From Escherichia phage JLBYU50: 64,000 nucleotides of DNA. The DNA is taken from sequence record OK272470.1; one strand, 5' to 3'. The position numbers and the translations under genes were made by a program. How positions within the stretch are numbered: position 1 is the stretch's first letter; the number at the start of each line of letters is the position of its first letter. Under the pieces are notes generated by a model that made no database searches, was not told the DNA's origin, and saw only the letters and a list, made by a program, of their open reading frames with translations. Of this stretch, positions 1 through 64,000 are shown piece after piece.

Positions 1-492
1 AACATTCTTTATCTTTCTGTTGGCGGTGGTTTTTTGCAAGACAAGGATGGTAATGATTGGTATCAACTTCAAAAAACCTTGATGGCTGAATATCCCGACG
101 CTTATTTTATTACCTTAGATGATAATAATATTGTACGTGGTGCTACTAAAGATGTTACTACCTATTTCCCTGCCGGACAATCTATTTTAGTTACATATAA
201 TGCACCAGATAAAATAGAAGATGAAAGTAATATTGGCTCTTGGCAATATGTTAAAGGTAAATTTGTTCCTCACAATAGTCTTGCTATTGAAGATGCTACT
301 CTTAAGTTAGAAAAGGAGTTAACTTGGGCTACGAATCAAGTGTCTGCGATTCAAGATTTAGAGGAATTACAAGGTTTATCTGAAGAACAAAAAGATTGGT
401 TAGGAAAAGTTAAACTCTATCGTGCAACATTAATTCAAATTAACGTTGAAGATGCACCTAATATAACTTGGCCTACAAGACCTAAGAAATAG
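1..492 (+). CDS. Tail fibre assembly chaperone (lambda Tfa / T4 gp38-like), 5' partial at window edge
   Basis: Frame is open from position 1. C-terminal ...LGKVKLYRATLIQINVEDAPNITWPTRP resembles the conserved Tfa C-terminus (W..YR..L..VD....I.WP..P). Confidence 0.55.
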   Translation, partial: NILYLSVGGGFLQDKDGNDWYQLQKTLMAEYPDAYFITLDDNNIVRGATKDVTTYFPAGQSILVTYNAPDKIEDESNIGSWQYVKGKFVPHNSLAIEDATLKLEKELTWATNQVSAIQDLEELQGLSEEQKDWLGKVKLYRATLIQINVEDAPNITWPTRPKK

Positions 493-501
493 GGGCAATG
501 T

Positions 502-843
502 ATGGAGCTAACAGAAGTATGGGATATCGCTAAAGAGGCGATTATCCCTCTTATTGGCGTAATCTGGGTGGTCTTCAAACAGAAGATAGATGATATGGCA
601 AGTGATTTGGATAAAATGGAAGACAAATACCGCGAACTAGAAAAGAAGTTGGTGTTTGTTGAATCCACTTATGCTACCAAAGCGGAACTTGCTCAAATGC
701 TTAACCAGATCAACTCTACATTAATGGCAAATAACACTGCCTTAGAACAGAAGATTGAAAAAATAATGGATTTAAAAAATGCTCCTGTTCAATTAATGTT
801 AGAGGAGATTACGAAGCGCACACAAAGTAAGGACAAAAATTAA
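502..843 (+). CDS. Hypothetical small protein with N-terminal hydrophobic helix and coiled-coil
   Basis: 113 aa ORF between tail genes, ends immediately before the next start (ATG overlap at 843). Hydrophobic stretch IIPLIGVIWVVF, then charged heptad-like region. Confidence 0.4.
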   Translation: MELTEVWDIAKEAIIPLIGVIWVVFKQKIDDMASDLDKMEDKYRELEKKLVFVESTYATKAELAQMLNQINSTLMANNTALEQKIEKIMDLKNAPVQLMLEEITKRTQSKDKN

Positions 844-3257
844 TGGCGAATTTTCCAACATATCCTGCTACGACACTAGAACAAGGTGTTGATCTGGTTA
901 TATTCTCGTCTAACCAGATGCATGATGTTATTAATGGGGATGCTACAGCAACTGTAGAAACCGAAACAGGTTTAATACCTACACTGCGTAAAGCACTTGT
1001 TGATAACTTCTTCTTTAAGAGTCCTGTTGCTTGGTCAGCAGGATCAACTGAAACTGTATTTAACCAGTTACGTTATTTTGAAAACGGTATCTTGAGTGGG
1101 TACTATTATGCCCCATCTGCCACTACTGCGAACCCTGTACCTATGCAGGGAACACCTGTAGGAGACAGTAACTGGACTCTGTACGCTCTTAAAACTGAAC
1201 AGTTAGCTTCAGATGTGTATCCTTGGTATTTTAAAGGTGCTACAGGATATGAAACAGAAATCAGTCCTCCTTATATCTTTGATAATGCTATTGTCACCAT
1301 TAACGGTGTAATTCAGATTCAAGGTGAAGCATTTACTATCAAAGATAGTAAAATTATTCTGGCAGAACCATTAGGTTTAGATCCGTCTACTGGTCTACCT
1401 AACAAATTGTTTGCTTTTATTGGTAAAACAACAGCCTCTACTTCTTACGTAGAGAAAAACCTTTTGTCATCCACCACTGGTGCAGCAATGGTTGGTCTTC
1501 CATCTGGAGGCAACCTGTTACAAGCTCAATACTTTGTAACGCCTGAGCAGTTTGGTGCAATTGGTGATGGAGTTACCGATGATACTCAAGCAATTTTAAA
1601 AACCATTACTTTCGCTAACACGAATAACATTCAAGTACGTGCAGATAAGAATTATAGATTCACAAGCTCAATTGCTATGTCTGGTATTCGTTGGTATGGT
1701 GGTACATTCACTGGTAACGGTGGAACAATGATTTCTACTGTGTCCTGTTGGATGGAAAACGTTCGCTTTGAAAAATGTTATGTTAAGATGTTAGGTGGTG
1801 ATTGCCGATTCTATCGTAATATCTTCTCCAATGCAACATCTACAGCAGCATTCTTAATGCAAGCAATGACAAGTGAAGGTACGTTGGACTTCAGTTACAA
1901 CGAAATGTATGGTTGTAAATATGCGATCCTGCAACAAGGTACTGGAGAAGTAATGACCTACGGGCGTTACTCTAACAACTATATTCACGATATTAAAGGT
2001 GATGCTATTGAACTTAACGTAGTTCAAAAACACTACACTGAAGGTTTGATTATCGAGAATAACCACATTGCTAACGTAGATGCTTCTGGACAAGGGGCAA
2101 ACTGGGGTATTGGTATTGGTGTAGCAGGTAGTGGCCCATATGGTGTTGATGTTCCTGATTCACAATATGTACGTAATTTCAGTATCGTTGGGAATAGGGT
2201 TTACAATTGCCGTCAATGTTTACACGTTGAAATGGGTAAAAACTTCACAATACGTGATAATGAAGTTTATCCTAACACAGCAGTTTCAACAGGTACAGGT
2301 TTAACTACTTGTGGTGTTGCATTATACGGATGCCAAGATTTTGAAGTTGATGGTTTAACTGGTTATCTGCTTAATGATCCATCTGTTTCAACACGCATGG
2401 TCTTTATTGACTGGGGTGTTAACAGTGGAAGATATGCGGGGCCACCAATTAACTTTACAATTAAGAATTTGGATATTCCAGAATCTTCAATTGAGATTGC
2501 AACATCTGGATCAGATGACTGGGAAAACTCTACAATTGTTAGTAATATCAATTGTAATGTTTTTAAATGGCGTGGGCTACCATCTAGCTCTACCTTTAAT
2601 AATATTCGTTGCCGTAGTATTGACTTTATTGGTCAACACGGAAGCGGAGAAGGAAGTGGTGGCGGTTTCTATACTCGCAGCCAATTCACGTATATGAAGT
2701 GGGTAGGATGTACAGCACTTAGCGGAGATGAAACAACAGTTTCTTTTGCTAAAATCTACACTGATCGTTGCGATCAGGTTGGAAATAACTTTGGTGTTCC
2801 AACTGCTGTTGATGGTACAGGTCATCGTGGGCCAGTTTTAACTACTATTTCTGAACAATATTTTACAGCTTATGATGAATTCCCAGGTGGGCGTGAATTC
2901 CCTACTGGAACAGTTATTCATTGTGCAAGCGGTAAAAAACATGTTGTTACAGTAGGTGGTGCTTTCTTTAGTGCCAACGAGAAAATAAAAGCAACTGTTA
3001 CAGGTCAAACCTATCTACAGTCTAATGCTTTAAACTGGGCTAGTAATGGCTACGCTAAAGCAGCAGGTACTAAGATTGTTATTCCAGGTGCAGGTGCAAA
3101 TGGCGGCGATCTTGTGACAACTATAGCACGTGCTACATATGTGACAAATAGTTTGTACACAATAGATATTGCAGATCCAATTGTAACACCTACAGCAGAG
3201 AATACACAAATTAAAGCTCTGAACCCTGTTACTTTTGTTACTGTCAATAATGCTTAA
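843..3257 (+). CDS. Tailspike / tail fibre with right-handed beta-helix (pectate-lyase fold) depolymerase domain
   Basis: 804 aa. Motif PEQFGAIGDGVTDDTQAI is typical of pectate-lyase-3/beta-helix tailspikes. Gly/Asn-rich repetitive beta-helix-like sequence. Followed by terminator hairpin at 3262-3284. Confidence 0.7.
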   Translation: MANFPTYPATTLEQGVDLVIFSSNQMHDVINGDATATVETETGLIPTLRKALVDNFFFKSPVAWSAGSTETVFNQLRYFENGILSGYYYAPSATTANPVPMQGTPVGDSNWTLYALKTEQLASDVYPWYFKGATGYETEISPPYIFDNAIVTINGVIQIQGEAFTIKDSKIILAEPLGLDPSTGLPNKLFAFIGKTTASTSYVEKNLLSSTTGAAMVGLPSGGNLLQAQYFVTPEQFGAIGDGVTDDTQAILKTITFANTNNIQVRADKNYRFTSSIAMSGIRWYGGTFTGNGGTMISTVSCWMENVRFEKCYVKMLGGDCRFYRNIFSNATSTAAFLMQAMTSEGTLDFSYNEMYGCKYAILQQGTGEVMTYGRYSNNYIHDIKGDAIELNVVQKHYTEGLIIENNHIANVDASGQGANWGIGIGVAGSGPYGVDVPDSQYVRNFSIVGNRVYNCRQCLHVEMGKNFTIRDNEVYPNTAVSTGTGLTTCGVALYGCQDFEVDGLTGYLLNDPSVSTRMVFIDWGVNSGRYAGPPINFTIKNLDIPESSIEIATSGSDDWENSTIVSNINCNVFKWRGLPSSSTFNNIRCRSIDFIGQHGSGEGSGGGFYTRSQFTYMKWVGCTALSGDETTVSFAKIYTDRCDQVGNNFGVPTAVDGTGHRGPVLTTISEQYFTAYDEFPGGREFPTGTVIHCASGKKHVVTVGGAFFSANEKIKATVTGQTYLQSNALNWASNGYAKAAGTKIVIPGAGANGGDLVTTIARATYVTNSLYTIDIADPIVTPTAENTQIKALNPVTFVTVNNA

Positions 3258-3261
3258 TTAA

Positions 3262-3284
3262 AAAGGGGCGAAAGCCCCTTTATA
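3262..3284 (+). terminator. Rho-independent terminator after tailspike gene
   Basis: AGGGGC-GAAA-GCCCCT followed by TTATAAAA. Confidence 0.55.
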
Positions 3285-3298
3285 AAAGGAGTAGTAAA

Positions 3299-5260
3299 GT
3301 GATTTTAACACGTCCAAATAGTGCCATTGCAGACATGGTAGAGTCTCGCTATAGAAAGCGTAGAAGTTTTGCAAGTGGTTTTACCTTAAGAGATGCTCGT
3401 GAAGCATTGCTCTTTGAAGCTGACGGTAACTACTATCAGTGGAAAGGTTCTCTACCTAAAGTTGTACCTGCTAACTCTACTCCTACATCTACTGGAGGGA
3501 TTTCAGATACAGCTTGGAAAAATGTGGGTAATGCAGATGACATTGCTCAAATAGAATCAGAATTAGATGCTATTGAAGCTGAAATTGAAGATCTTAGAGA
3601 ATCCATTCCAGAAGCTGGTAAATCAGCTTACCAGATTGCCGTAGACAATGGTTTCCAAGGTACTGAGACAGACTGGTTGGCTTCTTTAAAAGGTGATCCA
3701 GGTGCTCCATTAAAGCTGCTAGGGACGCTATCTAATACCAACCAATTACCTACAACTGGAAACAATGCAGGAGATGCATGGATTGTAGGCGAGAATATGT
3801 ATGCTTGGGATGGTACTGCTTGGAGAAAAGTAAACTCACAGGGGCCAGAAGGTAAATCAGCTTATCAAGTTTGGCTTGCAGCAGGAAACCAAGGTACAGA
3901 ACTAGATTATCTTGCTTCAATTAAAGGTGATAAAGGGGAACCTGGCCCAGAGGGGCCACAAGGTGTGCCAGGTAACAATGCTAATGGTTTTGATTACCAA
4001 GGTGCAGCTAATTCCGTTTCAGATCTTCCTTCTGCATCTCCTGGAAACACATCTCAAGCATGGAGTATTGGTACATATCTATACGTGTCAAACGGTGTAG
4101 AATGGATCAATATGGGCGCTATAGTGGGGCCAAAAGGAGATAAAGGCGACAAAGGAGATAAGGGTAACACTGGTGATTCTGCTTATCAAGTCTGGTTAAA
4201 TGCTGGTAACGTTGGTACTATTGACGAATATATTGCCTCTCTGAAAGGAGAAAAAGGTGATAAGGGAGACAAGGGTGATCAAGGTGAGCAGGGTATACAA
4301 GGCTTGACGGGGCCAACTGGTGCAGGGTTGACAATTATTGATATTCTGACTGACACTTCTGAACTACCACAAACTGGAGAAGATGGTGATGGTTATCTGA
4401 TCAATAATGAACTTTGGGTTTGGTTGCAAGGAGCCACACAGTGGACAAATGTTGGTCGTTTAGCTGGTACTCCAATCACTGCAAAAGGACACGTTGCGTC
4501 TGCAAGTGCACTTCCTCCTACAGCCAATTACGGTGATGCTTATCTGACGGAAGATACAGGTCATCTTTACATTTACACCTATGATGAACAAACTCAAACT
4601 GCTGAATATGTAGATATGGGTAGTTTGAAAGGTGATAAGGGTGAAAAAGGTGACGCTGGTACTAACGGTACAGACGGTGCAACTTGGATTGTTAAAACAA
4701 CAGATCCAATCTCTAGTGATGGTAAACAAGGTGATTATGCCTTTAATATCTCCACTGGCGAGGTGTTCTTAAAAACATCTGCAACTGCCTGGACTTCTCA
4801 AGGTACACTGCCTAGCATCACAGATGCACCTAGTGACGGTAAAATTTATGCTCGTAAAGATGGAGCATGGGAAGAACTCACTAGTTCTGTAGATGGTCAA
4901 GATATAGTTCCAACAAAAGTAACAGCTAATTTTATAGAGGTTACAGCATACACCAACAACTCTGTTACAGGTGACTGGACACCTCCAGGAACACATAACA
5001 TGAATGTGTTGAATCTTACTGGTAACGCTACTATAAAAGCATGGCCTGGTGTCGAAGATAGCACAAAACCTAAACCATTCTCTGCAATAGTTTATCTTAT
5101 CCAAGATGCCACTGGGGGTCATACTGTTACTTTAGATCCATCTTACAAAGTAATTGGTTCTAGTGATATTAATACAGATCCTAACGGAGTAACAATACTA
5201 CAACTAACATATTGTGGTATTGGCGATTACGTGGATGCTATTGTTGCTAAACGCACATAA
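3299..5260 (+). CDS. Tail fibre protein with collagen-like G-X-Y repeats
   Basis: 653 aa, GTG start after RBS aaaggag. Collagen-like tracts (GDKGEPGPEGPQGVPG; GPKGDKGDKGDKGNTG; GEKGDKGDKGDQGEQGIQGLTGPTG). Module KSAYQ(V/I)..AGNQGTE.DYLAS(L/I)KG repeated 3 times. Terminator at 5264-5288. Confidence 0.7.
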   Translation: MILTRPNSAIADMVESRYRKRRSFASGFTLRDAREALLFEADGNYYQWKGSLPKVVPANSTPTSTGGISDTAWKNVGNADDIAQIESELDAIEAEIEDLRESIPEAGKSAYQIAVDNGFQGTETDWLASLKGDPGAPLKLLGTLSNTNQLPTTGNNAGDAWIVGENMYAWDGTAWRKVNSQGPEGKSAYQVWLAAGNQGTELDYLASIKGDKGEPGPEGPQGVPGNNANGFDYQGAANSVSDLPSASPGNTSQAWSIGTYLYVSNGVEWINMGAIVGPKGDKGDKGDKGNTGDSAYQVWLNAGNVGTIDEYIASLKGEKGDKGDKGDQGEQGIQGLTGPTGAGLTIIDILTDTSELPQTGEDGDGYLINNELWVWLQGATQWTNVGRLAGTPITAKGHVASASALPPTANYGDAYLTEDTGHLYIYTYDEQTQTAEYVDMGSLKGDKGEKGDAGTNGTDGATWIVKTTDPISSDGKQGDYAFNISTGEVFLKTSATAWTSQGTLPSITDAPSDGKIYARKDGAWEELTSSVDGQDIVPTKVTANFIEVTAYTNNSVTGDWTPPGTHNMNVLNLTGNATIKAWPGVEDSTKPKPFSAIVYLIQDATGGHTVTLDPSYKVIGSSDINTDPNGVTILQLTYCGIGDYVDAIVAKRT

Positions 5261-5263
5261 TCA

Positions 5264-5288
5264 AAGCCCCTTCGGGGGCTTATTGTTT
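5264..5288 (+). terminator. Rho-independent terminator after collagen-like fibre gene
   Basis: AGCCCC-TTCG-GGGGCT followed by TATTGTTT. Confidence 0.55.
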
Positions 5289-5299
5289 AAGGAGATTAA

Positions 5300-8119
5300 A
5301 TGTATCCTATTCCTTTATTTATGTCAACAACATCAGCTTCAGTAGTAACAGCTACATCTATAACCACTTCCTCTATTGGTATTGCAATAGTTGGTAGTAA
5401 AAAGCAACTGACATACACAGTTTCACCGGAAGATGGTGCGTTATTTGATATAGCTTTTTCATCTTCAGATAATACCAAAATGGTTATAGATAATAGTGGT
5501 ATGATGGAGTTTGTTGCCGAAGGTGGTTTTGATGCAATAATGACAGCTAAAAATAATTTAGGTGCTGTCTTAACTGATCAATCTGGTGGTTATGCTTCAG
5601 AATTAAGCGTGTACACTGAAAGTCTATCAGCTATGGATGTAGGCACTACTCAACAGTTGGTTGCTACAATCAGTCCAGAAGGTGCTAAAGATCTTCCAGA
5701 CATGGTAATTACGTACACCACAACAGATCCAGAAGTAGCTACTGTAAGCCCTACAGGATTAATAACTGCTCTTAAAGATGGTAATTGCCGTATAGGTTGT
5801 ACTGCAACTTATCAAGGAACAGTGGTGGCCTCTGATAGTTCTTATTTAGGTGTTAATGCTATTCCTGTTATTTCTAATGTAACAGCCGTGGCAAACAGCT
5901 ATGGAGACGTTCGTGTTGCTTGGGATGTAGCTGATCCGCTAGATGGTGATACTTATACTGTAGAAGTATTAGATTTAAGTAATAATAGTGTTCAGTGGAC
6001 TACAACAACCACGAATACTTACGCTTACTTTGATATCTCTGACTCTATTCCTCTTTATGGGTTTGCTCCAACATACCTTAAAATTAGCGTTAAGAGCACC
6101 AAAGCAGCAGCCGTTATCTTTAATAACTCAATAGCTACAGATGATTCGTTCATTAAAGAAGTTATTGTTTTTGCTGGACAAGATAACGTAAATGCACACT
6201 TTACAGAACTATCTGGTGCAAATAAAGCAGCAATGAGTAGCACAACAGCCCGTAATGCATATGCTACGCAACGTGGTTTAGCAAATGCTGAAGTTCTTCC
6301 GTTAAATACAGCTTCTGGATCATCAGCAGCAGATAAATATGCTGACGATAAAGCTGGAACAGGTACACCAGACAACTACTGGTATGATCTGGATAACACA
6401 GCAGATGGGCCATGCTTAACTAACTTTATCACTAAAGTCACACCTTATGCAAGTAAGGTTAAAGCCATTATTTGGGGACAAGGTGAAAATGATGCTGTAT
6501 CATCATCTTCAACTGTTGCAGGTAGATACAGTAACACTACACGTTACCATGATGCTACGATAGCTATCTTTGATAAGATGCGTACAATAGTTCCTGCTTC
6601 TCAAGCAAAAATTGTTTGGCAGATCCTGGGACGTTCTTATTTATATGGTGTAGAAGTTAATGGTGTGGATTGGCAGAAGTACAGAAATGTACAAAGAACC
6701 ATCTCTACAGCACGTGATGATGTTATCATTGGTTCTTGGGTAGATGGTGCTGAACGTTACAGTGGTTATGTTTATGAAGAAGGTATTGATGGTCGTATCC
6801 ATTATATTTCTTCTGTATACCAAACAGCAGCTACAAAACTTGCTAAATCAGCAGCAGACGGTACAGACCTAACATCAACGTCACCTGTTTGGGTTGATAT
6901 GGCTGTTCCAACTGGAGCAACAGCTACTTCCCAATCTAATCAAGATACAATTTTAGTATGGGATGCTCAAGGCTATAGTAAACACTACTTCCGTAATATT
7001 AACGTCTTAACAGCATCTGTATTAACTGAACAAACGCTTAATACGAACAGCTATACGTTTACCTATGCAGATCAAGTAGAACAATATGGTTTTGCAGCAG
7101 GAACTACTATATTTGATGTTGCATATTATGATGAAGCAAATGATGTGTTATCTCCTTTAGTACGTTTTAATGTTAACGTTACAGCAGGAACCGTAGAAGA
7201 TAAACCTGTAGTGATGGATTATGATTTAACACAAGAAACTCTTCCATCAGATGTTAAGGTTAATGGTGGGAACTCTTTTGCTCGTGCTTCTGGAGATACA
7301 CTTGTAGCCACTAACACCTTGGTTGCTCCGTTGGAGTATGTTGGCACTACCCCTGTAGGTAGACGTGTAACAGCTAACACAGCTACACAAATTTTTGTCA
7401 ACAACGCCTTAACAAGCGCAAGCCCGTGGGTAAAGACCAACTTAACTGTTTCAACTTCATCTGATAAATCTCCGGCTGGAACTACTGCCAATGTATTCAA
7501 ATTAACTCCGACTACAACATCTGGTAGTCATATCTTAACTGCAACATATACTAACGCGTACAACATATATGCCGGACGTAACTGGTCTGCCTCTGTTTTC
7601 TTGAAAGCGAACGGGATTACTAAGGCCAAACTAAGATTAAAAGCAGGAACTGAAGTTAATGAGGGTACTTTTGATTTAGCAGCAGGTACATTTACAGGAA
7701 GTGAAGCTAATATTATATCTATGGGTAACGGTTGGTATCGTGCTATTCTGCATAAAACAGGGATAGCCAAACAGTCCTCCATAAGTTTTGAAATAATTGC
7801 CTTGGATGCAACTGGTGCGGAGATTTTCGCTGGGGATGGTACTAGTAACCTTGCAGTTTGGTTGCCACAGCTTGAAGGTGCTCCTACAGGAGAAACATCA
7901 AAAGCTGGAGCGCCTTATGTCTGCACATATCCTGGAAGTTTAGGAGGAGTATCCTTCACTATACCAAGGAACGGACATACTGGTGTGGATGTTTACTATT
8001 CCAACGGGGACGTTGTTCGTGACGTATTCTCTGGTACGGCATCTACTTGGACAATAAACTACTCCAGCTTGTACGATTGGGGATCAGTCTTTATTACAGG
8101 TTTGAAATATTACGACTAA
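5300..8119 (+). CDS. Tail fibre / adhesin with Big_2 (bacterial Ig-like) domain and possible degenerate SASA/SGNH-esterase-like region
   Basis: 939 aa. Big_2-like segment (VITYTTTDPEVATVSPTGLITALKDGNCRIGCTATYQG). Motifs FAGQDNV and IIWGQGENDA resemble GQSN / QGE(S/N)D blocks of sialate-O-acetylesterase-type domains. Terminator at 8124-8151. Confidence 0.6.
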   Translation: MYPIPLFMSTTSASVVTATSITTSSIGIAIVGSKKQLTYTVSPEDGALFDIAFSSSDNTKMVIDNSGMMEFVAEGGFDAIMTAKNNLGAVLTDQSGGYASELSVYTESLSAMDVGTTQQLVATISPEGAKDLPDMVITYTTTDPEVATVSPTGLITALKDGNCRIGCTATYQGTVVASDSSYLGVNAIPVISNVTAVANSYGDVRVAWDVADPLDGDTYTVEVLDLSNNSVQWTTTTTNTYAYFDISDSIPLYGFAPTYLKISVKSTKAAAVIFNNSIATDDSFIKEVIVFAGQDNVNAHFTELSGANKAAMSSTTARNAYATQRGLANAEVLPLNTASGSSAADKYADDKAGTGTPDNYWYDLDNTADGPCLTNFITKVTPYASKVKAIIWGQGENDAVSSSSTVAGRYSNTTRYHDATIAIFDKMRTIVPASQAKIVWQILGRSYLYGVEVNGVDWQKYRNVQRTISTARDDVIIGSWVDGAERYSGYVYEEGIDGRIHYISSVYQTAATKLAKSAADGTDLTSTSPVWVDMAVPTGATATSQSNQDTILVWDAQGYSKHYFRNINVLTASVLTEQTLNTNSYTFTYADQVEQYGFAAGTTIFDVAYYDEANDVLSPLVRFNVNVTAGTVEDKPVVMDYDLTQETLPSDVKVNGGNSFARASGDTLVATNTLVAPLEYVGTTPVGRRVTANTATQIFVNNALTSASPWVKTNLTVSTSSDKSPAGTTANVFKLTPTTTSGSHILTATYTNAYNIYAGRNWSASVFLKANGITKAKLRLKAGTEVNEGTFDLAAGTFTGSEANIISMGNGWYRAILHKTGIAKQSSISFEIIALDATGAEIFAGDGTSNLAVWLPQLEGAPTGETSKAGAPYVCTYPGSLGGVSFTIPRNGHTGVDVYYSNGDVVRDVFSGTASTWTINYSSLYDWGSVFITGLKYYD

Positions 8120-8123
8120 TAAA

Positions 8124-8151
8124 AAAGGAGCCTAATGGCTCCTTTTCTTTT
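8124..8151. terminator. Bidirectional terminator at convergence of + late genes and - strand block
   Basis: AGGAGCC-TAAT-GGCTCCT flanked by A-run upstream and TTTTCTTTT downstream. Confidence 0.6.
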
Positions 8152-8154
8152 ATC

Positions 8155-8586
8155 TTAATCAGTGAAAATTACGCTTACATCTTCTTTAGAAAAGAGTTTA
8201 TGATCTTCACCTTTTGTCTCAAGAGTTTCATACAGGTTAAGAAGTTCTGAAACATCTTTCTCTACCAGTTTCTTCAATGTTGCAATTTTCTGTTTGCGAT
8301 TCTTAATACGTTCAGCTACAACCTTACGTTGGTATCCAGCAGTACGATAACCTGAGAAAGTTACACCAGTGAGACTTGCAGTTACAGGATCGTAATGACG
8401 TTCAATCTGAAATTTATTAAAAGGTACAGCGTCATCACGAATAATCTTCCCGCCATTACTTACTTGACGAAGACCAGTAACTTGTTCTAGTCGTGCCATA
8501 GAAATCTTTGGAGACAGACCAGAGTCTAGGTTCATACCATTGTTAATCAGTGCTTTCAGGGTGATTTTGCTGTTCAGTGTACTCAT
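8155..8586 (-). CDS. Hypothetical protein (start uncertain; overlaps upstream methyltransferase 3' end)
   Basis: 143 aa ORF on the - strand downstream of the MTase. Basic C-terminal region. No motif recognised. Confidence 0.4.
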   Translation of the reverse strand: MSTLNSKITLKALINNGMNLDSGLSPKISMARLEQVTGLRQVSNGGKIIRDDAVPFNKFQIERHYDPVTASLTGVTFSGYRTAGYQRKVVAERIKNRKQKIATLKKLVEKDVSELLNLYETLETKGEDHKLFSKEDVSVIFTD

Positions 8587-9274
8587 TTAGTCGTTCCTCC
8601 GCTTGCTTAAAAATATTTACATCGGCTTCACAGCCTAAGTATTCTCTACCTGTTAAAAGTGCCGCAACTTGTGTTGTTGCACTTCCAGAGAAGAAGTCTA
8701 AGACTACATCTCCTTCGTTGGTGTGTATATTAATAAGGTCACAAAACAAAGTCAAGTGTTTTTGTGTTGGATGAAAACGATCTGCTCCTTGATAGATAGG
8801 ATACTCAAACACACCCTTATGGTAGGAAGCATTGAAGGTTGGCTTAGAACCTTTAACACAAACAATAGCCATTTCTTTAGCGTTACTAAGGTAGTTAACA
8901 CCACTGTTGATGGGTACAGGGTTTGTTTTAATCCATTCAATAGTACGGAACATACGAAAACCAAGCGGTTCAAGGATTTCACGTAGCTCCTGGATCTTCC
9001 AGATATCATACCAAACTATGCAAGTACCACCTTTTCTAAGCACCCTGTAGGCTTCTTTGAATACTTCTTTAAAGTAAGGAATATCTACAACATCCCAATC
9101 ACCAAAGTTGTAAGATACACGGAATCTATCCGTATCTTTTCCAGTAGGCTCTCCAGATTGAAAATTTGTGTCACGAGAAATAGCATATGGTGGGTCAGTA
9201 AGAATCAAATCTACACTATTGCTTTCGAGGGTTTGCAGGTAGTTTAATGCGGTGTTGTTTACAAATTCGCTCAT
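8543..9274 (-). CDS. DNA methyltransferase (amino-MTase: N6-adenine or N4-cytosine), orphan
   Basis: 243 aa. Motif IV DPPY near N-terminus (ILTDPPYAISRD) and motif I FxGSxTT near C-terminus (LDFFSGSATT). No adjacent restriction endonuclease candidate. Confidence 0.8.
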   Translation of the reverse strand: MSEFVNNTALNYLQTLESNSVDLILTDPPYAISRDTNFQSGEPTGKDTDRFRVSYNFGDWDVVDIPYFKEVFKEAYRVLRKGGTCIVWYDIWKIQELREILEPLGFRMFRTIEWIKTNPVPINSGVNYLSNAKEMAIVCVKGSKPTFNASYHKGVFEYPIYQGADRFHPTQKHLTLFCDLINIHTNEGDVVLDFFSGSATTQVAALLTGREYLGCEADVNIFKQAEERLNEYTEQQNHPESTD

Positions 9275-9293
9275 TATATCTCCTTCAAAGAAA

Positions 9294-9311
9294 AGGAGCC
9301 GTTAGGCTCCT
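9294..9311 (-). terminator. Terminator-like hairpin between SSB-like gene and methyltransferase
   Basis: AGGAGCC-GTTA-GGCTCCT; on the - strand it is followed by TTTCTTT. Confidence 0.45.
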
Positions 9312-9334
9312 TATATTCACACAATATTTAACTA

Positions 9335-10282
9335 TTAGAAACAGTGCAGGAAGTTTCGACCATACTGCAAACCAATAGGAGCAAATGGGATATCATCATC
9401 GAAATCTTGAACAACAGGTTCTGGTTCTTTCGGTGCTGGCTCTTTCTTCTCTACTTTTTTAGTTTCTTTCTTAACTTCTTGTACTGGGGTAGACATTCCA
9501 CGGATAGCAGCAGCTACTTTATCAGACAAAGCAAGAACTTCACGAGCAGCTTCAATAATCTCTTCTGCCGTTACAGTTTTACCTGTATGATCACGACAAG
9601 CGTTAAGAATTGCGTGTCCAACTGAAGCACCAAGATCATAATCAGTCACATCAACGCCACGATCTTTAGCAATTTCTGCTTTCAGAGTAACAGTTGCAGA
9701 TTGTACCACACCAGCCAAGTCGAAAGCATCACCTTTCACACCAGCACGTAGAAGCTCCAGAGCGCCGTTTACAGCGTGTCCTGTTTCAATCCCTACGGTA
9801 TCACGTTTTTTGTAGTTAGGCTTGCTACCTTCGTTATTAGATGGCTTATTTCCACCTTTTGAAGAAGATTGTGCTTGCTGAACACCTTCTGTTGAAAGAA
9901 TAGTGATTTTACCTTTAGAGGAATTGTAGTATGTTTTGCCATTCCATTCAGAAGGTTTAACATCCATAGTTAGTTCTACACCTTTTTCGATAGTAACCCA
10001 CTTGTCACCATCTTTAACTTGCAGGTTTTCATGTTCTGGATGCAGTTTAACTTCACCTAGGCTAACCCAAACACCTTTATCATCAGCACTAGCACCTTTC
10101 TCTTTAATAAGCAGAGATGCTTTGTGAGTTGATTCAATTTTCTTATCTGGCTGACCTGCAACCTTAATATAAGAGACTTTCATTTCATCAAACTTATCCA
10201 GTTTGACATATTCAACGATACCTTCAGCCCAGAATGCTTCTTTTTTAGTACGACGGTCGATTTCAGAATTAATTACTGGCAT
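9335..10282 (-). CDS. Putative single-stranded DNA-binding protein with SSB-like acidic DFDDDIPF motif
   Basis: 315 aa in the replication module. Contains the exact SSB tail motif DFDDDIPF, but followed by 15 further residues. N-terminal half is K/W-rich and beta-rich (OB-fold-like). Terminator hairpin downstream at 9294-9311. Confidence 0.5.
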   Translation of the reverse strand: MPVINSEIDRRTKKEAFWAEGIVEYVKLDKFDEMKVSYIKVAGQPDKKIESTHKASLLIKEKGASADDKGVWVSLGEVKLHPEHENLQVKDGDKWVTIEKGVELTMDVKPSEWNGKTYYNSSKGKITILSTEGVQQAQSSSKGGNKPSNNEGSKPNYKKRDTVGIETGHAVNGALELLRAGVKGDAFDLAGVVQSATVTLKAEIAKDRGVDVTDYDLGASVGHAILNACRDHTGKTVTAEEIIEAAREVLALSDKVAAAIRGMSTPVQEVKKETKKVEKKEPAPKEPEPVVQDFDDDIPFAPIGLQYGRNFLHCF

Positions 10283-10298
10283 AAATTCTCCTCTATAA

Positions 10299-10697
10299 TT
10301 ACATTACTTTAACACAAAACTCTCGTAAAAGAGTAGCGTCAGTTTCTTCCAACAGGTATTTACCAAGACCAATACCAAATCCTATTTCACCACTTTCAAA
10401 ATGGAGGATTTGTATCTTTTCTCCACCAAGATTAATTACTTTTGCTTTTCCAGGATTATCCAAAACATCTCGTATTGTATCCTGTAGTAGCATAAGCTCA
10501 CGTTTTGTGATAGTGGTTTCAGATATCTCTTTGTTTTCTACTCTCACTGTTAAACGATTGTATCCACCAAAGAGACATAGTATTTGAATAAAAAAGGTAT
10601 TATCTTGAGGTTCAACATCTTTTTTGGTTAGCTCAAGACGATTAGTTTCTCTACTGTAGAACGTCTCGACTAAGATTTTAGAACGATTATCTGTCAT
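10299..10697 (-). CDS. Hypothetical protein
   Basis: 132 aa ORF in the - strand operon. No motif recognised. Confidence 0.4.
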   Translation of the reverse strand: MTDNRSKILVETFYSRETNRLELTKKDVEPQDNTFFIQILCLFGGYNRLTVRVENKEISETTITKRELMLLQDTIRDVLDNPGKAKVINLGGEKIQILHFESGEIGFGIGLGKYLLEETDATLLREFCVKVM

Positions 10698-10740
10698 TCA
10701 AGTCCTCATAATAACACATAATTATAATGTTTGTCAACAC

Positions 10741-11334
10741 TTAAATCTTAAATTCTTCGTTGTTAAATGAATCTAGTGTACGTACTTCTGGCTCTTTGGG
10801 AATGAAAACGTCTTTTACAAAGCGGAACATAGGGAAACGTTCTGCCATTTTACGGACGTGTGCTTCTTTACCTGTGTATCGGTGATTAATAGTACAAATA
10901 TTAGTTTTCAGTGCAAATTCAAAATCTGGATGATATACATAATTTTGACCATCCCAGTAACACAAGCAAATAGCTACATCAAAGTTCCATACGATTTCAC
11001 TGCGTACACCTTCTTCCATGATCATAAAGTTAAACTTAAGATCTTTATAGTATGCTTCAAATACCCATTTCAAATGTGGTAGTTCGGCATAAGTGTGTTC
11101 TGTTTGCTTAGTAAGTTGTTTAACATTACGTGCACCAACACCCAACATCAAAAATTTCTCTACTAGTACGATTGTATTGTGGTTAGGCATACGCAAGTAA
11201 ATATCAATATCTTGCGCAGGTTTCTCTAATCGCCAATCACGTACAGCGCCGCCAGCTACAATTGCAAACGGATCTACCAGTTGGCACATACGTAACACTT
11301 CTAAAGCTCGTACTTTTTGATCTTCAATATTCAT
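10741..11334 (-). CDS. Pol-beta superfamily nucleotidyltransferase (CCA-adding enzyme / poly(A) polymerase head-domain-like)
   Basis: 197 aa. Motif VAGGAVRDWRLEKPAQDIDIYL matches the GG(A/S)VRD....D.D signature of tRNA nucleotidyltransferase-family head domains. Confidence 0.6.
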   Translation of the reverse strand: MNIEDQKVRALEVLRMCQLVDPFAIVAGGAVRDWRLEKPAQDIDIYLRMPNHNTIVLVEKFLMLGVGARNVKQLTKQTEHTYAELPHLKWVFEAYYKDLKFNFMIMEEGVRSEIVWNFDVAICLCYWDGQNYVYHPDFEFALKTNICTINHRYTGKEAHVRKMAERFPMFRFVKDVFIPKEPEVRTLDSFNNEEFKI

Positions 11335-11471
11335 ATTTTCTCCTATCTCTTATGGTCTTTGCGTTATTCTAGATGTTCAAACATCTAATTATGAAATGGT
11401 TTAAAAGTGTGGAACAACCTTGGCAATAATAGGTTGTCCCACATAAAAACTCCTTTAAAATCAAAGAGATG

Positions 11472-14051
11472 TCAGTGACAACTAGCCCATGAGTTACCAA
11501 CATCGTAACCAGCAGTGAGAGGTACATTAAGATTGTAATACTCACCAGCTTTATTAACAGCAATAGATGCTAATTCTCCAGCACGACTGTAGGCTGTAAA
11601 CCAACCACCTTTCGGAGATTCATGTACGTTAGCCCAAATCTTGCCAGTACGTTTCTCTTCCTCTTCTTTCCAGGTATTAACTTTATCCAAACATTCTTTA
11701 TCAATTTTCTTTTGTTCTTCTGGATCATCAACTTGAGTCCAACCTAAAGATTCTTTAGAGAACCATTTAAAATGCACCAGATCACGAGTTACTTCAAGCT
11801 GTGCTTCATCGTGGTATGCAATCATTTGTTGAACGAATGACTTATTTTTCCAGTCATCAACAAAAAAGTCAACAGCTAATCCTTCTTCTTCGATAAGATC
11901 ATCGTAGATAACCATTGCTCTTTTTGCACAAATAACACCACCACTCTGGAACAGAGAGTTAAGTATTGCGTGTGCAGATCGTGTAGGTACTTTCCTTCCA
12001 TCAATACCAAGAATGTATTTCTTACCTGTTTTAACCCAAAAATCATGCAGACGTTCTTTAAGAAGAGCAAGAGGTTTTGCAGCTTCCCAGAAAGCATCGT
12101 ATACAAGCTGTCCTGTATACATATCACTACCAATGGTTTTTGCTACTTTTGCAGCTTGAGCACCATAAGTAATACCATACTTAACAGATTTAGCAGGGCT
12201 TCGTTCAAACTTACGACCAATAGTATCAGAAATACGTCGAGCCATCATTGTATGAACATCATTAGGTTTTTCCAACAATAGAGCATTACAATATTCGTGT
12301 GGTTCCTGCTCGTACCGCCAACAGTAGTGTGATTCTATTTTTGCCTCAAGAGAATCAAAGTCATAACCAATTTGGAAGTATTTTGGAACTTCTACACCAA
12401 ATAAGTTACGCATTTCATATCCGTACAGAGATGTTACACGTGGGATATTTGCTACTAACCTATGTTTCATACGAGATGTAGCTGCATCACACGTTGCAGC
12501 AGGAGTTGGTATACGACCATCAGCCCTTACTGCTGCCAGATAACCTTTATCGTAATCCTCTTCATCTTCTTCCCAATCAGCACCACCCCCTAAAATAGAG
12601 TTCCTACGGTGTTTATACGTAAGATACTGCACAATCTGCGTAGCATAAGGAAACTTTTCACCTAGTGCTTCCAAGTTAGGACAAATATCTTTCTCTTGCC
12701 CTTTTGTAAAGGAAGGGTTAGTAAGCACTTTAACACCACGACCTTTAGCTTTAGCAATACGATCTCTTAGTTTCCATTCCAAAGTTTCTGGTGTGCACTC
12801 CAGATGATCACATCTGTCCTGGCAGAAGTTAGATGCTAATGTTTGATCAACGTAGTCACGAATAGCTTTCTCCATTTGTGCTTCATCTTTCTTAATCTTA
12901 GTGCCAGATTTAAGAGTGATATCTTTATCTTTATATTCAGATGGACTCCAACCTAAACCAACTAACCAGTTTTTAATATGTGTAGTGTCATCTAAAGTAG
13001 CAGGTACTGTAGGATCACAAATAGGTTCTTCTGCTGGAATAGGGAGTTTAAACTCTTTACCTAATGCAAATAACCACCAACCATCTTCTTTTTGTACAAG
13101 TTCACCAGAATGTTTCTCTGCAAACTTTATCATGTTACTTGAAGGTTCACCATTCTTTTTAAACTGTAGTTTAGGTGGAATGAATGATTTCAAATAACCT
13201 TTAGTAGCAGGTTTGGGAGGTAGTACAGGTTCTGCCTCTAAACGACATGCTTCCATTCGAGCATCCAGATCACGAATATTATCTTCTGCTTGTTTCATAT
13301 TGAAAGCAAAGCCACGGTGCTCTTGACGTGTAATAATATCAGCTACACGTTGTTCTAAGTTAAATGGTTCAGACCACTTATTATAATCACCCCACTCTTC
13401 CATCAAATAACGGAACACTGCGGTGTTAGCTTTGTTATCGTAAATACAGTAATACAGCATATCTGCTGCAAATGTTTTAAATCTTTCAGTTTCAGGAATG
13501 TTTTTTCTAAAATCAATTTTAACATCCCCTCCAGCTTTCTTAGATAACTCTGCCAGACTATGACCACCGAAGCGATCAGGGTTTAGTGTCTTACTTAAGA
13601 TCATAGTATCACAAATTTCAATGTTACTATTACCCCAAGTATTGTACTTAATACTATAGTTGAGTTTAAAAAATAATTTAATTGCCAGTAAGTCGAAGTT
13701 AATGATGTTGTGTCCAACTACTTTGGTAATTTTATAGTTTGAATTACCTTTAAATTTACCTGTTCCATTTACAAAATCAGGAAAATCTTTAAGAGGGAAA
13801 TGGGTATATTCTAAATGCTCATATTCCTCCAGTCGGTATTCATACTTTCCGTCAGTCTCAATATACGGACGACCATCGAAAAGATATTTATCACCATCAT
13901 GGAAAGCAATAATCTCTCCAGTATCATGACTTTCGCACACAATACAGTGCATTGCAAAACTATCTTTTAAACGATATGGACTTGCCAAGTAATCTACACT
14001 TTCGTCATTAAGCAAGTTGTTACTTTCAATGTCGAAAGTAAAAGCTCCCAT
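11472..14051 (-). CDS. DNA polymerase, family A (with 3'-5' exonuclease domain)
   Basis: 859 aa. Exo I motif FDIES at N-terminus. Pol A motif B (KSVKYGITYGAQA) and motif C (YHDEAQLEV). Confidence 0.9.
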   Translation of the reverse strand: MGAFTFDIESNNLLNDESVDYLASPYRLKDSFAMHCIVCESHDTGEIIAFHDGDKYLFDGRPYIETDGKYEYRLEEYEHLEYTHFPLKDFPDFVNGTGKFKGNSNYKITKVVGHNIINFDLLAIKLFFKLNYSIKYNTWGNSNIEICDTMILSKTLNPDRFGGHSLAELSKKAGGDVKIDFRKNIPETERFKTFAADMLYYCIYDNKANTAVFRYLMEEWGDYNKWSEPFNLEQRVADIITRQEHRGFAFNMKQAEDNIRDLDARMEACRLEAEPVLPPKPATKGYLKSFIPPKLQFKKNGEPSSNMIKFAEKHSGELVQKEDGWWLFALGKEFKLPIPAEEPICDPTVPATLDDTTHIKNWLVGLGWSPSEYKDKDITLKSGTKIKKDEAQMEKAIRDYVDQTLASNFCQDRCDHLECTPETLEWKLRDRIAKAKGRGVKVLTNPSFTKGQEKDICPNLEALGEKFPYATQIVQYLTYKHRRNSILGGGADWEEDEEDYDKGYLAAVRADGRIPTPAATCDAATSRMKHRLVANIPRVTSLYGYEMRNLFGVEVPKYFQIGYDFDSLEAKIESHYCWRYEQEPHEYCNALLLEKPNDVHTMMARRISDTIGRKFERSPAKSVKYGITYGAQAAKVAKTIGSDMYTGQLVYDAFWEAAKPLALLKERLHDFWVKTGKKYILGIDGRKVPTRSAHAILNSLFQSGGVICAKRAMVIYDDLIEEEGLAVDFFVDDWKNKSFVQQMIAYHDEAQLEVTRDLVHFKWFSKESLGWTQVDDPEEQKKIDKECLDKVNTWKEEEEKRTGKIWANVHESPKGGWFTAYSRAGELASIAVNKAGEYYNLNVPLTAGYDVGNSWASCH

Positions 14052-14119
14052 TCTCCCTCCTTAAAATATTTCTAAAGTCTTAATTTGTTAATACTGTACC
14101 ATAAATTAATTGTTTTGTA

Positions 14120-14137
14120 AAGGGGCTTTCGCCCCTT
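14120..14137 (-). terminator. Terminator/attenuator-like hairpin upstream of DNA polymerase gene
   Basis: AAGGGGC-TTTC-GCCCCTT, with T-rich tract on the - strand. Confidence 0.45.
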
Positions 14138-14141
14138 CTTG

Positions 14142-14537
14142 TTATTTATTGTCAGCACTTAATTGTACTTTAATAAGGCAATTAGGGACACCATTGGTAT
14201 TTCTCAAGCCTACACGTTCAATTTTAACTGTCCCTGTTAAGCCACTAAAAGTGGAAACAATGTTATTAATGTTTTCATCCTTACTAGCGATATCAAGAAC
14301 AACTTTATCACTAACATTTTTCAACATACGATCTACAAGCTCTCCCACAAAACCACTGGTAGTTTGAATGAGAAGGTATAGACAACCATCCTCAAACCAC
14401 AAATGTTCACCATAAGCATAACCGTATGGTTCTAACTCCGATCCATCTTGAAATTTAAACTTAGCAATAGTTTTCGTATAATCATACCCTAACGCAGAAG
14501 GGGATACCCCATAGAGGATATTTTCGTTGTCTTTCAT
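14142..14537 (-). CDS. Hypothetical protein
   Basis: Start reassigned to internal ATG (MKDNENIL...) preceded by RBS aaggagag. The longer ORF-track version would overlap the primase-helicase 3' end. Confidence 0.4.
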   Translation of the reverse strand: MKDNENILYGVSPSALGYDYTKTIAKFKFQDGSELEPYGYAYGEHLWFEDGCLYLLIQTTSGFVGELVDRMLKNVSDKVVLDIASKDENINNIVSTFSGLTGTVKIERVGLRNTNGVPNCLIKVQLSADNK

Positions 14538-14547
14538 ATTTCTCTCC

Positions 14548-16320
14548 TTAATAAGAACCATCAGGAATATTCTCTGGGTTACTTGTGTATTGATCGTAAT
14601 CGTGAAGTGTAGCTGTTTTAATCTCATAGAAGAAACTACCTGCTGCACCAGTCTCTGAGAACTCACGGTTCTTTAGAATGTAGCAATATGTGCGGTTACG
14701 TTCCATAGGATCTTCAGCTTGTTTATCACGCTCCAGCGCAATTGTGATACCAGCACCTTTAGCAAGGAAGCTACTACCCATTGCATCATCTTCTACAATA
14801 TGTTCATTACTATTGTTAGAAGACTTTTTAACGTGTGAAATTACAACAATGGTAATTGCGTACTCTTTCATAATGCGTTTGAGCCACGTCGCAAGTTCCT
14901 CTTGTTGTGACACGTCCATACCAGAAAGCAAGTCAGAATAAGGGTCGATAACAAGAATGGTTACTCCGAAATAAATAATCATTTCCAGAACCTTCTCTTT
15001 AATCACATCTACGTTAGCTCCACGATCATCACAAACATAGAAACGTGGTGTTCCATCTTCTCGTTCGTAAAAATCACGAATCTTTTCTTCATTATCTTTT
15101 AAAATCTTTTCCTTCTCTTCTTTCGTTTTACGGTGAAGAGGGATATGCAAGAATGAAGACAGTAAGTTACGAGAATACTTCTTATACGTTGCCTCCAAAG
15201 ATAAAATACCAAGAGTATGTTCTGGGTGTGCAAGAATAATGTGCTTCGTAATCTCGTTAACCAACAGTGTTTTACCGATACTTGTTTTTGCAAGTATAAC
15301 AGTAATTTCTTCTTCTACCAAGCCTCCACCTAACATATTAGAAGCAACACGCATGAATGGAGGAAGGGTGATCATTTTAGCTTCCAGGCATTCCAAGGCT
15401 GCTTCATACAGTACGTTAGAAGCGTAAACACCAGCAGGTGTGTACAGTTTAGCTTTGAAAAAGCGATCAATAAAATGATCAATTTTTCCTTCTACTAGTG
15501 CCTGGTTAGGATCTTTAACATCAGTTAGTTCCATCACGTAAACTTTATTACGTGGTAAGATTTTAACACATTTCTCAACTGCTGCACGTCCAGCGTCATC
15601 ATTGTCCATACATAGAACAATCTTTTTAAATTGGTCTAAGAATTTATAACGATGTTGAAGCTGCTTATGCAGAGATGTTTCGCCACAAGTACCAGATACT
15701 ACAGCAGGAACAGGATATTTACCACCCTTGTTATAATCTTTTAGCATCTGTGTTGCAGCCAGCATATCGTGTTCACCACCAACGATTAGAATAGTACCGC
15801 TGTGGTTACGATATTTAAACTCCCCAAAAAGATCACAATCCTTTCCTGTTTCACCGATAGGATGTGAGAAATCTTTTGGATCGATACGTTGTTTATACCC
15901 CGCAATATTGTAATCTTTAGTTGTAGGGTATAGTGTTGAAATTACTTCGCCAGTAGCTTCATCGTACATATAACGTACACCGAAAGGCTTAGAGATATCT
16001 TCACGAATACCGCGATAACCTTTTGGATTAGTTCCAGTGCTGGCTTTTAGTTTATCATGTACTTCTGGATTAAACTCACTACCCAAGATATCCTCCTCTT
16101 CAATTTCTTCGCCGTGTGCATTTAACCATTTTTGATCAGGGATAGTAAAGCCACAAGAAAAACAATGTGCGCCTCGATGGTCTTCATCGGCATCTAAGCC
16201 ATATACCATCAAATTGTTTTGTGATCGATCACGCCCTCCTTTCATACAACGAGGACACCCAGTATGTCCTTCTTGACTTAGATCAATGTTATACCCATAT
16301 TTATTTACAACATAAGACAC
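14548..16320 (-). CDS. Bifunctional DNA primase / replicative helicase (T7 gp4-like)
   Basis: 590 aa. N-terminal Zn-ribbon (CPRC...CFSC), central TOPRIM-like region (MDNDDAG), C-terminal DnaB-like helicase with Walker A (AKTSIGKT) and Walker B-like (LVIDPYSDL). Confidence 0.85.
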   Translation of the reverse strand: MSYVVNKYGYNIDLSQEGHTGCPRCMKGGRDRSQNNLMVYGLDADEDHRGAHCFSCGFTIPDQKWLNAHGEEIEEEDILGSEFNPEVHDKLKASTGTNPKGYRGIREDISKPFGVRYMYDEATGEVISTLYPTTKDYNIAGYKQRIDPKDFSHPIGETGKDCDLFGEFKYRNHSGTILIVGGEHDMLAATQMLKDYNKGGKYPVPAVVSGTCGETSLHKQLQHRYKFLDQFKKIVLCMDNDDAGRAAVEKCVKILPRNKVYVMELTDVKDPNQALVEGKIDHFIDRFFKAKLYTPAGVYASNVLYEAALECLEAKMITLPPFMRVASNMLGGGLVEEEITVILAKTSIGKTLLVNEITKHIILAHPEHTLGILSLEATYKKYSRNLLSSFLHIPLHRKTKEEKEKILKDNEEKIRDFYEREDGTPRFYVCDDRGANVDVIKEKVLEMIIYFGVTILVIDPYSDLLSGMDVSQQEELATWLKRIMKEYAITIVVISHVKKSSNNSNEHIVEDDAMGSSFLAKGAGITIALERDKQAEDPMERNRTYCYILKNREFSETGAAGSFFYEIKTATLHDYDQYTSNPENIPDGSY

Positions 16321-16332
16321 ATGATTCTCCTA

Positions 16333-16602
16333 CTAAAATGATTCGTTTGTCTCCATAATATATTGCATTTCCAAATCTTCCATATGTTTCTTAAATTGGT
16401 AAACAATTTCCGATGGGGAAATATCTATATCAAAAAGTTCTTTTGTACCAGAATAAAATCTAATACCATCAACAATAAGACCACCATAATAATCCCAATC
16501 ACTTTCTCGTGAGAAAGGGTTAGGTTCTTCATAATAGTAATCTACTTCAACAATAATAGGTTCTTTATTATCTTGTTTATACTCAAAATCAAAAGTGTTC
16601 AT
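16333..16602 (-). CDS. Hypothetical protein
   Basis: 89 aa acidic ORF between primase-helicase and glycosyltransferase genes. Confidence 0.4.
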   Translation of the reverse strand: MNTFDFEYKQDNKEPIIVEVDYYYEEPNPFSRESDWDYYGGLIVDGIRFYSGTKELFDIDISPSEIVYQFKKHMEDLEMQYIMETNESF

Positions 16603-17546
16603 TATAAATCCTCGATAAGCAGTCTGCGGGTTTCATTTAAATCATCAATATTGTAGTTATCTCTTACATACTTAGCAAGAGCCAATCCTTTCTCAATACA
16701 AACATCAGGGGATTCGATTAAGTATTCTACAATATCTTTCCACTCTTTAACTGAATCAGCAAAGAAGATTAGATCTTTAAATTCTTCAGTATAGTAGTTC
16801 TCTCGTGGTGAACAAACGAGTGGCAAACCTTTAGCACCAGCTTCAAGAATTTTTAAATTACTTTTGGCATTATTAAAATGATTATTTACTAACGGAGCTA
16901 TGGAGATTTGATGACCATCGTATGCTTCCATATAGCACTCATAAGGACGAATACCTTCATAAACACAATTTGGTTGAATATCTTCTTTAATTTGCAACCA
17001 TTGAGCACTACTTAACTCTTCGTGATCTCTACGAAATCCACATAAAGTTAAATCTTTACCAAAACTAGGAAGAATAGCTAAATCATGTTTATGTGTTTCA
17101 CTTCCCGCCCAAACCAGTGGACTTTTAGAATAACGATCTTTAGTAAGAACAAACTGTCCTTCATCAAAAGGTAGTCCGTTAGGCACAATATGTACATTAT
17201 CATTGTATTGGCTTAATTCAACCTTTAATGCTGGAGTTGTTGTAGTTACAAGATCGCTTCTTTCAAGGAACCATTTTAGGTCATCTCGGATTTGATTTTC
17301 AAATAATCCTTCCAGCATATGCCCTTCAGGAATAATTAAAGAATCATCCAGATCCATTACCAATTTAAACCCAAGTTGTTTAAGAGCCAGGAAACCTGGC
17401 TTTCCACGGGTTGGTACTCCATTGAACACAAAAATATTATGCTTAGGATTAATGGTCAGTTTGCGTTTATATGGCAAAATGATTCTGTGAAAATCACATA
17501 CACTATACTTTTCATTTCCGCGTGTGTCAAGAATAATATTAGGCAT
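16602..17546 (-). CDS. Glycosyltransferase-like protein (paralog 1)
   Basis: 314 aa. Shares long colinear motifs with the next gene (VWAGSETH.HDL; ISIAPLVNNHFNNAKSNLKILEAGAKGLPLVCSP). Pattern resembles GT-B sugar-nucleotide-binding C-terminal domains. Confidence 0.45.
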   Translation of the reverse strand: MPNIILDTRGNEKYSVCDFHRIILPYKRKLTINPKHNIFVFNGVPTRGKPGFLALKQLGFKLVMDLDDSLIIPEGHMLEGLFENQIRDDLKWFLERSDLVTTTTPALKVELSQYNDNVHIVPNGLPFDEGQFVLTKDRYSKSPLVWAGSETHKHDLAILPSFGKDLTLCGFRRDHEELSSAQWLQIKEDIQPNCVYEGIRPYECYMEAYDGHQISIAPLVNNHFNNAKSNLKILEAGAKGLPLVCSPRENYYTEEFKDLIFFADSVKEWKDIVEYLIESPDVCIEKGLALAKYVRDNYNIDDLNETRRLLIEDL

Positions 17547-17557
17547 ATCGCTCCTTA

Positions 17558-18532
17558 TTAAAGACTTTCAATAACTTGACGACGCAGTTCATTGGCATCT
17601 GCAAGATTATAATTAAGACGAACGTGTTCTGCAAGCATCATACCACGATCTTCTGTGTATCTAGGGTTCCTCATTAGCTTGACAACTTCATAATGCCAAG
17701 ATGCTTTAGAGTCTGCATAGATAACAGCCTTTGCATCTACCGGATTGAAGTACGGCAGCACAGGAGAACAGATAATAGGAAGACCCTTTGCACCTGCTTC
17801 CAAAATCTTCAAATTGCTTTTACAGTTGTTGAAGTCATTATCTACCAGAGGAGCAATTGCAATACTGTGACCGTCATACACAGACATATACTCACCTAAA
17901 TTTTTAATAGCTGGTTTATACTGTGCATTTGGAATTTTACGTTTTACTTTAACCCACTCCGCAGTAGTTAGATACTGACTATTATTTCCAACAGGTGCAG
18001 AAGGATACACTTCATACCCTGCAATTGTCAATAGTGTATCATCAAATGTATTAGCTACAAGAGATAAATCAGGCTCATGGCTTGCTCCTCCAGCCCAAAC
18101 AATAGGCGTGTCAGAATAACGGTCTTTTGTTAAAGTAAATTGACCTTCGTCGTAAGGCAGTGCGTTTCTAATAACGACAACATTACGATTTAAATGACGA
18201 ATTTTGTAAGCTAGGTATTCTGTTGTTACTGTAACAACATCTGCTAACTTAACCATCTCTACAATAGTCTTTGAGTGATTAGTAAATACGCCAGCCATAT
18301 AATGTTCAGGATTAAGCGAATAAAAATCATCTAAATCAACAATAATCTTAACACCTTGTGCCTTCAGGCGTTTAACTTCGTCTGATCCACGAGAATACAC
18401 TCTATTAAAAACTAAAACGTCTTTCTTAGGCTTAAACGTATTTCCCGCAAATGGCATTACAATACGATGGTAATCACAACCACTGCCTAACTTATTATCA
18501 CACTTAAGTACAGGAGTATTAGGATTTACCAT
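17558..18532 (-). CDS. Glycosyltransferase-like protein (paralog 2)
   Basis: Start set at internal ATG (MVNPNTPVLKCDN...) to match paralog 1 N-terminus and avoid overlap. Conserved block IAIAPLVDNDFNNCKSNLKILEAGAKGLPIICSP. Confidence 0.45.
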   Translation of the reverse strand: MVNPNTPVLKCDNKLGSGCDYHRIVMPFAGNTFKPKKDVLVFNRVYSRGSDEVKRLKAQGVKIIVDLDDFYSLNPEHYMAGVFTNHSKTIVEMVKLADVVTVTTEYLAYKIRHLNRNVVVIRNALPYDEGQFTLTKDRYSDTPIVWAGGASHEPDLSLVANTFDDTLLTIAGYEVYPSAPVGNNSQYLTTAEWVKVKRKIPNAQYKPAIKNLGEYMSVYDGHSIAIAPLVDNDFNNCKSNLKILEAGAKGLPIICSPVLPYFNPVDAKAVIYADSKASWHYEVVKLMRNPRYTEDRGMMLAEHVRLNYNLADANELRRQVIESL

Positions 18533-19205
18533 ATTTTTGAGCCTCCTCATAAGAGATAAAAGTTTTACCATTGCGAAGATCCTCCAGTGATTGTTTATAT
18601 TGTTCCCAGTTTACACCAATCCCCTGTTCTTTCTCTTCTTTTGACAGATTCGCAAAAGGTAAAGGATTATCTCCAAACACATCGTCAGGATGGATAAACG
18701 CCATAATTCGAATAGGACATGGTACGCCGTGAATACCTCGATTCAAACCTGCCAGTGGAACACGCTGAATCCACTCTGCATCCTCATATCCATAACCGTG
18801 AGTGTATGAGCGGAAATAGCCAGCTTTCTCAATAACTGCACGGGAATACATACCAAACTGGCACATGCCTAGCTCCCAAATAACCACTTCTCCTTCAATA
18901 CCTTTTACTTTATCTTTAAAATATTCAGGCATACCAAAGAAATCCCAACCGTTTTCCTTCGCCTGTTTTACAAAGTATGTTTCCCAACCTGGTACAACCG
19001 GATAGCAATCATCATCAAAAATAAACCAGTAGTCATACCCTTCATCATAAAACTTTTTCATCAGTTCATTACGGGCATATGCAACACCTTTTCGTTCACG
19101 ATCATACTGTACAACAAAAGTAGCATTAGGATCAGTTACAAGATAATCTTTAAGAGGACGCTTACCTACAGTAATAACACCAACACCAATTTTTGTATTT
19201 TCCAA
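18519..19205 (-). CDS. Glycosyltransferase family 2-like protein (GT-A fold)
   Basis: 228 aa. N-terminal GVGVITVGKR nucleotide-binding-like strand and DxD-type motif (WFIFDDDCYP). Confidence 0.5.
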   Translation of the reverse strand: MENTKIGVGVITVGKRPLKDYLVTDPNATFVVQYDRERKGVAYARNELMKKFYDEGYDYWFIFDDDCYPVVPGWETYFVKQAKENGWDFFGMPEYFKDKVKGIEGEVVIWELGMCQFGMYSRAVIEKAGYFRSYTHGYGYEDAEWIQRVPLAGLNRGIHGVPCPIRIMAFIHPDDVFGDNPLPFANLSKEEKEQGIGVNWEQYKQSLEDLRNGKTFISYEEAQKYGKS

Positions 19206-19214
19206 AATAACTCC

Positions 19215-19778
19215 TTAAATAATTTTATTCATGTCTTGACAATGTAAAAGGTGTGAAACAGCTTTTCTAGGATCATCATTACCTAAACGGTATGTGTGAA
19301 ATAAATATAACCCACGTAGTAAACCTAGCCTTTTATTGTTAGCGTGCAATGCTTTAGAGAAAATTATATCAAACTGTATTGATCTTTCCTCAAAAGGAAT
19401 TTCATTCCACAGACTCTTACGAAAGAGAAGAAAGAATCCTGCTAAGATAGCATCTGTAGGTACTTCCTCTATTGAGTTTCCCCATTCTAGATGTGCTCTT
19501 TTTGCAATCTCAATGTGGTGTAATATATTCGGATCTTCACTTCTTTCATTATTAAATAATTGATATGTTGATCCCAATCTGTTACAAGATGCACCAAGAA
19601 CATCAAAATCAGGATTTGAACGGACTATTGATTCCAGCCAAGCAGGTTGTTCTGGAAGAAGAAACATTGTATCAATGTCTCTTAGGCAAATCCAACTATC
19701 TTCTGGTAAGACACTTATTGTGTCATTGATACCTTTTCCAATATCTCCAGAAAGATAGGGAGTTATGTGAAATATCAT
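19215..19778 (-). CDS. Hypothetical protein, possible fourth glycosyltransferase-like gene
   Basis: 187 aa in the same operon as the GT genes. Weak DxD-like motif (CLRDIDTMF). Assignment tentative. Confidence 0.35.
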   Translation of the reverse strand: MIFHITPYLSGDIGKGINDTISVLPEDSWICLRDIDTMFLLPEQPAWLESIVRSNPDFDVLGASCNRLGSTYQLFNNERSEDPNILHHIEIAKRAHLEWGNSIEEVPTDAILAGFFLLFRKSLWNEIPFEERSIQFDIIFSKALHANNKRLGLLRGLYLFHTYRLGNDDPRKAVSHLLHCQDMNKII

Positions 19779-19835
19779 ACTCCCTCCGTATTATTACTTT
19801 AGCATTTTTAGACTAAAAAGTCCAAATGGTTTTAC

Positions 19836-20030
19836 CTATTGATTACGTTTTGCGAGTTCCATTTGGATAGCTAAACTGTGATCTCGTGCTTCCATATACT
19901 CTTTATATGTTTCATTAAGATGATCACGACAAACATCACGCAGTTTAATCAGTTTATCTGTAGGGATACCACTAAGATCATCCCAAGATTTTACAACTTC
20001 ACCAGTATCATTGATCCCAATGGTTTTCAT
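19836..20030 (-). CDS. Hypothetical small protein
   Basis: 64 aa ORF. No motif recognised. Confidence 0.35.
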   Translation of the reverse strand: MKTIGINDTGEVVKSWDDLSGIPTDKLIKLRDVCRDHLNETYKEYMEARDHSLAIQMELAKRNQ

Positions 20031-20238
20031 CTACAACCTCCTTAATTGCTACAGCACAGTTTTTGCAGATACACTGCCCTTTACCTTTAGAAATCTGGAT
20101 GTAAGGTTCATTTTCATTTTCGCCCTTACGTGAGTCATATATTACAGAATTGAAGCACACAACGCAAATATTTTTTAATATTGTATACTTATCAACTTTC
20201 TTTTTTGTTTTAAAGTTAACTTCAATAACATCAGCCAT
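20008..20238 (-). CDS. Small Zn-ribbon protein (start uncertain)
   Basis: Two CxxC pairs (CVVCFN...CICKNC). Start placed at internal ATG forming an ATGA overlap with the upstream stop; the longer form to 20286 is possible. Confidence 0.35.
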   Translation of the reverse strand: MADVIEVNFKTKKKVDKYTILKNICVVCFNSVIYDSRKGENENEPYIQISKGKGQCICKNCAVAIKEVVDENHWDQ

Positions 20239-20516
20239 CAGTGTAACACTCCCAGTATGTTGCTTTGTGACATAACCATAGAACATTCAACATTATCGTG
20301 ACTACGTGAAAAACGTTCCCAAACATCTTCATCGACTCGTAAAGCTATACAAGGATAGACGTTATCATTGATCATTTCAATTGAATAAACATCTACATTG
20401 TCTTCGTCTTCGATGAACATCATTGCAAACTGTTCTAAATGTTTCCTAATGTAATGTACATCCTCTTCTGTAAGACCAATAACAAGATAACTTGCAACGA
20501 TAACGCCCTCTTTCAT
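20238..20516 (-). CDS. Hypothetical protein
   Basis: 92 aa acidic ORF. No motif recognised. Confidence 0.4.
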   Translation of the reverse strand: MKEGVIVASYLVIGLTEEDVHYIRKHLEQFAMMFIEDEDNVDVYSIEMINDNVYPCIALRVDEDVWERFSRSHDNVECSMVMSQSNILGVLH

Positions 20517-20526
20517 CTATATCTCC

Positions 20527-21036
20527 TTAGCGATAGAATTGATGTTCTTTGTAGCGGTACACTAGAACCATATCTTTTTCCCAGTGTGCTCTTATTGTAG
20601 ATTTTTTAAAGTATAATGCTCCTTTTGTAATATCTAATGCAATTCGTAATTCTGGAAAATGCGTATCGAGATAAAGTAGACGTTCTGCTATAGCCTTAGC
20701 TTCCTTCCACTTATCACGTTCCATAACGTTGAATGTCTTTGTGTAAGAGAATTGTCCTTTTTGAAACAAAACTTCTTTTATAGTATCAGGGAAATATGAA
20801 TCTCTAGCCCTATTCAATACTACATTACCAACAGCAGACATACCGCGCTTTCCTTGATTACGACTTTCTGCATAGATTGCACAAGCTAATAGATTTTCTT
20901 TACTATCACGCTTTGTACACTTGTGAACTACTTTAGCAGTTTTTACGTTTGCAGCTTCGGCTTGCGCCACAACAGGTGTAAATGTAAAAGCAGTTAAGGA
21001 TAGTAACGCAATTGCGACAAAGGTTTTTATTGACAA
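20527..21036 (-). CDS. Secreted cell-wall hydrolase, SleB-like (Hydrolase_2 family)
   Basis: 169 aa. N-terminal signal peptide (MSIKTFVAIALLSLTAFTFTPVVAQA). Motif ACAIYAESRNQGKRGMSAVGNVVLNRA resembles the SleB/CwlJ catalytic domain. Confidence 0.6.
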   Translation of the reverse strand: MSIKTFVAIALLSLTAFTFTPVVAQAEAANVKTAKVVHKCTKRDSKENLLACAIYAESRNQGKRGMSAVGNVVLNRARDSYFPDTIKEVLFQKGQFSYTKTFNVMERDKWKEAKAIAERLLYLDTHFPELRIALDITKGALYFKKSTIRAHWEKDMVLVYRYKEHQFYR

Positions 21037-21128
21037 ACTTGCCTCCTATTTTGTTAAACGAACTTTTATTGTAACACAGAAGAGGCTGTTTTGCAAGTGG
21101 AGGGGGATTATCCCCCTCTTAGACTCTG

Positions 21129-21731
21129 TTAGATATTGTAAACCTTTGTATGAGTTACTACACCATCTTCTACAAAATCAACACGTTCTTGATCCGTAAC
21201 TAGTGCAGACAATACTTTAAATTTAATTTTTACACGTTCAAAAGCTGGTTGACCATCTTTAAGATAATTATGTTCAGTTGTCACTGTCTTGTTTACAAAA
21301 TCAACTTTTGCTTTACCGTTTTCGCGTAAATGGAATGTTTTTCCTGCTTTATACACAATTTCAACATTGCCTTCGAGAGTAATTCCTTCAAAAAGTTCAC
21401 CCTCTTCTTCATTTTCTTCACTTTTGAACAGACGACGAAACTCTTCCATATCAAGATAAACAACATCTTCAGAATAACTATCAGTAAGGTATGTCTTACC
21501 ATCCATTAACCCGAAATATTGCCAGATCGCAGAATAAACATCACTGGTTGATCCAAGGGTTTCTCTGAGTTTAGTTCCACGGATTACTTCATAAACTTCA
21601 AAATTGAAACCAGACTGCAAAGCATTAAACAGTACATCACTAACTTCTAAAGCATAATCTTCATTGTTGTCAATATCCACAAGAAAATTACCGCTACGAA
21701 TAAGTTTTTGACCTTCTAAAGTAATACCCAT
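21129..21731 (-). CDS. Hypothetical protein
   Basis: 200 aa ORF upstream of the SleB-like gene in the Ter-like cluster. No motif recognised. Confidence 0.45.
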   Translation of the reverse strand: MGITLEGQKLIRSGNFLVDIDNNEDYALEVSDVLFNALQSGFNFEVYEVIRGTKLRETLGSTSDVYSAIWQYFGLMDGKTYLTDSYSEDVVYLDMEEFRRLFKSEENEEEGELFEGITLEGNVEIVYKAGKTFHLRENGKAKVDFVNKTVTTEHNYLKDGQPAFERVKIKFKVLSALVTDQERVDFVEDGVVTHTKVYNI

Positions 21732-21783
21732 TGTTTTCTCCTCTTTTATTTAAAATATGCGCCCCGAAGGGCGCTATGATTTA

Positions 21784-22380
21784 TTACTCGAACCAATCGT
21801 CGCCAGCGCCAAACGCTTTAACTACATCGTAAATGTCAAGCCCAGCTTTACCTACACCATATGCTTTCAGTTTCCATTCGTTATCTTCTCGCACCAGGGA
21901 GGCAACGTGGCAAATGGTATTACCTGCAAGTTCTGGAGCCAAGAAGTCAAAATCCAGCAGTTCAACGTTACGTTCATCATCGAAGATTTTAAGGAAACCT
22001 TCGGTAGCGTGACCAAGGCGTTTCTTACCCGTTTCGTCATCAATAGTAATTACGAATGCAATTTCCTGTGCTTCAGCAGAGATATTATCCAGTGTAACAT
22101 CAATCTGCTCCATTTGTCCTACACCATCACGAACATCTTCACCTGCAAAAGTAGAACGTTCAGGATCAAATTTCTGCGCGTAGCACACCAGGTGACGAGG
22201 AGACAACAGTTCCGGCAGACCAGATGCATTGTGTCGGCAAATCAGAGCACTAACATCCAGATCCAGTTTTTCGTTAGATTTCCAAGAGAATTCCAGACGA
22301 ATGCGTTTCAGTGCTGGTGCAATCTTTTTCAGAGAAACTTTTTCGCTAGAACCTTTTTTCAGGGAAATTTTCTGAGTCAT
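21784..22380 (-). CDS. terD: TerD-family protein (tellurite-resistance TerD/TerE/TerZ-like)
   Basis: 198 aa. N-terminal duplicated ISLKKG...VSLKK, IRLEFSWKS and LDLDVSALI blocks match the TerD fold signature. Acidic Ca-binding-like patch (TIDDETGKK). Confidence 0.7.
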   Translation of the reverse strand: MTQKISLKKGSSEKVSLKKIAPALKRIRLEFSWKSNEKLDLDVSALICRHNASGLPELLSPRHLVCYAQKFDPERSTFAGEDVRDGVGQMEQIDVTLDNISAEAQEIAFVITIDDETGKKRLGHATEGFLKIFDDERNVELLDFDFLAPELAGNTICHVASLVREDNEWKLKAYGVGKAGLDIYDVVKAFGAGDDWFE

Positions 22381-22452
22381 AATTTATTATCTCCTTTGTT
22401 GTTAATTTACGTTGTCTATTTTACTAATCTTTTCTACAAAGTCAAGCGTTTT

Positions 22453-23247
22453 TTACGCTTTTGCTCCAAATTTTTTAACCCACTCACCAAACTCTTCGGA
22501 TAACAGTTTATCGTAAAGTTCTTCATCAGACAAGGACAAATCTGCAATACCGATAAAATCAACATTATCGTATTCTTTTGCCAAGTCTTTCAGGAATTTA
22601 AAGTTTGCATTACCTACACCAACCATAAACCAGTAAACAGGTGTATTGCGGTGTTTGTTCAGTAAGCTACGTACTGCTGAAGTATCCATGTTCTCCCCGT
22701 CAGTTTGGAAGAAAATCATTGCAGGAGTACGATCAACTTGTGCATCAGTATCTACAACCTGTTCTACAACAGTACGTGTTACTTCTACAAGTTCTTTTTT
22801 ACCAGTTAGTTTAGCAAGGAAACCTTTAGCTGGAACTTCTTCATACTCAACGACTTCGCGTGTAATATTTTTCATAGGTACACTACCGAAGTATGTATCA
22901 TAAATGTCTTGCATTACTGGAGCATAAGCTGTACCACCATTGATGCAAACATTAGACATACAAGAGCCGACATAATCATCATATACATCAGCCGTTGCAG
23001 GAGGCAGTTCAAAAGAAGAACTATTGAAAGCCCACATGTCAATCTGCGCATTATCATCAAACTTCATACCAAACGGCAGCAGCTTACCTACAAAATCACT
23101 AACAGTGCCATCACGATATAGCTCACACATACTACCCGAAATATCTAAGGCGCTACCGACACGAAGAACAACATCGTTAATCTTTTTCTTACGCAGAGAT
23201 ACAGTAAGAGTTTCTTGACGTTTTTTAAGACTGATTTTATTGGACAT
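22453..23247 (-). CDS. von Willebrand factor A (vWA) domain protein, TerY-like
   Basis: 264 aa. N-terminal ISLKK motif then MIDAS-like DxSxS (VGSALDISGSM) and vWA beta-strands (MIFFQTDGEN; VYWFMVGVG). Confidence 0.6.
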   Translation of the reverse strand: MSNKISLKKRQETLTVSLRKKKINDVVLRVGSALDISGSMCELYRDGTVSDFVGKLLPFGMKFDDNAQIDMWAFNSSSFELPPATADVYDDYVGSCMSNVCINGGTAYAPVMQDIYDTYFGSVPMKNITREVVEYEEVPAKGFLAKLTGKKELVEVTRTVVEQVVDTDAQVDRTPAMIFFQTDGENMDTSAVRSLLNKHRNTPVYWFMVGVGNANFKFLKDLAKEYDNVDFIGIADLSLSDEELYDKLLSEEFGEWVKKFGAKA

Positions 23248-23248
23248 A

Positions 23249-23518
23249 TTATTTCTCCTTTCTGACTGTAATGTTAGTAACTTCTAAATCCACTTCTACC
23301 ACTTCTGTATCATATAAAATACAGTTAAGTTGACCTCTTTGTGAACCGTTCAGACACATTGCTTGGTTTGTATTAACCTTAATAAACACTAAGTTTATGA
23401 ACGTATCTAAACCAGAATCTTGATAGGCAACATAATATACAAATGTATCACCTGTGTCAAGTTCTCCAAAACATTTAGGTTCATCTGATTTGTCGTCTTT
23501 GATATTAAATTTAAGCAC
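23249..23518 (-). CDS. Hypothetical protein
   Basis: 89 aa ORF in the Ter-like cluster. Confidence 0.4.
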   Translation of the reverse strand: MLKFNIKDDKSDEPKCFGELDTGDTFVYYVAYQDSGLDTFINLVFIKVNTNQAMCLNGSQRGQLNCILYDTEVVEVDLEVTNITVRKEK

Positions 23519-24074
23519 TGTCTTCTCCTTTACCTGCTCTCAAGCCTAAATAGAAAGCCTCTCTGGTGATTTTTTGCAACTCGTTTAAAGAGATAGTTAC
23601 AACTAAATCATCTTCAATTTCTAGCTTTGAGTCTTCTTCTGTCTCAATGCAAGTATTATGCACTTTGTGGTAAGGATTGTCAACACGTTTAAATTTATTA
23701 TTTTCAGTGCTGAAGAAGCAATCTGGATCTTCTTCTCCATCACCCCAACCCTGGTTAGGGTCTTCTTCAGATCTTTCTGTTGGGATCTCACCTGTAAAGT
23801 GCTCTTCTAATACCAGAGCAATCCCATCTCCAAGATCGGAAGAGAACATCAAATTACAAACTTCTTCCCAAGGCATAGACCACTTAAATCTTTTACGATT
23901 GCCATGTTTATCTTCTTCGTTAGAGAAAACACTACCATAGCTATCATAATTGCCATACATCTCTTCAACAACTTTACCACCTTTCAAAAGAAATAGGTAG
24001 CAAGGAGAGCCATCGAAAGAGGTAGAAAGAGCAGCATTACCAGACTCTTTGCACAAGAAACTAAAACACCCCAT
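23511..24074 (-). CDS. Hypothetical acidic protein
   Basis: 187 aa, Cys/acidic-rich. No motif recognised. Confidence 0.45.
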   Translation of the reverse strand: MGCFSFLCKESGNAALSTSFDGSPCYLFLLKGGKVVEEMYGNYDSYGSVFSNEEDKHGNRKRFKWSMPWEEVCNLMFSSDLGDGIALVLEEHFTGEIPTERSEEDPNQGWGDGEEDPDCFFSTENNKFKRVDNPYHKVHNTCIETEEDSKLEIEDDLVVTISLNELQKITREAFYLGLRAGKGEDSA

Positions 24075-24274
24075 TATACACCAACCTTAAGATCAATTAT
24101 AGCCAAAGTGGTTTCAGAGTGTGTTTGCTCGTCTACAGGTGCAGTCATGTGATAATACAAAAAATCTTCGGCATCATACCAATCTGACTCTTGACCTTGT
24201 TTCCAACCATCAATGAAAGCATCTTCCATAATTGTTTGTAACTCTTCACGAGTTAAGTGAATATCTTTACTCAT
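24074..24274 (-). CDS. Hypothetical small acidic protein
   Basis: 66 aa ORF, ATGA-type coupling to neighbours. Confidence 0.35.
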   Translation of the reverse strand: MSKDIHLTREELQTIMEDAFIDGWKQGQESDWYDAEDFLYYHMTAPVDEQTHSETTLAIIDLKVGV

Positions 24275-24507
24275 TACACATTCTCCTCTTTTACCAATTC
24301 CATCGTTGAACTATCAAAACCATCTTTAGAAGAATAGGTATAGACAGAACGTAGTTCTCGCAGGACAGTGAATACATTGGGATCATCTAACCAAGCATCC
24401 TGGAGGAGAACATAACGATCTTCATTGTCGTACTGGACAGCAATCATAGAACCAGACAGTTTGTAAATTTTAATATTCATAATATATTTCTCCTTAAAGT
24501 AGACCAC
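24274..24507 (-). CDS. Hypothetical small protein (start uncertain)
   Basis: 77 aa ORF overlapping the TelA-like gene 3' end; an internal start is possible. Confidence 0.35.
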   Translation of the reverse strand: MVYFKEKYIMNIKIYKLSGSMIAVQYDNEDRYVLLQDAWLDDPNVFTVLRELRSVYTYSSKDGFDSSTMELVKEENV

Positions 24508-25597
24508 GTTTAACAGTTTGAATCATACCATCTTCAAGAGATTGCACTTCTTGAATGTAATCAATACGCGCAGCACGGGCTTCAGTGTTGATTCGGTTAG
24601 TTTCTTCCAACATTTTAACTAAGTTTTCTTGATCGCGACGTAATGTCTCAATATCCAATACTTGACGATTAGCAAGTTGTGTAGCTTCAATTTGGTTTTG
24701 TGCCGCCAGATCACTACCCATTGCAATAGCAGCATTAAATTCATTCAGCACATTGTTCTGTGTATCGGCTGCTTTCTTCTGGCGTAGACTTTCAATATAC
24801 ATAGAAAAGTTTGCAGAGTAAGCAGGGATAACATTATTCACAATATTACGGGCTGATCGCATCAAACTTGCAGATACTTTCTGCATACTTTGTACACGTG
24901 GCCCCATCTGAACACACAGTAAGCGTAGGGCTTTCAGGTCTGCAATACGAATTTCAAGCAGATCCATAGTATCACGAGTACGTTGACGCTCTTCTACCTC
25001 ATTTTCAGGCAGTGTATTAAGGCGAACTTCTTCTTTTTCATACGTAGCTGTTAGAAGCTCTATATCTCTGTTTAAGCTAAGAGCATATTTGGCAATAGCC
25101 TCTTCTAAACGTTGCAGATATCGTAAAGAATCTTCTTCTTTTTTCAAGTCTGTTTGGAGTGTCTTTACCAAACCTTCAATACGATTATTGATGGTGTCAA
25201 ATTCTCCAAACAAATCTTCTTTCATACCTAATACTTTCTTAACTAGTTTACCTAAGCCTTTAGATTGCTTAATAGAGTTAGGATCAAGTTGCTTTGCTTG
25301 CTTAATAAGTGCAGTTAAACGTTCACTCATTTCATCCCCCTGAGATGAACGCTGGTGTTTAAGCACTTCAGCATTAAGGTTACGAAGAGTAAGTCCTGCA
25401 TCAGCACCAACTTGTTCAATCTCTTCACGAGACATTGGAGGCAGCATTTGTACAGGTCGTGCAACAGCAGGGGCATATACAGGGCTTGCATCCATAGCAC
25501 TTGGAGCAAATAAAGACTTACTTTTTTCTGTTGTTGCCGTGAATACACTCATTTCAGACGGTTTGCTTTTTACGGCACTGATAAAAGGACTGGACAT
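24494..25597 (-). CDS. telA: TelA-like toxic-anion-resistance family protein
   Basis: 367 aa, largely coiled-coil. C-terminal block QVLDIETLRRDQENLVKMLEE...AARIDYIQE resembles the conserved TelA/KlaB region. Confidence 0.55.
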   Translation of the reverse strand: MSSPFISAVKSKPSEMSVFTATTEKSKSLFAPSAMDASPVYAPAVARPVQMLPPMSREEIEQVGADAGLTLRNLNAEVLKHQRSSQGDEMSERLTALIKQAKQLDPNSIKQSKGLGKLVKKVLGMKEDLFGEFDTINNRIEGLVKTLQTDLKKEEDSLRYLQRLEEAIAKYALSLNRDIELLTATYEKEEVRLNTLPENEVEERQRTRDTMDLLEIRIADLKALRLLCVQMGPRVQSMQKVSASLMRSARNIVNNVIPAYSANFSMYIESLRQKKAADTQNNVLNEFNAAIAMGSDLAAQNQIEATQLANRQVLDIETLRRDQENLVKMLEETNRINTEARAARIDYIQEVQSLEDGMIQTVKRGLL

Positions 25598-25665
25598 TCA
25601 ATTTCCTCCATATTCTTTAGTAGATGGTGATACCTCTGTACCACCATCATAACACAAATTAAGTA

Positions 25666-26517
25666 TTAAACAAACATATCTAAATAATTTGTAGTAATAA
25701 ACGCCCCATCTGCTTCCAGATTAACATAACCAGTAGCATTAGTGGTTAAGAAATCCAGATCGAAGGACTCTTTAACACCCCGTACCTCAACACGAGAGAT
25801 ATCGAATACAGGTAGTGTAACAGCCTCTTCGTGCAATACCGTACCTTTGTAGGTTGCCTTAATGATAAACTTGATATTACCCGTTCCAGCATCATACAAA
25901 ACACTTTCAAACCCTTTGAGAGTATATTTATCACCAGAAGTGAAGTGCAAAGTTGCTTTGTTTACAGTACGTTTTTTACGAGGAGTTCCTTTCACACGTT
26001 TATGATCACTACGTTTTTTGTACTTAGGAATGAATACAAACGATACATTCTGAAGAAAGGTATCAACATCAAGGATTTTAATATCCTCTGTTGCAGCAAA
26101 TTTTGAAGTCGTTGCATCAAAATGCTTTTCCCTGCGATCATACATAAAGATATCAAACCGATCTTCTAAATCAAACAAATTATGTATTTTAATTTCAGAA
26201 TGCTTGCGCATTGCAGCAACCTTGAACTCTTCAAAACGTGGGTGTTCTACAAGTTCTTCAAGTTTTACACCAAAGACAGTATATTGCTTCGGAGTTTTTT
26301 CTGGTGTTGGCATTACAGAAGCATAATCCCCGATTGCGCTCTTAAAGCAAAATTGTTCTTGACCTGTATTTTTACCAACGAATTTACAGTATTCATCATT
26401 GTGCATACTTTCCTTAGTAGTACCAACAAACTCAAAACCATCTTTATTCTTCTCAAGAATTTCTTGATTAAAGATCCAACCTTCCAGGCGATACACTTTA
26501 CCAACTTCTAGTTTCAT
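25666..26517 (-). CDS. Hypothetical protein
   Basis: 283 aa with a basic patch (KKRSDHKRVKGTPRKKRT). No motif recognised. Confidence 0.45.
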   Translation of the reverse strand: MKLEVGKVYRLEGWIFNQEILEKNKDGFEFVGTTKESMHNDEYCKFVGKNTGQEQFCFKSAIGDYASVMPTPEKTPKQYTVFGVKLEELVEHPRFEEFKVAAMRKHSEIKIHNLFDLEDRFDIFMYDRREKHFDATTSKFAATEDIKILDVDTFLQNVSFVFIPKYKKRSDHKRVKGTPRKKRTVNKATLHFTSGDKYTLKGFESVLYDAGTGNIKFIIKATYKGTVLHEEAVTLPVFDISRVEVRGVKESFDLDFLTTNATGYVNLEADGAFITTNYLDMFV

Positions 26518-26552
26518 CTGTTTCTCCTTCTTATTTAATCTGTATTAAATTA

Positions 26553-27143
26553 TTAACGACGACGTGAGCTACTAAAACTACGTTTCGACGAAGAATAACT
26601 TTTCGAAGACTTACTATAAGAGCTAATAGGACTTGAGTAAGACTTACGAGCAGAGTAATCACTATTCACTTTTGTTGTTGATGGGCGTGAATACGTTTGT
26701 ACACTTTGCTGCTTAATTGTGTTTTGTTTAGTGGTTGTATATGTATTTCCTTGTTTATCATAAAAACTATGCTTTTGTGTTGTATATGCTTTGCTATTAG
26801 TTGTAGGAGCAGCGTTGTTATTGATAATTGTTGTATTGCTACCGCCATCTCTATAACCACCACCGCCACTATTACCACTCAACATATGACCAAGAAGCAT
26901 ACCTGTAGCAAACTCACCTACACCAGAAGAACCACTGCCGCCTCCTTGCACAACAACTGTTGAAGGTTGTGCAGGTGCTGCTTGAACAACTTGAGGTGCA
27001 GGTTGATTTACATATTGTTCATCTACCATCTGATTTGGTGTTTGTTGGTAACGTTGATTTTGTACATTTTCAGAATCATCACAACCTACCAGCAATACAC
27101 TACCTAAAACAACTGCAACAATAAAAGATTTAATGTTTTTCAT
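26553..27143 (-). CDS. Lipoprotein with Gly-rich and Ser/Tyr-rich low-complexity regions
   Basis: Start at MKNIKSF after RBS gagggt. Signal peptide with lipobox (LLVGC). Gly-zipper-like segment and Ser-rich basic C-terminus. Confidence 0.5.
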   Translation of the reverse strand: MKNIKSFIVAVVLGSVLLVGCDDSENVQNQRYQQTPNQMVDEQYVNQPAPQVVQAAPAQPSTVVVQGGGSGSSGVGEFATGMLLGHMLSGNSGGGGYRDGGSNTTIINNNAAPTTNSKAYTTQKHSFYDKQGNTYTTTKQNTIKQQSVQTYSRPSTTKVNSDYSARKSYSSPISSYSKSSKSYSSSKRSFSSSRRR

Positions 27144-27336
27144 TTGTAACCCTCTCATTTAAAGTCTCAACACAATTTTTAAAATCCCTAGAGAAACAAT
27201 ACATCTGTTCTCCGTTCCTGTTGATAGTAATTGTATGGTTATCAATATATGTTGTCAAGATAAAAATCAAACAAAACAACCCTAGAGCAAAACAAATATT
27301 TTCAAACAGAATCCAAAGAACACGTAAAACCACCAT
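27130..27336 (-). CDS. Small membrane protein
   Basis: 68 aa with one strongly hydrophobic helix (ICFALGLFCLIFILTTYI). Confidence 0.35.
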   Translation of the reverse strand: MVVLRVLWILFENICFALGLFCLIFILTTYIDNHTITINRNGEQMYCFSRDFKNCVETLNERVTNEKH

Positions 27337-27375
27337 CAGATCACCTCAATAAAGCCCCCGAAGGGGCTTAATGAA

Positions 27376-28353
27376 TTAAGCAACAGCCTGGTCTTCTTTT
27401 TCAGGGAAGATTAAACTTGCAATAACACCCAACCCAAGAGTACCTAACACAATATACATACTGATCGTCGGATCAATGTGTGCTGGTAGGAAACTCACTT
27501 TTGCGTGCAGAGTTTCTGCAAACGGGTGATACATCAGTTTTACACCCACAAATACCAGGACTACGATAACTGCTTTCTCCAGATGAACCAAATACTTCAG
27601 TGCAACACTAAGAACAAAGAACAGAGCGCGTAAACCTAAGATTGCACAGAGCATCGAAGAGAACACCAGCAGAGGTTCTTGTGTCACTGCAATTACTGCT
27701 GGAACAGAGTCTACTGCAAAGATTACGTCAACCATTTCCATTACAAACACACAAACCAGAGCCGGAGTTGCTACACGAACACCATTTTTGATTGTGAAGA
27801 ACTTCTCACCATCCATCTGATCAGATACAGGGAACAGCTTACGAACAATGCGAGTAGCCCAGTGTTTAGAGTAATCAACTTCTGCATCATTATCTCCAGC
27901 GAATACCATTTTAGCCGCACAGAAAAGGATGACAGCACCGAAGAAGATATTAACATACCAGCCCAAACTCAACAAGTAAGTACCTACTGCTACAAACACA
28001 CCTCGGAAGACAATCGCACCTGCAATACCCCAAAGTAGAATCTTGTGTTGCAAGTGTGTGCTTTTAATACCAAAACTTGCGAATACTGCCACAAATACTA
28101 CTAAGTTATCTACAGAAAGAGATTTCTCCAACACATACCCACTCAAGAACAAACTCGCAAAATCAGCACCGTGTTGGAAGTATACAAAACCATAGTAGGC
28201 TAATGATACCCCAATCCAGAAAATTGACCAACCAACTGCCGATTTAAATGAAATCTCTTTGTTTTCTCTGTGTCCAAAGAAATCAATACAAATCGACAAC
28301 ACTAAAATACCCACTAAAACAACCACATCAATAATTGGGAAACCCAGTTGCAT
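27376..28353 (-). CDS. terC: TerC-family integral membrane protein
   Basis: 325 aa polytopic membrane protein. Signature motif EKSLSVDN and several further TM helices. Terminator-like hairpin upstream at 28372-28390. Confidence 0.8.
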   Translation of the reverse strand: MQLGFPIIDVVVLVGILVLSICIDFFGHRENKEISFKSAVGWSIFWIGVSLAYYGFVYFQHGADFASLFLSGYVLEKSLSVDNLVVFVAVFASFGIKSTHLQHKILLWGIAGAIVFRGVFVAVGTYLLSLGWYVNIFFGAVILFCAAKMVFAGDNDAEVDYSKHWATRIVRKLFPVSDQMDGEKFFTIKNGVRVATPALVCVFVMEMVDVIFAVDSVPAVIAVTQEPLLVFSSMLCAILGLRALFFVLSVALKYLVHLEKAVIVVLVFVGVKLMYHPFAETLHAKVSFLPAHIDPTISMYIVLGTLGLGVIASLIFPEKEDQAVA

Positions 28354-28430
28354 TCTTTTCTCCTCTTTAATGCGGAGGACAATCCTCCGCTCTATGTCTT
28401 ATACTATAAACTGTTTTTAAAGAAAGTCAA

Positions 28431-28679
28431 CTAGTTCAGTTCTGTAATTTTAAGTTTATCTTCTTTGTTAATGATAGGGAAAGCTACAGCATCACCTACG
28501 TCATCAATAAAGCAAATAGCAAGGCCACCTTCCACTTTGCTAATCTGACCATTAAAGGCGTGATACGGGGCAGGAACTTGATCTCCATCTTCAAGGAGAA
28601 TAGCCTCGTAAACCTTGCCGATAGTACAATCACGAGTGTTTCTAAATTTTTCAAGCACTTCAACATTTACTTTACGCAT
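28431..28679 (-). CDS. Hypothetical protein
   Basis: Start set to internal ATG (MRKVNVEV...) to avoid overlapping the upstream gene stop. Confidence 0.35.
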   Translation of the reverse strand: MRKVNVEVLEKFRNTRDCTIGKVYEAILLEDGDQVPAPYHAFNGQISKVEGGLAICFIDDVGDAVAFPIINKEDKLKITELN

Positions 28680-28692
28680 ATAAAATCCTCTC

Positions 28693-28899
28693 TTATTTGT
28701 TAGATTGAAAGATACCACGGAGTACCGCAAGAATGAACGTCACACAGACTACACTCCAAAACGTTACAGGAACATGATGCCAGTCTAAGCCGATAATGTC
28801 AATCATATAATTGTATGCTAAAAGCAGTAGCCAACTAGGGATTAACACAATCAAGAACACAACAATAAAACAACCTAATACTGCTAAAACACCTGCCAT
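28693..28899 (-). CDS. Small membrane protein (two predicted TM helices)
   Basis: 68 aa with two hydrophobic segments; holin-like topology cannot be excluded. Confidence 0.4.
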   Translation of the reverse strand: MAGVLAVLGCFIVVFLIVLIPSWLLLLAYNYMIDIIGLDWHHVPVTFWSVVCVTFILAVLRGIFQSNK

Positions 28900-28908
28900 A
28901 CTTTCTCC

Positions 28909-29286
28909 TTATTTCAGTTTGTAAACAATTACATTTAAACCTTTGTTTACTAGAGTTTCTTCGATCATAAGTTTTACAATATTCCAAGAACCTCCAGCCA
29001 AACCACAACCAAGCATTGGTAAACCTACAATTTTACCGCCTGAAGATACAACATCGTCTCCCATACTATCTAGCGCATTGTAGATAGCTTCATAATTCAG
29101 GTCACGCTTACCTTCCTCACGACGACTATAACCATATTGTCCATATAAATTATAAATTGTCAAATTGTTTTCTGTATATTTGGTAAACGTACCTAATTTT
29201 TTATAATCACCACGTTTAGTGGCACAATCTGCTTTAAACGCACCAGGCCACTTGCTTTTAATTTTTGGTGCAATACCACTACCCAT
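28909..29286 (-). CDS. Hypothetical protein with weak macro-domain-like Gly-rich motifs
   Basis: 125 aa. MGSGIAPKI and GCGLAGGSW loosely resemble the phosphate-binding loops of macro (ADP-ribose-binding) domains. Shorter than a canonical macro domain; tentative. Confidence 0.3.
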   Translation of the reverse strand: MGSGIAPKIKSKWPGAFKADCATKRGDYKKLGTFTKYTENNLTIYNLYGQYGYSRREEGKRDLNYEAIYNALDSMGDDVVSSGGKIVGLPMLGCGLAGGSWNIVKLMIEETLVNKGLNVIVYKLK

Positions 29287-30232
29287 AGTGCAAAAACAGT
29301 TGAAGATGCTCTTCTCCTGACTTATGGTCTACAGCTACAACATAACGATTACCGCTAAACAAACCTTGTGCTGTCATACCGTCAATATCGGTATCTGCCG
29401 AAACATCTCCTGTACGATCTACACCGTTAACTTTCAGGAGTTTAACTTCTTTTGCAGCATAGCGGTGTTCAGTAATACTGATACCCATTAATGCAAGTGC
29501 ATCAGAGAATTTGTCATTAGGGTAACGGTTAAGTTCTTCTACTAGTGACTGAACAATATCAAAGTTCAAGTCCACGGAAAGATTATAAAGCGTTTCAAAA
29601 TCTGGTAAAAAGGCTTTGTTCTCCAGATTTTTAGCCAGATAGTCATCCATAGTAGCTTTAGGTAGTTTCTTATAGCTAAAGCTGTAGAAAATACGGCTAG
29701 GACGATTACGCAAAAATTCTGATACATAACCATCATTTTTAGTCAATACAAACAGCTTGTCATAGCCACCAACACCATCCAGCAGGGTAAGCAAACCATC
29801 CTGTGCATCTTTTTCAGCATACAGTTTATCAAATTCATCGATCATAATCATCACAGGTTGTGTGATTTTAGACATAAAATTGATAAAGCCTTCACCATTA
29901 AAAGCACTACCGATAGAAATAGTAGGAATACCCATTTCACGAAGAGCAGAAGATAGCATTTTAGCTTGCAAAGTTTTACCGCTACCCTTCGTACCCTCAA
30001 GGAGAACACCTGTGTTTTTACCTTTGCGGCTAAGGAACGTCTTGATAATACGTTCTGATTTATCATCAGTATCACCGTATGTTACTGAAGGGACTTCCAT
30101 ATCGTTTTTAGGATACAGGAAGAACTCACCACTTTGAGTAACACCTACACCAAAAGTTCCTGCTGGAATTTCTTCAATATCTGTACCAGACTTCTGACGC
30201 AGGAAGATTTGATTGCCGAATACTGTAAACAT
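29279..30232 (-). CDS. AAA-family ATPase (paralog A)
   Basis: 317 aa. Walker A GTKGSGKT, Walker B MIMIDEFDK, classical-AAA second region LLTLLDG and NRPSR. About 45% identical by eye to 44210-45337. Confidence 0.7.
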   Translation of the reverse strand: MFTVFGNQIFLRQKSGTDIEEIPAGTFGVGVTQSGEFFLYPKNDMEVPSVTYGDTDDKSERIIKTFLSRKGKNTGVLLEGTKGSGKTLQAKMLSSALREMGIPTISIGSAFNGEGFINFMSKITQPVMIMIDEFDKLYAEKDAQDGLLTLLDGVGGYDKLFVLTKNDGYVSEFLRNRPSRIFYSFSYKKLPKATMDDYLAKNLENKAFLPDFETLYNLSVDLNFDIVQSLVEELNRYPNDKFSDALALMGISITEHRYAAKEVKLLKVNGVDRTGDVSADTDIDGMTAQGLFSGNRYVVAVDHKSGEEHLQLFLHYG

Positions 30233-30252
30233 AGTTTTCTCCTCTATTTAAT

Positions 30253-30723
30253 TTAGTCAGATTCCCAAATGTTGTCTTTCTTAACCCACATTCGTTGATT
30301 ATCTGAACCTCTATAACGTTTCGTTGTTGGTTGATTCATATCATACTTACCATCTATCACTATGTCAACCAGTTTTTTAATTTTTTCTGGAATTTCTTCA
30401 AAAAGATATCCTGTATATAAGACAATATCTTTTTTGTTTCCAAAACAATCTCTTACCTTTTCAAGAACATACTCTACAGTATCAATGTTCTCTTTGTCAA
30501 GAGGTTCACCACCTAAAACTGTTAATCCTTTAATGAAAGGTCGAGATAAATCTTTCAAGATAAGATCTAATGTTTCAGTAGTGAACTCTTGTCCGTAGTT
30601 ATACGACCAGGCTTTCTGGTTAAAGCAGCCACGGCAACCGTGGCTACAACCGCTCACCCACAAAGAGCATCTTACACCGTCACCGTTGAGCATGTCAACA
30701 GGTTCATATCCGGCGTAATTCAA
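30253..30723 (-). CDS. nrdG: Anaerobic ribonucleotide reductase activating protein (radical SAM)
   Basis: 156 aa. Radical-SAM CxxxCxxC cluster (CSHGCRGC). Directly downstream of the NrdD-like gene with a 4-nt overlap. Confidence 0.85.
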   Translation of the reverse strand: MNYAGYEPVDMLNGDGVRCSLWVSGCSHGCRGCFNQKAWSYNYGQEFTTETLDLILKDLSRPFIKGLTVLGGEPLDKENIDTVEYVLEKVRDCFGNKKDIVLYTGYLFEEIPEKIKKLVDIVIDGKYDMNQPTTKRYRGSDNQRMWVKKDNIWESD

Positions 30724-32519
30724 AAATGTTTCTCCCTTTCTAATACTTCTTGCATTTTACCTTTATTATAAGGGCGAGAGTTAGGGGCAGAAAGGTATCC
30801 TGACACTCTTCTGATCACAGATATGGATTCTTCTTCATGATTACCGCAACTTGGACACTCGAAGCCTTTAGCCGTTGCTTTAAATTCACCATGAAAACCA
30901 CATTTGAAACACTGATCTACAGGTTGGTTCACGCCAAAATAAGGAATTTTATTGTAGGCATAATCTACAAGAGTTTCCAGTGCTTGCAAGTTATTTTTAA
31001 GGTTTGGTGTTTCTACATAACCTATGTTCCCACCATTACTAATTTGTGCAAAACCTTCCTCATAATCCCACTTTTGGAACGGGGTAGTGTGCATCCACAC
31101 AGGTTGATGGAAAGAGTTTGTCAAGTAGTCACGATCAATAGAACCAGGATAGCGATCATTTAATGCTTTGGCAAATTTATAGCACAAGGATTCTGCTGGT
31201 GTTCCATACAAACTAAAAGCTAAACCAGAACGTTCTTTAAATGTGCCACAGATATCCTTCATATATTGAAGGATGTTTTTACCCATTGCTTTTGGATTGG
31301 TGTTACCTGGGTATAAAATCTCCATAGCTTCTGCTAAACCTACGTAACCGATACTAATAGAGGCATAACCACCTTCGAATAGTTTACCAATCTCTTCATT
31401 AGCTTCTAGTCGAGCTAAAGCCCCTTCCATAAACAATGTAGGGTTTTGAGATGCTTTGGTATGTCTAATACGGTTAACACGTAGCATATGTGCCTTATAC
31501 GCCATCTCCATATGTTGTTCCAACAGTTCAGTAAATAAGATGCCCTTTTCACGGGACTCTGCTGCAATGATAGGTAAGTTTAAAGAAACTACGCCTAAGT
31601 TGAAACGACCATCATATTTTTCACCTTGCTCTGTTGCATAGTATGACAAGAAGCTACGGCAACCCATGCTTGTGACGCGACCATCTGAAGATCCTGTAAC
31701 CTCTTTGTTTAAAGGTACAGAGATAAAATCAGGATAAATGCGTTCAGCACAACACTCCATTGCCAGTTGCTTCAAATCATAGTTTGGATCGCCAGCTTTC
31801 ATGTTAACACCATCTTCCAAGAAGAAGATAACTTTAGGAAACACAGGAGTTACTCTATCTTTTCCCAACCCTTGTTTGTGCACCATTAGGTAGTTTTTAG
31901 TGATCATTCTACCAAAAGCAGAGGTATCCAAGCCTAAACTAATTGTTATAAAAGGTGACTGACCATTTACACTCATTAGAGTGTTCACCTGGTAGATTAA
32001 AGTTTGCATTGCATCATAGACCTGTTTATCTACCATACGCATAGCAATATCATAATCACCAACATCAGCATATATTTTATTAAAACTTGCTTTAACGTAT
32101 TGACTAAGCCCAGTATCAACATGTGCACAAGTTTGTCCACCATATTGGCTAGAAGCTACTGCTTGAATAATTTGAGTTAGGACAGTAGTCGCTACACCGA
32201 TAGATTTTGGTTTTTCAATATGTGCATTACCAATACGGAAACCGTTCTCAAGCATATCTTGGTAATTTACCAGGCAACAATTAGTTAAAGGTGAGAGTAA
32301 ATAATCTAAATCGTGGATGTGACCATACCCACTTTTATGCCATTCTGCTAAATCTTCAGGTAAAATATGGGTCATTGCCATGTGCTTGCTTAGGATACCT
32401 GCTAGTAAATCTCGGTGAGTATTAACAATCATTGCAGGTTTGTTTGCATTTTCACGAGTAAATTCTTCGGATGTTTGTTCGAGGAATCCGATTACATCCT
32501 CATATAGTTTTTGGGTCAT
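30720..32519 (-). CDS. nrdD: Anaerobic ribonucleoside-triphosphate reductase (class III RNR)
   Basis: 599 aa. C-terminal Zn-ribbon (CFKC...CPSC) followed by the glycyl-radical motif RRVSGY. Confidence 0.9.
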   Translation of the reverse strand: MTQKLYEDVIGFLEQTSEEFTRENANKPAMIVNTHRDLLAGILSKHMAMTHILPEDLAEWHKSGYGHIHDLDYLLSPLTNCCLVNYQDMLENGFRIGNAHIEKPKSIGVATTVLTQIIQAVASSQYGGQTCAHVDTGLSQYVKASFNKIYADVGDYDIAMRMVDKQVYDAMQTLIYQVNTLMSVNGQSPFITISLGLDTSAFGRMITKNYLMVHKQGLGKDRVTPVFPKVIFFLEDGVNMKAGDPNYDLKQLAMECCAERIYPDFISVPLNKEVTGSSDGRVTSMGCRSFLSYYATEQGEKYDGRFNLGVVSLNLPIIAAESREKGILFTELLEQHMEMAYKAHMLRVNRIRHTKASQNPTLFMEGALARLEANEEIGKLFEGGYASISIGYVGLAEAMEILYPGNTNPKAMGKNILQYMKDICGTFKERSGLAFSLYGTPAESLCYKFAKALNDRYPGSIDRDYLTNSFHQPVWMHTTPFQKWDYEEGFAQISNGGNIGYVETPNLKNNLQALETLVDYAYNKIPYFGVNQPVDQCFKCGFHGEFKATAKGFECPSCGNHEEESISVIRRVSGYLSAPNSRPYNKGKMQEVLEREKHF

Positions 32520-32608
32520 TAATCCTCCGTGGAAAATAAAAGCCAGCTTAATGCTGGCTTTAGGGTGGATCTTTATTTTAAATCTTTTTCGTAAGATTGT
32601 CCTTGATC

Positions 32609-33559
32609 TTAGTCAAGGTTTTTGGTAATACGTGTACAACCGTCAGAAGTCAAACCGTCAACTTGAGTTTCCCAAGTACCATGAATATTTCGGAACAATG
32701 TTGTTACACCTTTTGGTTCATTAATAATGATTGCCATAACAAGTTTAGGATCGATAACAGACATAATCTTTTCCTCAATACCCTCTGTAATAACATTATT
32801 GCGCACAATATTAATTGCATCTTCTTGTACAGTAAGAGCACTTACGTTCTTAAGAGTATATACCTGCTGCGTAGTGTAAATGATACGAACATAGCTTACA
32901 GAACGAGTAGGCACAGGTTTACGCGGTCGGCGAAAACGTGGTTTTGGTGAAGATTCAGTCTTACTTTCATTTTTTGAATAATACTCCTCAAACAGTTTAG
33001 TAAATGTTTTTACATCAACTACAAATCGATCTTTCCTATATGGAGAATTCTTATGTGCACCATTAATACCACTGTTTTCATCGAAGAAAGTAATGTTTTC
33101 TTCAGTTGAATACATTAGATAATGATCTGCATTTTTCCAATGTGGTTGTGGACAATGAGGATTACAAACGGAAAGCAAGTAATTAATATTTTCTTCCGTG
33201 GCCTCAGTATCCAGGAAACACGTATTATGCACAGTCAGTTGTACTTTTTCAGCCATATCTTTTTCTTTATCCTCTTTAGCAAGATATTCAGTACGAATAA
33301 TCTCCAGAAAACCTTCAGGTGTTACTTCCATAAATTTATATTCAGGATGAAGCTCCATATATTCAAATCCACAACCATCTAATTGCTGTAGAAAGTTAGG
33401 GTAGAAGAACAAGTCATTAACACTATGAATCAGATCATTGATTTCTGCTTCAGATGTGTAACCAAAACTTTTGTGAATTGCTTCGTTAAGAATATGCAGG
33501 ATACCCATCTCTTCTGCTGCTTTTTTAACTTCCAGTTTATTAGCGTAAAATGCAATCAT
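32609..33559 (-). CDS. Hypothetical protein
   Basis: 316 aa ORF. No motif recognised. Confidence 0.45.
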   Translation of the reverse strand: MIAFYANKLEVKKAAEEMGILHILNEAIHKSFGYTSEAEINDLIHSVNDLFFYPNFLQQLDGCGFEYMELHPEYKFMEVTPEGFLEIIRTEYLAKEDKEKDMAEKVQLTVHNTCFLDTEATEENINYLLSVCNPHCPQPHWKNADHYLMYSTEENITFFDENSGINGAHKNSPYRKDRFVVDVKTFTKLFEEYYSKNESKTESSPKPRFRRPRKPVPTRSVSYVRIIYTTQQVYTLKNVSALTVQEDAINIVRNNVITEGIEEKIMSVIDPKLVMAIIINEPKGVTTLFRNIHGTWETQVDGLTSDGCTRITKNLD

Positions 33560-33576
33560 TATGTTCTCCTTCTAAA

Positions 33577-34011
33577 TTAGTTTAAAATTTCTTTTGCAAT
33601 GGTAGAAGCAAGTTTTCCATCATATTGATTCGGATACTCTGCTTTAAGGTGTTTCATCATATCTGGCATTTTCTTGCCTGTCAAGGCAAATTCTTCAGCA
33701 ATAGCTCGAAGATCATCTTCAGATAGCATTTCTGGCAAATATTTTTCCAGAGTGGTGATATCACGCATAGCTCGCTCACATTTGCTAATGGAGGCATTAA
33801 CTTTCTTAAGCGAGTCTAGTTCCTCTTTAGCGTGTGCAATACCAATCTTAACAATGTTAATCATAATATCGTCTTCTGATTTATTCAGATTTACCTTTTG
33901 AGTACGAGCAAGGTCAAACTCACCAATAATATTAGTTAACAAAGCAAAAGCACCCTTATCGGTTGTACGTGCTAAGATACGATCTGCTTTCATTTGTGTC
34001 ACAATAGACAT
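33577..34011 (-). CDS. GatB/YqeY-domain protein
   Basis: 144 aa. C-terminal LEKYLPEMLSEDDLRAIAEEFA...GKLASTIAKEILN matches the YqeY pattern (EEYLP..LSE.E...V..A... G.....K). Confidence 0.55.
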   Translation of the reverse strand: MSIVTQMKADRILARTTDKGAFALLTNIIGEFDLARTQKVNLNKSEDDIMINIVKIGIAHAKEELDSLKKVNASISKCERAMRDITTLEKYLPEMLSEDDLRAIAEEFALTGKKMPDMMKHLKAEYPNQYDGKLASTIAKEILN

Positions 34012-34023
34012 TCTATTCTCCTC

Positions 34024-34596
34024 TTATTCGCTAATGCTTTGAATCTTATTTACAACACGGTTTATTGCCAGTGAAGCCCTAGGCTCCGCAATACCTGTTG
34101 CATAGATATAAGGATGACCTTTTGGAGACTCCCTCATACCGAATGAACCTAATTCTAAACCATATTCATCCTCTACGTCAACCCCCATATTAGTGGGTAC
34201 TAAATATGTTTTAACTCCATAATAAGTAGAGAAGAAACAGCGCATAGCGTTAGCATACTCTTCAATTGTAGCATCAGGGTAGAACTCAATCAACTCCAAT
34301 TTCAAGAAAATATTAAAATGAGTATCATCTAAATTTTCTTCTGTGCGGTAACATGGTGTTAGTGCCATATACGGATTACCTACTGCAAATTCAAAACCAT
34401 CCTTCTCCATTTGCAGGAAAGATTGTTCTGCACTAGCTACATAGTATTTACCGTTAGGATGCCCTAATGGGCGATCCTCTTTATTTTCTGGTAGTGTATA
34501 CGCCAGTATATCAGCATCCACGAGATATGGAACTTCTAACATTTGTGCAAATCGACCATAGTAATCAATAGCTTGAGCTATTACTGCAACATTCAT
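34024..34596 (-). CDS. Hypothetical protein
   Basis: 190 aa. Operonic with the YqeY-like gene. No motif recognised. Confidence 0.45.
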   Translation of the reverse strand: MNVAVIAQAIDYYGRFAQMLEVPYLVDADILAYTLPENKEDRPLGHPNGKYYVASAEQSFLQMEKDGFEFAVGNPYMALTPCYRTEENLDDTHFNIFLKLELIEFYPDATIEEYANAMRCFFSTYYGVKTYLVPTNMGVDVEDEYGLELGSFGMRESPKGHPYIYATGIAEPRASLAINRVVNKIQSISE

Positions 34597-34844
34597 GATC
34601 GACCTCCATTGCGGAATGCACGTTTAGTAATGTTTGACATAGTGATCAAATCTTGAAGCGTCATACCAGGAAAATGCTGTTCAAGAACACCTTCAACAGC
34701 GCCTACAATATCTGACAACTCAATAAGTTGCATCAGCTTGCAATCTTGATCAATAGCATCTTGAAGTTCATAAAGCTCTTCTTGAATCTTAGCAACAGAA
34801 CCATACTCCTCTTTGCTAATCTCCTTCAAATGATACCCTGCCAC
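34593..34844 (-). CDS. Putative MazG-like all-alpha NTP pyrophosphohydrolase
   Basis: 83 aa. EE/acidic helix pattern (IQEELYELQDAIDQD...LIELSDIVGAV) resembles the MazG/HisE-type metal-binding helices. Tentative. Confidence 0.4.
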   Translation of the reverse strand: MAGYHLKEISKEEYGSVAKIQEELYELQDAIDQDCKLMQLIELSDIVGAVEGVLEQHFPGMTLQDLITMSNITKRAFRNGGRS

Positions 34845-34854
34845 TTTAACCCCC

Positions 34855-36591
34855 TTAGTTTACCAGTTTATTTATGTCTGGTAAAAGATTTATTTCACCT
34901 AAGAAATCACCTTCACCTTCCTCTAGCCAACTCTCATATGCTTGTGCATGATTATAGTTACCATCAAAAGAATCTGCAACAAATTTTTCTACAGTTTTTC
35001 GAGATGTGCCAGCGCCAAATACACCAAGTTTAATACCATTGATCGGTAAAGTGGTGCTTGTTGGTACTTTCTCTGTTGCAACACGGTTGATATCTATAAT
35101 CTCCTGTACGGTTGTGTTCCATTGTAAGCATTTAACACAACGGGTATGCGCTACATACAGTAGGTTTCGCTCTGCCTCTTCCAGTCCTACCCATTCACCA
35201 GTCTTTTTATCATAGTTGGAAGGAAAATCATTAGCAACAATAACCTGATCCCACTCCAAACCTTTAGACTTGTGTGCTGTAGTCAGTGTGACTTTTGCTG
35301 TAGGAGAATTTCTATGCGTTCTAAGTGTATGTGCTATGGTGTTCGCCTTACCAGAAACTACGATGTTTAACAAGCGTTTAGCATCTGGATCAGCCTCTGC
35401 ACACTCAACAAATTCATCCCAGTCTGCGTAAGGTAATACAGTTTCATGTTTTACTTTCTCAATATCTCCTCTACGAAGAGCATTAACACTATCTACCATA
35501 GAGATAAAATCCCTGGTATCTACGTTAATAATAATTTCTTCCCCATCTGCAATACGATCCATTGCCTCCATAAGCAAGGTTAAATTCTTGCGAAAGATGA
35601 TAGTGTAAGGTTTTGTATAGTCTACAACATCTGATTTGTAGCTACCTACTACAGTATCAAAGCCTTTACCAACCAAAGGATGACGCAAAGGTTCTTTATC
35701 GCTTAAAATCATATTGGCAATGTTTGCCACTTTGGGGCCAAAACGGAAGCAAGCAGTTAATGGAAGCTCTGCCCCATATGTAGATGTTTCCTTCATCATA
35801 TTTTGGCTTCCACGGAACTGGTAGATGCTCTGATATTCGTCACCCACCACTACTACTTGTTTTGCAGATTTAGCATTTCGCAGAATAGACAAGAATGCAG
35901 GGTTAACATCCTGGAATTCATCACCAAAAATAATATCATAACCAAGATCAGCACCAGACAATTCAAACAATTTTACATAGGTGTCATGCGTCATCAAAGT
36001 ATCTGTGTTAGGATCGATGCGCTCTCGCCACAATTGTTTTGCATACTTAACTACTTCTGTAATTAGTTTGTGTTCGTTAATACCTTTTCTTTTAATATCT
36101 GCAAGATGTACACCAGGAAAATGTTTACGGCTAATAAAAGGATCATCCGAAAATTCAAACTTACCTACGGTTTGCTTGATCATTAAACCAATCATAGCAC
36201 GAGTTAAAAGTGTTTTCCCTCGTTTATCAATAAGATTATTAATCTTAAATTTCTTTGCTATCTCGCTACCTGTACCTGCAACGTTAACATACTGTCCTTC
36301 TGGTCGTGACAGTTTTGCACGTAAACGATGATCCAGGAATTGATAGCAAATAGAATGCAATGTACGGCATTCTACATTTAGTGGCATCTTACGTCGTGCT
36401 TCTTCTGCCATGCTTTTATTGAAAGCTAAGTAAAGAATGCGATCTTCTGTACTGTTAGCCAGCAAATAAAGTGTTGACGTTTTGCCTGATCCAGATTTAG
36501 CTTGGATAGTTAAAAAACGATGGTCTGGAAAAGCCTCCTTAATAGCTGTTTGCTCTTCTGTTGGAGTAAAACTCAACTCTTTCTTAGCCAT
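34855..36591 (-). CDS. UvrD/PcrA-like superfamily-1 DNA helicase
   Basis: Start at MAKKELSF after RBS GAGG. Walker A AKSGSGKT, motif II GDEFQD, motif III VVVGDEYQSIYQFRG. Confidence 0.85.
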   Translation of the reverse strand: MAKKELSFTPTEEQTAIKEAFPDHRFLTIQAKSGSGKTSTLYLLANSTEDRILYLAFNKSMAEEARRKMPLNVECRTLHSICYQFLDHRLRAKLSRPEGQYVNVAGTGSEIAKKFKINNLIDKRGKTLLTRAMIGLMIKQTVGKFEFSDDPFISRKHFPGVHLADIKRKGINEHKLITEVVKYAKQLWRERIDPNTDTLMTHDTYVKLFELSGADLGYDIIFGDEFQDVNPAFLSILRNAKSAKQVVVVGDEYQSIYQFRGSQNMMKETSTYGAELPLTACFRFGPKVANIANMILSDKEPLRHPLVGKGFDTVVGSYKSDVVDYTKPYTIIFRKNLTLLMEAMDRIADGEEIIINVDTRDFISMVDSVNALRRGDIEKVKHETVLPYADWDEFVECAEADPDAKRLLNIVVSGKANTIAHTLRTHRNSPTAKVTLTTAHKSKGLEWDQVIVANDFPSNYDKKTGEWVGLEEAERNLLYVAHTRCVKCLQWNTTVQEIIDINRVATEKVPTSTTLPINGIKLGVFGAGTSRKTVEKFVADSFDGNYNHAQAYESWLEEGEGDFLGEINLLPDINKLVN

Positions 36592-36592
36592 T

Positions 36593-37069
36593 TCAACCTC
36601 TCTTAATTTGTTTAACAAGCATAGGAACAAAATCTCGTTTTAAAATTTGTTCAATAATATGATCAGGTAGCTGTTGGAAATTATAATTAAAAGCTACTGT
36701 CTCACCTTTAGGTGTTTCTACCCGCACATATAACATGTTACGAAGTTTATCCACTTGTGCTGTGTATTCTAAACCATGTAATTGATGTAATGCAAACATC
36801 AAATCATCAGTTTCAGTTTGGAATCTATCCCTTCCCTGCATCAAGGACAAGGAAAAAGGTAGATTTTCCCTAAGAGCCACCTTCTTAGGCACTAGTGAAG
36901 GGAAATACTCCCCAATAACTTCCTGTGTAAGCTGAATACACTCTTTTTCAAGCTGGTTTTGTTCCTTGAGTTCACAAACACTCTTTTGTAAAGTATTAAC
37001 CTCTTTTTGCAAAGCTGCTAGTTGAGCACTTAACTTTCTTTTTTGATTACGACCAAAACGTTTAGACAT
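36593..37069 (-). CDS. Hypothetical protein
   Basis: 158 aa. Basic N-terminus and coiled-coil. Confidence 0.45.
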   Translation of the reverse strand: MSKRFGRNQKRKLSAQLAALQKEVNTLQKSVCELKEQNQLEKECIQLTQEVIGEYFPSLVPKKVALRENLPFSLSLMQGRDRFQTETDDLMFALHQLHGLEYTAQVDKLRNMLYVRVETPKGETVAFNYNFQQLPDHIIEQILKRDFVPMLVKQIKRG

Positions 37070-37183
37070 ATTTCCCCCTAGTAAAACCCCTTAACAATTT
37101 GTATTAACTCGGCACAACGGTTGACCAACTTTTCCTCACACAGTACACGTTGTGGCATATGTTGTATAATATACTCCATTTGC

Positions 37184-37594
37184 TCATGCCATGTCCACTT
37201 TTCTTTTTTTGTCCGGGATAACATCACTAGCACGAGAATTATCTTTTAATGTTTGTATAATCCAATTGCTTGGAAAGTGCTCTCCACCTTTCTTAAATGG
37301 TTTATAGTGGCCTAGAGTGAATTGAGAATCCCCTGTTAGAGCACCCAATTTATTTAGATGGATAATCAAACTACGAAACACATAGTATTCATAGATGTTA
37401 TCCACCGTATAGCAAGCATAATATTTCAAGATGCCCTTATCTCGCGGATACTTACCAACATCCAGATTGCACCAGTTGACATTTTCTGGATCATAGTGGT
37501 GTTCCTTAAGCCATATTTCTCTTTCATCAAAGTCTGGATATATTACCGCTCTGCTTACAGAGTCAACAAGTGGAGATTGAGCATCAAAAAACAT
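37184..37594 (-). CDS. Hypothetical protein
   Basis: 136 aa ORF. Confidence 0.45.
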   Translation of the reverse strand: MFFDAQSPLVDSVSRAVIYPDFDEREIWLKEHHYDPENVNWCNLDVGKYPRDKGILKYYACYTVDNIYEYYVFRSLIIHLNKLGALTGDSQFTLGHYKPFKKGGEHFPSNWIIQTLKDNSRASDVIPDKKRKVDMA

Positions 37595-37615
37595 TATATT
37601 TTCCTTATTGGTTTG

Positions 37616-37981
37616 TTAAACGTTTTCTAAATCTTTTAAGGCATTACCCAACGTTAGAACAATAACATCGTTTGCTGCCTCTTCCCCATTGATATTGGTG
37701 AAATTTGGTGTTACAAAAGTAACCATATAAAACTCGTCCACCTGGAAGATAGCAATAACACCATCCATCTTAACATCTTGACGAAAGGAAAAACCAATCA
37801 TCTTCTCTTGCAAAGGCATATCCCCTTCCTTCATTACCGCTAGGGAGTTTTCAGGAATGTTATATTTATCTGCTCCAATGTAGATGTACGTAATGTTATC
37901 TTTATCGTGATGATACAGGGTTGCTTTTTCCATATCTAAACCTGACAGATCAAATACGTTAATTTCTTGTGTAGTCTTCAT
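37616..37981 (-). CDS. Hypothetical protein
   Basis: Start set at internal ATG (MKTTQEINVF) after RBS GGAGG. Confidence 0.4.
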   Translation of the reverse strand: MKTTQEINVFDLSGLDMEKATLYHHDKDNITYIYIGADKYNIPENSLAVMKEGDMPLQEKMIGFSFRQDVKMDGVIAIFQVDEFYMVTFVTPNFTNINGEEAANDVIVLTLGNALKDLENV

Positions 37982-38369
37982 AAATATCCTCCCAAATCCA
38001 ATAATCATCTGTGTAAGTAGGATGCCTTTTATCCCACTCTGTTCTAGCCCAAGCAACCGCTGCTACCAACACATCACCATGACAAGGTTGAGGTGAGCAG
38101 AAGCAAACTAAGTCTTTCCCTTCTAATTCTAACAAATCCTCAAGAGTGATTTTACCACAACGAATTTGTTCCCACAACCACTCTTTATATCTTTGTATAG
38201 TTGACCCTCGTGGTTCATCATCCTTTAACTTAAAAGGATTTGCAAACTTTGAGGCTTTTAACCCCATATGAGGCATAGCTCTGCCAATGTAAACTGCACC
38301 TTCAGGTATTACTTTACCTAAGTGGTAGAAATTCAATACTCTCATATTAACCCAAACACATTTGTGCAA
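37959..38369 (-). CDS. DUF4326-like protein
   Basis: 136 aa. Motif YIGRAMPHMGLKASKFANPF resembles the DUF4326 signature (YIGR...S.WGNPF). Start may be the internal Met at 38345. Confidence 0.45.
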   Translation of the reverse strand: MHKCVWVNMRVLNFYHLGKVIPEGAVYIGRAMPHMGLKASKFANPFKLKDDEPRGSTIQRYKEWLWEQIRCGKITLEDLLELEGKDLVCFCSPQPCHGDVLVAAVAWARTEWDKRHPTYTDDYWIWEDIYEDYTRN

Positions 38370-38697
38370 TCAAGCCCTGTATAAATTTATTAGCTTCTTT
38401 ACTGTCGTAGTCAGTTTCTTCTGGATATCCATCTTCATCGTACACAACTGTACCTTCAATATACCCTGCCTCAATTAAGGCGCGGATCATATCAAATTGC
38501 CAGCATGAGTTACCAAATGGACGTTTACCATTAAAACACTCTTCTTCTTTCCATAACGTAGAGAGTAGTTGTCGGAAATATTCCCGTACAGTGACAGTAC
38601 CAAGATCTGAATCCTCAAACATAACATCCAGGGCATCAGGATTGCTTTTCTCTACATAAGGGATATATTTAACACCATTAATAGTTACATCAAGCAC
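38347..38697 (-). CDS. Hypothetical acidic protein
   Basis: 116 aa ORF. Confidence 0.4.
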   Translation of the reverse strand: MLDVTINGVKYIPYVEKSNPDALDVMFEDSDLGTVTVREYFRQLLSTLWKEEECFNGKRPFGNSCWQFDMIRALIEAGYIEGTVVYDEDGYPEETDYDSKEANKFIQGLIAQMCLG

Positions 38698-39060
38698 TTA
38701 TTTCTCCTTATCATCATATTCTAGGAACATATCTGCACGATATGCTTTACGCTCTTCAAACTTAGCAGGATCTACAACAATAAGCAATACAAGGTTAACA
38801 TCTAAATACTTCTTAACAAATAGAAATAAATCTTTTCCACAGTTAAAACCTATACCAGTATAGGCATCCCCATATTGATCTACTGATTTGATCTTCTTAC
38901 TAACCGTACACTCTATGCTATTCTTTTCTTCTTGGTATAAGGCTTTCCCACCCCAATATGTAAAGAATTTAGTACCGTCAGCACCAAGTTTAAAACCCTC
39001 TGTTGCATGTCCCGCAAATGAAAGTAAGCATAACCAAGTGATCATCAGGTACTTTAGCAT
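38698..39060 (-). CDS. Secreted hypothetical protein
   Basis: Start at MLKYLMITWLCLLSFAGHA (signal peptide) after RBS GGTGG. Confidence 0.4.
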   Translation of the reverse strand: MLKYLMITWLCLLSFAGHATEGFKLGADGTKFFTYWGGKALYQEEKNSIECTVSKKIKSVDQYGDAYTGIGFNCGKDLFLFVKKYLDVNLVLLIVVDPAKFEERKAYRADMFLEYDDKEK

Positions 39061-39061
39061 T

Positions 39062-39544
39062 TTAACCACCCAATTGCAAATGTTTAGAAAGAACAATATC
39101 CCACTGATCACCACAACCGTTATCTATGCGGAACATAATGTACGTATCATCTTCTTCTACGACATATAATACTTCATAGGAATTACAACAGCCTTCCCAA
39201 TTTTTAACAGCCTCTGGTGTATCATGTGTAAAAATTTCATTACCATCATATGACCAAAACAAAGGGGTAAGGTTTTCGAAGGTCAGTGAAGTAGGGTTTA
39301 CTTCATCTTTAACTGCTTCCTCATATTCTTTATGCGTTTGTACTGCTTTAGTTAGTGTACTCATGTCTATCTCCTTTTCTCCTTCTTGACTATGGAGGAT
39401 AGCAAACTCTCTAAACTCCACTTCACGCCACGTTTTTAGGTAGTGCTTTATAATTTTATCAACATCTGCCTGTTCAACATTACTTTTCAAGCAATAGTAA
39501 TCATGGTCTTCGCCCATTCTACCCCATATGCTATACATTGTCAT
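39062..39544 (-). CDS. Hypothetical protein
   Basis: 160 aa ORF. Confidence 0.45.
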   Translation of the reverse strand: MTMYSIWGRMGEDHDYYCLKSNVEQADVDKIIKHYLKTWREVEFREFAILHSQEGEKEIDMSTLTKAVQTHKEYEEAVKDEVNPTSLTFENLTPLFWSYDGNEIFTHDTPEAVKNWEGCCNSYEVLYVVEEDDTYIMFRIDNGCGDQWDIVLSKHLQLGG

Positions 39545-39812
39545 CTGATTGATCCTTTACATTGTTCTTGGCATACACAGGAATAACATCATTATGATCT
39601 TTATTACTTTCATCTGTTAAAGCCCAAAACAACTTACCTGCTGGATGTTTAAAGATGTAAGCAATAGGTTCCTCTTCCTGGGCTTCTTTGCTACGGATAC
39701 CATCCCGCCAGGCAAGCCAAGTGTAGATCATCACTTCTTGACGTTCTTCTTCGTTAGGCCACATATGTGATGGAAAGTTTTTATCAAACCATTGCTTAAA
39801 TTCTTCAGTCAT
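39531..39812 (-). CDS. Hypothetical protein
   Basis: 93 aa ORF. Confidence 0.4.
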   Translation of the reverse strand: MTEEFKQWFDKNFPSHMWPNEEERQEVMIYTWLAWRDGIRSKEAQEEEPIAYIFKHPAGKLFWALTDESNKDHNDVIPVYAKNNVKDQSDDNV

Positions 39813-40047
39813 AGTCTACTCCTTAGCGTACAAAGTTAACTTCTGCTTCTTTCAGCTTTGACACTTCTACATAACCACCATGATCATCTTTAATCCATTC
39901 TTTTCCTTTACGGATGATAACAGGATATGTAGAGTGAGTAAGTTTAGGTACAGATCTTTTTGTTTTAGTGATAGAAATGTTTTGCATAGTAGTCTCCTTA
40001 GTAAATTTTACATAGAGTCTAGATTATTTAGTAGATAGAGTCAATAA

Positions 40048-40314
40048 CTAATTACTGTTAGATCTGTATTCTGTCTTCCATTCACAATGGTAAACTTCAA
40101 CAGGTTCTAACTTCCAATGTTCAGGAACTAATTCAGGGCAATATCTACAAAAGAGAAATAGATAGATAACTAAGACAGGTATTAAATAGTAAAATGGTAT
40201 ACGATCATAACCATACTTACGAGATAACATGTAGACATATAGATAGGGTATAACAATTAATCCTATAACTATAAGTAAGAAGAGAAGTATAAACCTTAGT
40301 GTAGTAACATCCAT
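40048..40314 (-). CDS. Small membrane protein
   Basis: 88 aa with two hydrophobic helices. Confidence 0.4.
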   Translation of the reverse strand: MDVTTLRFILLFLLIVIGLIVIPYLYVYMLSRKYGYDRIPFYYLIPVLVIYLFLFCRYCPELVPEHWKLEPVEVYHCEWKTEYRSNSN

Positions 40315-40477
40315 AGTATTCTCCTATACAGTAATATACTCTGTTCCTGCCCCTCCATGAGTGACAGGAACAATATCTATAGAGAATACTAACTCGCTTC
40401 GCTCGTCACCTTTCAGGTTTAGGGTAGCATGTTTTTCTGAAAAAGTCAATACTCTCCACAAAACTTTACAAAATACT

Positions 40478-40750
40478 TTACATAGGTACAACAGAGTCTG
40501 TTTTGAAGTCGTACATATGATTTACACCTGTGATTTTTGACATAGAGATTGCACGTTTAGCACCTGCAATTACCTGGTCTGTCTTCTTAATCTCTTCACG
40601 GAACTTACGTACAGTTAAAGAGAAGAAACGATGATCCATCCATTGACGATTCACACGATCACGCTTGAAGTGACGGAAATCTTCAATCTGTTTATTGCGC
40701 AATCGGCGCAGTACATGCAATAGTTGATAGTAAGGGTGTTTATTTTTCAT
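40478..40750 (-). CDS. Hypothetical basic protein
   Basis: 90 aa, Arg/Lys-rich. Confidence 0.4.
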   Translation of the reverse strand: MKNKHPYYQLLHVLRRLRNKQIEDFRHFKRDRVNRQWMDHRFFSLTVRKFREEIKKTDQVIAGAKRAISMSKITGVNHMYDFKTDSVVPM

Positions 40751-40753
40751 AAA

Positions 40754-41182
40754 TTATTCTCCAAATCGAAAATCGTCAATATCATCAAACCATACACAAT
40801 GGCGAGTCCTTTCTTTTTCTGTTGCAGACATTGTTTCAACAGCTTTAGGACTAAGCACAACAGGAATGTAACGAACAGGTCGTTCATAATAGTAGCCATA
40901 CTTTTCTGTATTAGCTGCCTCAAAGACTTTACGGCGTTCTTCAAGATCTTCTATGGTGAATCCTACCATATAACCATCATGTTTGCTACCCCATCCTTCC
41001 TCACTTTCAACAATCGGGATATAAAAGCCGTTACGCGTCCCTGACACTGGTTTTTCTTGAGCCTGAAGGCAAGCCTCCCATCCTGCTTTAAAGACGTTAT
41101 AGAGCGATTTACGCACGTTATGAGTGCCGCTTTCGCTTGCTGGATAGAGTTCATTAAATTTGTCTTGAATTTGTTGTGTCAT
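40754..41182 (-). CDS. Hypothetical protein
   Basis: 142 aa ORF. Confidence 0.45.
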   Translation of the reverse strand: MTQQIQDKFNELYPASESGTHNVRKSLYNVFKAGWEACLQAQEKPVSGTRNGFYIPIVESEEGWGSKHDGYMVGFTIEDLEERRKVFEAANTEKYGYYYERPVRYIPVVLSPKAVETMSATEKERTRHCVWFDDIDDFRFGE

Positions 41183-41689
41183 ACTCGCCCCTTAGTGATT
41201 ATTTGACCAGCTAAACAAATAGCTTGTAGTACAATAAAGAAGTAGCCTAATTTTACACTACCCGATACCCAGAATGCAATGTTTGCAAACAAACAAAAAG
41301 CAATATTAAGTCTAAAGAATAACATTTAATCCCCTTCATATTTAGGTAAAGGCATATATGCCACAATAGGAGGGTAATCAAAGTGAAAATGATGGTTCAC
41401 CACGATAATCTTACCCGACATACTTTTATGCACTTCACAATACCCTTTTCACCATCTTCCATTACCACCACATACTCACCTAGTGGAATATCGTATGGAT
41501 CTTCTACTTTTACCCATTCTGTCATTTTGTAAACTCCTCATAGTAAGGTAAAGCCTTGATCAGTTGTTCTGAAGTGCCATTTTGTACCCACGTAACACCA
41601 TTGTCAACAGAAACATACCCTTTTTTGTCAATAAATTTACGCAGACAGCCCGTGAACTTATTTTTGTAGATAACCATGTTTACTCCTTG

Positions 41690-42046
41690 TTACATCCACA
41701 GGTTATGAAAATACTTAGCAAACAAAATGCGACCTTCTAAACGATCTTGCCGCTGTTTTTCATTAACTTCTTCTGGTGGAGTTGAGTCCTTAAAAGAAGA
41801 CTCCATTTTTTCAAGAATTTCTAACCAGTGTTCTGCTGCTCGTTCTTCCATATAAGGTAGATAGTCACCTTTAGCGTGTGGGTACATCCGACGAAGTAAC
41901 CCGCTAGGAATTTTAACATTGTTTGTGGCTATCACTTTTGCACGATATGCAGAAAGTGCATTGTAGATCAGTTTACTTAGTGTCACATCTAGATCAAGAA
42001 GATCACTCTCTTCAAATTGAATTTCATCGTGTACAATTTTCATCAT
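41690..42046 (-). CDS. Hypothetical protein
   Basis: 118 aa ORF. Confidence 0.45.
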   Translation of the reverse strand: MMKIVHDEIQFEESDLLDLDVTLSKLIYNALSAYRAKVIATNNVKIPSGLLRRMYPHAKGDYLPYMEERAAEHWLEILEKMESSFKDSTPPEEVNEKQRQDRLEGRILFAKYFHNLWM

Positions 42047-42327
42047 GCTTTCTCCCGATCTGCCTCTAATTTCAATAAGAAAGCTGTATACTCTTCCGAG
42101 CCTTGGTGTAAAAACATGCGATAAGAGCTTACTAGTTTCTTCGTTGTCGTATAACGTTCCATTTCCCCAACAACACCTCCACCCAAGGTGTAGAGCACAA
42201 CACCCTCAAACCCAACATGAGTTACTACTTCAATCAAATCTGTGTTATCCCAATGGTAGTTAGGTGACACAATAAGATCGCCAACTGCCAATTTAATGTT
42301 TGCTGCTTCGTTTTGTGAATAATACAT
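42043..42327 (-). CDS. Hypothetical protein
   Basis: 94 aa ORF with 4-nt overlap to the downstream gene. Confidence 0.4.
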   Translation of the reverse strand: MYYSQNEAANIKLAVGDLIVSPNYHWDNTDLIEVVTHVGFEGVVLYTLGGGVVGEMERYTTTKKLVSSYRMFLHQGSEEYTAFLLKLEADREKA

Positions 42328-42339
42328 TTGGTTCTCCTC

Positions 42340-42630
42340 TCACATTAAAACACGTTTTGCATTGCTTGGTGCATTGTCGAACATGTTTATCACTTTGTCA
42401 AGTTTGTGTATTAACTCGTTCGTAATGTTCCACTCTTTGTATGATCTCCATTGTTTCTTATTCTCACCTACCTGGTGTAAAACTTTGATGGGTGCATTCA
42501 AACGTACATTGCGTTCTTTGTCCTCTTCAAAAGAGGCTAACCATTTTTCGTTATGTCCATGAACAGCAATAATAATGCCAAAACCATCAAAAGTTTCTGT
42601 AATATTCTTAGTTGCTAGTGTGATGTTCAT
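42340..42630 (-). CDS. Hypothetical protein (first gene of - strand block)
   Basis: 96 aa ORF immediately downstream of the divergent promoter region. Confidence 0.4.
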   Translation of the reverse strand: MNITLATKNITETFDGFGIIIAVHGHNEKWLASFEEDKERNVRLNAPIKVLHQVGENKKQWRSYKEWNITNELIHKLDKVINMFDNAPSNAKRVLM

Positions 42631-42689
42631 ATCTAACCTCTTTTGTTACGATACACACAGAGTACCAGAAATTAATTTCAGATCAAGTA

Positions 42690-42717
42690 TTGACATACTG
42701 TTTTATTGTGCTAATCT
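42690..42717 (+). promoter_or_regulatory. Sigma70-type promoter (TTGACA-16-TAATCT) in divergent intergenic region
   Basis: TTGACA at 42690-42695, 16-nt spacer, TAATCT at 42712-42717. Upstream of the 42750 ORF (RBS gagaggag). Confidence 0.45.
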
Positions 42718-42749
42718 TAATGCATACACAAATGAGAGGAGATAAACGA

Positions 42750-43301
42750 ATGCAAAACATCGATCTTACTTGGATAGAAGCCAAAGAAGCAATGTTAAAA
42801 GGCAAACGCGTTAAACATAAATACTTTTGCGAAGGAGAATGGTTTGAAATGCGTAACCGATCCATTGTAGATGAAAAAGGGAATGACATGCAACAATGGT
42901 TCAAAAATGAAATTTGGCAGGGAACAGGTTGGTCTGTAGTTGAAGAGCAGCCTAGCTCAATCGCACTGTTTAGCCCTATTATGTATCGCGTTATCGGTGC
43001 TTTAGTTGTTGATCACGGGATTGCAGTGGAAAAAGAATACTGGGAAGAGGTATCTTTTTTCAACCTGGCTTCTTATGCAAAAAGCCATATGCACTTGTTT
43101 GAAGAAGGGGATGAATTTGTTCTTCGTATGCGATATGGCAAAGAATTCAGATTACCACTTGATAACGATGTAGACACTGTTGTAAAATGGTTAGCAGAGC
43201 ATTATGCTTACGATGCAATTTGTGGTCGCAGCTTCGGCAACGAACGCTGGGACATGATTTGTGAAAAATATGATTTTGAGCCGGAATACGGAGTTTTATA
43301 A
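42750..43301 (+). CDS. Hypothetical protein (first gene of + strand block)
   Basis: Start at MQNIDLTW after RBS gagaggag. Confidence 0.45.
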   Translation: MQNIDLTWIEAKEAMLKGKRVKHKYFCEGEWFEMRNRSIVDEKGNDMQQWFKNEIWQGTGWSVVEEQPSSIALFSPIMYRVIGALVVDHGIAVEKEYWEEVSFFNLASYAKSHMHLFEEGDEFVLRMRYGKEFRLPLDNDVDTVVKWLAEHYAYDAICGRSFGNERWDMICEKYDFEPEYGVL

Positions 43302-43552
43302 TGTTAAGTATCAAACCTAAAATGATAACAGCAGATGAAGCAGACTTTATTTTCAAATGTGGACATGTATGGAGAGAATTCACAAAAGGGAATGAAGTGG
43401 TGGTTGTTGTCGAACACAAGATATCTATCCAGGATCTGTTTGGACAATATGTTGATGTTATTAAATTAGGTATTGACAAGGGTTTAGTTGAGGTGTTAAC
43501 ATTAGATCAAGTTGAAGCAGAGCACCTCGATAAAGTAGTGGTTGAATTTTAA
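43301..43552 (+). CDS. Hypothetical protein
   Basis: 83 aa, ATG overlaps upstream stop. Confidence 0.4.
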   Translation: MLSIKPKMITADEADFIFKCGHVWREFTKGNEVVVVVEHKISIQDLFGQYVDVIKLGIDKGLVEVLTLDQVEAEHLDKVVVEF

Positions 43553-43760
43553 AATACAGACGGGAGAAAGGTATGAGTTTCTTTGTTACAGTATTTATGG
43601 CTATCTGGATTGTAGTCTCACTCGTTCTTTTCCTGGTGGGTTGTCTGGAAGAGATTAAGAAAGCGGTTATTTGCGGTTTCTTTGGCTTTATTATCTCTCC
43701 TGCCTGGATGTGGTTCTTCATTATGATTGGTTTCCTTAAAAGGTAAGTGAGGAATAAAGA

Positions 43761-44198
43761 ATGAGTAAAACAAACGCAATCGCAGATAAAGCAACTGATG
43801 TACTTCTGAACATGGTTAACGTCACTATTCAAACAATGAGTGATGTTGTGGAGTTTGGAAAACAACAAATTCCAGAAGTAATCCATCAATTATTAGTGTG
43901 GAAAGCAGTATCCGCAGGTTTATGGCAACTTTTTGGTATTTGCTTTATGTTTATTACTTTTATTGCTGTGCGGAACCTCGTAAAAGCAATTAAAGATAAA
44001 GAATGCCTGTGGTCACGAGATCGCTATGGTGAAGTATCTGCTTTACCTATTGTTGGTCTTGTTGTCTGTGCTTTCTTTTTCTTTTTAGGATTTGTTATTT
44101 TCTTTTCGAATTTTGATTGGCTAAAAATCATTATTGCACCAAAAGTGTATCTGATTGAATTTGCTGCTGATTTAATTCGTTCATCTCAACAAAAATAA
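43761..44198 (+). CDS. Membrane protein
   Basis: 145 aa with several hydrophobic helices. Confidence 0.45.
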   Translation: MSKTNAIADKATDVLLNMVNVTIQTMSDVVEFGKQQIPEVIHQLLVWKAVSAGLWQLFGICFMFITFIAVRNLVKAIKDKECLWSRDRYGEVSALPIVGLVVCAFFFFLGFVIFFSNFDWLKIIIAPKVYLIEFAADLIRSSQQK

Positions 44199-44209
44199 AA
44201 GGGGTTAAA

Positions 44210-45337
44210 ATGAAATACACGATTTATGGTGATATTGTAAGTGTAAATAAAGATATGGGCGTGGAATCTAACTATCTTCCACCTGGATTCTATACTGTTA
44301 GTCGTGATCCCCTTGGCAATTATTTTTTAAGCCGTGGTAATCTGACAGGTGTACCGGATGTTTTGTATGGTGAAACAGAAAAACGAGCAAATCACGTTAT
44401 CCGTACATTCCATCGCCGGAGTGCACAAGGTAAAAACACAGGCTTGCTTCTGACAGGAACTAAGGGCAGTGGTAAAACTATGTTAGCCAAACTCATTAGT
44501 CGTGACCTTGTAGAAGAAGGTATTCCAACTATTATGGTTACTCAAGCCTACAGTGATGCTAATTTCATTGAACTTATTAGCAAGATCACCGACAAAGCAG
44601 TGATTATTTTTGACGAGTTTGATAAAGTGTATGAGAAGAAACAAGATCAAGAAGCACTTCTCACTTTGTTAGATGGTACTGGCAGTGGTAATAAACTGTT
44701 TATTCTGACTAAAAACAGTGGTTTTATTTCTGAATTCTTTTTAAATCGTCCTAGTCGTGTGTTTTATAATTTTAATTATGATAAAATCTCACTAGAAACT
44801 ATGATTGACTATTTAGATAAAAACCTAGATAACAAAGCACACTTTGATAATTTCCAAAGACTTTGGGATGTAAGTTTAGAGTTGTCCTTTGATGTGATCC
44901 AAGGTATAGTAGAAGAACTTAATTTCTACCCTGATTTATCCTTTAAAGAATGCATCTCTATGATGGGCGTTTCTTTAGGTGGTGGTAATAAATGGGATAT
45001 CAGCAGTGTTGTTATTAATGGGAAACTTCAGAAAGTTAGCTGGGTATCTAGTTGGCATAACTTTACACCTGCAATCTTTTTAGGTGGCTCGTGCACACTA
45101 GACGTGTACTTGTCATCTCCAAGTGATGCAGACTCTAAAGAAGCCCTTGCTAATAGCTCTTACGTGGTTTTTGATGATGAAGGAGATGCTCGAATTCCAT
45201 TGAATGCGACAAAAATGAAAGCAGATCTTATTACAGGCGGTAAAATCGTTGTGTTTAGTGATGATCCAGAAGATTCTTTCCGTATTGTTCTGGAGCCAAC
45301 TATCACCAATGGTGCAACTTTGGCAAGTGTGTTTTAA
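44210..45337 (+). CDS. AAA-family ATPase (paralog B)
   Basis: 375 aa. Walker A GTKGSGKT, Walker B IIFDEFDK, LLTLLDG, NRPSR; colinear with the - strand paralog at 29279-30232. Terminator at 45353-45378. Confidence 0.7.
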   Translation: MKYTIYGDIVSVNKDMGVESNYLPPGFYTVSRDPLGNYFLSRGNLTGVPDVLYGETEKRANHVIRTFHRRSAQGKNTGLLLTGTKGSGKTMLAKLISRDLVEEGIPTIMVTQAYSDANFIELISKITDKAVIIFDEFDKVYEKKQDQEALLTLLDGTGSGNKLFILTKNSGFISEFFLNRPSRVFYNFNYDKISLETMIDYLDKNLDNKAHFDNFQRLWDVSLELSFDVIQGIVEELNFYPDLSFKECISMMGVSLGGGNKWDISSVVINGKLQKVSWVSSWHNFTPAIFLGGSCTLDVYLSSPSDADSKEALANSSYVVFDDEGDARIPLNATKMKADLITGGKIVVFSDDPEDSFRIVLEPTITNGATLASVF

Positions 45338-45352
45338 GTAAGCCAGCAAATA

Positions 45353-45378
45353 AAAACCCGCTTCGGCGGGTTTTCTTG
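45353..45378 (+). terminator. Rho-independent terminator after AAA ATPase paralog B
   Basis: AACCCGC-TTCG-GCGGGTT followed by TTCTTG. Confidence 0.55.
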
Positions 45379-45411
45379 TATTAATACCAGATTTAATAAA
45401 AGGAGTAGTAG

Positions 45412-46404
45412 ATGGGAACACCAAAATCATGGGAACAATATAAAGAAGAATTAACACCTCTTGCTAAAAATCGCAATATTCAAATCCTGGGTTATGTTGG
45501 TGAATGGAAAGGGAATAAAACAAAACTTGATTTGTTGTGTCATTGTGGGTATAGATGGCAAAGTACAGCTATTACGGACTTTAAACGTGGTGGTGGTTGC
45601 CCCAGTTGTAATTTAGATAGCTTACGCAAACGTATAATCATCCCTGACGATCAACACATACAAGATTTCATGAATACTGGCGCTTTCCAACCAGGAACCA
45701 TCTTCATCAATACAGGGGAACGTACTGGAAATAGTGACAGTATTTGGTGTATAAAATGTCCTATTTGCTCATACGACGAATATGTACAAGCTGGAGTATG
45801 TGATGGTAAGTTTTATTCTACAAAGAGTAGTCTTAAAAACGGGAGTCTCGCTTGTCGTTGTTCTACACGTTATGTGTTTAGCGATCAGCAGTTAACATAC
45901 CGCATGAGAAAGGAGTTGCAGAAAAAAGATTTGATTTTTATTGAATGGGTAGGCAAACCTTCTGTAAGATTAGGTAAGTTTAAATATCTTTGTCTTGTAC
46001 ATGGGGAGCAGATAGGGAGTGCTAGTAACTTATTAAGCCACGGTCGAGGTTGTCCTATGTGTGCTGGTCATAGTCAGCAGCAGTTATATATTAATATTGT
46101 TAAGGATGATAATATTATAGTTGCTCTTAAGTTTGGTATAGCTAAAGATAGTGATAGGCGATTAAACATTCAAAATAGCCGTAATCTGTTTTTTATGGAA
46201 CGTATTTGTTTATATGATTTTAGCACAGTGAAACAGTGTAAGGCTGCTGAAAGAGCTATAAAGAAAAAATTAAAAACTGGTATTTTAACAGCAAGAGAGT
46301 TGAAAGACGGTCATACAGAAACAGTAAGTGTTTCTGATTTGGAAAATCTTCAAAAAATTATTACACAATATGGTGGCAAATTAGTATATAGTAAGGAGGT
46401 GTAA
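45412..46404 (+). CDS. Zn-ribbon repeat protein with C-terminal T5orf172/GIY-YIG-like domain
   Basis: 330 aa. Three Cys clusters (CHCGYRW...CPSC; CIKCPIC; GRGCPMC). C-terminal FGIAKDSDRRLNIQNSRNL resembles the T5orf172 motif (IGRT.N...RL...). Tentative. Confidence 0.45.
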   Translation: MGTPKSWEQYKEELTPLAKNRNIQILGYVGEWKGNKTKLDLLCHCGYRWQSTAITDFKRGGGCPSCNLDSLRKRIIIPDDQHIQDFMNTGAFQPGTIFINTGERTGNSDSIWCIKCPICSYDEYVQAGVCDGKFYSTKSSLKNGSLACRCSTRYVFSDQQLTYRMRKELQKKDLIFIEWVGKPSVRLGKFKYLCLVHGEQIGSASNLLSHGRGCPMCAGHSQQQLYINIVKDDNIIVALKFGIAKDSDRRLNIQNSRNLFFMERICLYDFSTVKQCKAAERAIKKKLKTGILTARELKDGHTETVSVSDLENLQKIITQYGGKLVYSKEV

Positions 46405-46956
46405 ATGCGGATTACTGATAAGTATGTGTTCTTCTTTTCAGCAAAAGATGAATTTAGCAACTGGTATCTATCATCTTTTATTGAACCTTTAGCTCCCAAG
46501 TATAATAATTCTATTACAAGTTCTGTTGAATTTACTTGTGTGGAACAATATATGATGTGGAGAAAAGCATGTTTATTTTATGATTACAACATTGCATCTT
46601 CTATTTTAACCGGAGATCTAAGATATACAGGAGAAAAAGAACAAGCATATTATAAGCGACTAGGCAGATTAGTTAAAGATTATGATGAAGATACCTGGAC
46701 TTCTTTACGGGAGAAGATTGTCAAACGTGGTTTGTATCTTAAATACACACAAAATGAAGATCTCAAAAATAAACTTATAGCCTACGCAGATAAGGAGTTC
46801 GTAGAGGCAAGCCCTTATGATTCTATTTATGGTATCAAAATGGGGATGTGGGATCGGGACGTGGAAAATAAGGATTGTTGGAAAGGACAAAATCTTTTAG
46901 GAAAATGGCATACAGACCTTGCTGTTTATCTAAAAGCACAATCTGATATTTCCTGA
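46405..46956 (+). CDS. NADAR-family protein (YbiA-like)
   Basis: 183 aa. Blocks YVFFFSAKDEFSNWY, CVEQYMMWRKACLF, EASPYDSIYGI match NADAR/DUF1768 (F..FSNFY ... EQ.YM..KA ... EASP.D.IWGIG). Confidence 0.7.
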   Translation: MRITDKYVFFFSAKDEFSNWYLSSFIEPLAPKYNNSITSSVEFTCVEQYMMWRKACLFYDYNIASSILTGDLRYTGEKEQAYYKRLGRLVKDYDEDTWTSLREKIVKRGLYLKYTQNEDLKNKLIAYADKEFVEASPYDSIYGIKMGMWDRDVENKDCWKGQNLLGKWHTDLAVYLKAQSDIS

Positions 46957-47174
46957 TATTTTGAAAATTTTTATTTTTATAAAAAGGGGTGTGGGTTTCA
47001 TGTACGGAAATTCACCCTCTGCACAGTATATCCAGAGTAAGTAGTATTCTATACCCTGTTAATAAAGTATTTAATTTGTTTGTTGGACTATGGTATCTGA
47101 TCTTTAAAAGGCATACTATCTCTTAACTACTACTTATAACAGAACAGTAAAATCATTTTTATAAAAAGTACAAA

Positions 47175-47372
47175 ATTATTTAAAGTTTTTACAGATTTTT
47201 GGGTACAAATTTTGAAAATGAAAAGTTCAAGTTTGGTCAAAATTATTTAAAGTTTTTGTACGTATTTCTATTCAGATTTTGAAAATGAAAACTTCAATTT
47301 TTTAAAAATTCCCCAGTTTATTTAAAGTTTTTTTGCCTTTTTCCGTAGAAAAATCAAAAATGAAAAGTTCAA
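47175..47372. repeat. Three tandem ~65-bp direct repeats (iteron-like)
   Basis: Unit = ATTTAAAGTTTTT + ~20 nt + TTTGAAAATGAAAAGTTCAA, at 47175-47230, 47241-47297 and 47318-47372. Confidence 0.6.
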
Positions 47373-47395
47373 TTTCGTGTTTTTATAGGTGTGTT

Positions 47396-47455
47396 AATGA
47401 GAATCATTTTCGTTTGTAAATGAGAATCATTAGCAAATGAGAATTTTCTCATTTA
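47396..47455. promoter_or_regulatory. Three tandem Fur-box-like sites (AATGAGAATCATT)
   Basis: AATGAGAATCATT at 47396-47408 and 47419-47431, and palindromic AAATGAGAATTTTCTCATTT at 47436-47455. One mismatch from the GATAATCATT core of the enterobacterial Fur box. Confidence 0.4.
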
Positions 47456-47715
47456 GAGAATAACGCGCAGGGGTGGTGTTTGTCTCGCGCTCCCGTGTCC
47501 CCTCGCCATACAATAAGAATAGCATAACCAACAACAAAAGCAAGCGATTATTTTTATCTTTACATTTCTTTACAAATTTATTTTGGACGAGCTACCGGCG
47601 ATCAACCTTCCAACCAGTGCCCCCTGGTATGTTAGCCCCGCCTTTACGCCGTGGGGGTGGCGTTTCCTCTTCTGTATGTAAAACAGTATAAGCCCGATCC
47701 CTGGGCTTGTCAATA

Positions 47716-47982
47716 TTATTTTTTGTTTTCTTGCCAGGATAGGACACCTAACCAAAAATACATGTCGCCCCGCGCCCCTGGCGGGATCTTGCTTTCCCCG
47801 CCGCCACTGCAAGCCCATAGATAACCATTTACGAACGTATCAAAGTGATCTATCTCTTCCACCTTATGATCGCCCAGGTTGAGAACGGTTTCAACCTTTA
47901 AGCCCGTTGCGCTTGCTACCTGGTGCACCGTGCCGCCTTGCCAGCCCAATGAGTGCATGAGATGTAAAGGAGTATTTGTCAT
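47716..47982 (-). CDS. Hypothetical small protein in GC-rich segment (possible HTH regulator)
   Basis: 88 aa ORF, only candidate on the - strand in the early region. Segment GWQGGTVHQVASATGLKVETV is HTH-like. Could instead be non-coding. Confidence 0.25.
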   Translation of the reverse strand: MTNTPLHLMHSLGWQGGTVHQVASATGLKVETVLNLGDHKVEEIDHFDTFVNGYLWACSGGGESKIPPGARGDMYFWLGVLSWQENKK

Positions 47983-48093
47983 GGTATCGCCCTTTCTTTG
48001 ATGTGCGCCCTGGTTGGCGCGGTAGAAAGATAATAGCCGTTTCCTTTATAGATAGCAAGCAAAAAAGAAATGAAAAAAAGATTAAAAAAAATG

Positions 48094-48152
48094 GTTGACG
48101 TTCCTCACCTGGTAGCGTAGTATTCATCTTGTCGAGGGGGCAATAGTGCCGC
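48094..48152 (+). promoter_or_regulatory. Early promoter cassette 1 (TTGACG-17-TAGTAT) with imperfect GC hairpin
   Basis: -35 at 48094-48099, -10 at 48117-48122, imperfect palindrome GGGGCAATAGTGCCGC at about 48136-48152, then RBS and ATG 48177. Confidence 0.5.
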
Positions 48153-48176
48153 TCATAACAGAAGAGAGAAATAATC

Positions 48177-48449
48177 ATGGCATCATATAGCGCATCAATG
48201 ATCGTAACGGGTATCACTGGTAAACCTATGCGCGGTGGCGGATCTTTCGCTAACATCAACATTGACGGGCGTTTATCCCTGGACGCAGCGATCACAGTGG
48301 CACGGGAAACATTTAAAAAAGAATGTAATTTCAATAAACAAGATTATCTCGGTTTCGCTATTGAAAAAACCGCGCGCTTTGTGGATTATAAAAGCCCGAA
48401 AATGATCGACACTACACTAAAAGCGCAAGATGTAGCGTTTTTGCTTTAA
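48177..48449 (+). CDS. Hypothetical early protein
   Basis: 90 aa, preceded by cassette 1 and RBS agagag. Confidence 0.45.
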   Translation: MASYSASMIVTGITGKPMRGGGSFANINIDGRLSLDAAITVARETFKKECNFNKQDYLGFAIEKTARFVDYKSPKMIDTTLKAQDVAFLL

Positions 48450-48452
48450 GGT

Positions 48453-48513
48453 TTGACACTGAAAAATAATTGGGTAATATATACGACATAAGGCGGGGAA
48501 ATGGTTTCCCGCC
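48453..48513 (+). promoter_or_regulatory. Early promoter cassette 2 with palindrome GGCGGGGAAATGGTTTCCCGCC
   Basis: TTGACA 48453-48458, -10 TAATAT 48475-48480, palindrome 48492-48513, then RBS aaagggtaa and ATG 48536. Confidence 0.6.
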
Positions 48514-48535
48514 AAATCAAAGAAAGGGTAATGCA

Positions 48536-48898
48536 ATGAGCAAGCAAATCAATACTATCATGTTTAATCTGGTATCTTTCCGCGATGACGTGAAAAACCT
48601 TTCGCGTGATGCAGTGGATGCACGGATCGAAAGCTATCGCACACAGATCGCAACGTTACCGCTGAAACGTGATCAACATGCCGCTAATATGATGCTGGAT
48701 GCTATGATTAAAAAGATGATTCAGTGTGATATTACCCTGGCTTATGAATATGCTGGCGATCTCTTTGTAACATATAGCAAGCCCGTTCCAGGTATGAGCA
48801 CCACGGAAGAATTGCATGCCTTAAATCTGCGACAAGATGCATGGGATAACATGCGCCGTGTTATGGTATGGGTAGAAAGCGGTAAAATTTACGAATAA
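48536..48898 (+). CDS. Hypothetical early protein
   Basis: Start at MSKQINTIMF, chosen downstream of the promoter and palindrome. Confidence 0.45.
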   Translation: MSKQINTIMFNLVSFRDDVKNLSRDAVDARIESYRTQIATLPLKRDQHAANMMLDAMIKKMIQCDITLAYEYAGDLFVTYSKPVPGMSTTEELHALNLRQDAWDNMRRVMVWVESGKIYE

Positions 48899-48904
48899 AA
48901 ACGG

Positions 48905-48957
48905 TTGACATTGCACTAAAACCTGATAAGCTATCTTAAAGCGGGAACTATTCCCGC
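48905..48957 (+). promoter_or_regulatory. Early promoter cassette 3 with palindrome GCGGGAACTATTCCCGC
   Basis: TTGACA 48905-48910, -10 AAGCTA 48928-48933, palindrome 48941-48957. Confidence 0.55.
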
Positions 48958-48976
48958 TTACATAGGATAAAACTTT

Positions 48977-49123
48977 ATGAAACAATATGTAATGAGTATT
49001 CATACCAAAAACGGCGCTACTGTTACGACTCCGGCACGGTTTGCACTTGTAAACCGTTGCAAGAGACTAAAACGAGAGCTAAAAAATAACCGTGCAACGG
49101 GCTTTAAACGCTGGGGAGGATAA
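48977..49123 (+). CDS. Hypothetical small basic protein (48 aa)
   Basis: ATG 19 nt after the cassette 3 palindrome. Arg/Lys-rich. Not in the ORF track (under 60 aa). Confidence 0.35.
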   Translation: MKQYVMSIHTKNGATVTTPARFALVNRCKRLKRELKNNRATGFKRWGG

Positions 49124-49125
49124 TC

Positions 49126-49386
49126 TTGTTTTTTCTAAAAGTTTTTGATAATGTGATCGCTTTTGAACATGCTACAACGTTCGACCTGGCGAGATACGCT
49201 ATCAGGTTTAAAGATAATGTTTATCCCCGTGCTGGCGGCGGTTACACTATTTTTAATCATCGCAACGCGCAACTGACTGATGTAACTAATCCAGATCCTG
49301 GAGTGTATCGCATAGGCTGGCTACCGTCAAAAGACGCTGCAAGCATGTTTAAGGTGTGTAAACTACTAACAGAAGAGGCGAACTAG
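49126..49386 (+). CDS. Hypothetical early protein (TTG start)
   Basis: TTG start 5 nt after RBS GGAGGA. 86 aa. Confidence 0.35.
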   Translation: MFFLKVFDNVIAFEHATTFDLARYAIRFKDNVYPRAGGGYTIFNHRNAQLTDVTNPDPGVYRIGWLPSKDAASMFKVCKLLTEEAN

Positions 49387-49387
49387 C

Positions 49388-49942
49388 ATGGGGCGTGAAT
49401 ATGTGATCCAGTCCTGGGTAAAGCATGATGCTAATGATCCGCGCATAATACCAGATGACATGATCGATCACATGGTAGGGTATAGCGGGGAGCAGATAGG
49501 AAATCGAGCGGCAAAGAGCAACGGCAACACCAGGACGCGATCCGTTCGTCCTGGATGGCTGGCGAATGGTAACGCTGACATTGCAAGCGCCGCAGATCCA
49601 AGCGATGACGCTAAAAATAATCCCTTGTACAGCATTGATCCGGCTTTTAAGGTGTTGGAAGAGTATCCCGCTAAATTAGCCGCACTAGATAAGGCATACG
49701 AAGAAAAGCGCATGGCCTGGACTGTATACAACACCGCTAAAATGGTGCTAGATGCAAAACTAATTAAAGCCCAGGAGAAGATCAATAAACTTGTTACCAT
49801 AGCGCAAGAGGAAGACCAGGGCGACCAGGAGGAAGAGGAAGAAATCATGCCTACCCTGGAAGAGGAAGAGATCCAGCCATACATGCCGACGGAAGAGGAA
49901 AAAAGACAAGCCTTAAAAAATTATGAAAATTGCATTGTGTAA
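49388..49942 (+). CDS. Hypothetical protein with highly acidic C-terminal region
   Basis: 184 aa. C-terminal EEDQGDQEEEEEIMPTLEEEEIQPYMPTEEEK. Confidence 0.45.
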   Translation: MGREYVIQSWVKHDANDPRIIPDDMIDHMVGYSGEQIGNRAAKSNGNTRTRSVRPGWLANGNADIASAADPSDDAKNNPLYSIDPAFKVLEEYPAKLAALDKAYEEKRMAWTVYNTAKMVLDAKLIKAQEKINKLVTIAQEEDQGDQEEEEEIMPTLEEEEIQPYMPTEEEKRQALKNYENCIV

Positions 49943-49944
49943 GG

Positions 49945-50050
49945 GTTGACATATGCAAACAAGCCCCGTAATATGTACCACATAGAGCGGGGCAACTTCT
50001 CAAAGGTGAAATAAAAAATCAGTTGACACCTGAAATCAGTAAGCTATAAT
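49945..50050 (+). promoter_or_regulatory. Tandem early promoters 4a/4b
   Basis: TTGACA 49945-49950 with TAATAT 49969-49974; TTGACA 50023-50028 with TATAAT 50045-50050. GCCCCG/CGGGGC inverted repeat flanks the first -10. Confidence 0.5.
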
Positions 50051-50087
50051 GCTTATATAGATTGAAACATTACTAAGGAATAAAAGC

Positions 50088-50267
50088 ATGGCTATTATTG
50101 CGAAGACTGAGATCGTAGGTTTAAATTCTATCCTCCTGGCATATGAGGAAGCTATAGAAATGTATGTGGTTTCCTATGGTGATTATATCCGTGAATATAA
50201 TTCTATTGATCTAGCTTTTGAATGCTATATTCGCCAGGTAAATAAAGCATACGATGATTATCGTTAA
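50088..50267 (+). CDS. Hypothetical small early protein (59 aa)
   Basis: ATG after RBS aaggaataaaagc. Not in the ORF track (under 60 aa). Confidence 0.4.
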   Translation: MAIIAKTEIVGLNSILLAYEEAIEMYVVSYGDYIREYNSIDLAFECYIRQVNKAYDDYR

Positions 50268-50286
50268 AAGTTTTAGTCTTGTGCTA

Positions 50287-50315
50287 TTGACAACGAACGA
50301 TAGTACAAGCATAAT
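50287..50315 (+). promoter_or_regulatory. Early promoter 5 (TTGACA-17-CATAAT)
   Basis: TTGACA 50287-50292, -10 50310-50315; no palindrome. Confidence 0.45.
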
Positions 50316-50362
50316 AACTTTTATCGGGAACACTCCTAACTAATCAAAAGAGATTAAAGATT

Positions 50363-50728
50363 ATGGCTAAAAATATTAATGTTTCTGCTTATGCTACCCT
50401 GGCTAACGTTGCTAAAATTGAACTGTCCAGCATTGAAGCGGTACATATTAGCGCCCGTCGCTGGTTTCAAAAGTCTTATGGTAATACTTATTTCTCTTTG
50501 ATGGTTGACGTTGAGATCGGCGGTAAACTGATTGAAGTCGTTAACGTTCCGTTTCAATATGGTTATGGTGATCATTTCGATACCGTTGCCCTGGAAGAGT
50601 TTAGCAAGGTTATCAACCTGGAAGGTAAAGAGTTTTCAAATTATGCTTATCTTTCCCGTTTTTGCCGTGACAATGGGATCGCTGTATACAGTCATGCAAG
50701 CGATGTTAAACGTAAAAAAGATTTATAA
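50363..50728 (+). CDS. Hypothetical early protein
   Basis: 121 aa after RBS aaagagattaaag. Confidence 0.45.
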   Translation: MAKNINVSAYATLANVAKIELSSIEAVHISARRWFQKSYGNTYFSLMVDVEIGGKLIEVVNVPFQYGYGDHFDTVALEEFSKVINLEGKEFSNYAYLSRFCRDNGIAVYSHASDVKRKKDL

Positions 50729-50734
50729 AAAGCA

Positions 50735-50796
50735 TTGACAGCACGAATAAAAAGCGTAAAATGTTTCATATCAGGACGGGGGAATGGTTCCCCCGC
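50735..50796 (+). promoter_or_regulatory. Early promoter cassette 6 with palindrome CGGGGGAATGGTTCCCCCG
   Basis: TTGACA 50735-50740, -10 TAAAAT 50757-50762, palindrome about 50777-50796. Confidence 0.55.
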
Positions 50797-50816
50797 CTAT
50801 AACTAGGTATAATAAA

Positions 50817-51047
50817 ATGGCTAATATGTATATGACCGAAGTTAAAACCGTAAAAGATACTACTACCAATAAAACTACTTACTTACAGCGGATCTGCGGT
50901 GTATGGCAACGTATTAGTAAAGCAAAGTATTATAAATTAACATCATATGCTAATCGTTCGGATTCATTCAGTACTGAAATAAAAGGTAATAAAGTACACC
51001 AATACGGCACTTATTATTATTATAGCCTAGACGCGATTGCAATCTAA
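50817..51047 (+). CDS. Hypothetical early protein
   Basis: Start at MANMYMTE downstream of the palindrome. Tyr-rich C-terminus. Confidence 0.4.
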   Translation: MANMYMTEVKTVKDTTTNKTTYLQRICGVWQRISKAKYYKLTSYANRSDSFSTEIKGNKVHQYGTYYYYSLDAIAI

Positions 51048-51066
51048 GCATATTTTTAAAAAGTAC

Positions 51067-51125
51067 TTGCAAACTAGGTTTAAAGGCGTATAATGTTTTG
51101 CATAGAGAGCGGGAATAGTTCCCGC
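51067..51125 (+). promoter_or_regulatory. Early promoter cassette 7 with palindrome GCGGGAATAGTTCCCGC
   Basis: TTGCAA 51067-51072, TATAAT 51089-51094, palindrome 51109-51125. Confidence 0.6.
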
Positions 51126-51149
51126 CTCACTGAAAAAGAGATTAACATC

Positions 51150-51389
51150 ATGGCTAAATCTAAAATGTACAACGGTCACAAAAACAAAACTCATTGGAAT
51201 GTAAGCCTTTGGATTAATAACGATGAATCGTTATACTTATACGCTGTAGGTTTAATAAATGAGTGTGGCAATAAAGATAAAGCGGCGGATCTAATGTGCT
51301 ACAGATTAAAACAGGATGGGATCACTCATACACCTGATGGTTTCAAGTATAGTAAAACTGCAATCCGTGCCGCTATGGTTGGAATGTAA
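51150..51389 (+). CDS. Hypothetical early protein
   Basis: Start at MAKSKMYNGHK downstream of the palindrome. Confidence 0.45.
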   Translation: MAKSKMYNGHKNKTHWNVSLWINNDESLYLYAVGLINECGNKDKAADLMCYRLKQDGITHTPDGFKYSKTAIRAAMVGM

Positions 51390-51398
51390 TAAAAACAG

Positions 51399-51458
51399 TT
51401 GACAACGTTTTTTAATCTGATAAGATGTATCACATAGGGCGGGAAATGGTTTCCCGCC
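51399..51458 (+). promoter_or_regulatory. Early promoter cassette 8 with palindrome GGCGGGAAATGGTTTCCCGCC
   Basis: TTGACA 51399-51404, TAAGAT 51421-51426, perfect 9-3-9 palindrome 51438-51458. Confidence 0.6.
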
Positions 51459-51480
51459 AAATCAAAGAAAGGTTAACATT

Positions 51481-51708
51481 ATGGCTATCGTTATTGTTCG
51501 CGTATCCGGCACGGTTGGGATCTCCCAGGTAGTAGCAGTTATCACCGAGAAGAAAGGGGATGATCTTCACTCCTCCTTGAATAGCTGGGCGGTCGCTAAC
51601 TTTGGGCAATGGTCGAGCGTTGAGTACATCGAATCCTACCAGGTGCCAACGATTAGCCTAACCGATCTAAATGTTGATCGCTTGTTGTGCCTGGATCAAT
51701 TAAACTAA
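51481..51708 (+). CDS. Hypothetical early protein
   Basis: 75 aa after RBS aaagaaaggt. Confidence 0.45.
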   Translation: MAIVIVRVSGTVGISQVVAVITEKKGDDLHSSLNSWAVANFGQWSSVEYIESYQVPTISLTDLNVDRLLCLDQLN

Positions 51709-51726
51709 AAATAATATTGACAAGAT

Positions 51727-51783
51727 AACTAAAATCAGTAAAATGTAATGCATAGGGCGGCACTATTGCCGCCCCCTAGTGAG
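51727..51783 (+). promoter_or_regulatory. Early promoter cassette 9 with palindrome GGCGGCACTATTGCCGCC
   Basis: TTGACA 51727-51732, TAAAAT 51749-51754, palindrome 51766-51783. Confidence 0.6.
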
Positions 51784-51796
51784 AGAGATTATCAAA

Positions 51797-52012
51797 ATGG
51801 CTAATATCCGCACACTGTTAAAAAATGCAAGTCAAGTTTTATTTTCAGATGACGAGTATTTCAACAAAGACATTACAGGCGTGAAAAATTTAAAAGACGT
51901 GAAGGATGTTATCGGTATCCGTGGATCTTTACGTAAAGGTGACATATACGGTAACAAGGTGCAATATAAATTGTCAAAAGATTATGATTTTACTTTGACA
52001 ATTATTTCATAA
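51797..52012 (+). CDS. Hypothetical early protein
   Basis: Start at MANIRTLLKN after RBS gagagag. Confidence 0.45.
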   Translation: MANIRTLLKNASQVLFSDDEYFNKDITGVKNLKDVKDVIGIRGSLRKGDIYGNKVQYKLSKDYDFTLTIIS

Positions 52013-52018
52013 AACCGC

Positions 52019-52079
52019 TTGCAATACTGCAAAAATAAAGTAAACTGTATTCATTAAGGCGGTGGAATAGCCCACCGCC
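52019..52079 (+). promoter_or_regulatory. Early promoter cassette 10 with palindrome GGCGGTGGAATAGCCCACCGCC
   Basis: TTGCAA 52019-52024, TAAACT 52041-52046, palindrome 52058-52079. Confidence 0.55.
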
Positions 52080-52102
52080 TAACAAAGAGAAGAGGAAACA
52101 TC

Positions 52103-52273
52103 ATGATCACTTTCGCCACCCGTGAAGCCGCTCGCAACGTTGCACGTAAAGTTAACGCCGCCAACCTGGGCGCTACGCTTAAAGCCCCGGTGAAAGATGA
52201 ATCAGGAAAATGGATCTTTCCTGGTCTGCGTCACGCTGATAAGCTGGGAACATTAACGTTAAAAAACAAATAA
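52103..52273 (+). CDS. Hypothetical small early protein (56 aa)
   Basis: ATG after RBS agaggaaaca. Not in the ORF track (under 60 aa). Confidence 0.4.
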   Translation: MITFATREAARNVARKVNAANLGATLKAPVKDESGKWIFPGLRHADKLGTLTLKNK

Positions 52274-52280
52274 TATCCGT

Positions 52281-52339
52281 TTGACAGTAGCATCATTTAT
52301 AAGTAAAGTAACAACAACGGCGGGAAATGGTTTCCCGCC
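52281..52339 (+). promoter_or_regulatory. Early promoter cassette 11 with palindrome GGCGGGAAATGGTTTCCCGCC
   Basis: TTGACA 52281-52286, TAAAGT 52304-52309, palindrome 52319-52339 (identical to cassettes 2 and 8). Confidence 0.6.
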
Positions 52340-52359
52340 ATCAATAAAGAGATAAGATT

Positions 52360-52719
52360 ATGAAATCAGTAAAAGCAATTAAAACTTACATTGTGTCGGC
52401 TATTTCTTTTGATGGTACTACAACCGAAAAAGAAAAGATCACCGAACTGATGCGCCGTTTTAACTCTGAATACTGGTATCCCGATAATCAAAAACGTTAC
52501 AATTATAACGTGATCAAGGCAATAGCCTCATGGTTACAAGGTTTACCGTCAGAAGTCAATATTGCTTTTGATTATAACGAGATCGATCACTTGTTAATTG
52601 AATGGAAGTACATAAAAGAAACAAGCAAAGAAACAACCGTTACCCGTGAGCGGGAAAATTATTGGTTATATATTGCAAGCATGATCGTAACCCTGGCAAA
52701 ACAGCATAACGTGGCGTAA
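52360..52719 (+). CDS. Hypothetical early protein
   Basis: 119 aa after RBS aaagagataag. Confidence 0.45.
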   Translation: MKSVKAIKTYIVSAISFDGTTTEKEKITELMRRFNSEYWYPDNQKRYNYNVIKAIASWLQGLPSEVNIAFDYNEIDHLLIEWKYIKETSKETTVTRERENYWLYIASMIVTLAKQHNVA

Positions 52720-52734
52720 TTAAGAGGAAAAAAC

Positions 52735-52872
52735 ATGAACGCATCACAGCAGATCGAAAAATTCAACCGCAACAAAGCGCGTAAAAATTGGAATGAAGAG
52801 ATCACCAAGAAAGGCGATAAGCGGAACAAAACAAAAAGAGATCGCAGCACAAAAAGACACTGGAACGAATAA
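52735..52872 (+). CDS. Hypothetical small highly basic protein (45 aa)
   Basis: ATG after RBS aagaggaaaaaac. Lys/Arg-rich. Followed by terminator 52877-52900. Confidence 0.3.
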   Translation: MNASQQIEKFNRNKARKNWNEEITKKGDKRNKTKRDRSTKRHWNE

Positions 52873-52876
52873 CAAA

Positions 52877-52900
52877 AAGGGCGCAATAAGCGCCCTTTTA
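52877..52900 (+). terminator. Rho-independent terminator-like hairpin
   Basis: AAGGGCGC-AATAA-GCGCCCTT followed by TTTA. Confidence 0.5.
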
Positions 52901-52990
52901 GCTTATATAGAGGCTTGTTACCCATAGGCAATGGTAACGCCAGGGCAAGCCTATAAATCAACGTTAGACAGCTTTACAGGAGCTTTAAAA

Positions 52991-53173
52991 ATGAAATTAG
53001 ACGAAATAAGCAAGGCACTAGCCCAGGGGCAAAGGTTATGCGCCCGATATCGTGATCAATATGGCTTCATAACTAGCGGCGTGATCCTGGGGATTGAAGG
53101 TAATAAAATTTTTATTGACACGTTGAAAAACGTTGTATATAGTGACAATATAATCTCAATAAAACATATATGA
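52991..53173 (+). CDS. Hypothetical small protein
   Basis: Start at MKLDEISKAL after RBS acaggag. Confidence 0.35.
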   Translation: MKLDEISKALAQGQRLCARYRDQYGFITSGVILGIEGNKIFIDTLKNVVYSDNIISIKHI

Positions 53174-53181
53174 GGCAAGAA

Positions 53182-53583
53182 ATGAAAAAATTATTGATCG
53201 CTGGTTTAATCTCTTTTGGCATGGTTGGAACATCTAGCGCGGCGATATCCTCCACAGTAGCAGAATTAAGCGCCGTTGATGCAATGGAAAACGTCATGAT
53301 CATTAATAACGCGATCCCCGATGAAATCATGGAGGATTCACACATGATCGCTTATGGTGCTGTTACACAATTAACGGCAAAAATAGATAAATCTATTGTT
53401 AATGGCTTAAATGAAGATGTACCATGTGAAATTATTACCAGTGTGCTAACGACTCAAAATTTTACGCCGTGGTTAAAAAGTATTCAAAAGGTACACAGCA
53501 CCGCCGCAGATCGTAGCAATGAAAAACTAGTGTCAGCACTTGCAACGTATACCCTAGCAAAATGCACCGAAATAAAAGATTGA
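53182..53583 (+). CDS. Secreted hypothetical protein
   Basis: Start at MKKLLIAGLISFGMVGTSSAA (signal peptide). Confidence 0.45.
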   Translation: MKKLLIAGLISFGMVGTSSAAISSTVAELSAVDAMENVMIINNAIPDEIMEDSHMIAYGAVTQLTAKIDKSIVNGLNEDVPCEIITSVLTTQNFTPWLKSIQKVHSTAADRSNEKLVSALATYTLAKCTEIKD

Positions 53584-53607
53584 CAATATAGAAAGCACGT
53601 TATAAGA
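53580..53607 (+). promoter_or_regulatory. Promoter 12 (TTGACA-16-TATAAG)
   Basis: TTGACA 53580-53585 overlapping the upstream stop, -10 at 53602-53607. Confidence 0.4.
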
Positions 53608-53630
53608 TACACACAACAAAGGAGAACTAC

Positions 53631-53933
53631 ATGAACGGCATAGCTAAAACGTTTTTTCTTTTTTCTGGTGTAAATGATCCATCAATAAAAGTCGATAGTG
53701 TAAAAGAAAACAATACTATCACCGCTAAATTGTTTCAAGATGAAACAAATAACGTGCTAATCATTAATCTTAAAGAAATAACGAAAGGTTATTATACTAT
53801 TGCTTACCATGCGATCTATCATGCTGGTACTAGCGAGGAAGTGCAAACAAGCAACAACGAAAGCGCGGCGCTACCTGGTGATCTGGTGTTGGGCGTTATC
53901 AGTTTAATTGTCAATGATTTTTTTAAGGAGTAA
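53631..53933 (+). CDS. Hypothetical protein
   Basis: 100 aa after RBS aaaggagaac. Confidence 0.4.
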   Translation: MNGIAKTFFLFSGVNDPSIKVDSVKENNTITAKLFQDETNNVLIINLKEITKGYYTIAYHAIYHAGTSEEVQTSNNESAALPGDLVLGVISLIVNDFFKE

Positions 53934-54116
53934 AACCATGCCCTATTTACATTTATTTTTCGGTATCTTATTGACAGGATCTTTTTTCTTCTGTATGCTT
54001 GTTTCTATTGTAAACCACGTTTTAAGACATTAAGGAAACAGCATGAAAATTATTCCCGTACAGTATAGCGTAATAAATCCAGCATATGAGGAAGGAAGGA
54101 AAACAAGCATGGCTTT

Positions 54117-54461
54117 ATGTTGTATTACTACTATAGCCATGTTATTATACATTGTGTTTTAATAGGTTTTATAGTTGTACGCTTTACAGGCTTTACAATT
54201 TTTTTGTTATGCTTTAAAATATATCTTGAAAACGGCAAAGGCCGCAAACAAAAGGGTAAAACTTATGCGCTGAATCATGCGTTTATCGGCAAGGTTGAAT
54301 ATAGAGAAATGATCGACGAGGAAACAGGGCAAGATTTTAGCGATTATGTTTATATTCGTTCAGAAACATTAGCCGAACGTTTGATCGAGAAAATGAAAGC
54401 AAAAAATAAAATTAATTTAGCTCATTGGATTGATATAACAAACGATTCTGCTTATCAGTAA
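54117..54461 (+). CDS. Hypothetical protein with N-terminal hydrophobic segment (start uncertain)
   Basis: 114 aa ORF ending just before terminator 54478-54504. Overlaps an alternative-frame 39-aa ORF (54043-54162) that has a better RBS. Confidence 0.35.
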   Translation: MLYYYYSHVIIHCVLIGFIVVRFTGFTIFLLCFKIYLENGKGRKQKGKTYALNHAFIGKVEYREMIDEETGQDFSDYVYIRSETLAERLIEKMKAKNKINLAHWIDITNDSAYQ

Positions 54462-54477
54462 ATAACATTTCATACCA

Positions 54478-54504
54478 GGGCGCACAAAGCGCCCTTTCTT
54501 TTTA
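54478..54504 (+). terminator. Rho-independent terminator
   Basis: AGGGCGC-ACAAA-GCGCCCT followed by TTCTTTTT. Confidence 0.6.
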
Positions 54505-54707
54505 CCTAAATAAAGATGATAGCTTTTACCTATCAAAAACGTTCACCGAAAAAAGTGAATAGATCGCGGTATCGAGCTAATCAAGGAGCAGATGAACAAC
54601 CATACCATGAAGATCATAAGGCGCTTACAGCGTGTTTTAGACCGCTTATTTTTAATTTCTTCATGCAACTATCTGGCAAAAACAGCCTTTTTCTCATCTT
54701 TCCTCTT

Positions 54708-54780
54708 AAATGATAATCATTCTTATTTATAGCTGATTATTTATGCAATAAACTGCATAATGCAATAATGATAATCATTC
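54708..54780. promoter_or_regulatory. Two Fur-box-like sites
   Basis: AAATGATAATCATTC at 54708-54722 and AATAATGATAATCATTC at 54764-54780. Each contains the 13-nt core AATGATAATCATT of the GATAATGATAATCATTATC consensus. Confidence 0.45.
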
Positions 54781-55154
54781 TTAACTTATGACCATCTAAC
54801 CTATAAAATAATAAGTTATCTAACTAAATTAAAGCTAACTATTTCACCTTTATTTATAACTTACTGTTACTATCTCATTGATAACCTTATATTAAACAAC
54901 AATAACTAATATAAATCATTATTAAGCTAACTATAATCTATCTAACCTTTAAAACTATAACTATAATCTATCTAATTGTTGCACAAAGTAACTATTAAAT
55001 TGTTAGTAACATTACTAAATAATTAATATCCTATTTATTTATGATCTAATCTTTACCTTCCTATTTATCACCTAACTAATCATTTCATACAATAATTATA
55101 ACAAGAAATATAATTCGCAAGCGTATCATTAGCAGCCTATGCCGGACACATAGG

Positions 55155-55303
55155 CGGCTAATAATAACGCAACTACACACCCCACATAATAACCATCACC
55201 GATAGTTATTATTTGTGCTTATGTAGCTTGCAACAATTGCAAGCGCAACAATATACATGGTATATTGTATCCCTTACATTGTTGCGGTGCGTTATTATTA
55301 GCT
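55155..55303. repeat. Nested inverted repeats in AT-rich non-coding region
   Basis: GCTAATAATAACGC (about 55156-55169) pairs with GCGTTATTATTAGC (about 55285-55298). Inner CGCAACAAT...ATTGTTGCG and CAATATAC-ATG-GTATATTG palindromes. Confidence 0.5.
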
Positions 55304-55602
55304 AATGTTTGGAACATTGGCTATAATATAAGCTATCCAATAATAAACATAGTGGATAATGACACTGATGATCATAATGCGCCACCTTCCAGGGGGCGCT
55401 ATGTGAACACAAAAAATCTTTCTTGTCAAGAAAAATATTACCATTATTGCGCAAAATTATTTATATATGAATAGATGGTTTTTCATACTATTATTGTTAT
55501 TTGTCGGGCATAACTATCCCTATTTGTTGAGCCTACTTTCTTAAAAGCGCAATAAATCAGAATTATCTTGATTTTTAGTGAGTTTTATAGTATAGAAAAT
55601 AT

Positions 55603-55621
55603 GCAAATGATAATCATTATC
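55603..55621. promoter_or_regulatory. Near-consensus Fur box
   Basis: GCAAATGATAATCATTATC matches GATAATGATAATCATTATC at 17 of 19 positions. Confidence 0.5.
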
Positions 55622-55788
55622 AGCTATCTTCCACGGGTGGCACTATTTCACGCCAGATCATTTCATTTGGCAAGGTGTATATAGATGTTTAGACTTGCCA
55701 AGCCATTGATTTACTTAGAATTTATCTGTTTTGTTGTGAGTAGTACCTTTCTTGCTCAGAAAATAATCAAAAGTCTTATAAGTCATTG

Positions 55789-55820
55789 AATGATAATGCA
55801 AATGATAATTATTCTCATTG
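55789..55820. promoter_or_regulatory. Overlapping Fur-box-like repeats
   Basis: GAATGATAATGCAAATGATAATTATTCTCATTG: two AATGATAAT half-sites followed by TCTCATT, the partner of the 47.4 kb boxes. Confidence 0.4.
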
Positions 55821-56111
55821 ATATTTGAGGGGGACGGTCGGCAGAAATCGGGGGCGCTGAAAATCGCGTTAAGCACCTCTCGCAAGCGAGCAGTATTTTG
55901 CGGCAAGTTATTGATATTATTGACTTTACGCTTATGAAAAGGGGGCGTGTCGAAATAAATCGGGTATACCGGAAAATTTTTGTGGCATAGATATTTATTT
56001 GTCTATATTATGTACAAAGGGGTGTGTTAAAAATAATAGGTATATATAGAATAATTGATAGGGAAATCCTATACTAAATCCTTCATTAATGATGTTCCTA
56101 TGTTGCTGTTC

Positions 56112-56140
56112 TTGTAACAGATGAAAAGATGCTATATGAT
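56112..56140 (+). promoter_or_regulatory. Candidate promoter (TTGTAA-17-TATGAT)
   Basis: -35 56112-56117, -10 56135-56140, upstream of RBS aaggag and ATG 56178. Confidence 0.35.
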
Positions 56141-56177
56141 GTGTGGCATGAAACGTAAATTTATAAAGGAGTCTGAT

Positions 56178-56543
56178 ATGTGTGTTCCTCTTAGCAGTCC
56201 ACTGCTGTTAGAATTTTACAAAGCATGGATGGAAGATCATTCCTCAATGCATCGTGAGAATGTTGGTTTGTGTATTTGCCTTATGGATTATCTGGCAACC
56301 ACTATGTCAAAGAAAAAGCCTACGCAAGAAGATATAGAACATTTCAAAATGGTTCGTAGCAAAACGCTGGAAGAGATGAAATGGCAATTCACGTGTGCTG
56401 GGTTATCCTCCTTCCTGCCCTTTAATGATGATCTTCTGTGTTATGAAGATGAAGGTAAGAAACATTCTTGCCATACTAACCAAGGAAGATTGCAGTGGGT
56501 GAAAGACAGAATCGAAGATGCAAATAATGCTTGCATTGAATAG
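56178..56543 (+). CDS. Hypothetical protein, paralog family A (member 1)
   Basis: Start at MCVPLSS after RBS aaggag. Shares LL.FY..W......GLC.CL.D.L ... PFN ... RL.WV.DRI with 58467 and 59459 ORFs. Confidence 0.45.
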   Translation: MCVPLSSPLLLEFYKAWMEDHSSMHRENVGLCICLMDYLATTMSKKKPTQEDIEHFKMVRSKTLEEMKWQFTCAGLSSFLPFNDDLLCYEDEGKKHSCHTNQGRLQWVKDRIEDANNACIE

Positions 56544-56613
56544 AAATGTCTGTACACTGTGTTCCATAAGATATGCAATATCGCGCATAACAAACTACTA
56601 ATGAGAGGTGTAA

Positions 56614-57072
56614 ATGAAAACTGTATCTTTGTATCTTGCTAACACGGAGCGTGTACATAATCTTGTAAAAGAATGCGGTGTGAGTGTTCAATTTAACATA
56701 GGAAAGCCTTCCGTGGTGACAGGCAGTGAGATGTGTGTTATTGATTTCCTCAATGAATATTTTCGTGGAAAACCTATTGCTCGTCACTTCATTCAAGAAA
56801 TGCGAGATGTACTACAGGCTTATGAATTCTACCCAGAAATTTGTGAACGCTATGAAACTATTCTTAGTTCTGTAGAAGATCCAGATACTAGTGAAACAGG
56901 TGTTTCCCACTTACTGTGGATGTTGAATGAAATTCAGGATGGGTGTAATGGTATGTCTGAAACCAAACGCCATCGTTGGCTAGGCTATATTCAGGGTGTT
57001 ATGGTTATGAAAAACCTTATTACCGTTGATGATGAACGTAATGCTACACGCCCCGTCTTTAATGGAGCATAA
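56614..57072 (+). CDS. Hypothetical protein
   Basis: 152 aa after RBS gagagg. Confidence 0.45.
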   Translation: MKTVSLYLANTERVHNLVKECGVSVQFNIGKPSVVTGSEMCVIDFLNEYFRGKPIARHFIQEMRDVLQAYEFYPEICERYETILSSVEDPDTSETGVSHLLWMLNEIQDGCNGMSETKRHRWLGYIQGVMVMKNLITVDDERNATRPVFNGA

Positions 57073-57073
57073 C

Positions 57074-57289
57074 ATGAAAAGCATTCAGGTGTGTATTGAA
57101 AATAATTGTGGTTATCTGGGGTTGACACATGTTGCTTTCCCTCTTATGTTAGATGCTGATATCGCTTACAGCGGAGTTGCTTATGTGTCATTCAAGACAA
57201 TGAGCCAAGTACCTGGCTGGAAGTGGGAAGTAGTTGATGTTGTTGAAGGAGAAGATTATGTTTTCCTTCCACACGAATATACTGTTTAA
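57074..57289 (+). CDS. Hypothetical small protein
   Basis: Start at MKSIQVCIEN after RBS ggag. Confidence 0.4.
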   Translation: MKSIQVCIENNCGYLGLTHVAFPLMLDADIAYSGVAYVSFKTMSQVPGWKWEVVDVVEGEDYVFLPHEYTV

Positions 57290-57304
57290 AGAGAGGAAAA
57301 GAAG

Positions 57305-57481
57305 ATGGATAAACAAACTACTGTGTACTTAGTAACAAAGAATACCCCAGGCTGGAGCCAATGCAGCACTGTACCTTACAAGATCTGTGCAACATTAGAA
57401 CTAGCACAACGCGCAGAAGCAGAAGTGGATGCCATGCAACACAGCTATGGTGAGATCATTCCTTTTACTCTTGAACAATAA
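57305..57481 (+). CDS. Hypothetical small protein (58 aa)
   Basis: ATG after RBS agagaggaaaag. Not in the ORF track (under 60 aa). Confidence 0.35.
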   Translation: MDKQTTVYLVTKNTPGWSQCSTVPYKICATLELAQRAEAEVDAMQHSYGEIIPFTLEQ

Positions 57482-57492
57482 GGAGTTGTGTA

Positions 57493-57945
57493 ATGTTTGA
57501 AATTGGTAAAGTGTATCGTTTTAAAAACCCATCCTATATCCGTAAGTTTGCTAACATGTCTGAGTGCAATAGCAGGATTGCTTCTTTCTTAGGTGATTCC
57601 TATTTCCGTGTATTAGATGTGGATGATTGGTATGGTGTCACTGCTTTGCAATCCTTAGCAGGAGAACAAGAAATTATCGCTCAAAATGAAGGAGACTTTC
57701 TTCAGTGTTACACGTTGCTTGCAAAAAGTGAATTTGAGTATTTTGTAGAAGTCTTAGAGGAAGCACCAAAAAGTAAACACGAAGAGAAATACCTGCTTGT
57801 AGTGGATGGAGTTCCGATCATGGAAACTATCTCCCGTGAGGAAGTTGAAAAAGAGGCGAAACGTTACAAGCTGGATCGTACACAGAGTGTAGTTGAAGTC
57901 TATTCTCTTGTTGGTGTTGCAGATATTAGTGTGAACATCGTATAA
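57493..57945 (+). CDS. Hypothetical protein
   Basis: 150 aa after RBS aaggag. Confidence 0.45.
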   Translation: MFEIGKVYRFKNPSYIRKFANMSECNSRIASFLGDSYFRVLDVDDWYGVTALQSLAGEQEIIAQNEGDFLQCYTLLAKSEFEYFVEVLEEAPKSKHEEKYLLVVDGVPIMETISREEVEKEAKRYKLDRTQSVVEVYSLVGVADISVNIV

Positions 57946-57948
57946 TAT

Positions 57949-58161
57949 ATGTGTAATGACAGATACATTCTTCGTGTATCTGATAAGTCTCCTATGTTTG
58001 ACTGGCGGGGCTGGTGGCTACTAGCTCCGATGCAAGGTCTGACAGACGTGGAAAAGGAGGCTTATGTGTATACAAAAGAAGAGATAGAAGATAGTCTTTA
58101 TTTGACAGATAACATTAAGAATGGTATCTTTGAGTGTAAATTGAAAGGAGAGGAAGAATGA
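57949..58161 (+). CDS. Hypothetical small protein
   Basis: 70 aa, tightly packed. Confidence 0.4.
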   Translation: MCNDRYILRVSDKSPMFDWRGWWLLAPMQGLTDVEKEAYVYTKEEIEDSLYLTDNIKNGIFECKLKGEEE

Positions 58162-58457
58162 CTGTTACAGAAAAACTGCGTTGTATTGCAAAGCAAAGTG
58201 GAGAAGGTTTATGGTTTCCTATTGATGAAGTTATTCAGGACTGTTATGACCAGGCTAAGACTGGCAAATACTCCAAAGCATTTAAACCATCTGTTTTCGG
58301 TTTGGATGACTATCCGACAAATGAACAAGCAAAGAAACGCCAAGTTGATTTGATTGATCTTGCTATGGAAGCACTACGAGAGCGTGGGCTTAGTAAGGTG
58401 TATGCTTTAAACACCAAAGAGGGTTTTGTAGATTCAGTGATCGTAGATTGGCATTAA
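58158..58457 (+). CDS. Hypothetical protein
   Basis: 99 aa, ATGA overlap with upstream gene, RBS aaggagagg. Confidence 0.45.
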   Translation: MTVTEKLRCIAKQSGEGLWFPIDEVIQDCYDQAKTGKYSKAFKPSVFGLDDYPTNEQAKKRQVDLIDLAMEALRERGLSKVYALNTKEGFVDSVIVDWH

Positions 58458-58466
58458 GGAGAAGCC

Positions 58467-58835
58467 ATGCAAGAGAATAATAAAGTGTGTAACATGAAAA
58501 GCAGCCCCTATTTGCTACAATTTTATGAATGGTGGTTAGAACAAGAAGATACAAACTTTAGCAAAAAGCATTATGGTCTTTGCACGTGTCTTGTAGACTT
58601 CTTGTACAATATTGCTTGGATAAAAGATGTTGAGAATGTAGCAAAGCTCCAATCCTCTGTACGAGAGGAAATGAAGGAACAGTTTAAGAAAGCAGGTTTG
58701 AACCATTTACACCCATTTAATACAGATTTCTCACATTACTTTACGGAAACAGAGCTAGGCATTGCACACCTTAATAAAGAACGTGTACAATGGGTGATTG
58801 ATCGTATTCGTGATATGGAGGAATATAATGGTTAA
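58467..58835 (+). CDS. Hypothetical protein, paralog family A (member 2)
   Basis: 122 aa after RBS aaggagaag. Motifs LLQFYEWW, GLCTCLVDFL, HPFN, RVQWVIDRI. Confidence 0.45.
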   Translation: MQENNKVCNMKSSPYLLQFYEWWLEQEDTNFSKKHYGLCTCLVDFLYNIAWIKDVENVAKLQSSVREEMKEQFKKAGLNHLHPFNTDFSHYFTETELGIAHLNKERVQWVIDRIRDMEEYNG

Positions 58836-59046
58836 GTTTAAAACTTTCTGTGCAATCACTGTTTGTCTTATTCTTGCATACGTGTTATTCTCTGGTATCG
58901 TTCGTTTAGGTGAGTATATGGCAAGAGAAGCTCGTGAAAGCGAAGCTAAAAAAGAACAGTGTATTGTGTTAAAGCATCAAAGGGATGCTGAAAAGTTTCT
59001 CGCACTTGATTGCAATCGTTATGTATCTTATCAAATGTATGAGTAA
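58828..59046 (+). CDS. Small membrane-anchored protein, paralog family B (member 1)
   Basis: Start at MVKFKTF after RBS ggagg. TM helix then EQCIVLKHQRDAEKFL, paralogous to 63540-63764. Confidence 0.4.
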   Translation: MVKFKTFCAITVCLILAYVLFSGIVRLGEYMAREARESEAKKEQCIVLKHQRDAEKFLALDCNRYVSYQMYE

Positions 59047-59055
59047 GGAGGATTT

Positions 59056-59280
59056 ATGGTAAAACGTCTGGAATGGGATGCGTGTACTGCTCACGCTTGT
59101 CACTGTGATATTGTGGAAGATCCTAATGGAGAAATGGTGTATTATGAGGATTACGAAGCATTGCATAATGCTGTGATCGCTTTACTGGATGATATTAGCT
59201 CACGCTATCCAGGACAACAGTTTACGTGTCCACATATCCAACTATTAGCCAAACTTACGGAGTATCCAAGTGTTTCATAA
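59056..59280 (+). CDS. Hypothetical small protein
   Basis: 74 aa after RBS aaggagg. Confidence 0.4.
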   Translation: MVKRLEWDACTAHACHCDIVEDPNGEMVYYEDYEALHNAVIALLDDISSRYPGQQFTCPHIQLLAKLTEYPSVS

Positions 59281-59458
59281 TATGGGTGTCCCTGAACAAC
59301 TCCTCTTTATCGTAGGATTAGTAGGCTTACTGGCGGCTGGCGCTAAAGCCGCTTCTCACACGCATCACATAATGTTAAGATTTCTATTCCTACTCCCTTC
59401 TATCCTCGTACTATTAGTCATACTGATCGATAACATTTTGCACAATTAAGGAGAGGTT

Positions 59459-60043
59459 ATGAGTAAAATTATACCAAGCAGTTATGAATTATTGCAGTTT
59501 TATGTATATTATATAGACTGGGTTAATAGATCGAATGTTAAAGACAATGCGATGTTTAGTAAAAACATATGTTTAACAGAAAGTATCTTCCGTTACTGGC
59601 ACACAGGTAGAAAGTGTACACACAGTGAAGCTATGCGCATTGTAGGAGAATATCTGGAGCAATTGCAAAAAGCAGAGCTACCTGTCCTTCACCCATTCAA
59701 CGAATCTAAAGAAGAATTAGAACAAGAATGTAGGGAAGGTAAGTGCCATTTGAATGAAAAACGTATAGAATGGGTGAGGCAACGTTTAGCCGATGCAGGG
59801 AATCCTCCTAGTGACTCTGACTATACGTGGTATGATGTAGAGGGTTTAGTTCAAGGTTTTGAGGCTTGTGCTATAGATAATACCAACTTTGCCAAAGTTT
59901 TATGCGAGGCTTATGACCTGGCAGATAAAATCCGAAATCACGGATGGAAACAAGAGCATAAAGAATCATATGAACGCCTTGACAAGATTTTCAAACAGAT
60001 CTATTCTAACCACAAGAAGATGTTCCAAATGGAGGATGTGTAA
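59459..60043 (+). CDS. Hypothetical protein, paralog family A (member 3, extended)
   Basis: 194 aa after RBS aaggagagg. Motifs LLQFYVYYIDW, HPFN, RIEWVRQRL. Confidence 0.45.
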   Translation: MSKIIPSSYELLQFYVYYIDWVNRSNVKDNAMFSKNICLTESIFRYWHTGRKCTHSEAMRIVGEYLEQLQKAELPVLHPFNESKEELEQECREGKCHLNEKRIEWVRQRLADAGNPPSDSDYTWYDVEGLVQGFEACAIDNTNFAKVLCEAYDLADKIRNHGWKQEHKESYERLDKIFKQIYSNHKKMFQMEDV

Positions 60044-60729
60044 TGAAAGAGATTATGTTTGAAGGTCATCGTTACGAAGTTCCAGATAATGCGAACTTCA
60101 TGGCTCGTGATATCACTGGAGATGTGTTCTGGTTTGAAGATGAACCTGTATTTTCTTCGAACAAACACTGGTTTTCACAACAATCTTCTTCGGAAAATAT
60201 GACTTTTGGTTATGTAGAACCTAAAGTCCGTTGCAGAGCAGCTTCTTCTTTGGTAAAAATTGCGCAGGATGATCAAGAAAATACTCCAGATGTTGTTAGT
60301 GCACTACTGAAGTACATTGCAGAACTTGAAAATAAAATTAAAGAAGCAGAAACTAAGGTGAAAGCACGATCAGCAATCATTGAATCTATGTCTGAACGTA
60401 TTTTAGAACTAGAAGATTTGTGTGGAGAGGCTTATCAAGTGGTTGGTGCACTGGCTTGTGAAGCAGAAATGTTTGAAACTTCAGAACAAGTTTCACATAT
60501 GTTAGATAATTTGAGTGAATGTAAAATGATTCATGATGATGTATTGCCATTTTGTTGCAATGTTAACAAAACAGAGCAAACAGAAGATTCAGAAACAGTT
60601 TATGTTCCGCTAATGTGTGTTCCAGATCATCTAAAAGGTGTATTCTCTTATAAATGGTCACTGTTGAGCGTTAATAATTGTGGTGAAAACTATTCTGCTA
60701 ACATTGAATTGCTAAAACACGTTAAATAA
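60043..60729 (+). CDS. Hypothetical protein
   Basis: 228 aa, ATG overlapping upstream stop. Confidence 0.45.
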   Translation: MKEIMFEGHRYEVPDNANFMARDITGDVFWFEDEPVFSSNKHWFSQQSSSENMTFGYVEPKVRCRAASSLVKIAQDDQENTPDVVSALLKYIAELENKIKEAETKVKARSAIIESMSERILELEDLCGEAYQVVGALACEAEMFETSEQVSHMLDNLSECKMIHDDVLPFCCNVNKTEQTEDSETVYVPLMCVPDHLKGVFSYKWSLLSVNNCGENYSANIELLKHVK

Positions 60730-60739
60730 GGAGAGTAAG

Positions 60740-61144
60740 ATGTGGTCTGTTAAAATCAAATATAATGCGCAGTATTATGGTGGAAAACCTTACGAAGTTG
60801 TTATTTGTGATTGTATCTCTAAAGAAGTTGCACAGCTTTGTGGCGCTGGTGTTAGTGAAGCTATGAACAAAATGCATAATTCTACTGTGCGTTTCCTGGA
60901 TCGGGATATTCCAGAAGATGTAAATGACTATGGTTACGAAGTTATTTACAGTGAAGGTAAGAAGCTCTCTATTGAAGATGCACTTAAAGCACTACCTGCT
61001 ATGTGCAACCCGACACCAGAAGCAGTTAAAGAGATTTTACCAGAATCCAACCCCGATGAATATGCTTCTATGGTTGCTTCAGATATGTGGAATCTCTGTC
61101 GAGAAACTATGATTAAAAATCTTGTGGAAATGGCACATGAGTAA
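60740..61144 (+). CDS. Hypothetical protein
   Basis: 134 aa after RBS aaggagag. Confidence 0.45.
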   Translation: MWSVKIKYNAQYYGGKPYEVVICDCISKEVAQLCGAGVSEAMNKMHNSTVRFLDRDIPEDVNDYGYEVIYSEGKKLSIEDALKALPAMCNPTPEAVKEILPESNPDEYASMVASDMWNLCRETMIKNLVEMAHE

Positions 61145-61355
61145 AACGCACTTTATACATCCGTTTGATCCAAAGAACAAGGCGGTTATACACCGCCGTT
61201 GGACTGAAACGCGCATTACAAAATGTCCTGTGCCAGCAGCACAGGAATATAACAAAACATATAAAGCAGAATTTGTGGAGTATACCTTTGTGAATAACAA
61301 AGGGAAGGAGGTTTATGTTCCAGAATACTGCCTTTGGATAAAATGGGAGGAATAA
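61122..61355 (+). CDS. Hypothetical protein
   Basis: 77 aa ORF overlapping upstream 3' end. Confidence 0.4.
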   Translation: MWKWHMSKTHFIHPFDPKNKAVIHRRWTETRITKCPVPAAQEYNKTYKAEFVEYTFVNNKGKEVYVPEYCLWIKWEE

Positions 61356-61522
61356 TGCAAGCATTTTTTATCGACAAGTTCAACAAAAATATGAACACGT
61401 GGATGGCAACATTCACTATGCAATTTGCGTCGTTTAAAGAAGCTCAAGAATGGTGCGATCAACACAAGGATTTTGATTTTTACTATCAAGTAAATCTAAA
61501 TCTCTCTTCAGAGGAGAAATAA
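61355..61522 (+). CDS. Hypothetical small protein
   Basis: Start at MQAFFIDKF (TAATG overlap) after RBS gggagg. Confidence 0.35.
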   Translation: MQAFFIDKFNKNMNTWMATFTMQFASFKEAQEWCDQHKDFDFYYQVNLNLSSEEK

Positions 61523-61523
61523 T

Positions 61524-61868
61524 ATGTTGGCTGATATTGAAATCCTTATGTACCGACAAGGTATGATCAAAATGTGGCTAGATTCTTTTAGTAACATATA
61601 CTCCACAGTACGATCAGCAGATGAGCGTAAAACGCTTATTTTATCTGCTATTGTTGATAAACAACGTTTCTTCAAGGAAATTTTACAAACAGGCTTCTCC
61701 GATGCAGGAGTAGAGATTGCAACTCTTAGTCTTGGGGTGCTGTCTTACTTGGAATCCGTTGTTTTATATGTCTTCTCTTTAGAAGAACACTTGCAATTTG
61801 AAGCATTAAAACTTATCTTAGATGCTGCAATTGATATAGAACAAAATCGAATTGATTCTTTTGAATAA
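61524..61868 (+). CDS. Hypothetical protein
   Basis: 114 aa after RBS gaggag. Confidence 0.4.
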   Translation: MLADIEILMYRQGMIKMWLDSFSNIYSTVRSADERKTLILSAIVDKQRFFKEILQTGFSDAGVEIATLSLGVLSYLESVVLYVFSLEEHLQFEALKLILDAAIDIEQNRIDSFE

Positions 61869-61884
61869 AGATAAGGAGAAAACT

Positions 61885-62343
61885 ATGCAAGAGGTTAAAC
61901 ATTATCCACATGGTCGTAGTTTTGTAGCTGTATGGCATGTTCCTGCTCGTAATGAACTGTTTTGCGCATCTTTTCATTACAAAGATGGACAATATTTCAC
62001 CTATGACGAGACGATGGATGATTTTATCCCAGAGTGCGATCATGGGTATACACCAATGTTCTTTAAACGTATGAAAGCTCGTTTCTTCGTTACAGATGTT
62101 GATGGTGAACCTACTTGGCATATCGAAGAAGATTGGCAAGATTCTGTGGATATTAAAGAAGCCCCAGAATGGGCTACATTACTGGTACACGTCAAAACCC
62201 CTACTCTTGACGTTATGGCGTGGGTTAATCATGATGATACCCATTACCAATACATAAATGGTAGCACAGAGATTTCTGGTGAGATTATTGGTCGTTGGAA
62301 GCCTACGAATCAGGTTGCTATTGTCGGGTATAAGACAGTATAA
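61885..62343 (+). CDS. Hypothetical protein
   Basis: Start at MQEVKHY after RBS aaggag. Confidence 0.45.
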   Translation: MQEVKHYPHGRSFVAVWHVPARNELFCASFHYKDGQYFTYDETMDDFIPECDHGYTPMFFKRMKARFFVTDVDGEPTWHIEEDWQDSVDIKEAPEWATLLVHVKTPTLDVMAWVNHDDTHYQYINGSTEISGEIIGRWKPTNQVAIVGYKTV

Positions 62344-62344
62344 T

Positions 62345-62539
62345 ATGAAAAATAGTGTAGATTGGGATGATTTATCCGATTTTGAAAAATGGTTCTTAGG
62401 TAGTGGTTGTTATGCAGATGGGGATCTCGAAAGAGATCCCTCTGGAAACTACACTATGCCATTAACCCAAGGTTTTTATGAGTGCTGGTGCGCAGCACAA
62501 AACAACGTACTGAATAAGGAGACAACACAATGCAATTAA
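62345..62539 (+). CDS. Hypothetical small protein
   Basis: Start at MKNSVDWDD (TAATATG junction). Confidence 0.35.
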   Translation: MKNSVDWDDLSDFEKWFLGSGCYADGDLERDPSGNYTMPLTQGFYECWCAAQNNVLNKETTQCN

Positions 62540-62769
62540 ACATCGGACAACCAATTTTTGATGCAGATACTGGTCAATATGCAGTGATTGTTGCTCGTAT
62601 GAGCGGTGATGACCTTATTGTTTCAGAACTACTCGGATCAGATCCGCAACTCCGCGTAGTATGTGACCTATATCTTCGAGACGAAAGTGATCGCATTGCA
62701 CTGAAAGAAGATGGTATGCTCTACTACACCTGGACTAGAGATCCTGGGGTAACGGAGGTAGAGGTATAA
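62530..62769 (+). CDS. Hypothetical small protein
   Basis: 79 aa after RBS aaggag. Confidence 0.4.
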   Translation: MQLNIGQPIFDADTGQYAVIVARMSGDDLIVSELLGSDPQLRVVCDLYLRDESDRIALKEDGMLYYTWTRDPGVTEVEV

Positions 62770-63056
62770 TGGTAAGGAATAGGGGTTTACATAAAAGAAG
62801 ACACCTTACTTACTGGCATCGTAAAGTACATGAACCTGTATCAAAGAAAGAATGGCAATATCTGCCTTATGGGAAGGAGCGAAGAAAGTATCTGTTAGCT
62901 CACTTAAGGGTACATGGTTCTCTTCCTGTTAACAGTAAGTGGCAATTGCAAACAGCTTATGACGAAGATATGAAATATCTGTTAAAGAGAGGCATTATTT
63001 GCCTTGTTAAGATAGGACGATGGAAATCTCGTCAATCTTATATCGTACTTAAATAG
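62769..63056 (+). CDS. Hypothetical basic protein
   Basis: 95 aa, Lys/Arg-rich (HKRRHLTYWHRKVH). Confidence 0.4.
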   Translation: MVRNRGLHKRRHLTYWHRKVHEPVSKKEWQYLPYGKERRKYLLAHLRVHGSLPVNSKWQLQTAYDEDMKYLLKRGIICLVKIGRWKSRQSYIVLK

Positions 63057-63064
63057 GAGAAACC

Positions 63065-63316
63065 ATGAATATCAAAGATGTTGTAGCATACGTAGAAGAT
63101 GAAGTTAAAAAACATACAAGTTTATTGAAAGTAATGGTTGTGGTTAAAGATGGTATTGGACAAGTAAACGTACAACATGTCTTATCTGACACTGTATATA
63201 ATGTGTTTGAATGTAAAGAAACACCTCATGGAGTACGTGTGGTTTATATTGATAACAATTTCAAAGAATGTGTGAGACATACCTTAAAAAATGAACTAAG
63301 GATCACAATCTTATGA
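63065..63316 (+). CDS. Hypothetical protein
   Basis: 83 aa after RBS aggag. Confidence 0.4.
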   Translation: MNIKDVVAYVEDEVKKHTSLLKVMVVVKDGIGQVNVQHVLSDTVYNVFECKETPHGVRVVYIDNNFKECVRHTLKNELRITIL

Positions 63317-63539
63317 GTTATTATGTTGTACCTTATGCCAATAAGTGGAGAGTAAGAGAAACTTGTTTTCTATTCTCCTGGTGGGCTACGTTCGGAGATG
63401 GTTGTGGAAATGATACAGGAAAGCCTGTAGAGTACGACACAAAAGAAGAATGTGAACAGTGGATAAAATTAACACAAAGATGTTGACACGATCTTAACTT
63501 CTTGTTAGTATCAATGTGTACTAACGATAAGGAGGGTTT

Positions 63540-63764
63540 ATGAAGTCTGTAAACAAGTTGCAACAATTTTTGTTATCAACAGCAATCTTTTTGCTTTTGT
63601 TAATTGGTATTCTGTATGGTGCATCTAACTTATACAATCTACATAATGATGTAGAACAGAATAAAGAGAAGTGCATCATTCTAAAACACAAGAAACAAGC
63701 AGAAGATTTCTTAAAGAATAAGTGTTACAACTACATTGATTATGAGGAGACAAACAATGATTAA
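63540..63764 (+). CDS. Small membrane-anchored protein, paralog family B (member 2)
   Basis: 74 aa after RBS aaggagg. TM helix then EKCIILKHKKQAEDFL. Confidence 0.4.
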   Translation: MKSVNKLQQFLLSTAIFLLLLIGILYGASNLYNLHNDVEQNKEKCIILKHKKQAEDFLKNKCYNYIDYEETNND

Positions 63765-63999
63765 AGAATTAGGTATGCGAGTATACAGTGAGTGGACTCC
63801 AAGCAATGGCCCAGGAGTTGTTGCAGCTAAATGTATCAATGGTCGTATTGAGTACCTGGAAGGGTATGAAGATAATGAAGAGTTAGTAGATTATGCTAAA
63901 TCTTTTATTGAAGATGATACAGACTTTATTGTATTATATGACACAGGAGAGTTAGAGTATGGATATGATGGAGATGGGGATATCTTTGAACTTCAGTAA
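63757..63999 (+). CDS. Hypothetical acidic protein
   Basis: Start at MIKELGMRVY after RBS gaggag. Confidence 0.4.
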   Translation: MIKELGMRVYSEWTPSNGPGVVAAKCINGRIEYLEGYEDNEELVDYAKSFIEDDTDFIVLYDTGELEYGYDGDGDIFELQ

Positions 64000-64000
64000 G

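Follow-up and report, generated by a model that had tools for sequence, protein, structure and literature searches.

Gene content of the array and its borders

The window analysed here, a 64,000-nucleotide stretch of Escherichia phage JLBYU50 (OK272470.1), comes from a Justusliebigvirus (phi92-like) coliphage, and its interval 48100-54500 would, judging from promoter consensus, be the hyperplastic early-gene region of this phage, its genes being predicted to be expressed early. About 19 small genes lie in this array, most of them in a promoter-flanked cassette of their own, and within 48.4-54.2 kb the plus strand has 13 predicted promoters with a score of 10/12 or more. The typical cassette combines a strong sigma-70 promoter with a GC-rich stem-loop placed where the mRNA is predicted to start, then a Shine-Dalgarno (SD) sequence and a short ORF; hairpins of the form GGCGGG...CCCGCC recur among the cassettes.

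48095..48123, plus strand: predicted first rightward array promoter (TTGACG-17-TAGTAT)
48177..48449, plus strand: array gene, 90 aa, phi92 gp226 equivalent, phrog_8099; CpG observed/expected (O/E) 1.71, synonymous identity to ESCO13 0.90
48453..48535, plus strand: PeSL-like cassette (TTGACA-16-TAATAT, hairpin GGCGGGGAAATGGTTTCCCGCC, SD, ATG); repeat families D2 and D3
48536..48898, plus strand: array gene, 120 aa, phrog_7352, "membrane protein" in relatives; shared with rV5-like and jumbo phages
48977..49123, plus strand: array gene, 48 aa, phrog_8393; promoter and GCGGGAACTATTCCCGC hairpin upstream
49126..49386, plus strand: array gene, 86 aa, gp229 equivalent, phrog_17947
49388..49942, plus strand: array gene, 184 aa, gp230 equivalent, phrog_16605; acidic C-terminal tail
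49946..50050, plus strand: two tandem promoters (TTGACA-17-TAATAT, TTGACA-16-TATAAT); remnant hairpin at the first
50088..50267, plus strand: array gene, 59 aa, phrog_9374; missing in 2/8 close relatives
50363..50728, plus strand: array gene, 121 aa, gp231 equivalent, phrog_6246; homologues in Vequintavirinae arrays
50784..51047, plus strand: cassette gene, 87 aa, phrog_5293; in only 3/9 Justusliebigvirus compared
51093..51389, plus strand: array gene, DUF7249, phrog_871
51399..51480, plus strand: PeSL-like cassette; 41-nt hairpin repeat (D2), 93% identical to the copy at 48491-48531
51481..51708, plus strand: array gene, 75 aa, gp233 equivalent, phrog_13850; GC3 0.58
51797..52012, plus strand: array gene, 71 aa, gp234 equivalent, phrog_12266
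52103..52273, plus strand: array gene, 56 aa, gp235 equivalent, phrog_13689
52360..52719, plus strand: array gene, 119 aa, gp236 equivalent, phrog_11100
52735..52872, plus strand: array gene, 45 aa, Pfam Phage_1_1 (T7 gene 1.1 family); GC3 0.52
52931..53173, plus strand: array gene, 80 aa, phrog_25271
53170..53583, plus strand: array gene, 137 aa, phrog_27054
53631..53933, plus strand: array gene, 100 aa, gp240 equivalent, phrog_10737
54117..54461, plus strand: 114-aa ORF, Pfam Phage_30_8 (T4 gp30.8 family)
54477..54495, plus strand: intrinsic-terminator-like hairpin (AGGGCGCACAAAGCGCCCT then T-run)

The gp230 equivalent is the largest array gene and has the highest G+C among plus-strand genes (GC 47%, GC3 0.50); its AlphaFold model is of low confidence, and its homologues are confined to phages and contigs of Stephanstirmvirinae type, many of them ~150 kb long. 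The first ~15 codons of ORF 51093..51389 overlap a cassette hairpin, so that its true start probably lies later, and the D2-type cassette that follows it has more copies in relatives. ORF 54117..54461 spans the junction (54254-54267) of a ~3.8-kb deletion relative to 8 relatives and is therefore probably a chimeric gene. All 19 array proteins belong to PHROGs without a known function, and three families are all that Pfam matched (T7 gp1.1, at E = 1.6e-10 and 41.7 bits where the cut-off is 21; T4 gp30.8; and DUF7249), none functionally annotated; any role assigned to these proteins, including the anti-host or anti-defence ones suggested earlier from the sequence alone, would be conjectural.

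The array is bordered by the following features.

46957..47375, no strand: AT-rich non-coding left border, GC 23-30%, without an annotated ORF in relatives
47155-47375, no strand: three direct repeats, each ~70 nt long (family D1; TRF period 67)
47393..47455, no strand: three Fur-box-like palindromes (AATGAGAATCATT...), motif conserved in Vequintavirinae
47450..47678, minus strand: GC-rich non-coding element, predicted transcript of promoter P1, deeply conserved
-35 at 47543-47538 and -10 at 47521-47516, minus strand: second promoter-like site P2, in the non-coding element
47685..47713, minus strand: leftward sigma-70 promoter P1 (TTGACA-17-TATACT), 11/12 match
47716..47982, minus strand: conserved 88-aa ORF (phrog_19316), GC 49.8%, GC3 0.54
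54709, 54767, 55606 and 55807, no strand: Fur-box-like palindromes of the right border
54714..56120, no strand: right-border non-coding region, GC 31%
54790-55110, no strand: AT-rich CTAAC-type repeats

Fur-box-like palindromes thus flank the array on both borders. The site at 47393-47411 matches the Fur consensus at 16/19 positions, and the window holds 4 hits to this consensus (0.03 expected) and 7 to a Fur-like core motif (0.5 expected). A deeply conserved, promoter-driven non-coding element is also predicted at the left edge of the array. Across Stephanstirmvirinae and Vequintavirinae, 245 phage records contain it at 70-85% DNA identity, for the most part without annotation; indels break all reading frames in its alignments (A1, A2), and one hairpin shows compensatory changes. 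Rfam returned no match for 47450..47678, and its folding energy was not better than that of shuffles. The P1 hexamers and their 17-nt spacing are kept in 23 sequences, while the spacer sequence varies.

Composition of the array

An earlier note had described 48.1-54.5 kb as more GC-rich than the rest of the window. Bulk G+C was indeed higher (39.3% vs 37.5% elsewhere), an excess of ~1.5 SD of sliding 6.4-kb blocks; 10% of equal-sized blocks were as high and block 1-6401 was higher (39.5%). The true peak is narrower and shifted to the left (47350-50050, 43.7%), with the top 2-kb block of the window at 47595-49594 (45.1%) and local values of 44-51% at 47.5-50 kb, near that of E. coli; the description holds for this part and fails for 50050-54500, which is at background (37.3%).

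The different codon choices proposed for the interval were borne out along its whole length, and more strongly than claimed. Array genes (n = 18) had a mean GC3 of 0.390 and background ORFs (n = 71) one of 0.289 (Mann-Whitney p = 9e-7); by itself, the right half of the array reached 0.381 (p = 8e-5), and a synonymous chi-square between array and background was highly significant. The three codons named beforehand all rose in share (GCC from 0.08 to 0.12/0.17, CTG from 0.16 to 0.25/0.19 and CGC from 0.12 to 0.31/0.27), and the difference persisted against other small-gene blocks (p = 0.0005-0.027). Array genes use more C/G-ending codons, with usage nearer to that of E. coli, whereas the backbone favours T-ending codons.

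Tetranucleotide composition set the interval apart as well, its correlation with the window being 0.30-0.33 compared to 0.70-0.86 for other blocks (0.33 vs 0.86 +/- 0.02 for equal-sized blocks against the whole window). CpG O/E was 1.21 in the array vs 0.63-0.67 in the backbone, and a similar contrast was seen for CGCG (1.56 vs 0.30), GCGC (2.7 vs 0.60) and CCGC (2.9 vs 0.62). Each of the 19 array genes had a CpG O/E of at least 0.87, above the value for backbone CDS (0.68), and the contrast was present in CDS alone in all three codon contexts (positions 1-2, 2-3 and across codons). CpG O/E rises at about 47.0-47.5 kb and falls at about 55.5-56 kb, delimiting an island of ~47.0 to ~55.5 kb, and the segment deleted at 54254-54267 carries the same signature in Paula (CpG O/E 1.18). 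In composition the array forms a compartment of its own, with normal CpG levels within a CpG-poor genome: a true island, but one that is more GC-rich in its left third alone.

The signature in related phages

In a synteny comparison the array occupied one and the same position in all relatives, and its GC-rich genes were GC-rich in Phapecoctavirus as well. The signature recurred in the early arrays of Phapecoctavirus, rV5 and Certrevirus/Mydovirus, and is thus common to two subfamilies, while the backbones of these phages resembled that of the window phage. Tetranucleotide correlations of the window array were 0.86 with the ESCO13 array, 0.70 with the rV5 array, 0.64 with KB57 and 0.61 with PBES02, as opposed to 0.23 with its own backbone, 0.11 with that of rV5 and 0.12 with that of PBES02. 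Array G+C (39, 41, 43 and 52%) followed the backbone of the respective phage (38, 39, 44 and 51%), a trend more in keeping with long residence than with a common pool. Subfamily-ancestral array genes bear the signature in the window phage and ESCO13 (CpG O/E 1.19), but it is missing from the orthologues of Klebsiella phage 05F01 (0.72). Selection, or another force acting on the whole region in particular lineages, could account for this pattern as well. Third-position changes in GC-rich array genes (30 S>W vs 18 W>S) were not significantly skewed, and the estimated equilibrium GC3 (0.36 in the array, 0.23 in the flanks) hints at a sustained force.

Evidence for cassette exchange

Synonymous identity to Phapecoctavirus ESCO13 was 0.65-0.92 in ten array genes, compared to saturated values of 0.38-0.48 in backbone genes; for the 88-aa ORF 47716..47982, protein identity was 97.7% and synonymous identity 0.92. 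Protein identity formed a mosaic of 34-98% in the array vs 57-64% in flanking genes. Cassettes were present or absent among ~95% identical phages, with indels across 9 Justusliebigvirus, and in Paula the site is empty of gene 50784-51047 and holds a single cassette that is a chimera of the two flanking this gene in the window. Homologues across subfamilies were detectable for only a few array genes; one shares 70-77% DNA identity with rV5-like and jumbo phages, and the array has cross-family members in T7 gp1.1 and T4 gp30.8. The chimera-bounded indels, synonymous identity of up to 0.92 and T7/T4 family members show ongoing cassette exchange. The earlier suggestion of horizontal acquisition or different selection therefore holds in part, as exchange within the array (from synonymous identity, the chimeric junction and cross-family genes), and not as a one-time island; the latter was rejected as the array is syntenic in all relatives, two subfamilies' arrays carry the signature and ancestral genes share it.

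Origin of the signature

We favour, with some reserve, the reading that the signature stems from cassette swapping among related phages, an already known kind of phage plasticity, rather than from a one-off foreign insertion. Cassettes would be continually gained, lost and replaced through recombination at the repeated promoter/stem-loop sequences, the partners in exchange being large myophages of enterobacteria that infect the same cell (Justusliebigvirus, Phapecoctavirus, members of Vequintavirinae and others). Because of this turnover, the array would draw on a shared cassette pool without equilibrating with the backbone, and such gene flux would be the cause of the signature. Distinct selection on genes that need to be expressed by unmodified host machinery may contribute in addition.

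That such selection is the main cause is possible but rather doubtful. Immediate-early genes, read by unmodified host machinery, would keep host-like codons and dinucleotides, and middle and late genes would adapt to the phage-modified cell, including phage tRNAs. Consistent with this, the log-likelihood ratio per codon (E. coli-like vs phage-like) was +0.07/-0.03 in the array vs -0.27 to -0.40 in all other gene classes, tetranucleotide correlation with E. coli was 0.54-0.61 for the array vs 0.30-0.35 for the backbone, ancestral array genes retain the signature in two genera, and equilibrium GC3 exceeds that of the flanks. Early/late codon differences were found in half of phages tested (PMC5683454), and for Sf14 it has been proposed that late genes draw on phage tRNAs (PMC12482277). 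However, the relative alia has 15 tRNAs, and the codons these read show no enrichment in the backbone (U34, 0.423 vs 0.420; G34, 0.279 vs 0.360, the wrong direction), so phage tRNAs were rejected as the cause of the codon shift. The CpG contrast also crosses codon boundaries (0.61 in the backbone vs 1.18 in the array) and backbone intergenic DNA is depleted (0.58), and it is thus not purely translational. Array codon bias is weaker, not stronger (ENC 51.9 vs 44.2 +/- 1.4), the Klebsiella phage orthologues are unshifted, and synonymous identity of 0.8-0.9 between genera is beyond the reach of protein or codon selection.

It is less probable still that the backbone is the unusual part, with a DNA-level constraint (for instance a need to avoid restriction or defence targets that contain CG, or a packaging/replication bias) depleting CpG, CGCG, CCGG and GCGC everywhere but in an exempt early array. 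The backbone is indeed depleted in CpG within and between genes and in CCGG (O/E 0.21), CGCG (0.30) and CATG (0.51), and that of rV5 is equally so (CpG O/E 0.63; r = 0.81 with the window backbone). Yet we know of no mechanism that would exempt 8 kb of one molecule from such depletion, under restriction avoidance the first-expressed DNA should be the most protected, and the array would be exempt only unevenly, given that CCGG is still under-represented there (0.43).

A single recent GC-rich island from an E. coli chromosome, prophage or plasmid is very improbable, for all that G+C at 47.5-50 kb and codon usage approach those of E. coli. Blastn of 47350-50050 gave no match in 5,426 complete E. 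coli genomes, no tRNAs were found within the window, and neither the array genes nor their neighbours matched integrase or other mobility families (Pfam, PHROGs). Together with synteny in all relatives, the GC-rich Phapecoctavirus counterparts and the confinement of gp230 homologues to Stephanstirmvirinae-like sequences, these results contradict a chromosomal or prophage donor. Least probable of all is an artefact of short-gene noise or of recurring promoters and hairpins, which do add CCGC/CGCC tetramers, as it is contradicted by the coding-only comparison (array CDS vs backbone CDS, r = 0.23), by array intergenic DNA being less CpG-rich (0.88) than array coding DNA, by every array gene exceeding the backbone value and by the backbone-like small-gene blocks at 37-43 and 55-64 kb (r = 0.85-0.86, CpG O/E 0.63-0.67).

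Comparison with known systems

The array shares atypical composition and sharp borders with a classical genomic island, but it is syntenic in all relatives, no donor, tRNA or mobility-family match was found in the searches above, and exchange proceeds gene by gene rather than as a block. Bacillus phage SPO1, in its host-takeover module, and T5, in its pre-early region, carry compact runs of ~20 small genes with many strong host-sigma promoters beside large non-coding regions. The window array shares this layout, and no sequence homology between it and them is known.

An early-versus-late codon-usage dichotomy was reportedly described for T4 by Cowe and Sharp in 1991. Such a dichotomy has been analysed in phages (Mioduser, Goz & Tuller 2017, PMC5683454), and the presumed early genes of the window likewise differ in synonymous codons and lie nearer to host usage. 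Here, however, the contrast also involves tetranucleotides and the CpG that straddles codon boundaries, is not explained by phage tRNAs and coincides with direct evidence of gene exchange, and the temporal class of the genes is read from their promoters.

In architecture and putative mechanism the array matches the hyperplastic regions of T4-type phages, with their PeSL (promoter-early stem-loop) and ORFan cassettes (Arbiol et al. 2010, PMC2839356; Comeau et al. 2014, PMC4122927), for which PeSL-mediated modular shuffling has been described (PMC2839356). Both have dense intergenic cassettes of a strong sigma-70 promoter and a G-run/C-run stem-loop, the position of the latter downstream of the -10 being one placement given in PMC2839356; in both, cassettes accompany small genes of unknown function, and cassette-bounded indels between near-identical phages and a chimeric cassette at an empty site match such shuffling. 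The window lineage differs in being Stephanstirmvirinae, with Vequintavirinae relatives, rather than T4-type, and its stem-loop lies at the predicted mRNA 5' end without a T-run after it, and may serve mRNA stabilisation more than transcription termination. A text search of PMC2839356 found no mention of GC content, and the CpG and tetranucleotide contrast is the addition made here to the PeSL picture.

Placement and bulk G+C content of the early array

A total of 287 phage records matched positions 48100-54500 of the window, and the best of these, approximately 95-96% identical over nearly the entire interval, were Justusliebigvirus, the phi92-like genus of the subfamily Stephanstirmvirinae to which the window belongs. 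The counterpart of this interval in Paula and alia, both annotated relatives, is gp226-gp241 (phi92 gene numbers), a row of small plus-strand hypothetical genes (hereafter the array), upstream of which lies a region of roughly 1.2 kb with a single small minus-strand ORF. Four records (MG065639, MG065645, MG065656 and MG065689) are named 'Campylobacter phage' with Campylobacter jejuni as host, yet are 95.6% identical and are Justusliebigvirus; these host labels are doubtful.

The array had been described in the earlier note as distinctly more GC-rich than the rest of the window. In bulk this difference was weak (39.3% vs 37.5% G+C); same-size sliding blocks averaged 37.6% (SD 1.05%), 10% of them equalled or exceeded the array, and block 1-6401 reached 39.5%. 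The description did hold for a narrower peak beginning further left (47350-50050, 43.7%), which contained the richest 2-kb block of the window (47595-49594, 45.1%), but not for 50050-54500, which was at background level (37.3%). The part of the true peak at 47.45-48.1 kb, roughly one quarter of it, lay outside 48100-54500 and did not belong to the promoter array. The window contained neither tRNA nor tmRNA genes, and nothing in the window passed the gathering thresholds of Rfam 15, the hits in 46900-48250 being at chance level only; an explanation of the peak by tRNA genes or known RNAs was thus rejected. Overall, the compositional observation was partly confirmed, being weak for bulk G+C and strong for codon, CpG and tetranucleotide usage.

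Codon usage and oligonucleotide signature

Codon usage was compared using gene coordinates curated against relatives, with 18 genes from the interval and 71 background ORFs. Mean GC3 was 0.390 in the interval and 0.289 in the background (p = 9e-7), and the right half alone was also raised (0.381, p = 8e-5); its bulk G+C appeared normal only because codon positions 1 and 2 were poorer in G+C (0.381 vs 0.411). The proposed difference in codon choice was therefore true over the entire interval, with GCC, CTG and CGC all increased as named, together with GGC, AGC, CCG, ACG and ATC. Synonymous usage was heterogeneous between the early block, so called from its promoters only, and the rest (chi-square 340 on 41 df), and the GC3 contrast persisted against other small-gene blocks (37-42.6 kb and 54.5-64 kb; p = 0.0005-0.027). 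By a per-codon log-likelihood ratio, which uses an approximate E. coli codon table, all 19 genes fell between phage-like and E. coli-like usage, and the means were +0.07 and -0.03 for the two array halves, whereas all other classes lay at -0.27 to -0.40. Codon bias was weaker in the array, with an ENC of 51.9 relative to 44.2 +/- 1.4 in size-matched backbone samples.

The oligonucleotide signature was the strongest compositional signal of the array. Strand-symmetric tetranucleotide usage deviation in 3.2-kb blocks correlated with that of the whole window at r = 0.70-0.82, except in 48001-51200 (0.30) and 51201-54400 (0.32), and neighbouring blocks were intermediate. In the tetranucleotide comparison that the earlier note had called for, 48100-54500 gave r = 0.33 and other blocks of equal size gave 0.86 +/- 0.02. 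The tetramers that drove this contrast contain CpG (observed/expected (O/E) in the array vs elsewhere: CGCG 1.56 vs 0.30, GCGC 2.7 vs 0.60, CCGC 2.9 vs 0.62); in addition, CATG and GATC were increased in the array, and CTGC and CTTC were decreased. CpG O/E itself was 1.21 in each array half and 0.63-0.67 elsewhere, climbing at about 47.0-47.5 kb and dropping at about 55.5-56 kb. Restricted to coding sequence, CpG O/E in array and backbone was 1.77 vs 1.21 at codon positions 1-2, 1.05 vs 0.45 at positions 2-3 and 1.18 vs 0.61 across codons; backbone intergenic DNA was also CpG-depleted (0.58), and each of the 19 array genes had a value of at least 0.87. These results indicate that neither noise nor the hairpins produce the signal, and that it is not solely translational. 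Outside about 47.0-55.5 kb, depletion affected CpG (O/E 0.63-0.67), CCGG (0.21), CGCG (0.30) and CATG (0.51), and the backbone of rV5, a Vequintavirinae relative, had the same depletion. Avoidance of restriction or defence systems is one possibility for the CpG depletion of the backbone.

The signature is shared by the early arrays of other phages

The signature of the array correlated with those of the corresponding array in ESCO13 (Phapecoctavirus; r = 0.86), the small-gene array of rV5 (0.70), Mydovirus KB57 (0.64), Certrevirus PBES02 (0.61) and 50 kb of E. coli K-12 (0.54). Its correlation was as low as 0.23 with the backbone of the window itself and 0.11-0.12 with 50-kb portions of the rV5 and PBES02 backbones. 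The backbones of the window and rV5 resembled each other (r = 0.81). CpG O/E was 1.0-1.2 in all four arrays, and backbone values were 0.63-0.67 in Justusliebigvirus, Phapecoctavirus and rV5 and 0.93 in PBES02. GC-rich array genes were GC-rich in ESCO13 too, and the same values (CpG O/E 1.18) were obtained for an array segment of about 3.8 kb that relatives carry and JLBYU50 lacks. Since the signature is common to other arrays, the shift is a trait conserved in the early compartment across two subfamilies and not an event in JLBYU50.

Promoter-hairpin cassettes and their exchange

Matches to the sigma-70 consensus of at least 10/12 were found at 13 plus-strand sites within 48.4-54.2 kb and were sparse elsewhere, a count based on sequence match only. 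At least seven cassettes shared the same order, in which the -10 hexamer was followed by a conserved gTAtcACATAG, a GC-rich hairpin (GGCGGG-loop-CCCGCC type), the Shine-Dalgarno site and the ATG. The hairpins were repeated with sequence conservation (repeat families D2 and D3), lay where the mRNA is predicted to begin and had no T-run behind them. Stem-loops at the 5' end of E. coli mRNAs are established stabilisers, and by analogy the cassette hairpins may serve as 5' stabilisers.

Promoter and 5' GC-hairpin cassettes
48453-48535, 48895-48976, 51399-51480, 51717-51796, 52040-52102, 52281-52359: promoter followed by a GC-rich hairpin

The hairpin motif GCGGGAAnnnTTCCCGC also occurred ahead of a homologous gene in the 356-kb jumbo coliphage EC.P1 (around position 3935 of record L042). 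For this gene and that at 51093 of the window, gene callers translate the motif into a spurious extension of the N terminus, MF[CY]IESGN[ST]SR.

Cassettes were gained and lost among nine Justusliebigvirus genomes of ~95% identity. The gene at 50784-51047 was present in three of the nine, that at 50088-50267 was absent from two, and that at 48177-48449 was replaced in one. At the empty 50784-51047 site, Paula had one cassette, with a promoter half equal to the upstream cassette of the window and a hairpin half equal to the downstream one; judged from its sequence, this chimera is what recombination between cassettes would be expected to yield. The missing segment of about 3.8 kb (equivalents of phi92 gp241-gp247 and part of gp248) was present in all eight Justusliebigvirus compared, and its deletion junction (54254-54267) lay on a 14-nt overlap, GGGTAAAACTTATG. 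The ORF at this junction (54117-54461) is probably chimeric and still matches the T4 gp30.8 family.

Exchange also reached beyond the genus. Relative to ESCO13, backbone genes were saturated at synonymous sites (identity 0.38-0.48), whereas synonymous identity in the array was 0.92 for 47716-47982, 0.90 for 48177-48449 and 0.83, 0.81 and 0.78 for others, and these genes were interleaved with saturated ones. Constraint at the protein level cannot give such a mosaic, which argues that alleles moved recently between Justusliebigvirus and Phapecoctavirus. Counterparts of the gene at 48536-48898, at 70-77% DNA identity, were present in rV5-like phages and in ~350-kb jumbo phages, and the G+C of this gene was similar (41-43%) in all three phage backgrounds.

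Origin and cause of the array composition

As in island-type regions, the composition of the array was atypical for its replicon. The earlier suggestion of horizontal acquisition was partly supported, in the form of gene-by-gene exchange within a phage cassette pool and not as the uptake of an island in one block. A single acquisition was rejected, as the array was syntenic in Paula, alia, ESCO32, inny, PaulScherrer, A150 and ESCO13. An origin from the host was rejected on the basis of blastn against complete E. coli genomes, with no match to 47350-50050 in 5,426 of these. No array gene matched integrase or mobility families in Pfam or PHROGs. Homologues of the largest array gene, the gp230 equivalent (49388-49942), were confined to Stephanstirmvirinae-like phages and contigs, many of about 150 kb, and scans of viral contigs added few relatives.

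Flux of cassettes through a pool common to phages is the probable main cause of the array composition, favoured because the evidence speaks against translational selection of the usual kind. Flux and selection are not mutually exclusive, and the data separate them incompletely. Subfamily-ancestral genes bore the signature both in the window and in ESCO13 (CpG O/E 1.19) and lacked it in Klebsiella phage 05F01 (0.72), array G+C followed that of each phage's backbone, and equilibrium GC3, estimated by rare-allele polarisation, was about 0.36 in the array and 0.23 in its flanks, all of which would agree with selection on immediate-early expression. We nevertheless regard such selection as a fairly unlikely main cause. 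The 15 tRNAs of the relative alia do not read the codons enriched in the backbone (cognate-codon fractions of 0.423 vs 0.420 for U34 and 0.279 vs 0.360 for G34), so that phage tRNAs were unsupported as an explanation of the codon shift; moreover, codon bias in the array was weaker rather than stronger, and the CpG contrast reached codon boundaries and non-coding DNA. A third explanation, a DNA-level constraint specific to the backbone, has little probability. In a test for amelioration, based on rare substitutions polarised in nine Justusliebigvirus, the GC-richest genes leaned to GC loss (30 vs 18, not significant).

Non-coding regions at the array borders

The highest local G+C (46-51%, 47.5-48.1 kb) comprised a conserved 88-amino acid minus-strand ORF (47716-47982), for which the best Vequintavirinae-like protein matches were only about 42-47% identical, and a non-coding element at about 47450-47680. 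In 245 phage records, which belong to Stephanstirmvirinae and to several genera of Vequintavirinae, the element was kept at 70-85% DNA identity, and it is mostly unannotated there. Palindromes resembling Fur boxes lay on both sides of the array.

Features of the array borders
47436-47713, minus strand: conserved element with predicted promoters (also records L003 2324-2680 and L004 2324-2680, Salmonella phage PQ002170 (L006) 1-360, and others of alignment A2)
47393-47455, 54709-54782, 55603-55621, 55788-55822, non-coding: Fur-box-like palindromes on both sides of the array

A predicted promoter, TTGACA-17-TATACT (47713-47685, minus strand), lay upstream of the element, and its hexamers and spacing, but not its spacer sequence, were kept in 23 sequences; a second promoter-like site, also leftward and conserved, was located at 47543-47516. 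One hairpin of the element showed compensatory changes, with one pair being G-C in 9 sequences and A-U in 8, and two further pairs altered on both sides. The folding energy of the element was no better than that of shuffles (z -1.4 to +1.4). Given this and the covariation in just one hairpin, a stable structured RNA was rejected and the element was not called a structured ncRNA; possible identities are a small RNA, a leader and a piece of an origin or control region. Some Seunavirus-like records start within a few hundred bases of the element (PQ002170 1-304; Enterobacter phage EC152 395-538), and one such record annotates an 'attL' repeat at 12-91. These starts might reflect a physical genome end or a mere convention for opening records.

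The region downstream of the element contained three of the Fur-box-like palindromes together with three AT-rich repeats, each about 70 nt long. Candidate sites at 47393, 54764 and 55603 matched the 19-bp Fur consensus GATAATGATAATCATTATC at 16-17 of 19 positions, and four hits with at most three mismatches (0.03 expected) and seven core hits (0.5 expected) were counted. The left-hand copies were kept in Vequintavirinae, and those at the right border lay within a 1.4-kb non-coding region. AT-rich direct repeats (22-30% G+C) occupied 47155-47375 (the three of about 70 nt) and 54790-55110 (short, CTAAC-type), and by sequence they look like candidate origin sequences of the iteron or DNA-unwinding-element kind. 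In the literature we found no specific report, for rV5-like or phi92-like phages, of an ncRNA, an origin or regulation by Fur; the rV5 genome paper marks only a 'non-coding' box, and the origin could not be located there from skew.

The T7 primary origin and T4 oriF are activated by transcription. The left border may resemble them in that predicted tandem promoters would fire into AT-rich repeats, an analogy that serves as a lead only. A rather improbable reading is that a Fur-gated iron switch or a transcription-activated origin at the borders couples the start of development in virulent enterobacterial myophages to host physiology. Two tandem promoters would then drive a non-coding transcript from 47678 to about 47450 (minus strand) into iteron-like repeats, and two non-coding control regions with Fur-box-like operators would bracket the early array. 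If this were true, the compositional island would mark a functionally insulated 'entry module'.

Proteins encoded by the array

All 19 array proteins belonged to PHROGs of unknown function, and the anti-host or anti-defence roles suggested in the earlier note gained neither support nor contradiction. Pfam assigned 52735-52872 to the T7 gene 1.1 family, 54117-54461 to the T4 gp30.8 family and 51093-51389 to DUF7249. In the gp230 equivalent, an invariant N-terminal motif (GYSGEQxGxR) fell within a region predicted with low confidence, and the acidic C-terminal tail carried a tandem EEE-rich repeat; in the AlphaFold2 model (mean pLDDT 68.8, pTM 0.37), only a helical hairpin (residues 86-144) was confident. 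The 71-amino acid protein encoded at 51797-52012 is named 'phosphoribosylpyrophosphate synthetase' in several GenBank relatives (alia, inny and ESCO32). It had no Pfam match and belonged to a PHROG of unknown function, so this name looks like a propagated annotation error.

Two genome compartments and comparison with known systems

These results describe the genome of a large virulent coliphage as two compartments with different evolutionary dynamics, namely a CpG-poor, codon-biased backbone that is inherited vertically and a promoter-rich early array with a separate, host-like composition and cassette exchange across genera. In rV5-like and phi92-like phages, which therapy collections use widely, segmentation by CpG and tetranucleotide usage could mark out early or accessory arrays automatically. 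Composition-based prediction of hosts or detection of horizontal gene transfer will misread such regions. As a site of fast-evolving accessory genes, the array is a natural place to seek candidates for anti-defence or host-takeover roles.

The phenomenon belongs to known kinds, the hyperplastic regions with promoter-early stem-loop (PeSL) cassettes and the early/late codon dichotomies, to which the present array contributes a new lineage along with a CpG compartment that is clear and conserved. PeSL cassettes are known from T4-type phages, with stems of G-runs and C-runs placed downstream of the -10 (PMC2839356). Similar to those ORFan regions, the array has predicted sigma-70 promoters between small genes with an adjacent repeated stem-loop, and cassettes bordered the indels and replacements among close relatives, one junction carrying a recombinant cassette. 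Unlike that set, however, the genome that carries it is a Justusliebigvirus of the Stephanstirmvirinae and not a T4-type phage. The array therefore works like a PeSL region without being a member of the T4-type set, which extends modular shuffling of the PeSL type beyond the T4-type phages.

Follow-up and report, generated by a model that had tools for sequence, protein, structure and literature searches.

A probable genome-end control region with a conserved folded element in a phi92-like virulent myovirus

Packaging with short exact terminal repeats has been described as the least understood packaging strategy, in which duplication of the repeat is itself poorly understood (PMC13595956). In Justusliebigvirus BME3, a 342-bp terminal repeat was determined with PhageTerm (PMC12210895). 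In phage phi92 (NC_023693, features PHI92_DTR-L and PHI92_DTR-R) the repeat is annotated at both genome ends and is placed, as in other Stephanstirmvirinae, between the gp248 homologue and the first early genes. Records of the phi92 type annotate the repeat only, and not the cut motif, recognition module, structured element and Fur-like sites that are described below. The concatemer junctions of T7 and T3 also contain a short non-coding exact repeat that is cut at fixed sites by terminase, with an inverted-repeat structure a few hundred bp inside the right genome end; Chung, Nardone and Hinkle are said to have proposed in 1990 a fold-back hairpin left of the repeat in junctions of this type. 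The locus studied here resembles these junctions in both respects, with putative cut positions, but belongs to a 148-kb myovirus that uses host RNA polymerase promoters, carries a 180-nt hairpin plus four-way junction instead of a simple fold-back, and has no T7-type promoter or pause site. A third system for comparison is the piracy of lambda and P2 cos sites by P4 and the cos-type PICIs, where small integrative elements that lack a terminase have taken over a copy of a compact terminase site. A similar arrangement was found for the present locus, but the putative helper is a virulent phage packaging by terminal repeats, and the islands, as putative satellites, copy just the right-boundary module.

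The window analysed is a stretch of 64,000 nucleotides from Escherichia phage JLBYU50 (OK272470.1), a phi92-like virulent myovirus of the genus Justusliebigvirus (Stephanstirmvirinae). The original prediction had pointed to a long AT-rich non-coding region with direct and nested inverted repeats and a GC-rich island, for which a replication origin, a packaging or terminal-repeat boundary and a structured non-coding RNA were considered; all of these features were located where it had placed them. They lie in a conserved gap of ~1.7 kb (54462-56177), with the last right-end gene on one side and the first early genes on the other. The right limit of this gap was set at 56177, and not at 56110, because the first early gene is likely to start at ATG 56178, which is preceded by AAGGAG. 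The leader of this gene (55988-56177, + strand) includes GGTGTnAAAAATAAnnGGTATATATnGnATAATTGATAGG (55988-56079), a block with conservation across genera, together with a sigma70-like site, TTGTAA-17-TATGAT (56112-56140). At the opposite side, an intrinsic terminator on the + strand (GGGCGC-loop-GCGCCC plus a T-run, 54477-54505) was conserved in 12 of 12 aligned phages and was the only terminator-like site within 54000-56700. This terminator would close the upstream operon, which ends with the phi92 gp248 homologue (54117-54461), and would shield the gap from read-through. Strong sigma70 promoters (at least 10/12) were absent from the gap, whereas 18 were found on the + strand between 48 and 64 kb, densely placed on both sides of it. 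A scan of the window for tRNA and tmRNA genes gave none. We consider it probable that this region is the genome-end (concatemer-junction) control region of the phage, and the fact that the gap is free of genes, lacks strong promoters and is shielded by a terminator would be explained by its acting in cis.

The terminal-repeat boundary that had been proposed among the candidate functions was borne out by homology. The 343-bp repeat annotated in phi92, which is also annotated in UAB_1, maps to 55530-55871 (342 bp here), at the same position and with the same boundary heptamers, with 98.5% identity to both the left and the right phi92 repeats and 97.4% to those of UAB_1. By this homology, 55530-55871 is a short direct terminal repeat. 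The window has a single collapsed copy, so that its boundaries rest on homology and on the annotations of other groups; virion DNA would be expected to have one copy at each end. Both boundaries sit in a heptamer, GTTR^AGC, that is conserved across genera. The left one, GTTG^AGC (55526-55532, + strand; putative cut 55529/55530), coincides with the start of the phi92, UAB_1 and Schickermooser repeats and is accompanied by TGTTGAGC, invariant in 12 phages. The right heptamer (55868-55874; putative cut 55871/55872) coincides with the end of the same three repeats. Schickermooser, a Phapecoctavirus whose record comes from another laboratory, has an exact terminal repeat of 329 bp whose boundaries fall within these two heptamers, and the record of 3A1_SA_NWU ends at ...ATGTTG, that is, in the left heptamer. 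The phi92, UAB_1, Schickermooser and 3A1_SA_NWU sequences all start or end at GTTG^AGC or GTTA^AGC, and in the records of VEcB, PHB05 and W22 the right cut falls at position 343. The heptamers and their flanks are invariant across genera, whereas in the gap as a whole identity is only ~70-75% and extends over a third of the length. With 8 occurrences of GTTRAGC in the window, the heptamer alone cannot confer specificity.

The GC-rich island was confirmed (58% GC at 55830-55900, against 21% at 54790-55120) and was found to straddle the right boundary. Here a right-boundary module was delimited on the + strand (55817-55895), with the structure TTGATATTTG...GGGACGGTCGGCAGAAATCGGGG...GCGTTA^AGC...TCTCGCAAGCGAGC. 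The sequence TCGCGTTAAGCA within it was conserved in all genera, and conservation across genera extended beyond the cut motif itself, over the stretch TTGATATTTG...TCGCGTTAAGCA that spans the cut. About 80 bp over the right cut recurred in integrative elements of E. coli, with identities of 66/87 and 62/85. A match was present in 517 of 5426 E. coli genomes (~10% of complete genomes). The islands, 9-13 kb in length, have genes for a tyrosine integrase, a serine resolvase, an O-like Rep (with iterons) and a capsid protein of the gpE type, and lack a terminase; the copy of the cut site adjoins the resolvase gene. When the island site was compared with 50,697 phage records, only Stephanstirmvirinae were matched. 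This specificity makes the module a probable terminase recognition and cleavage site, and the pattern of island matches is that expected of a pirated packaging site, suggesting satellite piracy. Neither the structured element (searched with its covariance model, R1) nor Fur-like boxes were present in the islands, and tblastn of the island proteins against the window gave no match. Should island packaging proceed through this common site, recognition would require neither the structured element nor the Fur boxes. No report of satellites of Stephanstirmvirinae was found in the literature.

The nested inverted repeats were confirmed in all their parts. The outer arms GCTAATAATAACGCA (55157-55171) and TGCGTTATTATTAGC (55288-55302) are complementary at 15 of 15 positions with 116 nt between them; the inner pair is formed by CGCAACAAT (55244-55252) and ATTGTTGCG (55278-55286), and the inner palindrome is CAATATAC-ATG-GTATATTG (55249-55267). 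An inverted repeat of 15 nt within 200 nt was reached once when the gap was shuffled 300 times with dinucleotides preserved. These repeats are part of a conserved structured element (55123-55303) that consists of a hairpin and a four-way junction, as supported by covariation and by the covariance model R1. Hairpin H1 (55135-55141 with 55149-55155, loop CCGGACA) stands outside the 15-bp closing stem made by the outer arms, which encloses all the remaining pairings: a CTAC/GTAG pairing (55173-55176 with 55223-55226), H2 (55189-55197 with 55201-55209), H3 (55227-55233 with 55237-55243) and H4, formed by the inner pair, with the inner palindrome being genus-specific. The fold was kept in all Stephanstirmvirinae copies examined (45 pairs, 98.7% of cells paired). 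Compensatory changes on both sides were seen in 13 of the 45 pairs, compared with at most 3 in slid controls and 0 of 500 shuffles. Model R1 recovered one copy in the window with 172.8 bits, and no further copies in the rest of the window, in phage 4MG or in the more distant loci with gp248 homologues. One IMG/VR pattern hit (L017) was dropped as a chance match. Secondary-structure prediction on both strands, the check suggested originally, gave folding z-scores of -7.0, -9.6 and -8.5; the most stable fold was that of the minus-strand RNA (-81.6 kcal/mol). In size (150-200 nt), in having several hairpins and in lying close to a genome end or origin, where such elements act in cis, the structure is comparable to rolling-circle single-strand origins, the G4/phiX primosome sites, herpesvirus palindromic origins and the phi29 pRNA, but it has no sequence or model match to them.

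A four-copy family, AATGATAAT(C/T)ATT (54709, 54767, 55606 and 55801), had been overlooked in the original prediction. Its members belong to the four to five palindromes in the gap that resemble Fur boxes, when scored as matches to the 19-bp Fur consensus GATAATGATAATCATTATC or as 7-1-7 palindromes. Sites with at most 4 mismatches numbered 4 in the gap against 0.09 expected, and core 13-mers 4 against 0 expected; in the loci of 15 relatives, all Fur-like sites fell within the gap. Boxes 1 and 2 (54706-54782) have the cores AATGATAATCATT at 54709-54721 and 54767-54779; the site at 54764-54782 matches the consensus at 16 of 19 positions, and box 1 is conserved as AATGATAAYCATT in Phapecoctavirus. 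A weak Fur-like, GATC-containing repeat, TGATGATCATAATGCGC, followed by a GC hairpin (GCGCC...GGCGC), occupies 55355-55403, is conserved only within the genus and resembles 54608-54624. Inside the terminal repeat, a conserved TTGATT hexamer, 17 nt, TATAGA and box 3 follow each other on the + strand (55568-55621). Box 3, TGATAATCATTATCA, is a perfect 7-1-7 palindrome (15 bp), and 55603-55621 matches the consensus at 17 of 19 positions. Also inside the repeat and on the + strand, the conserved TAAGTYATTGAAT is followed by an array of GATAAT-type hexamers that constitutes box 4 (55786-55826), with three overlapping sites of 4-5 mismatches each and a hexamer number that varies between genera. The consensus matches at 55798 and 55355 are 15/19 each. 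The entC gene of E. coli is regulated by Fur, and the Fur operator of entCEBAH (fepB-entC intergenic region) shares GAAAATAT-AAATGATAATCATTAT with box 3 and its 5' flank (55595-55620) at 24 of 26 positions; when box 3 was compared with 5426 E. coli genomes, this operator ranked first in 5406. The phage candidate site differs from it in its setting, a terminal repeat in which the neighbouring promoter-like hexamers are weak. Among them, TTGATT and TTGAAT are conserved, with poor -10 elements (TATAGA misses the last T) and, in phAPEC8, a different distance between TTGAAT and TATTCT. The candidate promoters beside the Fur boxes and the structured element were not conserved between genera. A second cluster of the motif, which phAPEC8 shares, was located 7 kb away (47393-47456), ahead of another conserved non-coding element. 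The AATGATAATCATT palindromes, two of them inside the repeat, most likely serve as binding sites for host Fur. In the literature, no report was found of Fur boxes at the termini of virulent phages.

The direct repeat described at the left of the structured element was verified as well: TAACTATAATCTATCTAA occurs exactly twice (54928-54945 and 54958-54975), and an 18-nt direct repeat was reached in 0 of 300 dinucleotide-preserving shuffles of the gap. It is part of an AT-rich, G-depleted tract of short direct repeats (54790-55120; 21% GC, with 14 G against 56 C on the + strand), in which ATCTAAC-type motifs and a variable-number TAATCATTTCATAC unit (at ~55070-55090) are also found. The same compositional bias was observed in phAPEC8, phiWec186 and FKP3, with different repeat units.

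From these elements, the following course of events at the genome ends can be proposed. Replicating concatemers would have one repeat copy between successive genomes. The terminase would recognise the module of ~80 bp on the right edge of the repeat, where it would cut at GTTA^AGC (55871/55872), the second boundary would be cut at the related heptamer GTTG^AGC (55529/55530), and the repeat would be regenerated after cutting, so that both ends of virion DNA carry a copy. The element at 55123-55303, 227 bp left of the left cut, appears to be a secondary structure under selection that folds most likely in DNA, on a single strand exposed by replication or end processing. Its role could be in initiating replication next to the AT-rich tract of repeats; alternatively, it could help to regenerate the terminal repeat, the function that has been proposed for the fold-back hairpin in T7 concatemers. 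Fur might act at its sites as an operator tying rightward transcription from the repeat to iron status, or the sites might be architectural. A wider interpretation, in which the ~80-bp module is a phi92-like packaging signal copied by undescribed E. coli elements (satellites) and the entC-type Fur operators feed iron status or Fur titration into early transcription or end processing, is offered as a tentative possibility.

One question is whether the gap contains small protein genes that escaped annotation. Several GenBank records (Nernie, VivaForever, FKP3) list 9-11 'hypothetical proteins' in it, but it is empty in the curated records of phi92, Paula, inny and phAPEC8, and indels that are not multiples of three are common. 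Out of 14 ORFs of at least 30 aa, 13 were broken in at least one of five close relatives, most of them even in relatives ~94% identical across the region, and all 14 were broken in other genera. The absence of a convincing ORF thus held for 54733-56177, where no ORF of at least 30 aa was intact outside the genus, and coding potential beyond 54732 was rejected because reading frames are not conserved in relatives. It did not hold at the left edge: the ORF at 54592-54732 (+ strand, 46 aa), which has a ribosome-binding site (AAGGAG-N5-ATG) and whose 3' end overlaps Fur-like box 1, was intact in 5 of 5 close relatives tested and absent from Phapecoctavirus and FKP3. Its codon differences (8 synonymous against 10 non-synonymous) are weak evidence, and it may be a small gene specific to the genus. 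As an account of the gap, unannotated small genes are highly improbable. It is also unlikely, if less so, that the AATGATAATCATT family binds a phage protein (the small terminase or an early repressor, for example) and resembles Fur boxes by coincidence. The four to five copies do flank the repeat and lie inside it, like the R sites of lambda cosB, and conservation at box 4 reaches past the Fur-like core into its flanks; against this, box 3 is a perfect Fur palindrome whose match to the entC operator takes in the 5' flank, the islands copy the cut site without the motif, and the cluster at 47393-47456 fits a transcription factor better than a packaging protein.

With binding by host Fur retained as the preferred reading of the palindromes, two further proposals concern the left part of the gap. 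It is rather doubtful that the nested repeats give rise, from one strand or the other, to a structured non-coding RNA of ~180 nt. The structural half of this original suggestion is supported by covariation across genera; the evidence leans against the RNA half. Strong covariation and a multi-branch fold are typical of RNAs, but covariation does not separate RNA from single-stranded DNA. Pairing cells over 26 distinct copies comprised 1143 Watson-Crick, 7 G-U and 13 A-C on the + strand, so that the share of G-U cells was 0.6% for the + strand and 1.1% for the minus strand; exchanges of GC for CG and of AU for UA were numerous in the stems. The excess of A-C over G-U cells on the + strand, four of the A-C cells being independent and equal to G-U pairs in a minus-strand RNA, together with the very stable predicted folds, above all on the minus strand, makes a minus-strand RNA possible. 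A strand call from this asymmetry (13 against 7 cells, ~4 against 1 independent events) was discarded as too weak. A perfect TATAAT (55109-55114) lies immediately upstream in this genus, but neither it nor the minus-strand candidates are conserved in other genera, no conserved promoter flanked the element on either side across genera, no terminator followed it on either strand, and strong TTGACA promoters, dense on either side of the gap, are missing from it. In Rfam, nothing in the window reached the gathering score, and the region gave, at E up to 5, only unrelated families (0.53 and 1). The H2 hairpin is flipped between relatives (CATC-ACC-GATG against CATC-GGT-GATG), which points to DNA-level events. 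If there were an RNA, it might function in packaging (like the phi29 pRNA), regulation or counter-defence, and its promoter and terminator context is the gap in the proposal. A DNA-level cis element is tentatively favoured over an RNA because pairing is almost purely Watson-Crick, the loop is flipped and a conserved flanking promoter is missing. The replication origin, which had also been among the initial candidates, would occupy the left two-thirds of the gap (54700-55310) and is compatible with the terminal-repeat reading; we regard it as doubtful. In such an origin, factor sites, easily melted AT-rich repeats and palindromes that extrude or fold once unwound would lead to helicase-primase loading. 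Palindromes serve as oriL and oriS in herpesviruses, and in T7 the genome ends contain secondary origins. Consistent with an origin, the 331-bp tract of 21% GC is strand-biased, a property that other genera keep without keeping the sequence; it adjoins the conserved palindromic structure and is shielded from transcription, and the E. coli islands have their own Rep protein and iteron origin beside the copy of the cut site. On the other hand, the repeat units are wholly different between genera, which is unusual for iterons with a conserved initiator. No initiator gene was found adjacent, and the turns of GC skew in the window track gene orientation and not 54700-55310, so no informative skew signal was obtained. 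The sole DnaA-box-like site (AGTGGATAA, 55349) is weak and not conserved; this reading and that of an IHF site were dropped on these grounds.

The terminal repeat itself was already known, whereas there appears to be no earlier description of the cut motif, the fold, the island copies or the Fur sites. For annotation, the numerous 'hypothetical proteins' placed in the gap in several GenBank records are probably spurious, and assemblies of Stephanstirmvirinae can be oriented by a simple rule, namely to begin at the AGC that follows TGTTG. For the study of packaging, the phi92-like family offers one cut motif common to both boundaries, a compact recognition module whose borders are marked by the island copies, and a conserved folded element 227 bp from the cut, with stems that lend themselves to disruption and repair. 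If true, the presence of Fur operators in a virulent phage's terminal repeat would be an unusual wiring of a lytic phage into the host iron regulon, and would be relevant in the iron-limited gut. Mobilisation, should it occur, would make the islands the first satellites attributed to the large, virulent Stephanstirmvirinae coliphages; these phages are widely used in therapy cocktails, and such mobilisation, if true, would bear on transduction risk and phage resistance.

The 1.8 kb around the finding were ~94-95% identical, over their full length, to many Justusliebigvirus phages of E. coli, a genus with phi92 as type phage that has been placed in the subfamily Stephanstirmvirinae. The homologous stretch is a gap without annotation in the well-curated records of inny, Paula and phi92; in JLBYU50 it separates the phi92 gp248 homologue (54117-54461) from the first small early genes and ends at position 56177. 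A ~1.5-kb gap occupies the same position in the sister genus Phapecoctavirus (phAPEC8, ZCKP1, phiWec186 and AV125), and a "non-coding" box has likewise been reported for rV5, of the related Vequintavirinae (PMC3606486). GenBank records labelled Campylobacter phage A150/A145/C3/A110a (MG065639/45/56/89), Pseudomonas phage PsgM04F (OR584014) and Acinetobacter phage ABPW7 (OP562383) also match E. coli Justusliebigvirus or Phapecoctavirus at the gap region, the Campylobacter-labelled ones with 94-95% identity over the whole region and the other two through shared conserved blocks. The hosts given for these records seem questionable, and contaminating coliphages may be the source.

The original prediction of an AT-rich, ORF-poor region with direct and nested inverted repeats and a GC-rich island was confirmed as a whole. 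All of its repeats were found in their places; in 300 shuffles that kept the composition of the gap, an exact direct repeat of 18 nt never arose and a perfect inverted repeat of 15 nt arose once, and the island contains 58% GC versus 21% in the AT-rich tract. The absence of a convincing ORF held for most of the gap, where every ORF of at least 30 aa is lost outside the genus and most are already disrupted in close relatives. A possible exception is a 46-aa ORF at the left edge (54592-54732), which has a good ribosome-binding site (AAGGAG-N5-ATG) and whose first half shows few substitutions among close relatives, all of them synonymous. This ORF, which is missing from Phapecoctavirus and overlaps a Fur-box-like palindrome (box 1) with its last codons, may be a small genus-specific gene.

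Among the functions originally proposed, a terminal-repeat boundary or packaging site was the best supported. Direct terminal repeats of 343 bp are annotated at the left and right ends of the phi92 and Salmonella phage UAB_1 records, and positions 55530-55871 match them with 98.5% and 97.4% identity, respectively. A 342-bp repeat was obtained for Justusliebigvirus BME3 by independent PhageTerm analysis (PMC12210895), and a recent paper describes direct terminal repeats at Stephanstirmvirinae genome ends (PMC12695924). The two boundaries lie in related heptamers (left, TGTTG^AGC; right, CGTTA^AGC) that are invariant across genera in an alignment of 12 phage gaps. The record of Schickermooser (Phapecoctavirus) carries an exact 329-bp terminal repeat with boundaries at the same positions of the same heptamers, that of 3A1_SA_NWU terminates in ...ATGTTG, and the right cut is base 343 in several Justusliebigvirus records that start at the repeat. 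By homology, we infer that the JLBYU50 ends lie at the boundaries of 55530-55871. The 64-kb window contains 8 copies of the boundary heptamer, and therefore recognition requires more than this motif. In Klebsiella phage FKP3 (PP895363), the homologue of 55665-55983 was found twice near the record end, 500 bp apart (3768-4085 and 4268-4431 of the extracted locus), which suggests that its terminal repeat is longer (~500 bp) or that the assembly has left the repeat partly uncollapsed.

When 5,426 complete E. coli genomes were searched with the terminal repeat and the gap, the only matches were short and fell into two overlapping classes, present in a total of 517 genomes; the first covers 55814-55853 (121 genomes) and the second 55847-55891, across the right cut. 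The matches examined lie in integrative elements (islands). In ATCC 8739, a ~9-kb island (L034, 13200-22400) is located at thiM, flanked by duplicated TPP riboswitches, and encodes a tyrosine integrase, GmrSD, HTH proteins and a serine recombinase. In RM9131 (L035, 1-10200, and L037, 32800-39500) and NCTC10973 (L036), islands of ~12-13 kb split srsR and encode a tyrosine integrase, a gpE-type major capsid protein (PF03864), a 610-aa tape-measure-like protein, a "baseplate" protein, a serine resolvase and an O-like replication initiator adjoining ~2 kb of iterons; no terminase or portal is annotated in this type. Both types have in common a module of small genes, an O-like Rep protein, ~2 kb of iterons and tandem 21-mers, a serine resolvase and the copy of the phage right-end site, which sits directly after the resolvase stop codon in all three islands. 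Neither the structured element formed by the nested inverted repeats nor the Fur-like boxes were found in them.

End-to-end alignment gave the island site as TTGATATTTG-N24-TCGGGG-N13-GCGTTRAGC-N6-TYGCAA, with 66/87 and 62/85 identities to the right-boundary module at 55817-55895. The middle of the module is common to one island type and its right part to the other, a mosaic pattern expected for functionally equivalent sites that recombine. When 50,697 phage records were searched, the island site matched Stephanstirmvirinae only (61 records), with Klebsiella relatives matching over up to 90% of its length. Because of these island copies and of this restriction to Stephanstirmvirinae, there is strong indirect evidence that 55817-55895 would be the terminase recognition and cleavage site.

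Between genera, the best-conserved part of the gap is 55091-55248 (77-80%). The structured element was aligned in 14 non-identical copies from GenBank Justusliebigvirus, Phapecoctavirus, Klebsiella and Citrobacter relatives and IMG/VR contigs. RNAalifold returned a hairpin (H1) and, after it, a domain in which the predicted 15-bp stem is the closing stem and encloses CTAC/GTAG and hairpins H2, H3 and H4. On this structure 98.7% of 630 cells were paired and both sides had changed at 13 pairs, versus 0-3 when partners were slid by 1-3 columns; none of 500 column shuffles reached the observed values. The H2 stem is kept despite near-total sequence change (ATAACCATC/GATGGTTAT, GGATAATC/GATTATCC, GAAACTATT/AATAGTTTC), and the CAATATAC-ATG-GTATATTG palindrome is a Justusliebigvirus-specific insertion inside H4. 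With a covariance model, the window yielded a single hit (55123-55303, 172.8 bits). All relatives and nine metagenomic contigs have the element at full length and one more contig has it truncated, and 4MG, more distant loci and the islands gave no hit. Secondary-structure prediction for both strands, as originally called for, gave folds far stabler than shuffles (z -7.0 for plus-strand and -9.6 for minus-strand RNA), as did folding as DNA (z -8.5).

Covariation cannot by itself separate RNA from DNA. The pair cells of 26 distinct copies comprised 1143 Watson-Crick, 7 G-U and 13 A-C combinations, and many stem changes were GC<->CG or AU<->UA swaps; structured RNAs, as a rule, tolerate G-U far more. 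This argues for DNA, as does H2: compared with arall and Phapecoctavirus, JLBYU50 has this hairpin exactly flipped (loop ACC versus GGT, identical stem), a hallmark of DNA hairpins that have undergone template switching or inversion. The A-C cells become G-U pairs on the minus strand, whose RNA also gives the most stable predicted fold, and both points speak for an RNA. The transcriptional context favours DNA. On the plus strand of 48000-64000, small ORFs are preceded about every 800 bp by near-consensus sigma70 promoters (18 in all; TTGACA, 16-17 nt, TAnnnT, at least 10/12), as is usual in early regions transcribed by host polymerase; the gap has no such site and is the only long promoter-less stretch there, a strong conserved terminator (54477-54505) blocks read-through into it, and no conserved promoter or terminator flanks the element on either side. 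Taken together, we lean towards folding as DNA, and an RNA appears possible though rather unlikely.

The element lies 227 bp left of the left cut, and therefore each genome has one copy, ~570 bp from the right end. It is directly preceded by the AT-rich tract (331 bp, 21% GC, 14 G versus 56 C, with short direct repeats), whose composition, not its sequence, is kept in other genera. By its position, this layout fits a replication origin; it would also fit a fold-back structure in terminal-repeat regeneration, such as has reportedly been proposed for T7. Just upstream of the element, a ~16-bp unit (TAATCATTTCATAC..., 55070-55090) is a variable-number tandem repeat, with one copy in the window, two in arall, Paula and phi92 and three in inny; it is the "repeat_region" of the inny and arall records (L001, 3683-3729; L002, 3679-3712).

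The gap also contains a four-copy palindrome family, AATGATAAT[C/T]ATT, which is the E. coli Fur box core. Allowing up to 3 mismatches to GATAATGATAATCATTATC, 4 sites were found in the 64-kb window versus 0.03 expected, and allowing up to 4, 4 sites in the gap versus 0.09 expected from composition-matched shuffles. Such sites were confined to the gap in the loci of 15 relatives, with none in the coding DNA on either side; boxes 1, 3 and 4 occupy conserved positions in the different genera, and five Fur-like boxes lie in the FKP3 gap. Box 3 (55603-55621) matches 17/19 consensus positions, includes a perfect TGATAATCATTATCA and, with its 5' flank, shares 24/26 bases with the E. coli fepB-entC intergenic operator, its best match in 5406 of 5426 genomes. 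The terminal repeat includes boxes 3 and 4, and a conserved TTGATT or TTGAAT hexamer precedes each of them by 12-30 bp. However, the accompanying -10 elements are poor, and at box 4 the spacing is variable, by one hexamer unit.

Another non-coding region, 1.2 kb long (46957-48176; 235 matching records, zero Rfam matches), contains three TTTGAAAATGAAAAGTTCAA-type direct repeats ~70 bp apart (around 47207, 47277 and 47353) and then three tandem Fur-box-like motifs (47393-47456; AATGAGAATCATT twice and the palindrome AAATGAGAATTTTCTCATTT), also present in phAPEC8. These precede a conserved GC-rich, ORF-poor element; 47436-48156 is ~92% identical in phAPEC8, far over the genome average, and the core (47557-47682) shows 72-85% identity in many Cronobacter, Klebsiella, Pectobacterium, Salmonella and other phages. 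The region may be a Fur-controlled conserved non-coding RNA. Given this second box cluster, a transcription factor is a likelier ligand than a packaging protein, and Fur probably binds the predicted boxes. Candidate roles are iron-dependent control of transcripts leaving the repeat, Fur titration by replicating genomes, and DNA bending near the cut. No report of Fur-like boxes of this kind was found in the searchable literature.

The terminal repeat was already known from its annotation in phi92. New are the cut motif common to both boundaries, the delimited right-boundary module with its E. coli island copies, the fold of the nested inverted repeats, with its support from covariation, and the putative Fur operators of entC type. 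Homology and conservation support the proposed mechanism to their own extent; cleavage, Fur binding, the folding molecule and island mobilisation are predictions. The thiM and srsR islands look like an undescribed satellite family, and the shared site provides a lead that they may be satellites of Stephanstirmvirinae, a virulent phage group.

Follow-up and report, generated by a model that had tools for sequence, protein, structure and literature searches.

The non-coding DNA of Escherichia phage JLBYU50 carries arrays of predicted Fur boxes whose sequences are as good as or better than those of proven E. coli Fur operators and whose layout is conserved across diverged relatives, Klebsiella phages included. 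The boxes were identified in the window, i.e. the whole stretch of 64,000 nucleotides analysed from sequence record OK272470.1, whose numbering is used throughout. The reading favoured here, with a probability of roughly 0.5, is that they are selectively maintained Fur arrays that dampen weak promoters overlapped by the boxes as well as read-through transcription, which would make them an iron- or titration-responsive part of the phage programme.

The 2.1 kb around the sites were 93-96% identical to about 40 Escherichia phages of the genus Justusliebigvirus, the phi92-like myoviruses of the subfamily Stephanstirmvirinae, whose genomes measure about 146-150 kb. All of them are of the virulent type, in agreement with the first-pass annotation, which had taken the phage to be virulent. 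The gene-free gap harbouring the sites extends from 54462 to 56120 or 56178 and measures 1.66-1.72 kb, longer than the 1.4 kb assigned to it previously; its GC content is 32%, with 21% in the core. Both bordering genes lie on the + strand, namely the gp30.8-like gene at 54117-54461, a homologue of phi92 gp248, on the upstream side and a gene starting at 56121 or 56179 on the downstream side. The upstream early gene block is closed by an intrinsic terminator (54477-54505, + strand), in which a T tract follows a GC-rich stem of 7 bp, and the annotation of phage Paula has a terminator at the corresponding position. In a scan of host-factor motifs, DnaA, LexA, CRP and ArgR motifs were not found, and neither the Fis motif nor GATC was enriched. 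Two matches to the IHF core (p about 0.03) were located in conserved blocks at 55699 and 55904. Rfam searches of the whole window returned nothing at gathering thresholds, with chance-level matches only in the two non-coding regions, and the 64-kb window contained no tRNAs. Pfam searches of the nine small flanking proteins were negative, the single match being a NADAR domain at 46405-46956.

Sites were scored with a symmetrised 19-bp Fur matrix derived from 12 DNase-footprinted sites of E. coli K-12, with no phage input. The coordinates of the training sites (Chen 2007, PMC2189734, Table 3) were converted to the current genome version and the corresponding DNA was fetched, after which the footprints were verified to contain the expected boxes. 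The proven footprinted sites scored 8.8-22.1 bits in leave-one-out runs, the held-out true operators of ryhB, fhuA and exbB scored 18.3, 13.3 and 10.2 bits, respectively, and a scan of 21 kb of E. coli DNA gave matches of 16 bits or more at known Fur operators only. The six best matches of the 64-kb window, at 55603 (24.5 bits), 47393 (21.9), 54764 (21.1), 55798 (20.1), 47416 (19.6) and 54706 (16.7), were all situated in two non-coding regions. Four sites of at least 16 bits were observed between 54462 and 56120 (32% GC), compared with a mean of 0.076 in 2000 dinucleotide-preserving shuffles of this region, none of which reached four; the 21%-GC core alone also passed the shuffle test. The first-pass annotation had envisaged that its sites might score no better than chance in AT-rich DNA, and the comparison with composition-matched shuffles that it had proposed came out in favour of the sites. 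The complete 148-kb genome of Justusliebigvirus alia had sites scoring 19 bits or more in the same two non-coding regions and at one coding position only.

All four sites reported at the outset were recovered at their positions in the gap. Fur box 1 (54706-54730) comprises two sites that overlap with an offset of 6 bp and score 16.7 and 14.6 bits, the main site at 54706-54724 reading TTAAATGATAATCATTCTT. Together with Fur box 2 (54764-54782; AATAATGATAATCATTCTT; 21.1 bits), it forms a conserved pair spaced by 58 bp, located where a G-poor tract of the right-end non-coding DNA begins. The palindrome TTATGCA-N6-TGCATAA lies between the two boxes (54740-54760), and a TATGCA-N6-TGCATA element is likewise present between or beside the boxes of phi1_175008, ukendt and 4MG. 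The AT-rich, G-poor tract (54783-55110, + strand; 4% G, 17% C) directly follows box 2; C exceeded G in all six lineages examined, while the sequence itself was not conserved. A cluster of hairpins and palindromes at 55110-55330 folded far better than its shuffles (z = -5.6) and lies, like the G-poor tract, between the box pair and the terminal repeat described below. Weaker Fur-like sites were detected by the matrix scan at 55355-55373 (13.8 bits) and 55430-55448 (15.6 bits).

Fur box A (55603-55621; GCAAATGATAATCATTATC) reached 24.5 bits, a score above that of every training site, and its match to the Fur consensus at 17 of 19 positions was confirmed, with two mismatches. Fur box B, previously recorded as a double site at 55789-55820, is an extended hexamer array spanning 55786-55825 (GATAAT GCAAAT GATAAT T ATTCTC ATTGAT), in which three overlapping sites follow each other in 6-bp steps at 55792, 55798 and 55804 (14.2, 20.1 and 13.6 bits). 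Its conserved flanks can also be read as extra Fur hexamers, giving the order forward-forward-forward-x-reverse-reverse-reverse. The 13-bp palindrome AATGATAATCATT occurs in three exact copies and in one copy with a single mismatch, and the 19-bp consensus GATAATGATAATCATTATC was matched four times in the window with at most three mismatches, compared with 0.03 matches expected. Real Fur operators form clusters of overlapping sites 6 bp apart (PMC2189734), and overlaps with this offset were found at 55792/55798/55804, 54706/54712 and 47393/47399. Three boxes share the left flank ATGCAA and are followed on the right by a -10-like hexamer (TATCTT or GATATT) and then a run of G; the hexamer is placed 18 nt after the ATGCAA flank, and its orientation is always that of the flanking genes. 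The repeated units reach beyond the Fur core and were assigned to two families of 29-37 nt, D1 and D2, the latter comprising the site at 55355, box A and box B.

A second cluster, NCR1, had been missed by the first-pass annotation. It occupies positions 47393-47455 inside another non-coding region (46957-48176), where 67-bp tandem repeats precede it, and consists of a tandem array (21.9 and 19.6 bits) and the palindrome AAATGAGAATTTTCTCATTT. The array comprises four to five boxes in alia, phi92 and cardinal and three to four in ukendt, where it falls in a stretch that is no longer aligned by megablast. Directly after the array, a highly conserved non-coding block on the + strand (47456-47710) ends at a bidirectional terminator (47688-47710). 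This block contains no open frame and folds no better than its shuffles (z = 0), so that a Fur-regulated small RNA following the array was considered unsupported.

The gap also contains the physical ends of the packaged genome, as deduced from the homology of a direct terminal repeat (DTR). Genomes of the Stephanstirmvirinae end in direct terminal repeats (PMC12695924, 2025), and the annotated 343-bp DTR of phi92 (NC_023693) maps to 55530-55871 on the + strand, with 343 of 343 bp aligned at 98.5% identity; the repeat is present in the window as a single collapsed copy. Its boundaries are conserved in ukendt, WPEC2 and phi1_175008, the WPEC2 record stopping exactly at the conserved right boundary CGCGTTA, and in six lineages this boundary (CGCGTTA/AGCAC, with the slash at the junction) is conserved together with the box B block. 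Two of the four sites in the gap fall inside the DTR, box A at 73 nt from the left boundary and the box B array at about 50 nt from the right one, whereas the pair at 54706 and 54764 lies about 800 bp upstream of it in the unique right end. The terminal location of these two sites had escaped the first-pass annotation, and its picture of a mere promoter region ahead of the next gene block has to be revised accordingly to include the DTR and the genome ends. The DTR contains the only canonical sigma-70-type promoter of the gap, P_DTR (55667-55695, + strand; TTGGCA-17-TAGACT, with TTGACA in phi92), which is flanked by box A and box B on either side: the centre of box A falls at about -90 from the transcription start and box B at +84 to +123. 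In the left DTR copy, P_DTR is directed at the first early genes of the left end. L053, L054 and phi1_175008 retain this promoter, whereas a 21-bp deletion disrupts it in ukendt and WPEC2.

Conservation was assessed in 13 lineages with a gene-free gap after the gp30.8-like anchor gene, whose products were 54-95% identical. They included Phapecoctavirus ukendt, the Klebsiella phages phi1_175008 and FBKp34 and the Vequintavirinae KB57 and 4MG, as well as seven further lineages represented by metagenomic contigs (Logan/ENA) that were found via homologues of the gp30.8-like protein. Bulk retrieval from IMG/VR yielded few true relatives, and GenBank phages and Logan/ENA contigs were used instead. 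The 13 regions contained 25 sites of at least 16 bits, compared with 0.41 expected from shuffles, and 12 of them had at least one. The trait is not universal, since the matrix scan detected no boxes in L055, whose anchor protein is 54% identical, and none in the more distant L020. The recurring layout is a pair 58-61 bp apart, followed after 0.7-1 kb by two arrays 180-195 bp apart. A pair with this spacing is kept in phi1_175008, KB57, L049, L053 and L054, and both the pair spacing and the distance between box A and box B are retained while the flanks diverge or align poorly. The relatives ukendt, WPEC2 and L053 have box A, which phi1_175008 lacks; the box B block TAAGTyATTGAATG...CATTGATATTTGGG is conserved in six lineages, in which the CATTGATATTTGGG that follows box B is invariant. 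An unbiased count over the 13 regions returned fragments of the Fur consensus (TAATGATT, ATTCTCAT, AATGATAA and ATGATAAT) as the most widely shared 8-mers, with the DTR boundary TCGCGTTA likewise among the top words. Among five genomes of the same genus, variable columns made up 3.9% of the boxes and 11.0% of the rest of the gap (Fisher p = 0.02). The box sequences drift among phages of E. coli, Klebsiella and other enterobacteria, yet stay within the Fur matrix.

These data bear directly on two ways in which the boxes could be something other than targets of host Fur. A region with 32% GC, and 21% GC in its core, might produce such sites as a chance product of AT-rich, low-complexity DNA, but none of the composition-matched shuffles attained the observed count, the excess recurs over the 13 lineages and the boxes are the most conserved words of the region; the shuffle test and the count over the lineages already refute this explanation, which retains a negligible probability. 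Alternatively, the boxes could be bound by a protein of the phage itself, for instance an early regulator or the small subunit of the terminase, whose operator or recognition motif resembles or mimics a Fur box. The length of the repeated units of families D1 and D2, which exceeds the Fur core, would fit such a site, the early genes of phi92 include several annotated putative small regulators, and sites for terminases and regulators are often repeated near genome ends. When 50,697 phage records were searched by tblastn with E. coli Fur, none of the 34 hits fell in the Stephanstirmvirinae or Vequintavirinae, and a phage-encoded Fur-family regulator with its own operators was therefore rejected for these two subfamilies; as no phage homologue was found there, host Fur is the likely ligand. 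The match spans all 19 positions, with one site above every footprinted host site, and the drift of the boxes within the limits of the Fur matrix fits a conserved host protein better than a co-evolving phage protein. Host Fur would moreover be expected on such DNA even if a phage protein bound there too. Recognition by a phage protein is thus considered very unlikely, and binding of host Fur, i.e. occupancy by Fur-Fe2+ in iron-replete cells, very likely.

The position of the boxes relative to promoters was determined with a simple matrix for sigma-70-type promoters. In the early blocks at 48-54 kb and 57-64 kb, a canonical TTGACA-N16/17-TAnnnT promoter occurs about once per gene, whereas the gap is almost devoid of them. 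None of the mapped canonical promoters overlapped a box and no strong promoter was predicted at any box, and a model with operators placed on canonical promoters was rejected on these grounds. The promoter candidates that do overlap boxes are weak, namely ATGCAA-18-TATCTT, ATGCAA-18-GATATT and a conserved -10-like GATATT; in our reading of the alignment, their -35 elements are poor and not conserved between lineages. The first-pass annotation had proposed iron-responsive control of phage transcription or Fur titration. Site quality, enrichment, conservation and the lack of a phage Fur in these subfamilies speak for this proposal and leave both of its readings viable, whereas no box was seen to overlap a canonical promoter, as simple occlusion by Fur would require.

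We infer occupancy, as well as every step beyond it, from these features of the DNA. In the favoured reading, Fur arrays would act at three fixed stations, consisting of the right-end pair, the two DTR arrays around P_DTR and the NCR1 tandem array. In iron-replete cells, Fur-Fe2+ would occupy the arrays and spread over adjacent AT-rich DNA, dampening transcription that starts at or crosses them. The affected units would be the two weak ATGCAA-18 promoters under the boxes and also the transcripts from P_DTR, which are obliged to cross box B at about +100. Iron scarcity, by inactivating Fur, or the titration of Fur by hundreds of replicated genomes of the phage would derepress these units, and part of early and terminal transcription would thereby be tied to iron status and genome copy number. 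This reading is weakened by the placement of the boxes off canonical promoters, as about 83% of E. coli Fur clusters overlap a promoter (PMC2189734). It is further weakened by the persistence of the boxes in ukendt and WPEC2, in which P_DTR is disrupted, and by the loss of box A from phi1_175008. To our knowledge, repression by Fur bound at -90 or +100 has not been documented. By their host fields, these phages are isolated and grown on ordinary laboratory strains of E. coli, which was taken to mean iron-replete media, so that a Fur-repressed unit would probably be dispensable there. A transcriptome of a phi92-like phage was not found in the searchable literature.

Two further explanations accept Fur binding and assign it another role. 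As a sponge, the arrays would soak up Fur as the phage genome replicates and derepress the host Fur regulon, including iron uptake, RyhB-mediated iron sparing and the Mn-dependent reductase NrdHIEF, with the payoff of more iron and dNTPs for the iron-dependent enzymes of the phage. Class Ia ribonucleotide reductase requires iron, and phi92 encodes one (NrdA and NrdB). Each genome carries about six strong and three to four moderate sites, the DTR copies being doubled in packaged DNA, and 100 genome copies would add roughly 1000 sites, compared with the 412 sites above 10 bits that the model of Chen 2007 places in the whole E. coli genome (PMC2189734). In the Fur titration assay, fhuF::lacZ is derepressed by multicopy plasmids that carry a single box (PMC2189734). 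Between two and five tandem boxes make up the NCR1 array in close relatives, and boxes are gained and lost between lineages; this variation fits selection on site number. Titration could, however, start only after replication and would call for new host expression late in the lytic cycle, which depends on host transcription surviving infection. About 10 sites per genome are modest for a dedicated sponge, and they are not scattered but kept to three fixed stations, with their spacing conserved and their flanks oriented, so that titration as the main function appears unlikely.

An architectural role, in which Fur near the DTR boundaries or in the AT-rich right end aids a DNA transaction rather than transcription, would draw on what host proteins do elsewhere: IHF acts at lambda cosB in packaging, and Fur keeps H-NS off the DNA at E. 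coli ftnA. Terminase cutting or packaging, origin function and the exclusion of H-NS from AT-rich DNA are the candidate processes. Such a role would account for the closeness of boxes A and B to the DTR boundaries, the joint conservation of the right boundary and the box B block in six lineages and the placement of boxes in a region without canonical promoters. It would also fit the IHF core matches in conserved blocks and the palindrome cluster and G-poor tract between the pair and the DTR. On the other hand, Fur is not known to take part in packaging or replication elsewhere, the NCR1 array lies 8 kb away from the genome ends, DnaA boxes are absent, and dependence on Fur-Fe2+ would make packaging hostage to the iron supply. 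This role is accordingly judged distinctly unlikely.

A broader arrangement is proposed only tentatively and is somewhat unlikely to hold in full: the Stephanstirmvirinae and at least part of the Vequintavirinae may have wired Fur into their genome ends as a titratable switch. In iron-replete cells, Fur would sit on the arrays of the one genome that enters; iron starvation or a rising genome copy number would release the arrays, and this release would time phage transcripts or end-processing events. As a side effect, the host iron and ribonucleotide reductase regulon would be derepressed to the benefit of the phage. The conservation of the sites points to a so far unreported connection between the development of the phage and the iron status of its host; if Fur binds, these phages would sense or manipulate this status. 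Phages of the phi92 type have been widely isolated for therapeutic use against encapsulated strains of E. coli, Klebsiella and Salmonella. Laboratory media supply ample iron and infection sites offer little of it, so that the behaviour, timing and yield of these phages might not be the same in a patient as at the bench. They would also offer a test case for two ideas, namely that host repressors serve as counters of genome copies and that viral DNA serves as a transcription-factor sponge.

Reports of Fur boxes in phi92-like or other virulent phages were not found in the searchable full-text literature, although a mention in the phi92 genome paper is possible. The phage boxes share their 19-bp consensus with the E. 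coli Fur operators at entC, fhuF, fepA-fes, iucA and ryhB, and the entC operator contains the core AATGATAATCATT in a form identical to that of the phage boxes. Both are built as arrays of GATAAT-like hexamers with overlaps 6 bp apart, and the matrix scores of the phage sites are comparable or higher. Unlike the E. coli operators, the phage boxes are situated in a virulent genome and off recognisable strong promoters, with two of the arrays in a DTR. The fepA-fes footprint, in which a TTGCAA hexamer and the following spacer lie within the Fur box, resembles the layout of the ATGCAA flank in the phage, where the -35 elements are poor and not conserved. Host Fur acting on phage-borne DNA is known from Fur-regulated prophage genes such as stx1 of the Shiga-toxin phages; there, however, a single operator controls the promoter of one cargo gene in a temperate phage and serves the lysogen, whereas here a virulent phage has six to ten predicted sites, placed at three conserved stations in its backbone and termini. 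As in the Fur titration assay, many high-affinity boxes on replicating DNA would be expected to deplete free Fur (PMC2189734), but the assay is a laboratory artefact of plasmids and differs in this respect from a naturally selected viral sponge, of which no description was found in the searchable literature. The arrangement of IHF at lambda cosB offers a further parallel, in that a conserved array for a host protein, here a predicted one, lies within tens of bp of the terminase cut sites; the host protein is a different one, and the ends are direct terminal repeats and not cohesive ends. On bacterial chromosomes Fur operators are textbook elements, and a few cargo genes of prophages have them as well. 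The type of element is known, and what is new is its predicted presence in the backbone of a virulent phage and in its terminal repeat, together with its conservation across the clade.

The cluster of about six hairpins or palindromes at 55110–55330, located 200–400 bp to the left of the terminal repeat (DTR, 55530–55871), was predicted to fold with a free energy of -72.7 kcal/mol, compared with -48.5 kcal/mol in shuffled sequences (z = -5.6). It includes perfect 15-nt arms at 55157–55171 and 55288–55302. The cluster is preceded by a G-poor tract (54783–55110) with a G content of 4% on the plus strand, in which CTAAC-type words recur and which contains an exact 18-nt direct repeat (54928 and 54958). 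An excess of C over G was found in the equivalent of this tract in all six lineages checked. The tract could serve as a Rho-loading or unwinding region. Both elements lie in the gene-free gap that carries the Fur boxes, which is poor in promoters and in this respect sharply unlike the early gene regions at 48000–54500 and 57000–64000. In these two early regions, approximately one canonical promoter (TTGACA-N16/17-TAnnnT) was present per small early gene, with a perfect -35 element in more than 15 cases.

At the terminal repeat, the sequence GTTR|AGC was common to both boundaries (55526–55545 and 55865–55885), and a longer motif, GTTR|AGCACYT, was found at both repeat boundaries in the relative ukendt. 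The shared motif may represent the cutting motif of the terminase. The IHF core WATCAANNNNTTR was matched twice on the minus strand (0.27 matches expected), once just 3' of the promoter P_DTR (55699–55711) and once just outside the repeat (55904–55916), with both matches placed within blocks conserved across genera.

At the opposite end of the gap, the stretch at 54512–54661, directly 3' of the terminator that closes the block of the gp30.8-like gene, was near-invariant, with 0–2 variable columns per 50 nt in an alignment of five genomes. It is overlapped by two small open reading frames (54516–54713 and 54592–54732), the second of which has an AAGGAG motif immediately 5' of it, and may correspond to a small gene or another element. 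At the gp30.8-like gene itself (54040–54461), only the C-terminal 68 codons matched relatives, while the 5' half consisted of unrelated sequence giving rise to a hydrophobic, junk-like N-terminus. This structure has the appearance of a truncated gene or of a breakpoint left by recombination, not of a frameshift.

The second Fur array (47393–47455) is preceded by 67-bp tandem repeats (47171–47390), and the region containing these repeats spanned 1273, ~1530, 1835 and 1975 bp in close relatives for the same 1220-bp query, a length comparison that also concerns loci L047 and L048. In phage cardinal, an additional insertion of ~0.9 kb with minus-strand ORFs was located inside the conserved block that follows the array. 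Downstream, an 88-codon gene corresponding to phi92 gp224 was found on the minus strand (47716–47982) within apparently non-coding DNA, converging on a bidirectional terminator (47688–47710). Outside both array regions, isolated Fur-like sites were detected at 33118 (16.2 bits) and 57098 (15.7 bits), scored with a 19-bp matrix derived from 12 footprinted E. coli Fur sites, and at position 117174 of Justusliebigvirus alia (OZ035770; 21.4 bits). Judged by coordinate offset, the site in alia appears to be situated in coding DNA equivalent to position ~24.9 kb of phi92.

Four GenBank records labelled as 'Campylobacter phage' A150, A145, C3 and A110a (MG065639, MG065645, MG065656 and MG065689) showed 94.6% identity to this region of an E. 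coli phage, and they probably carry wrong host labels or stem from contaminated samples.
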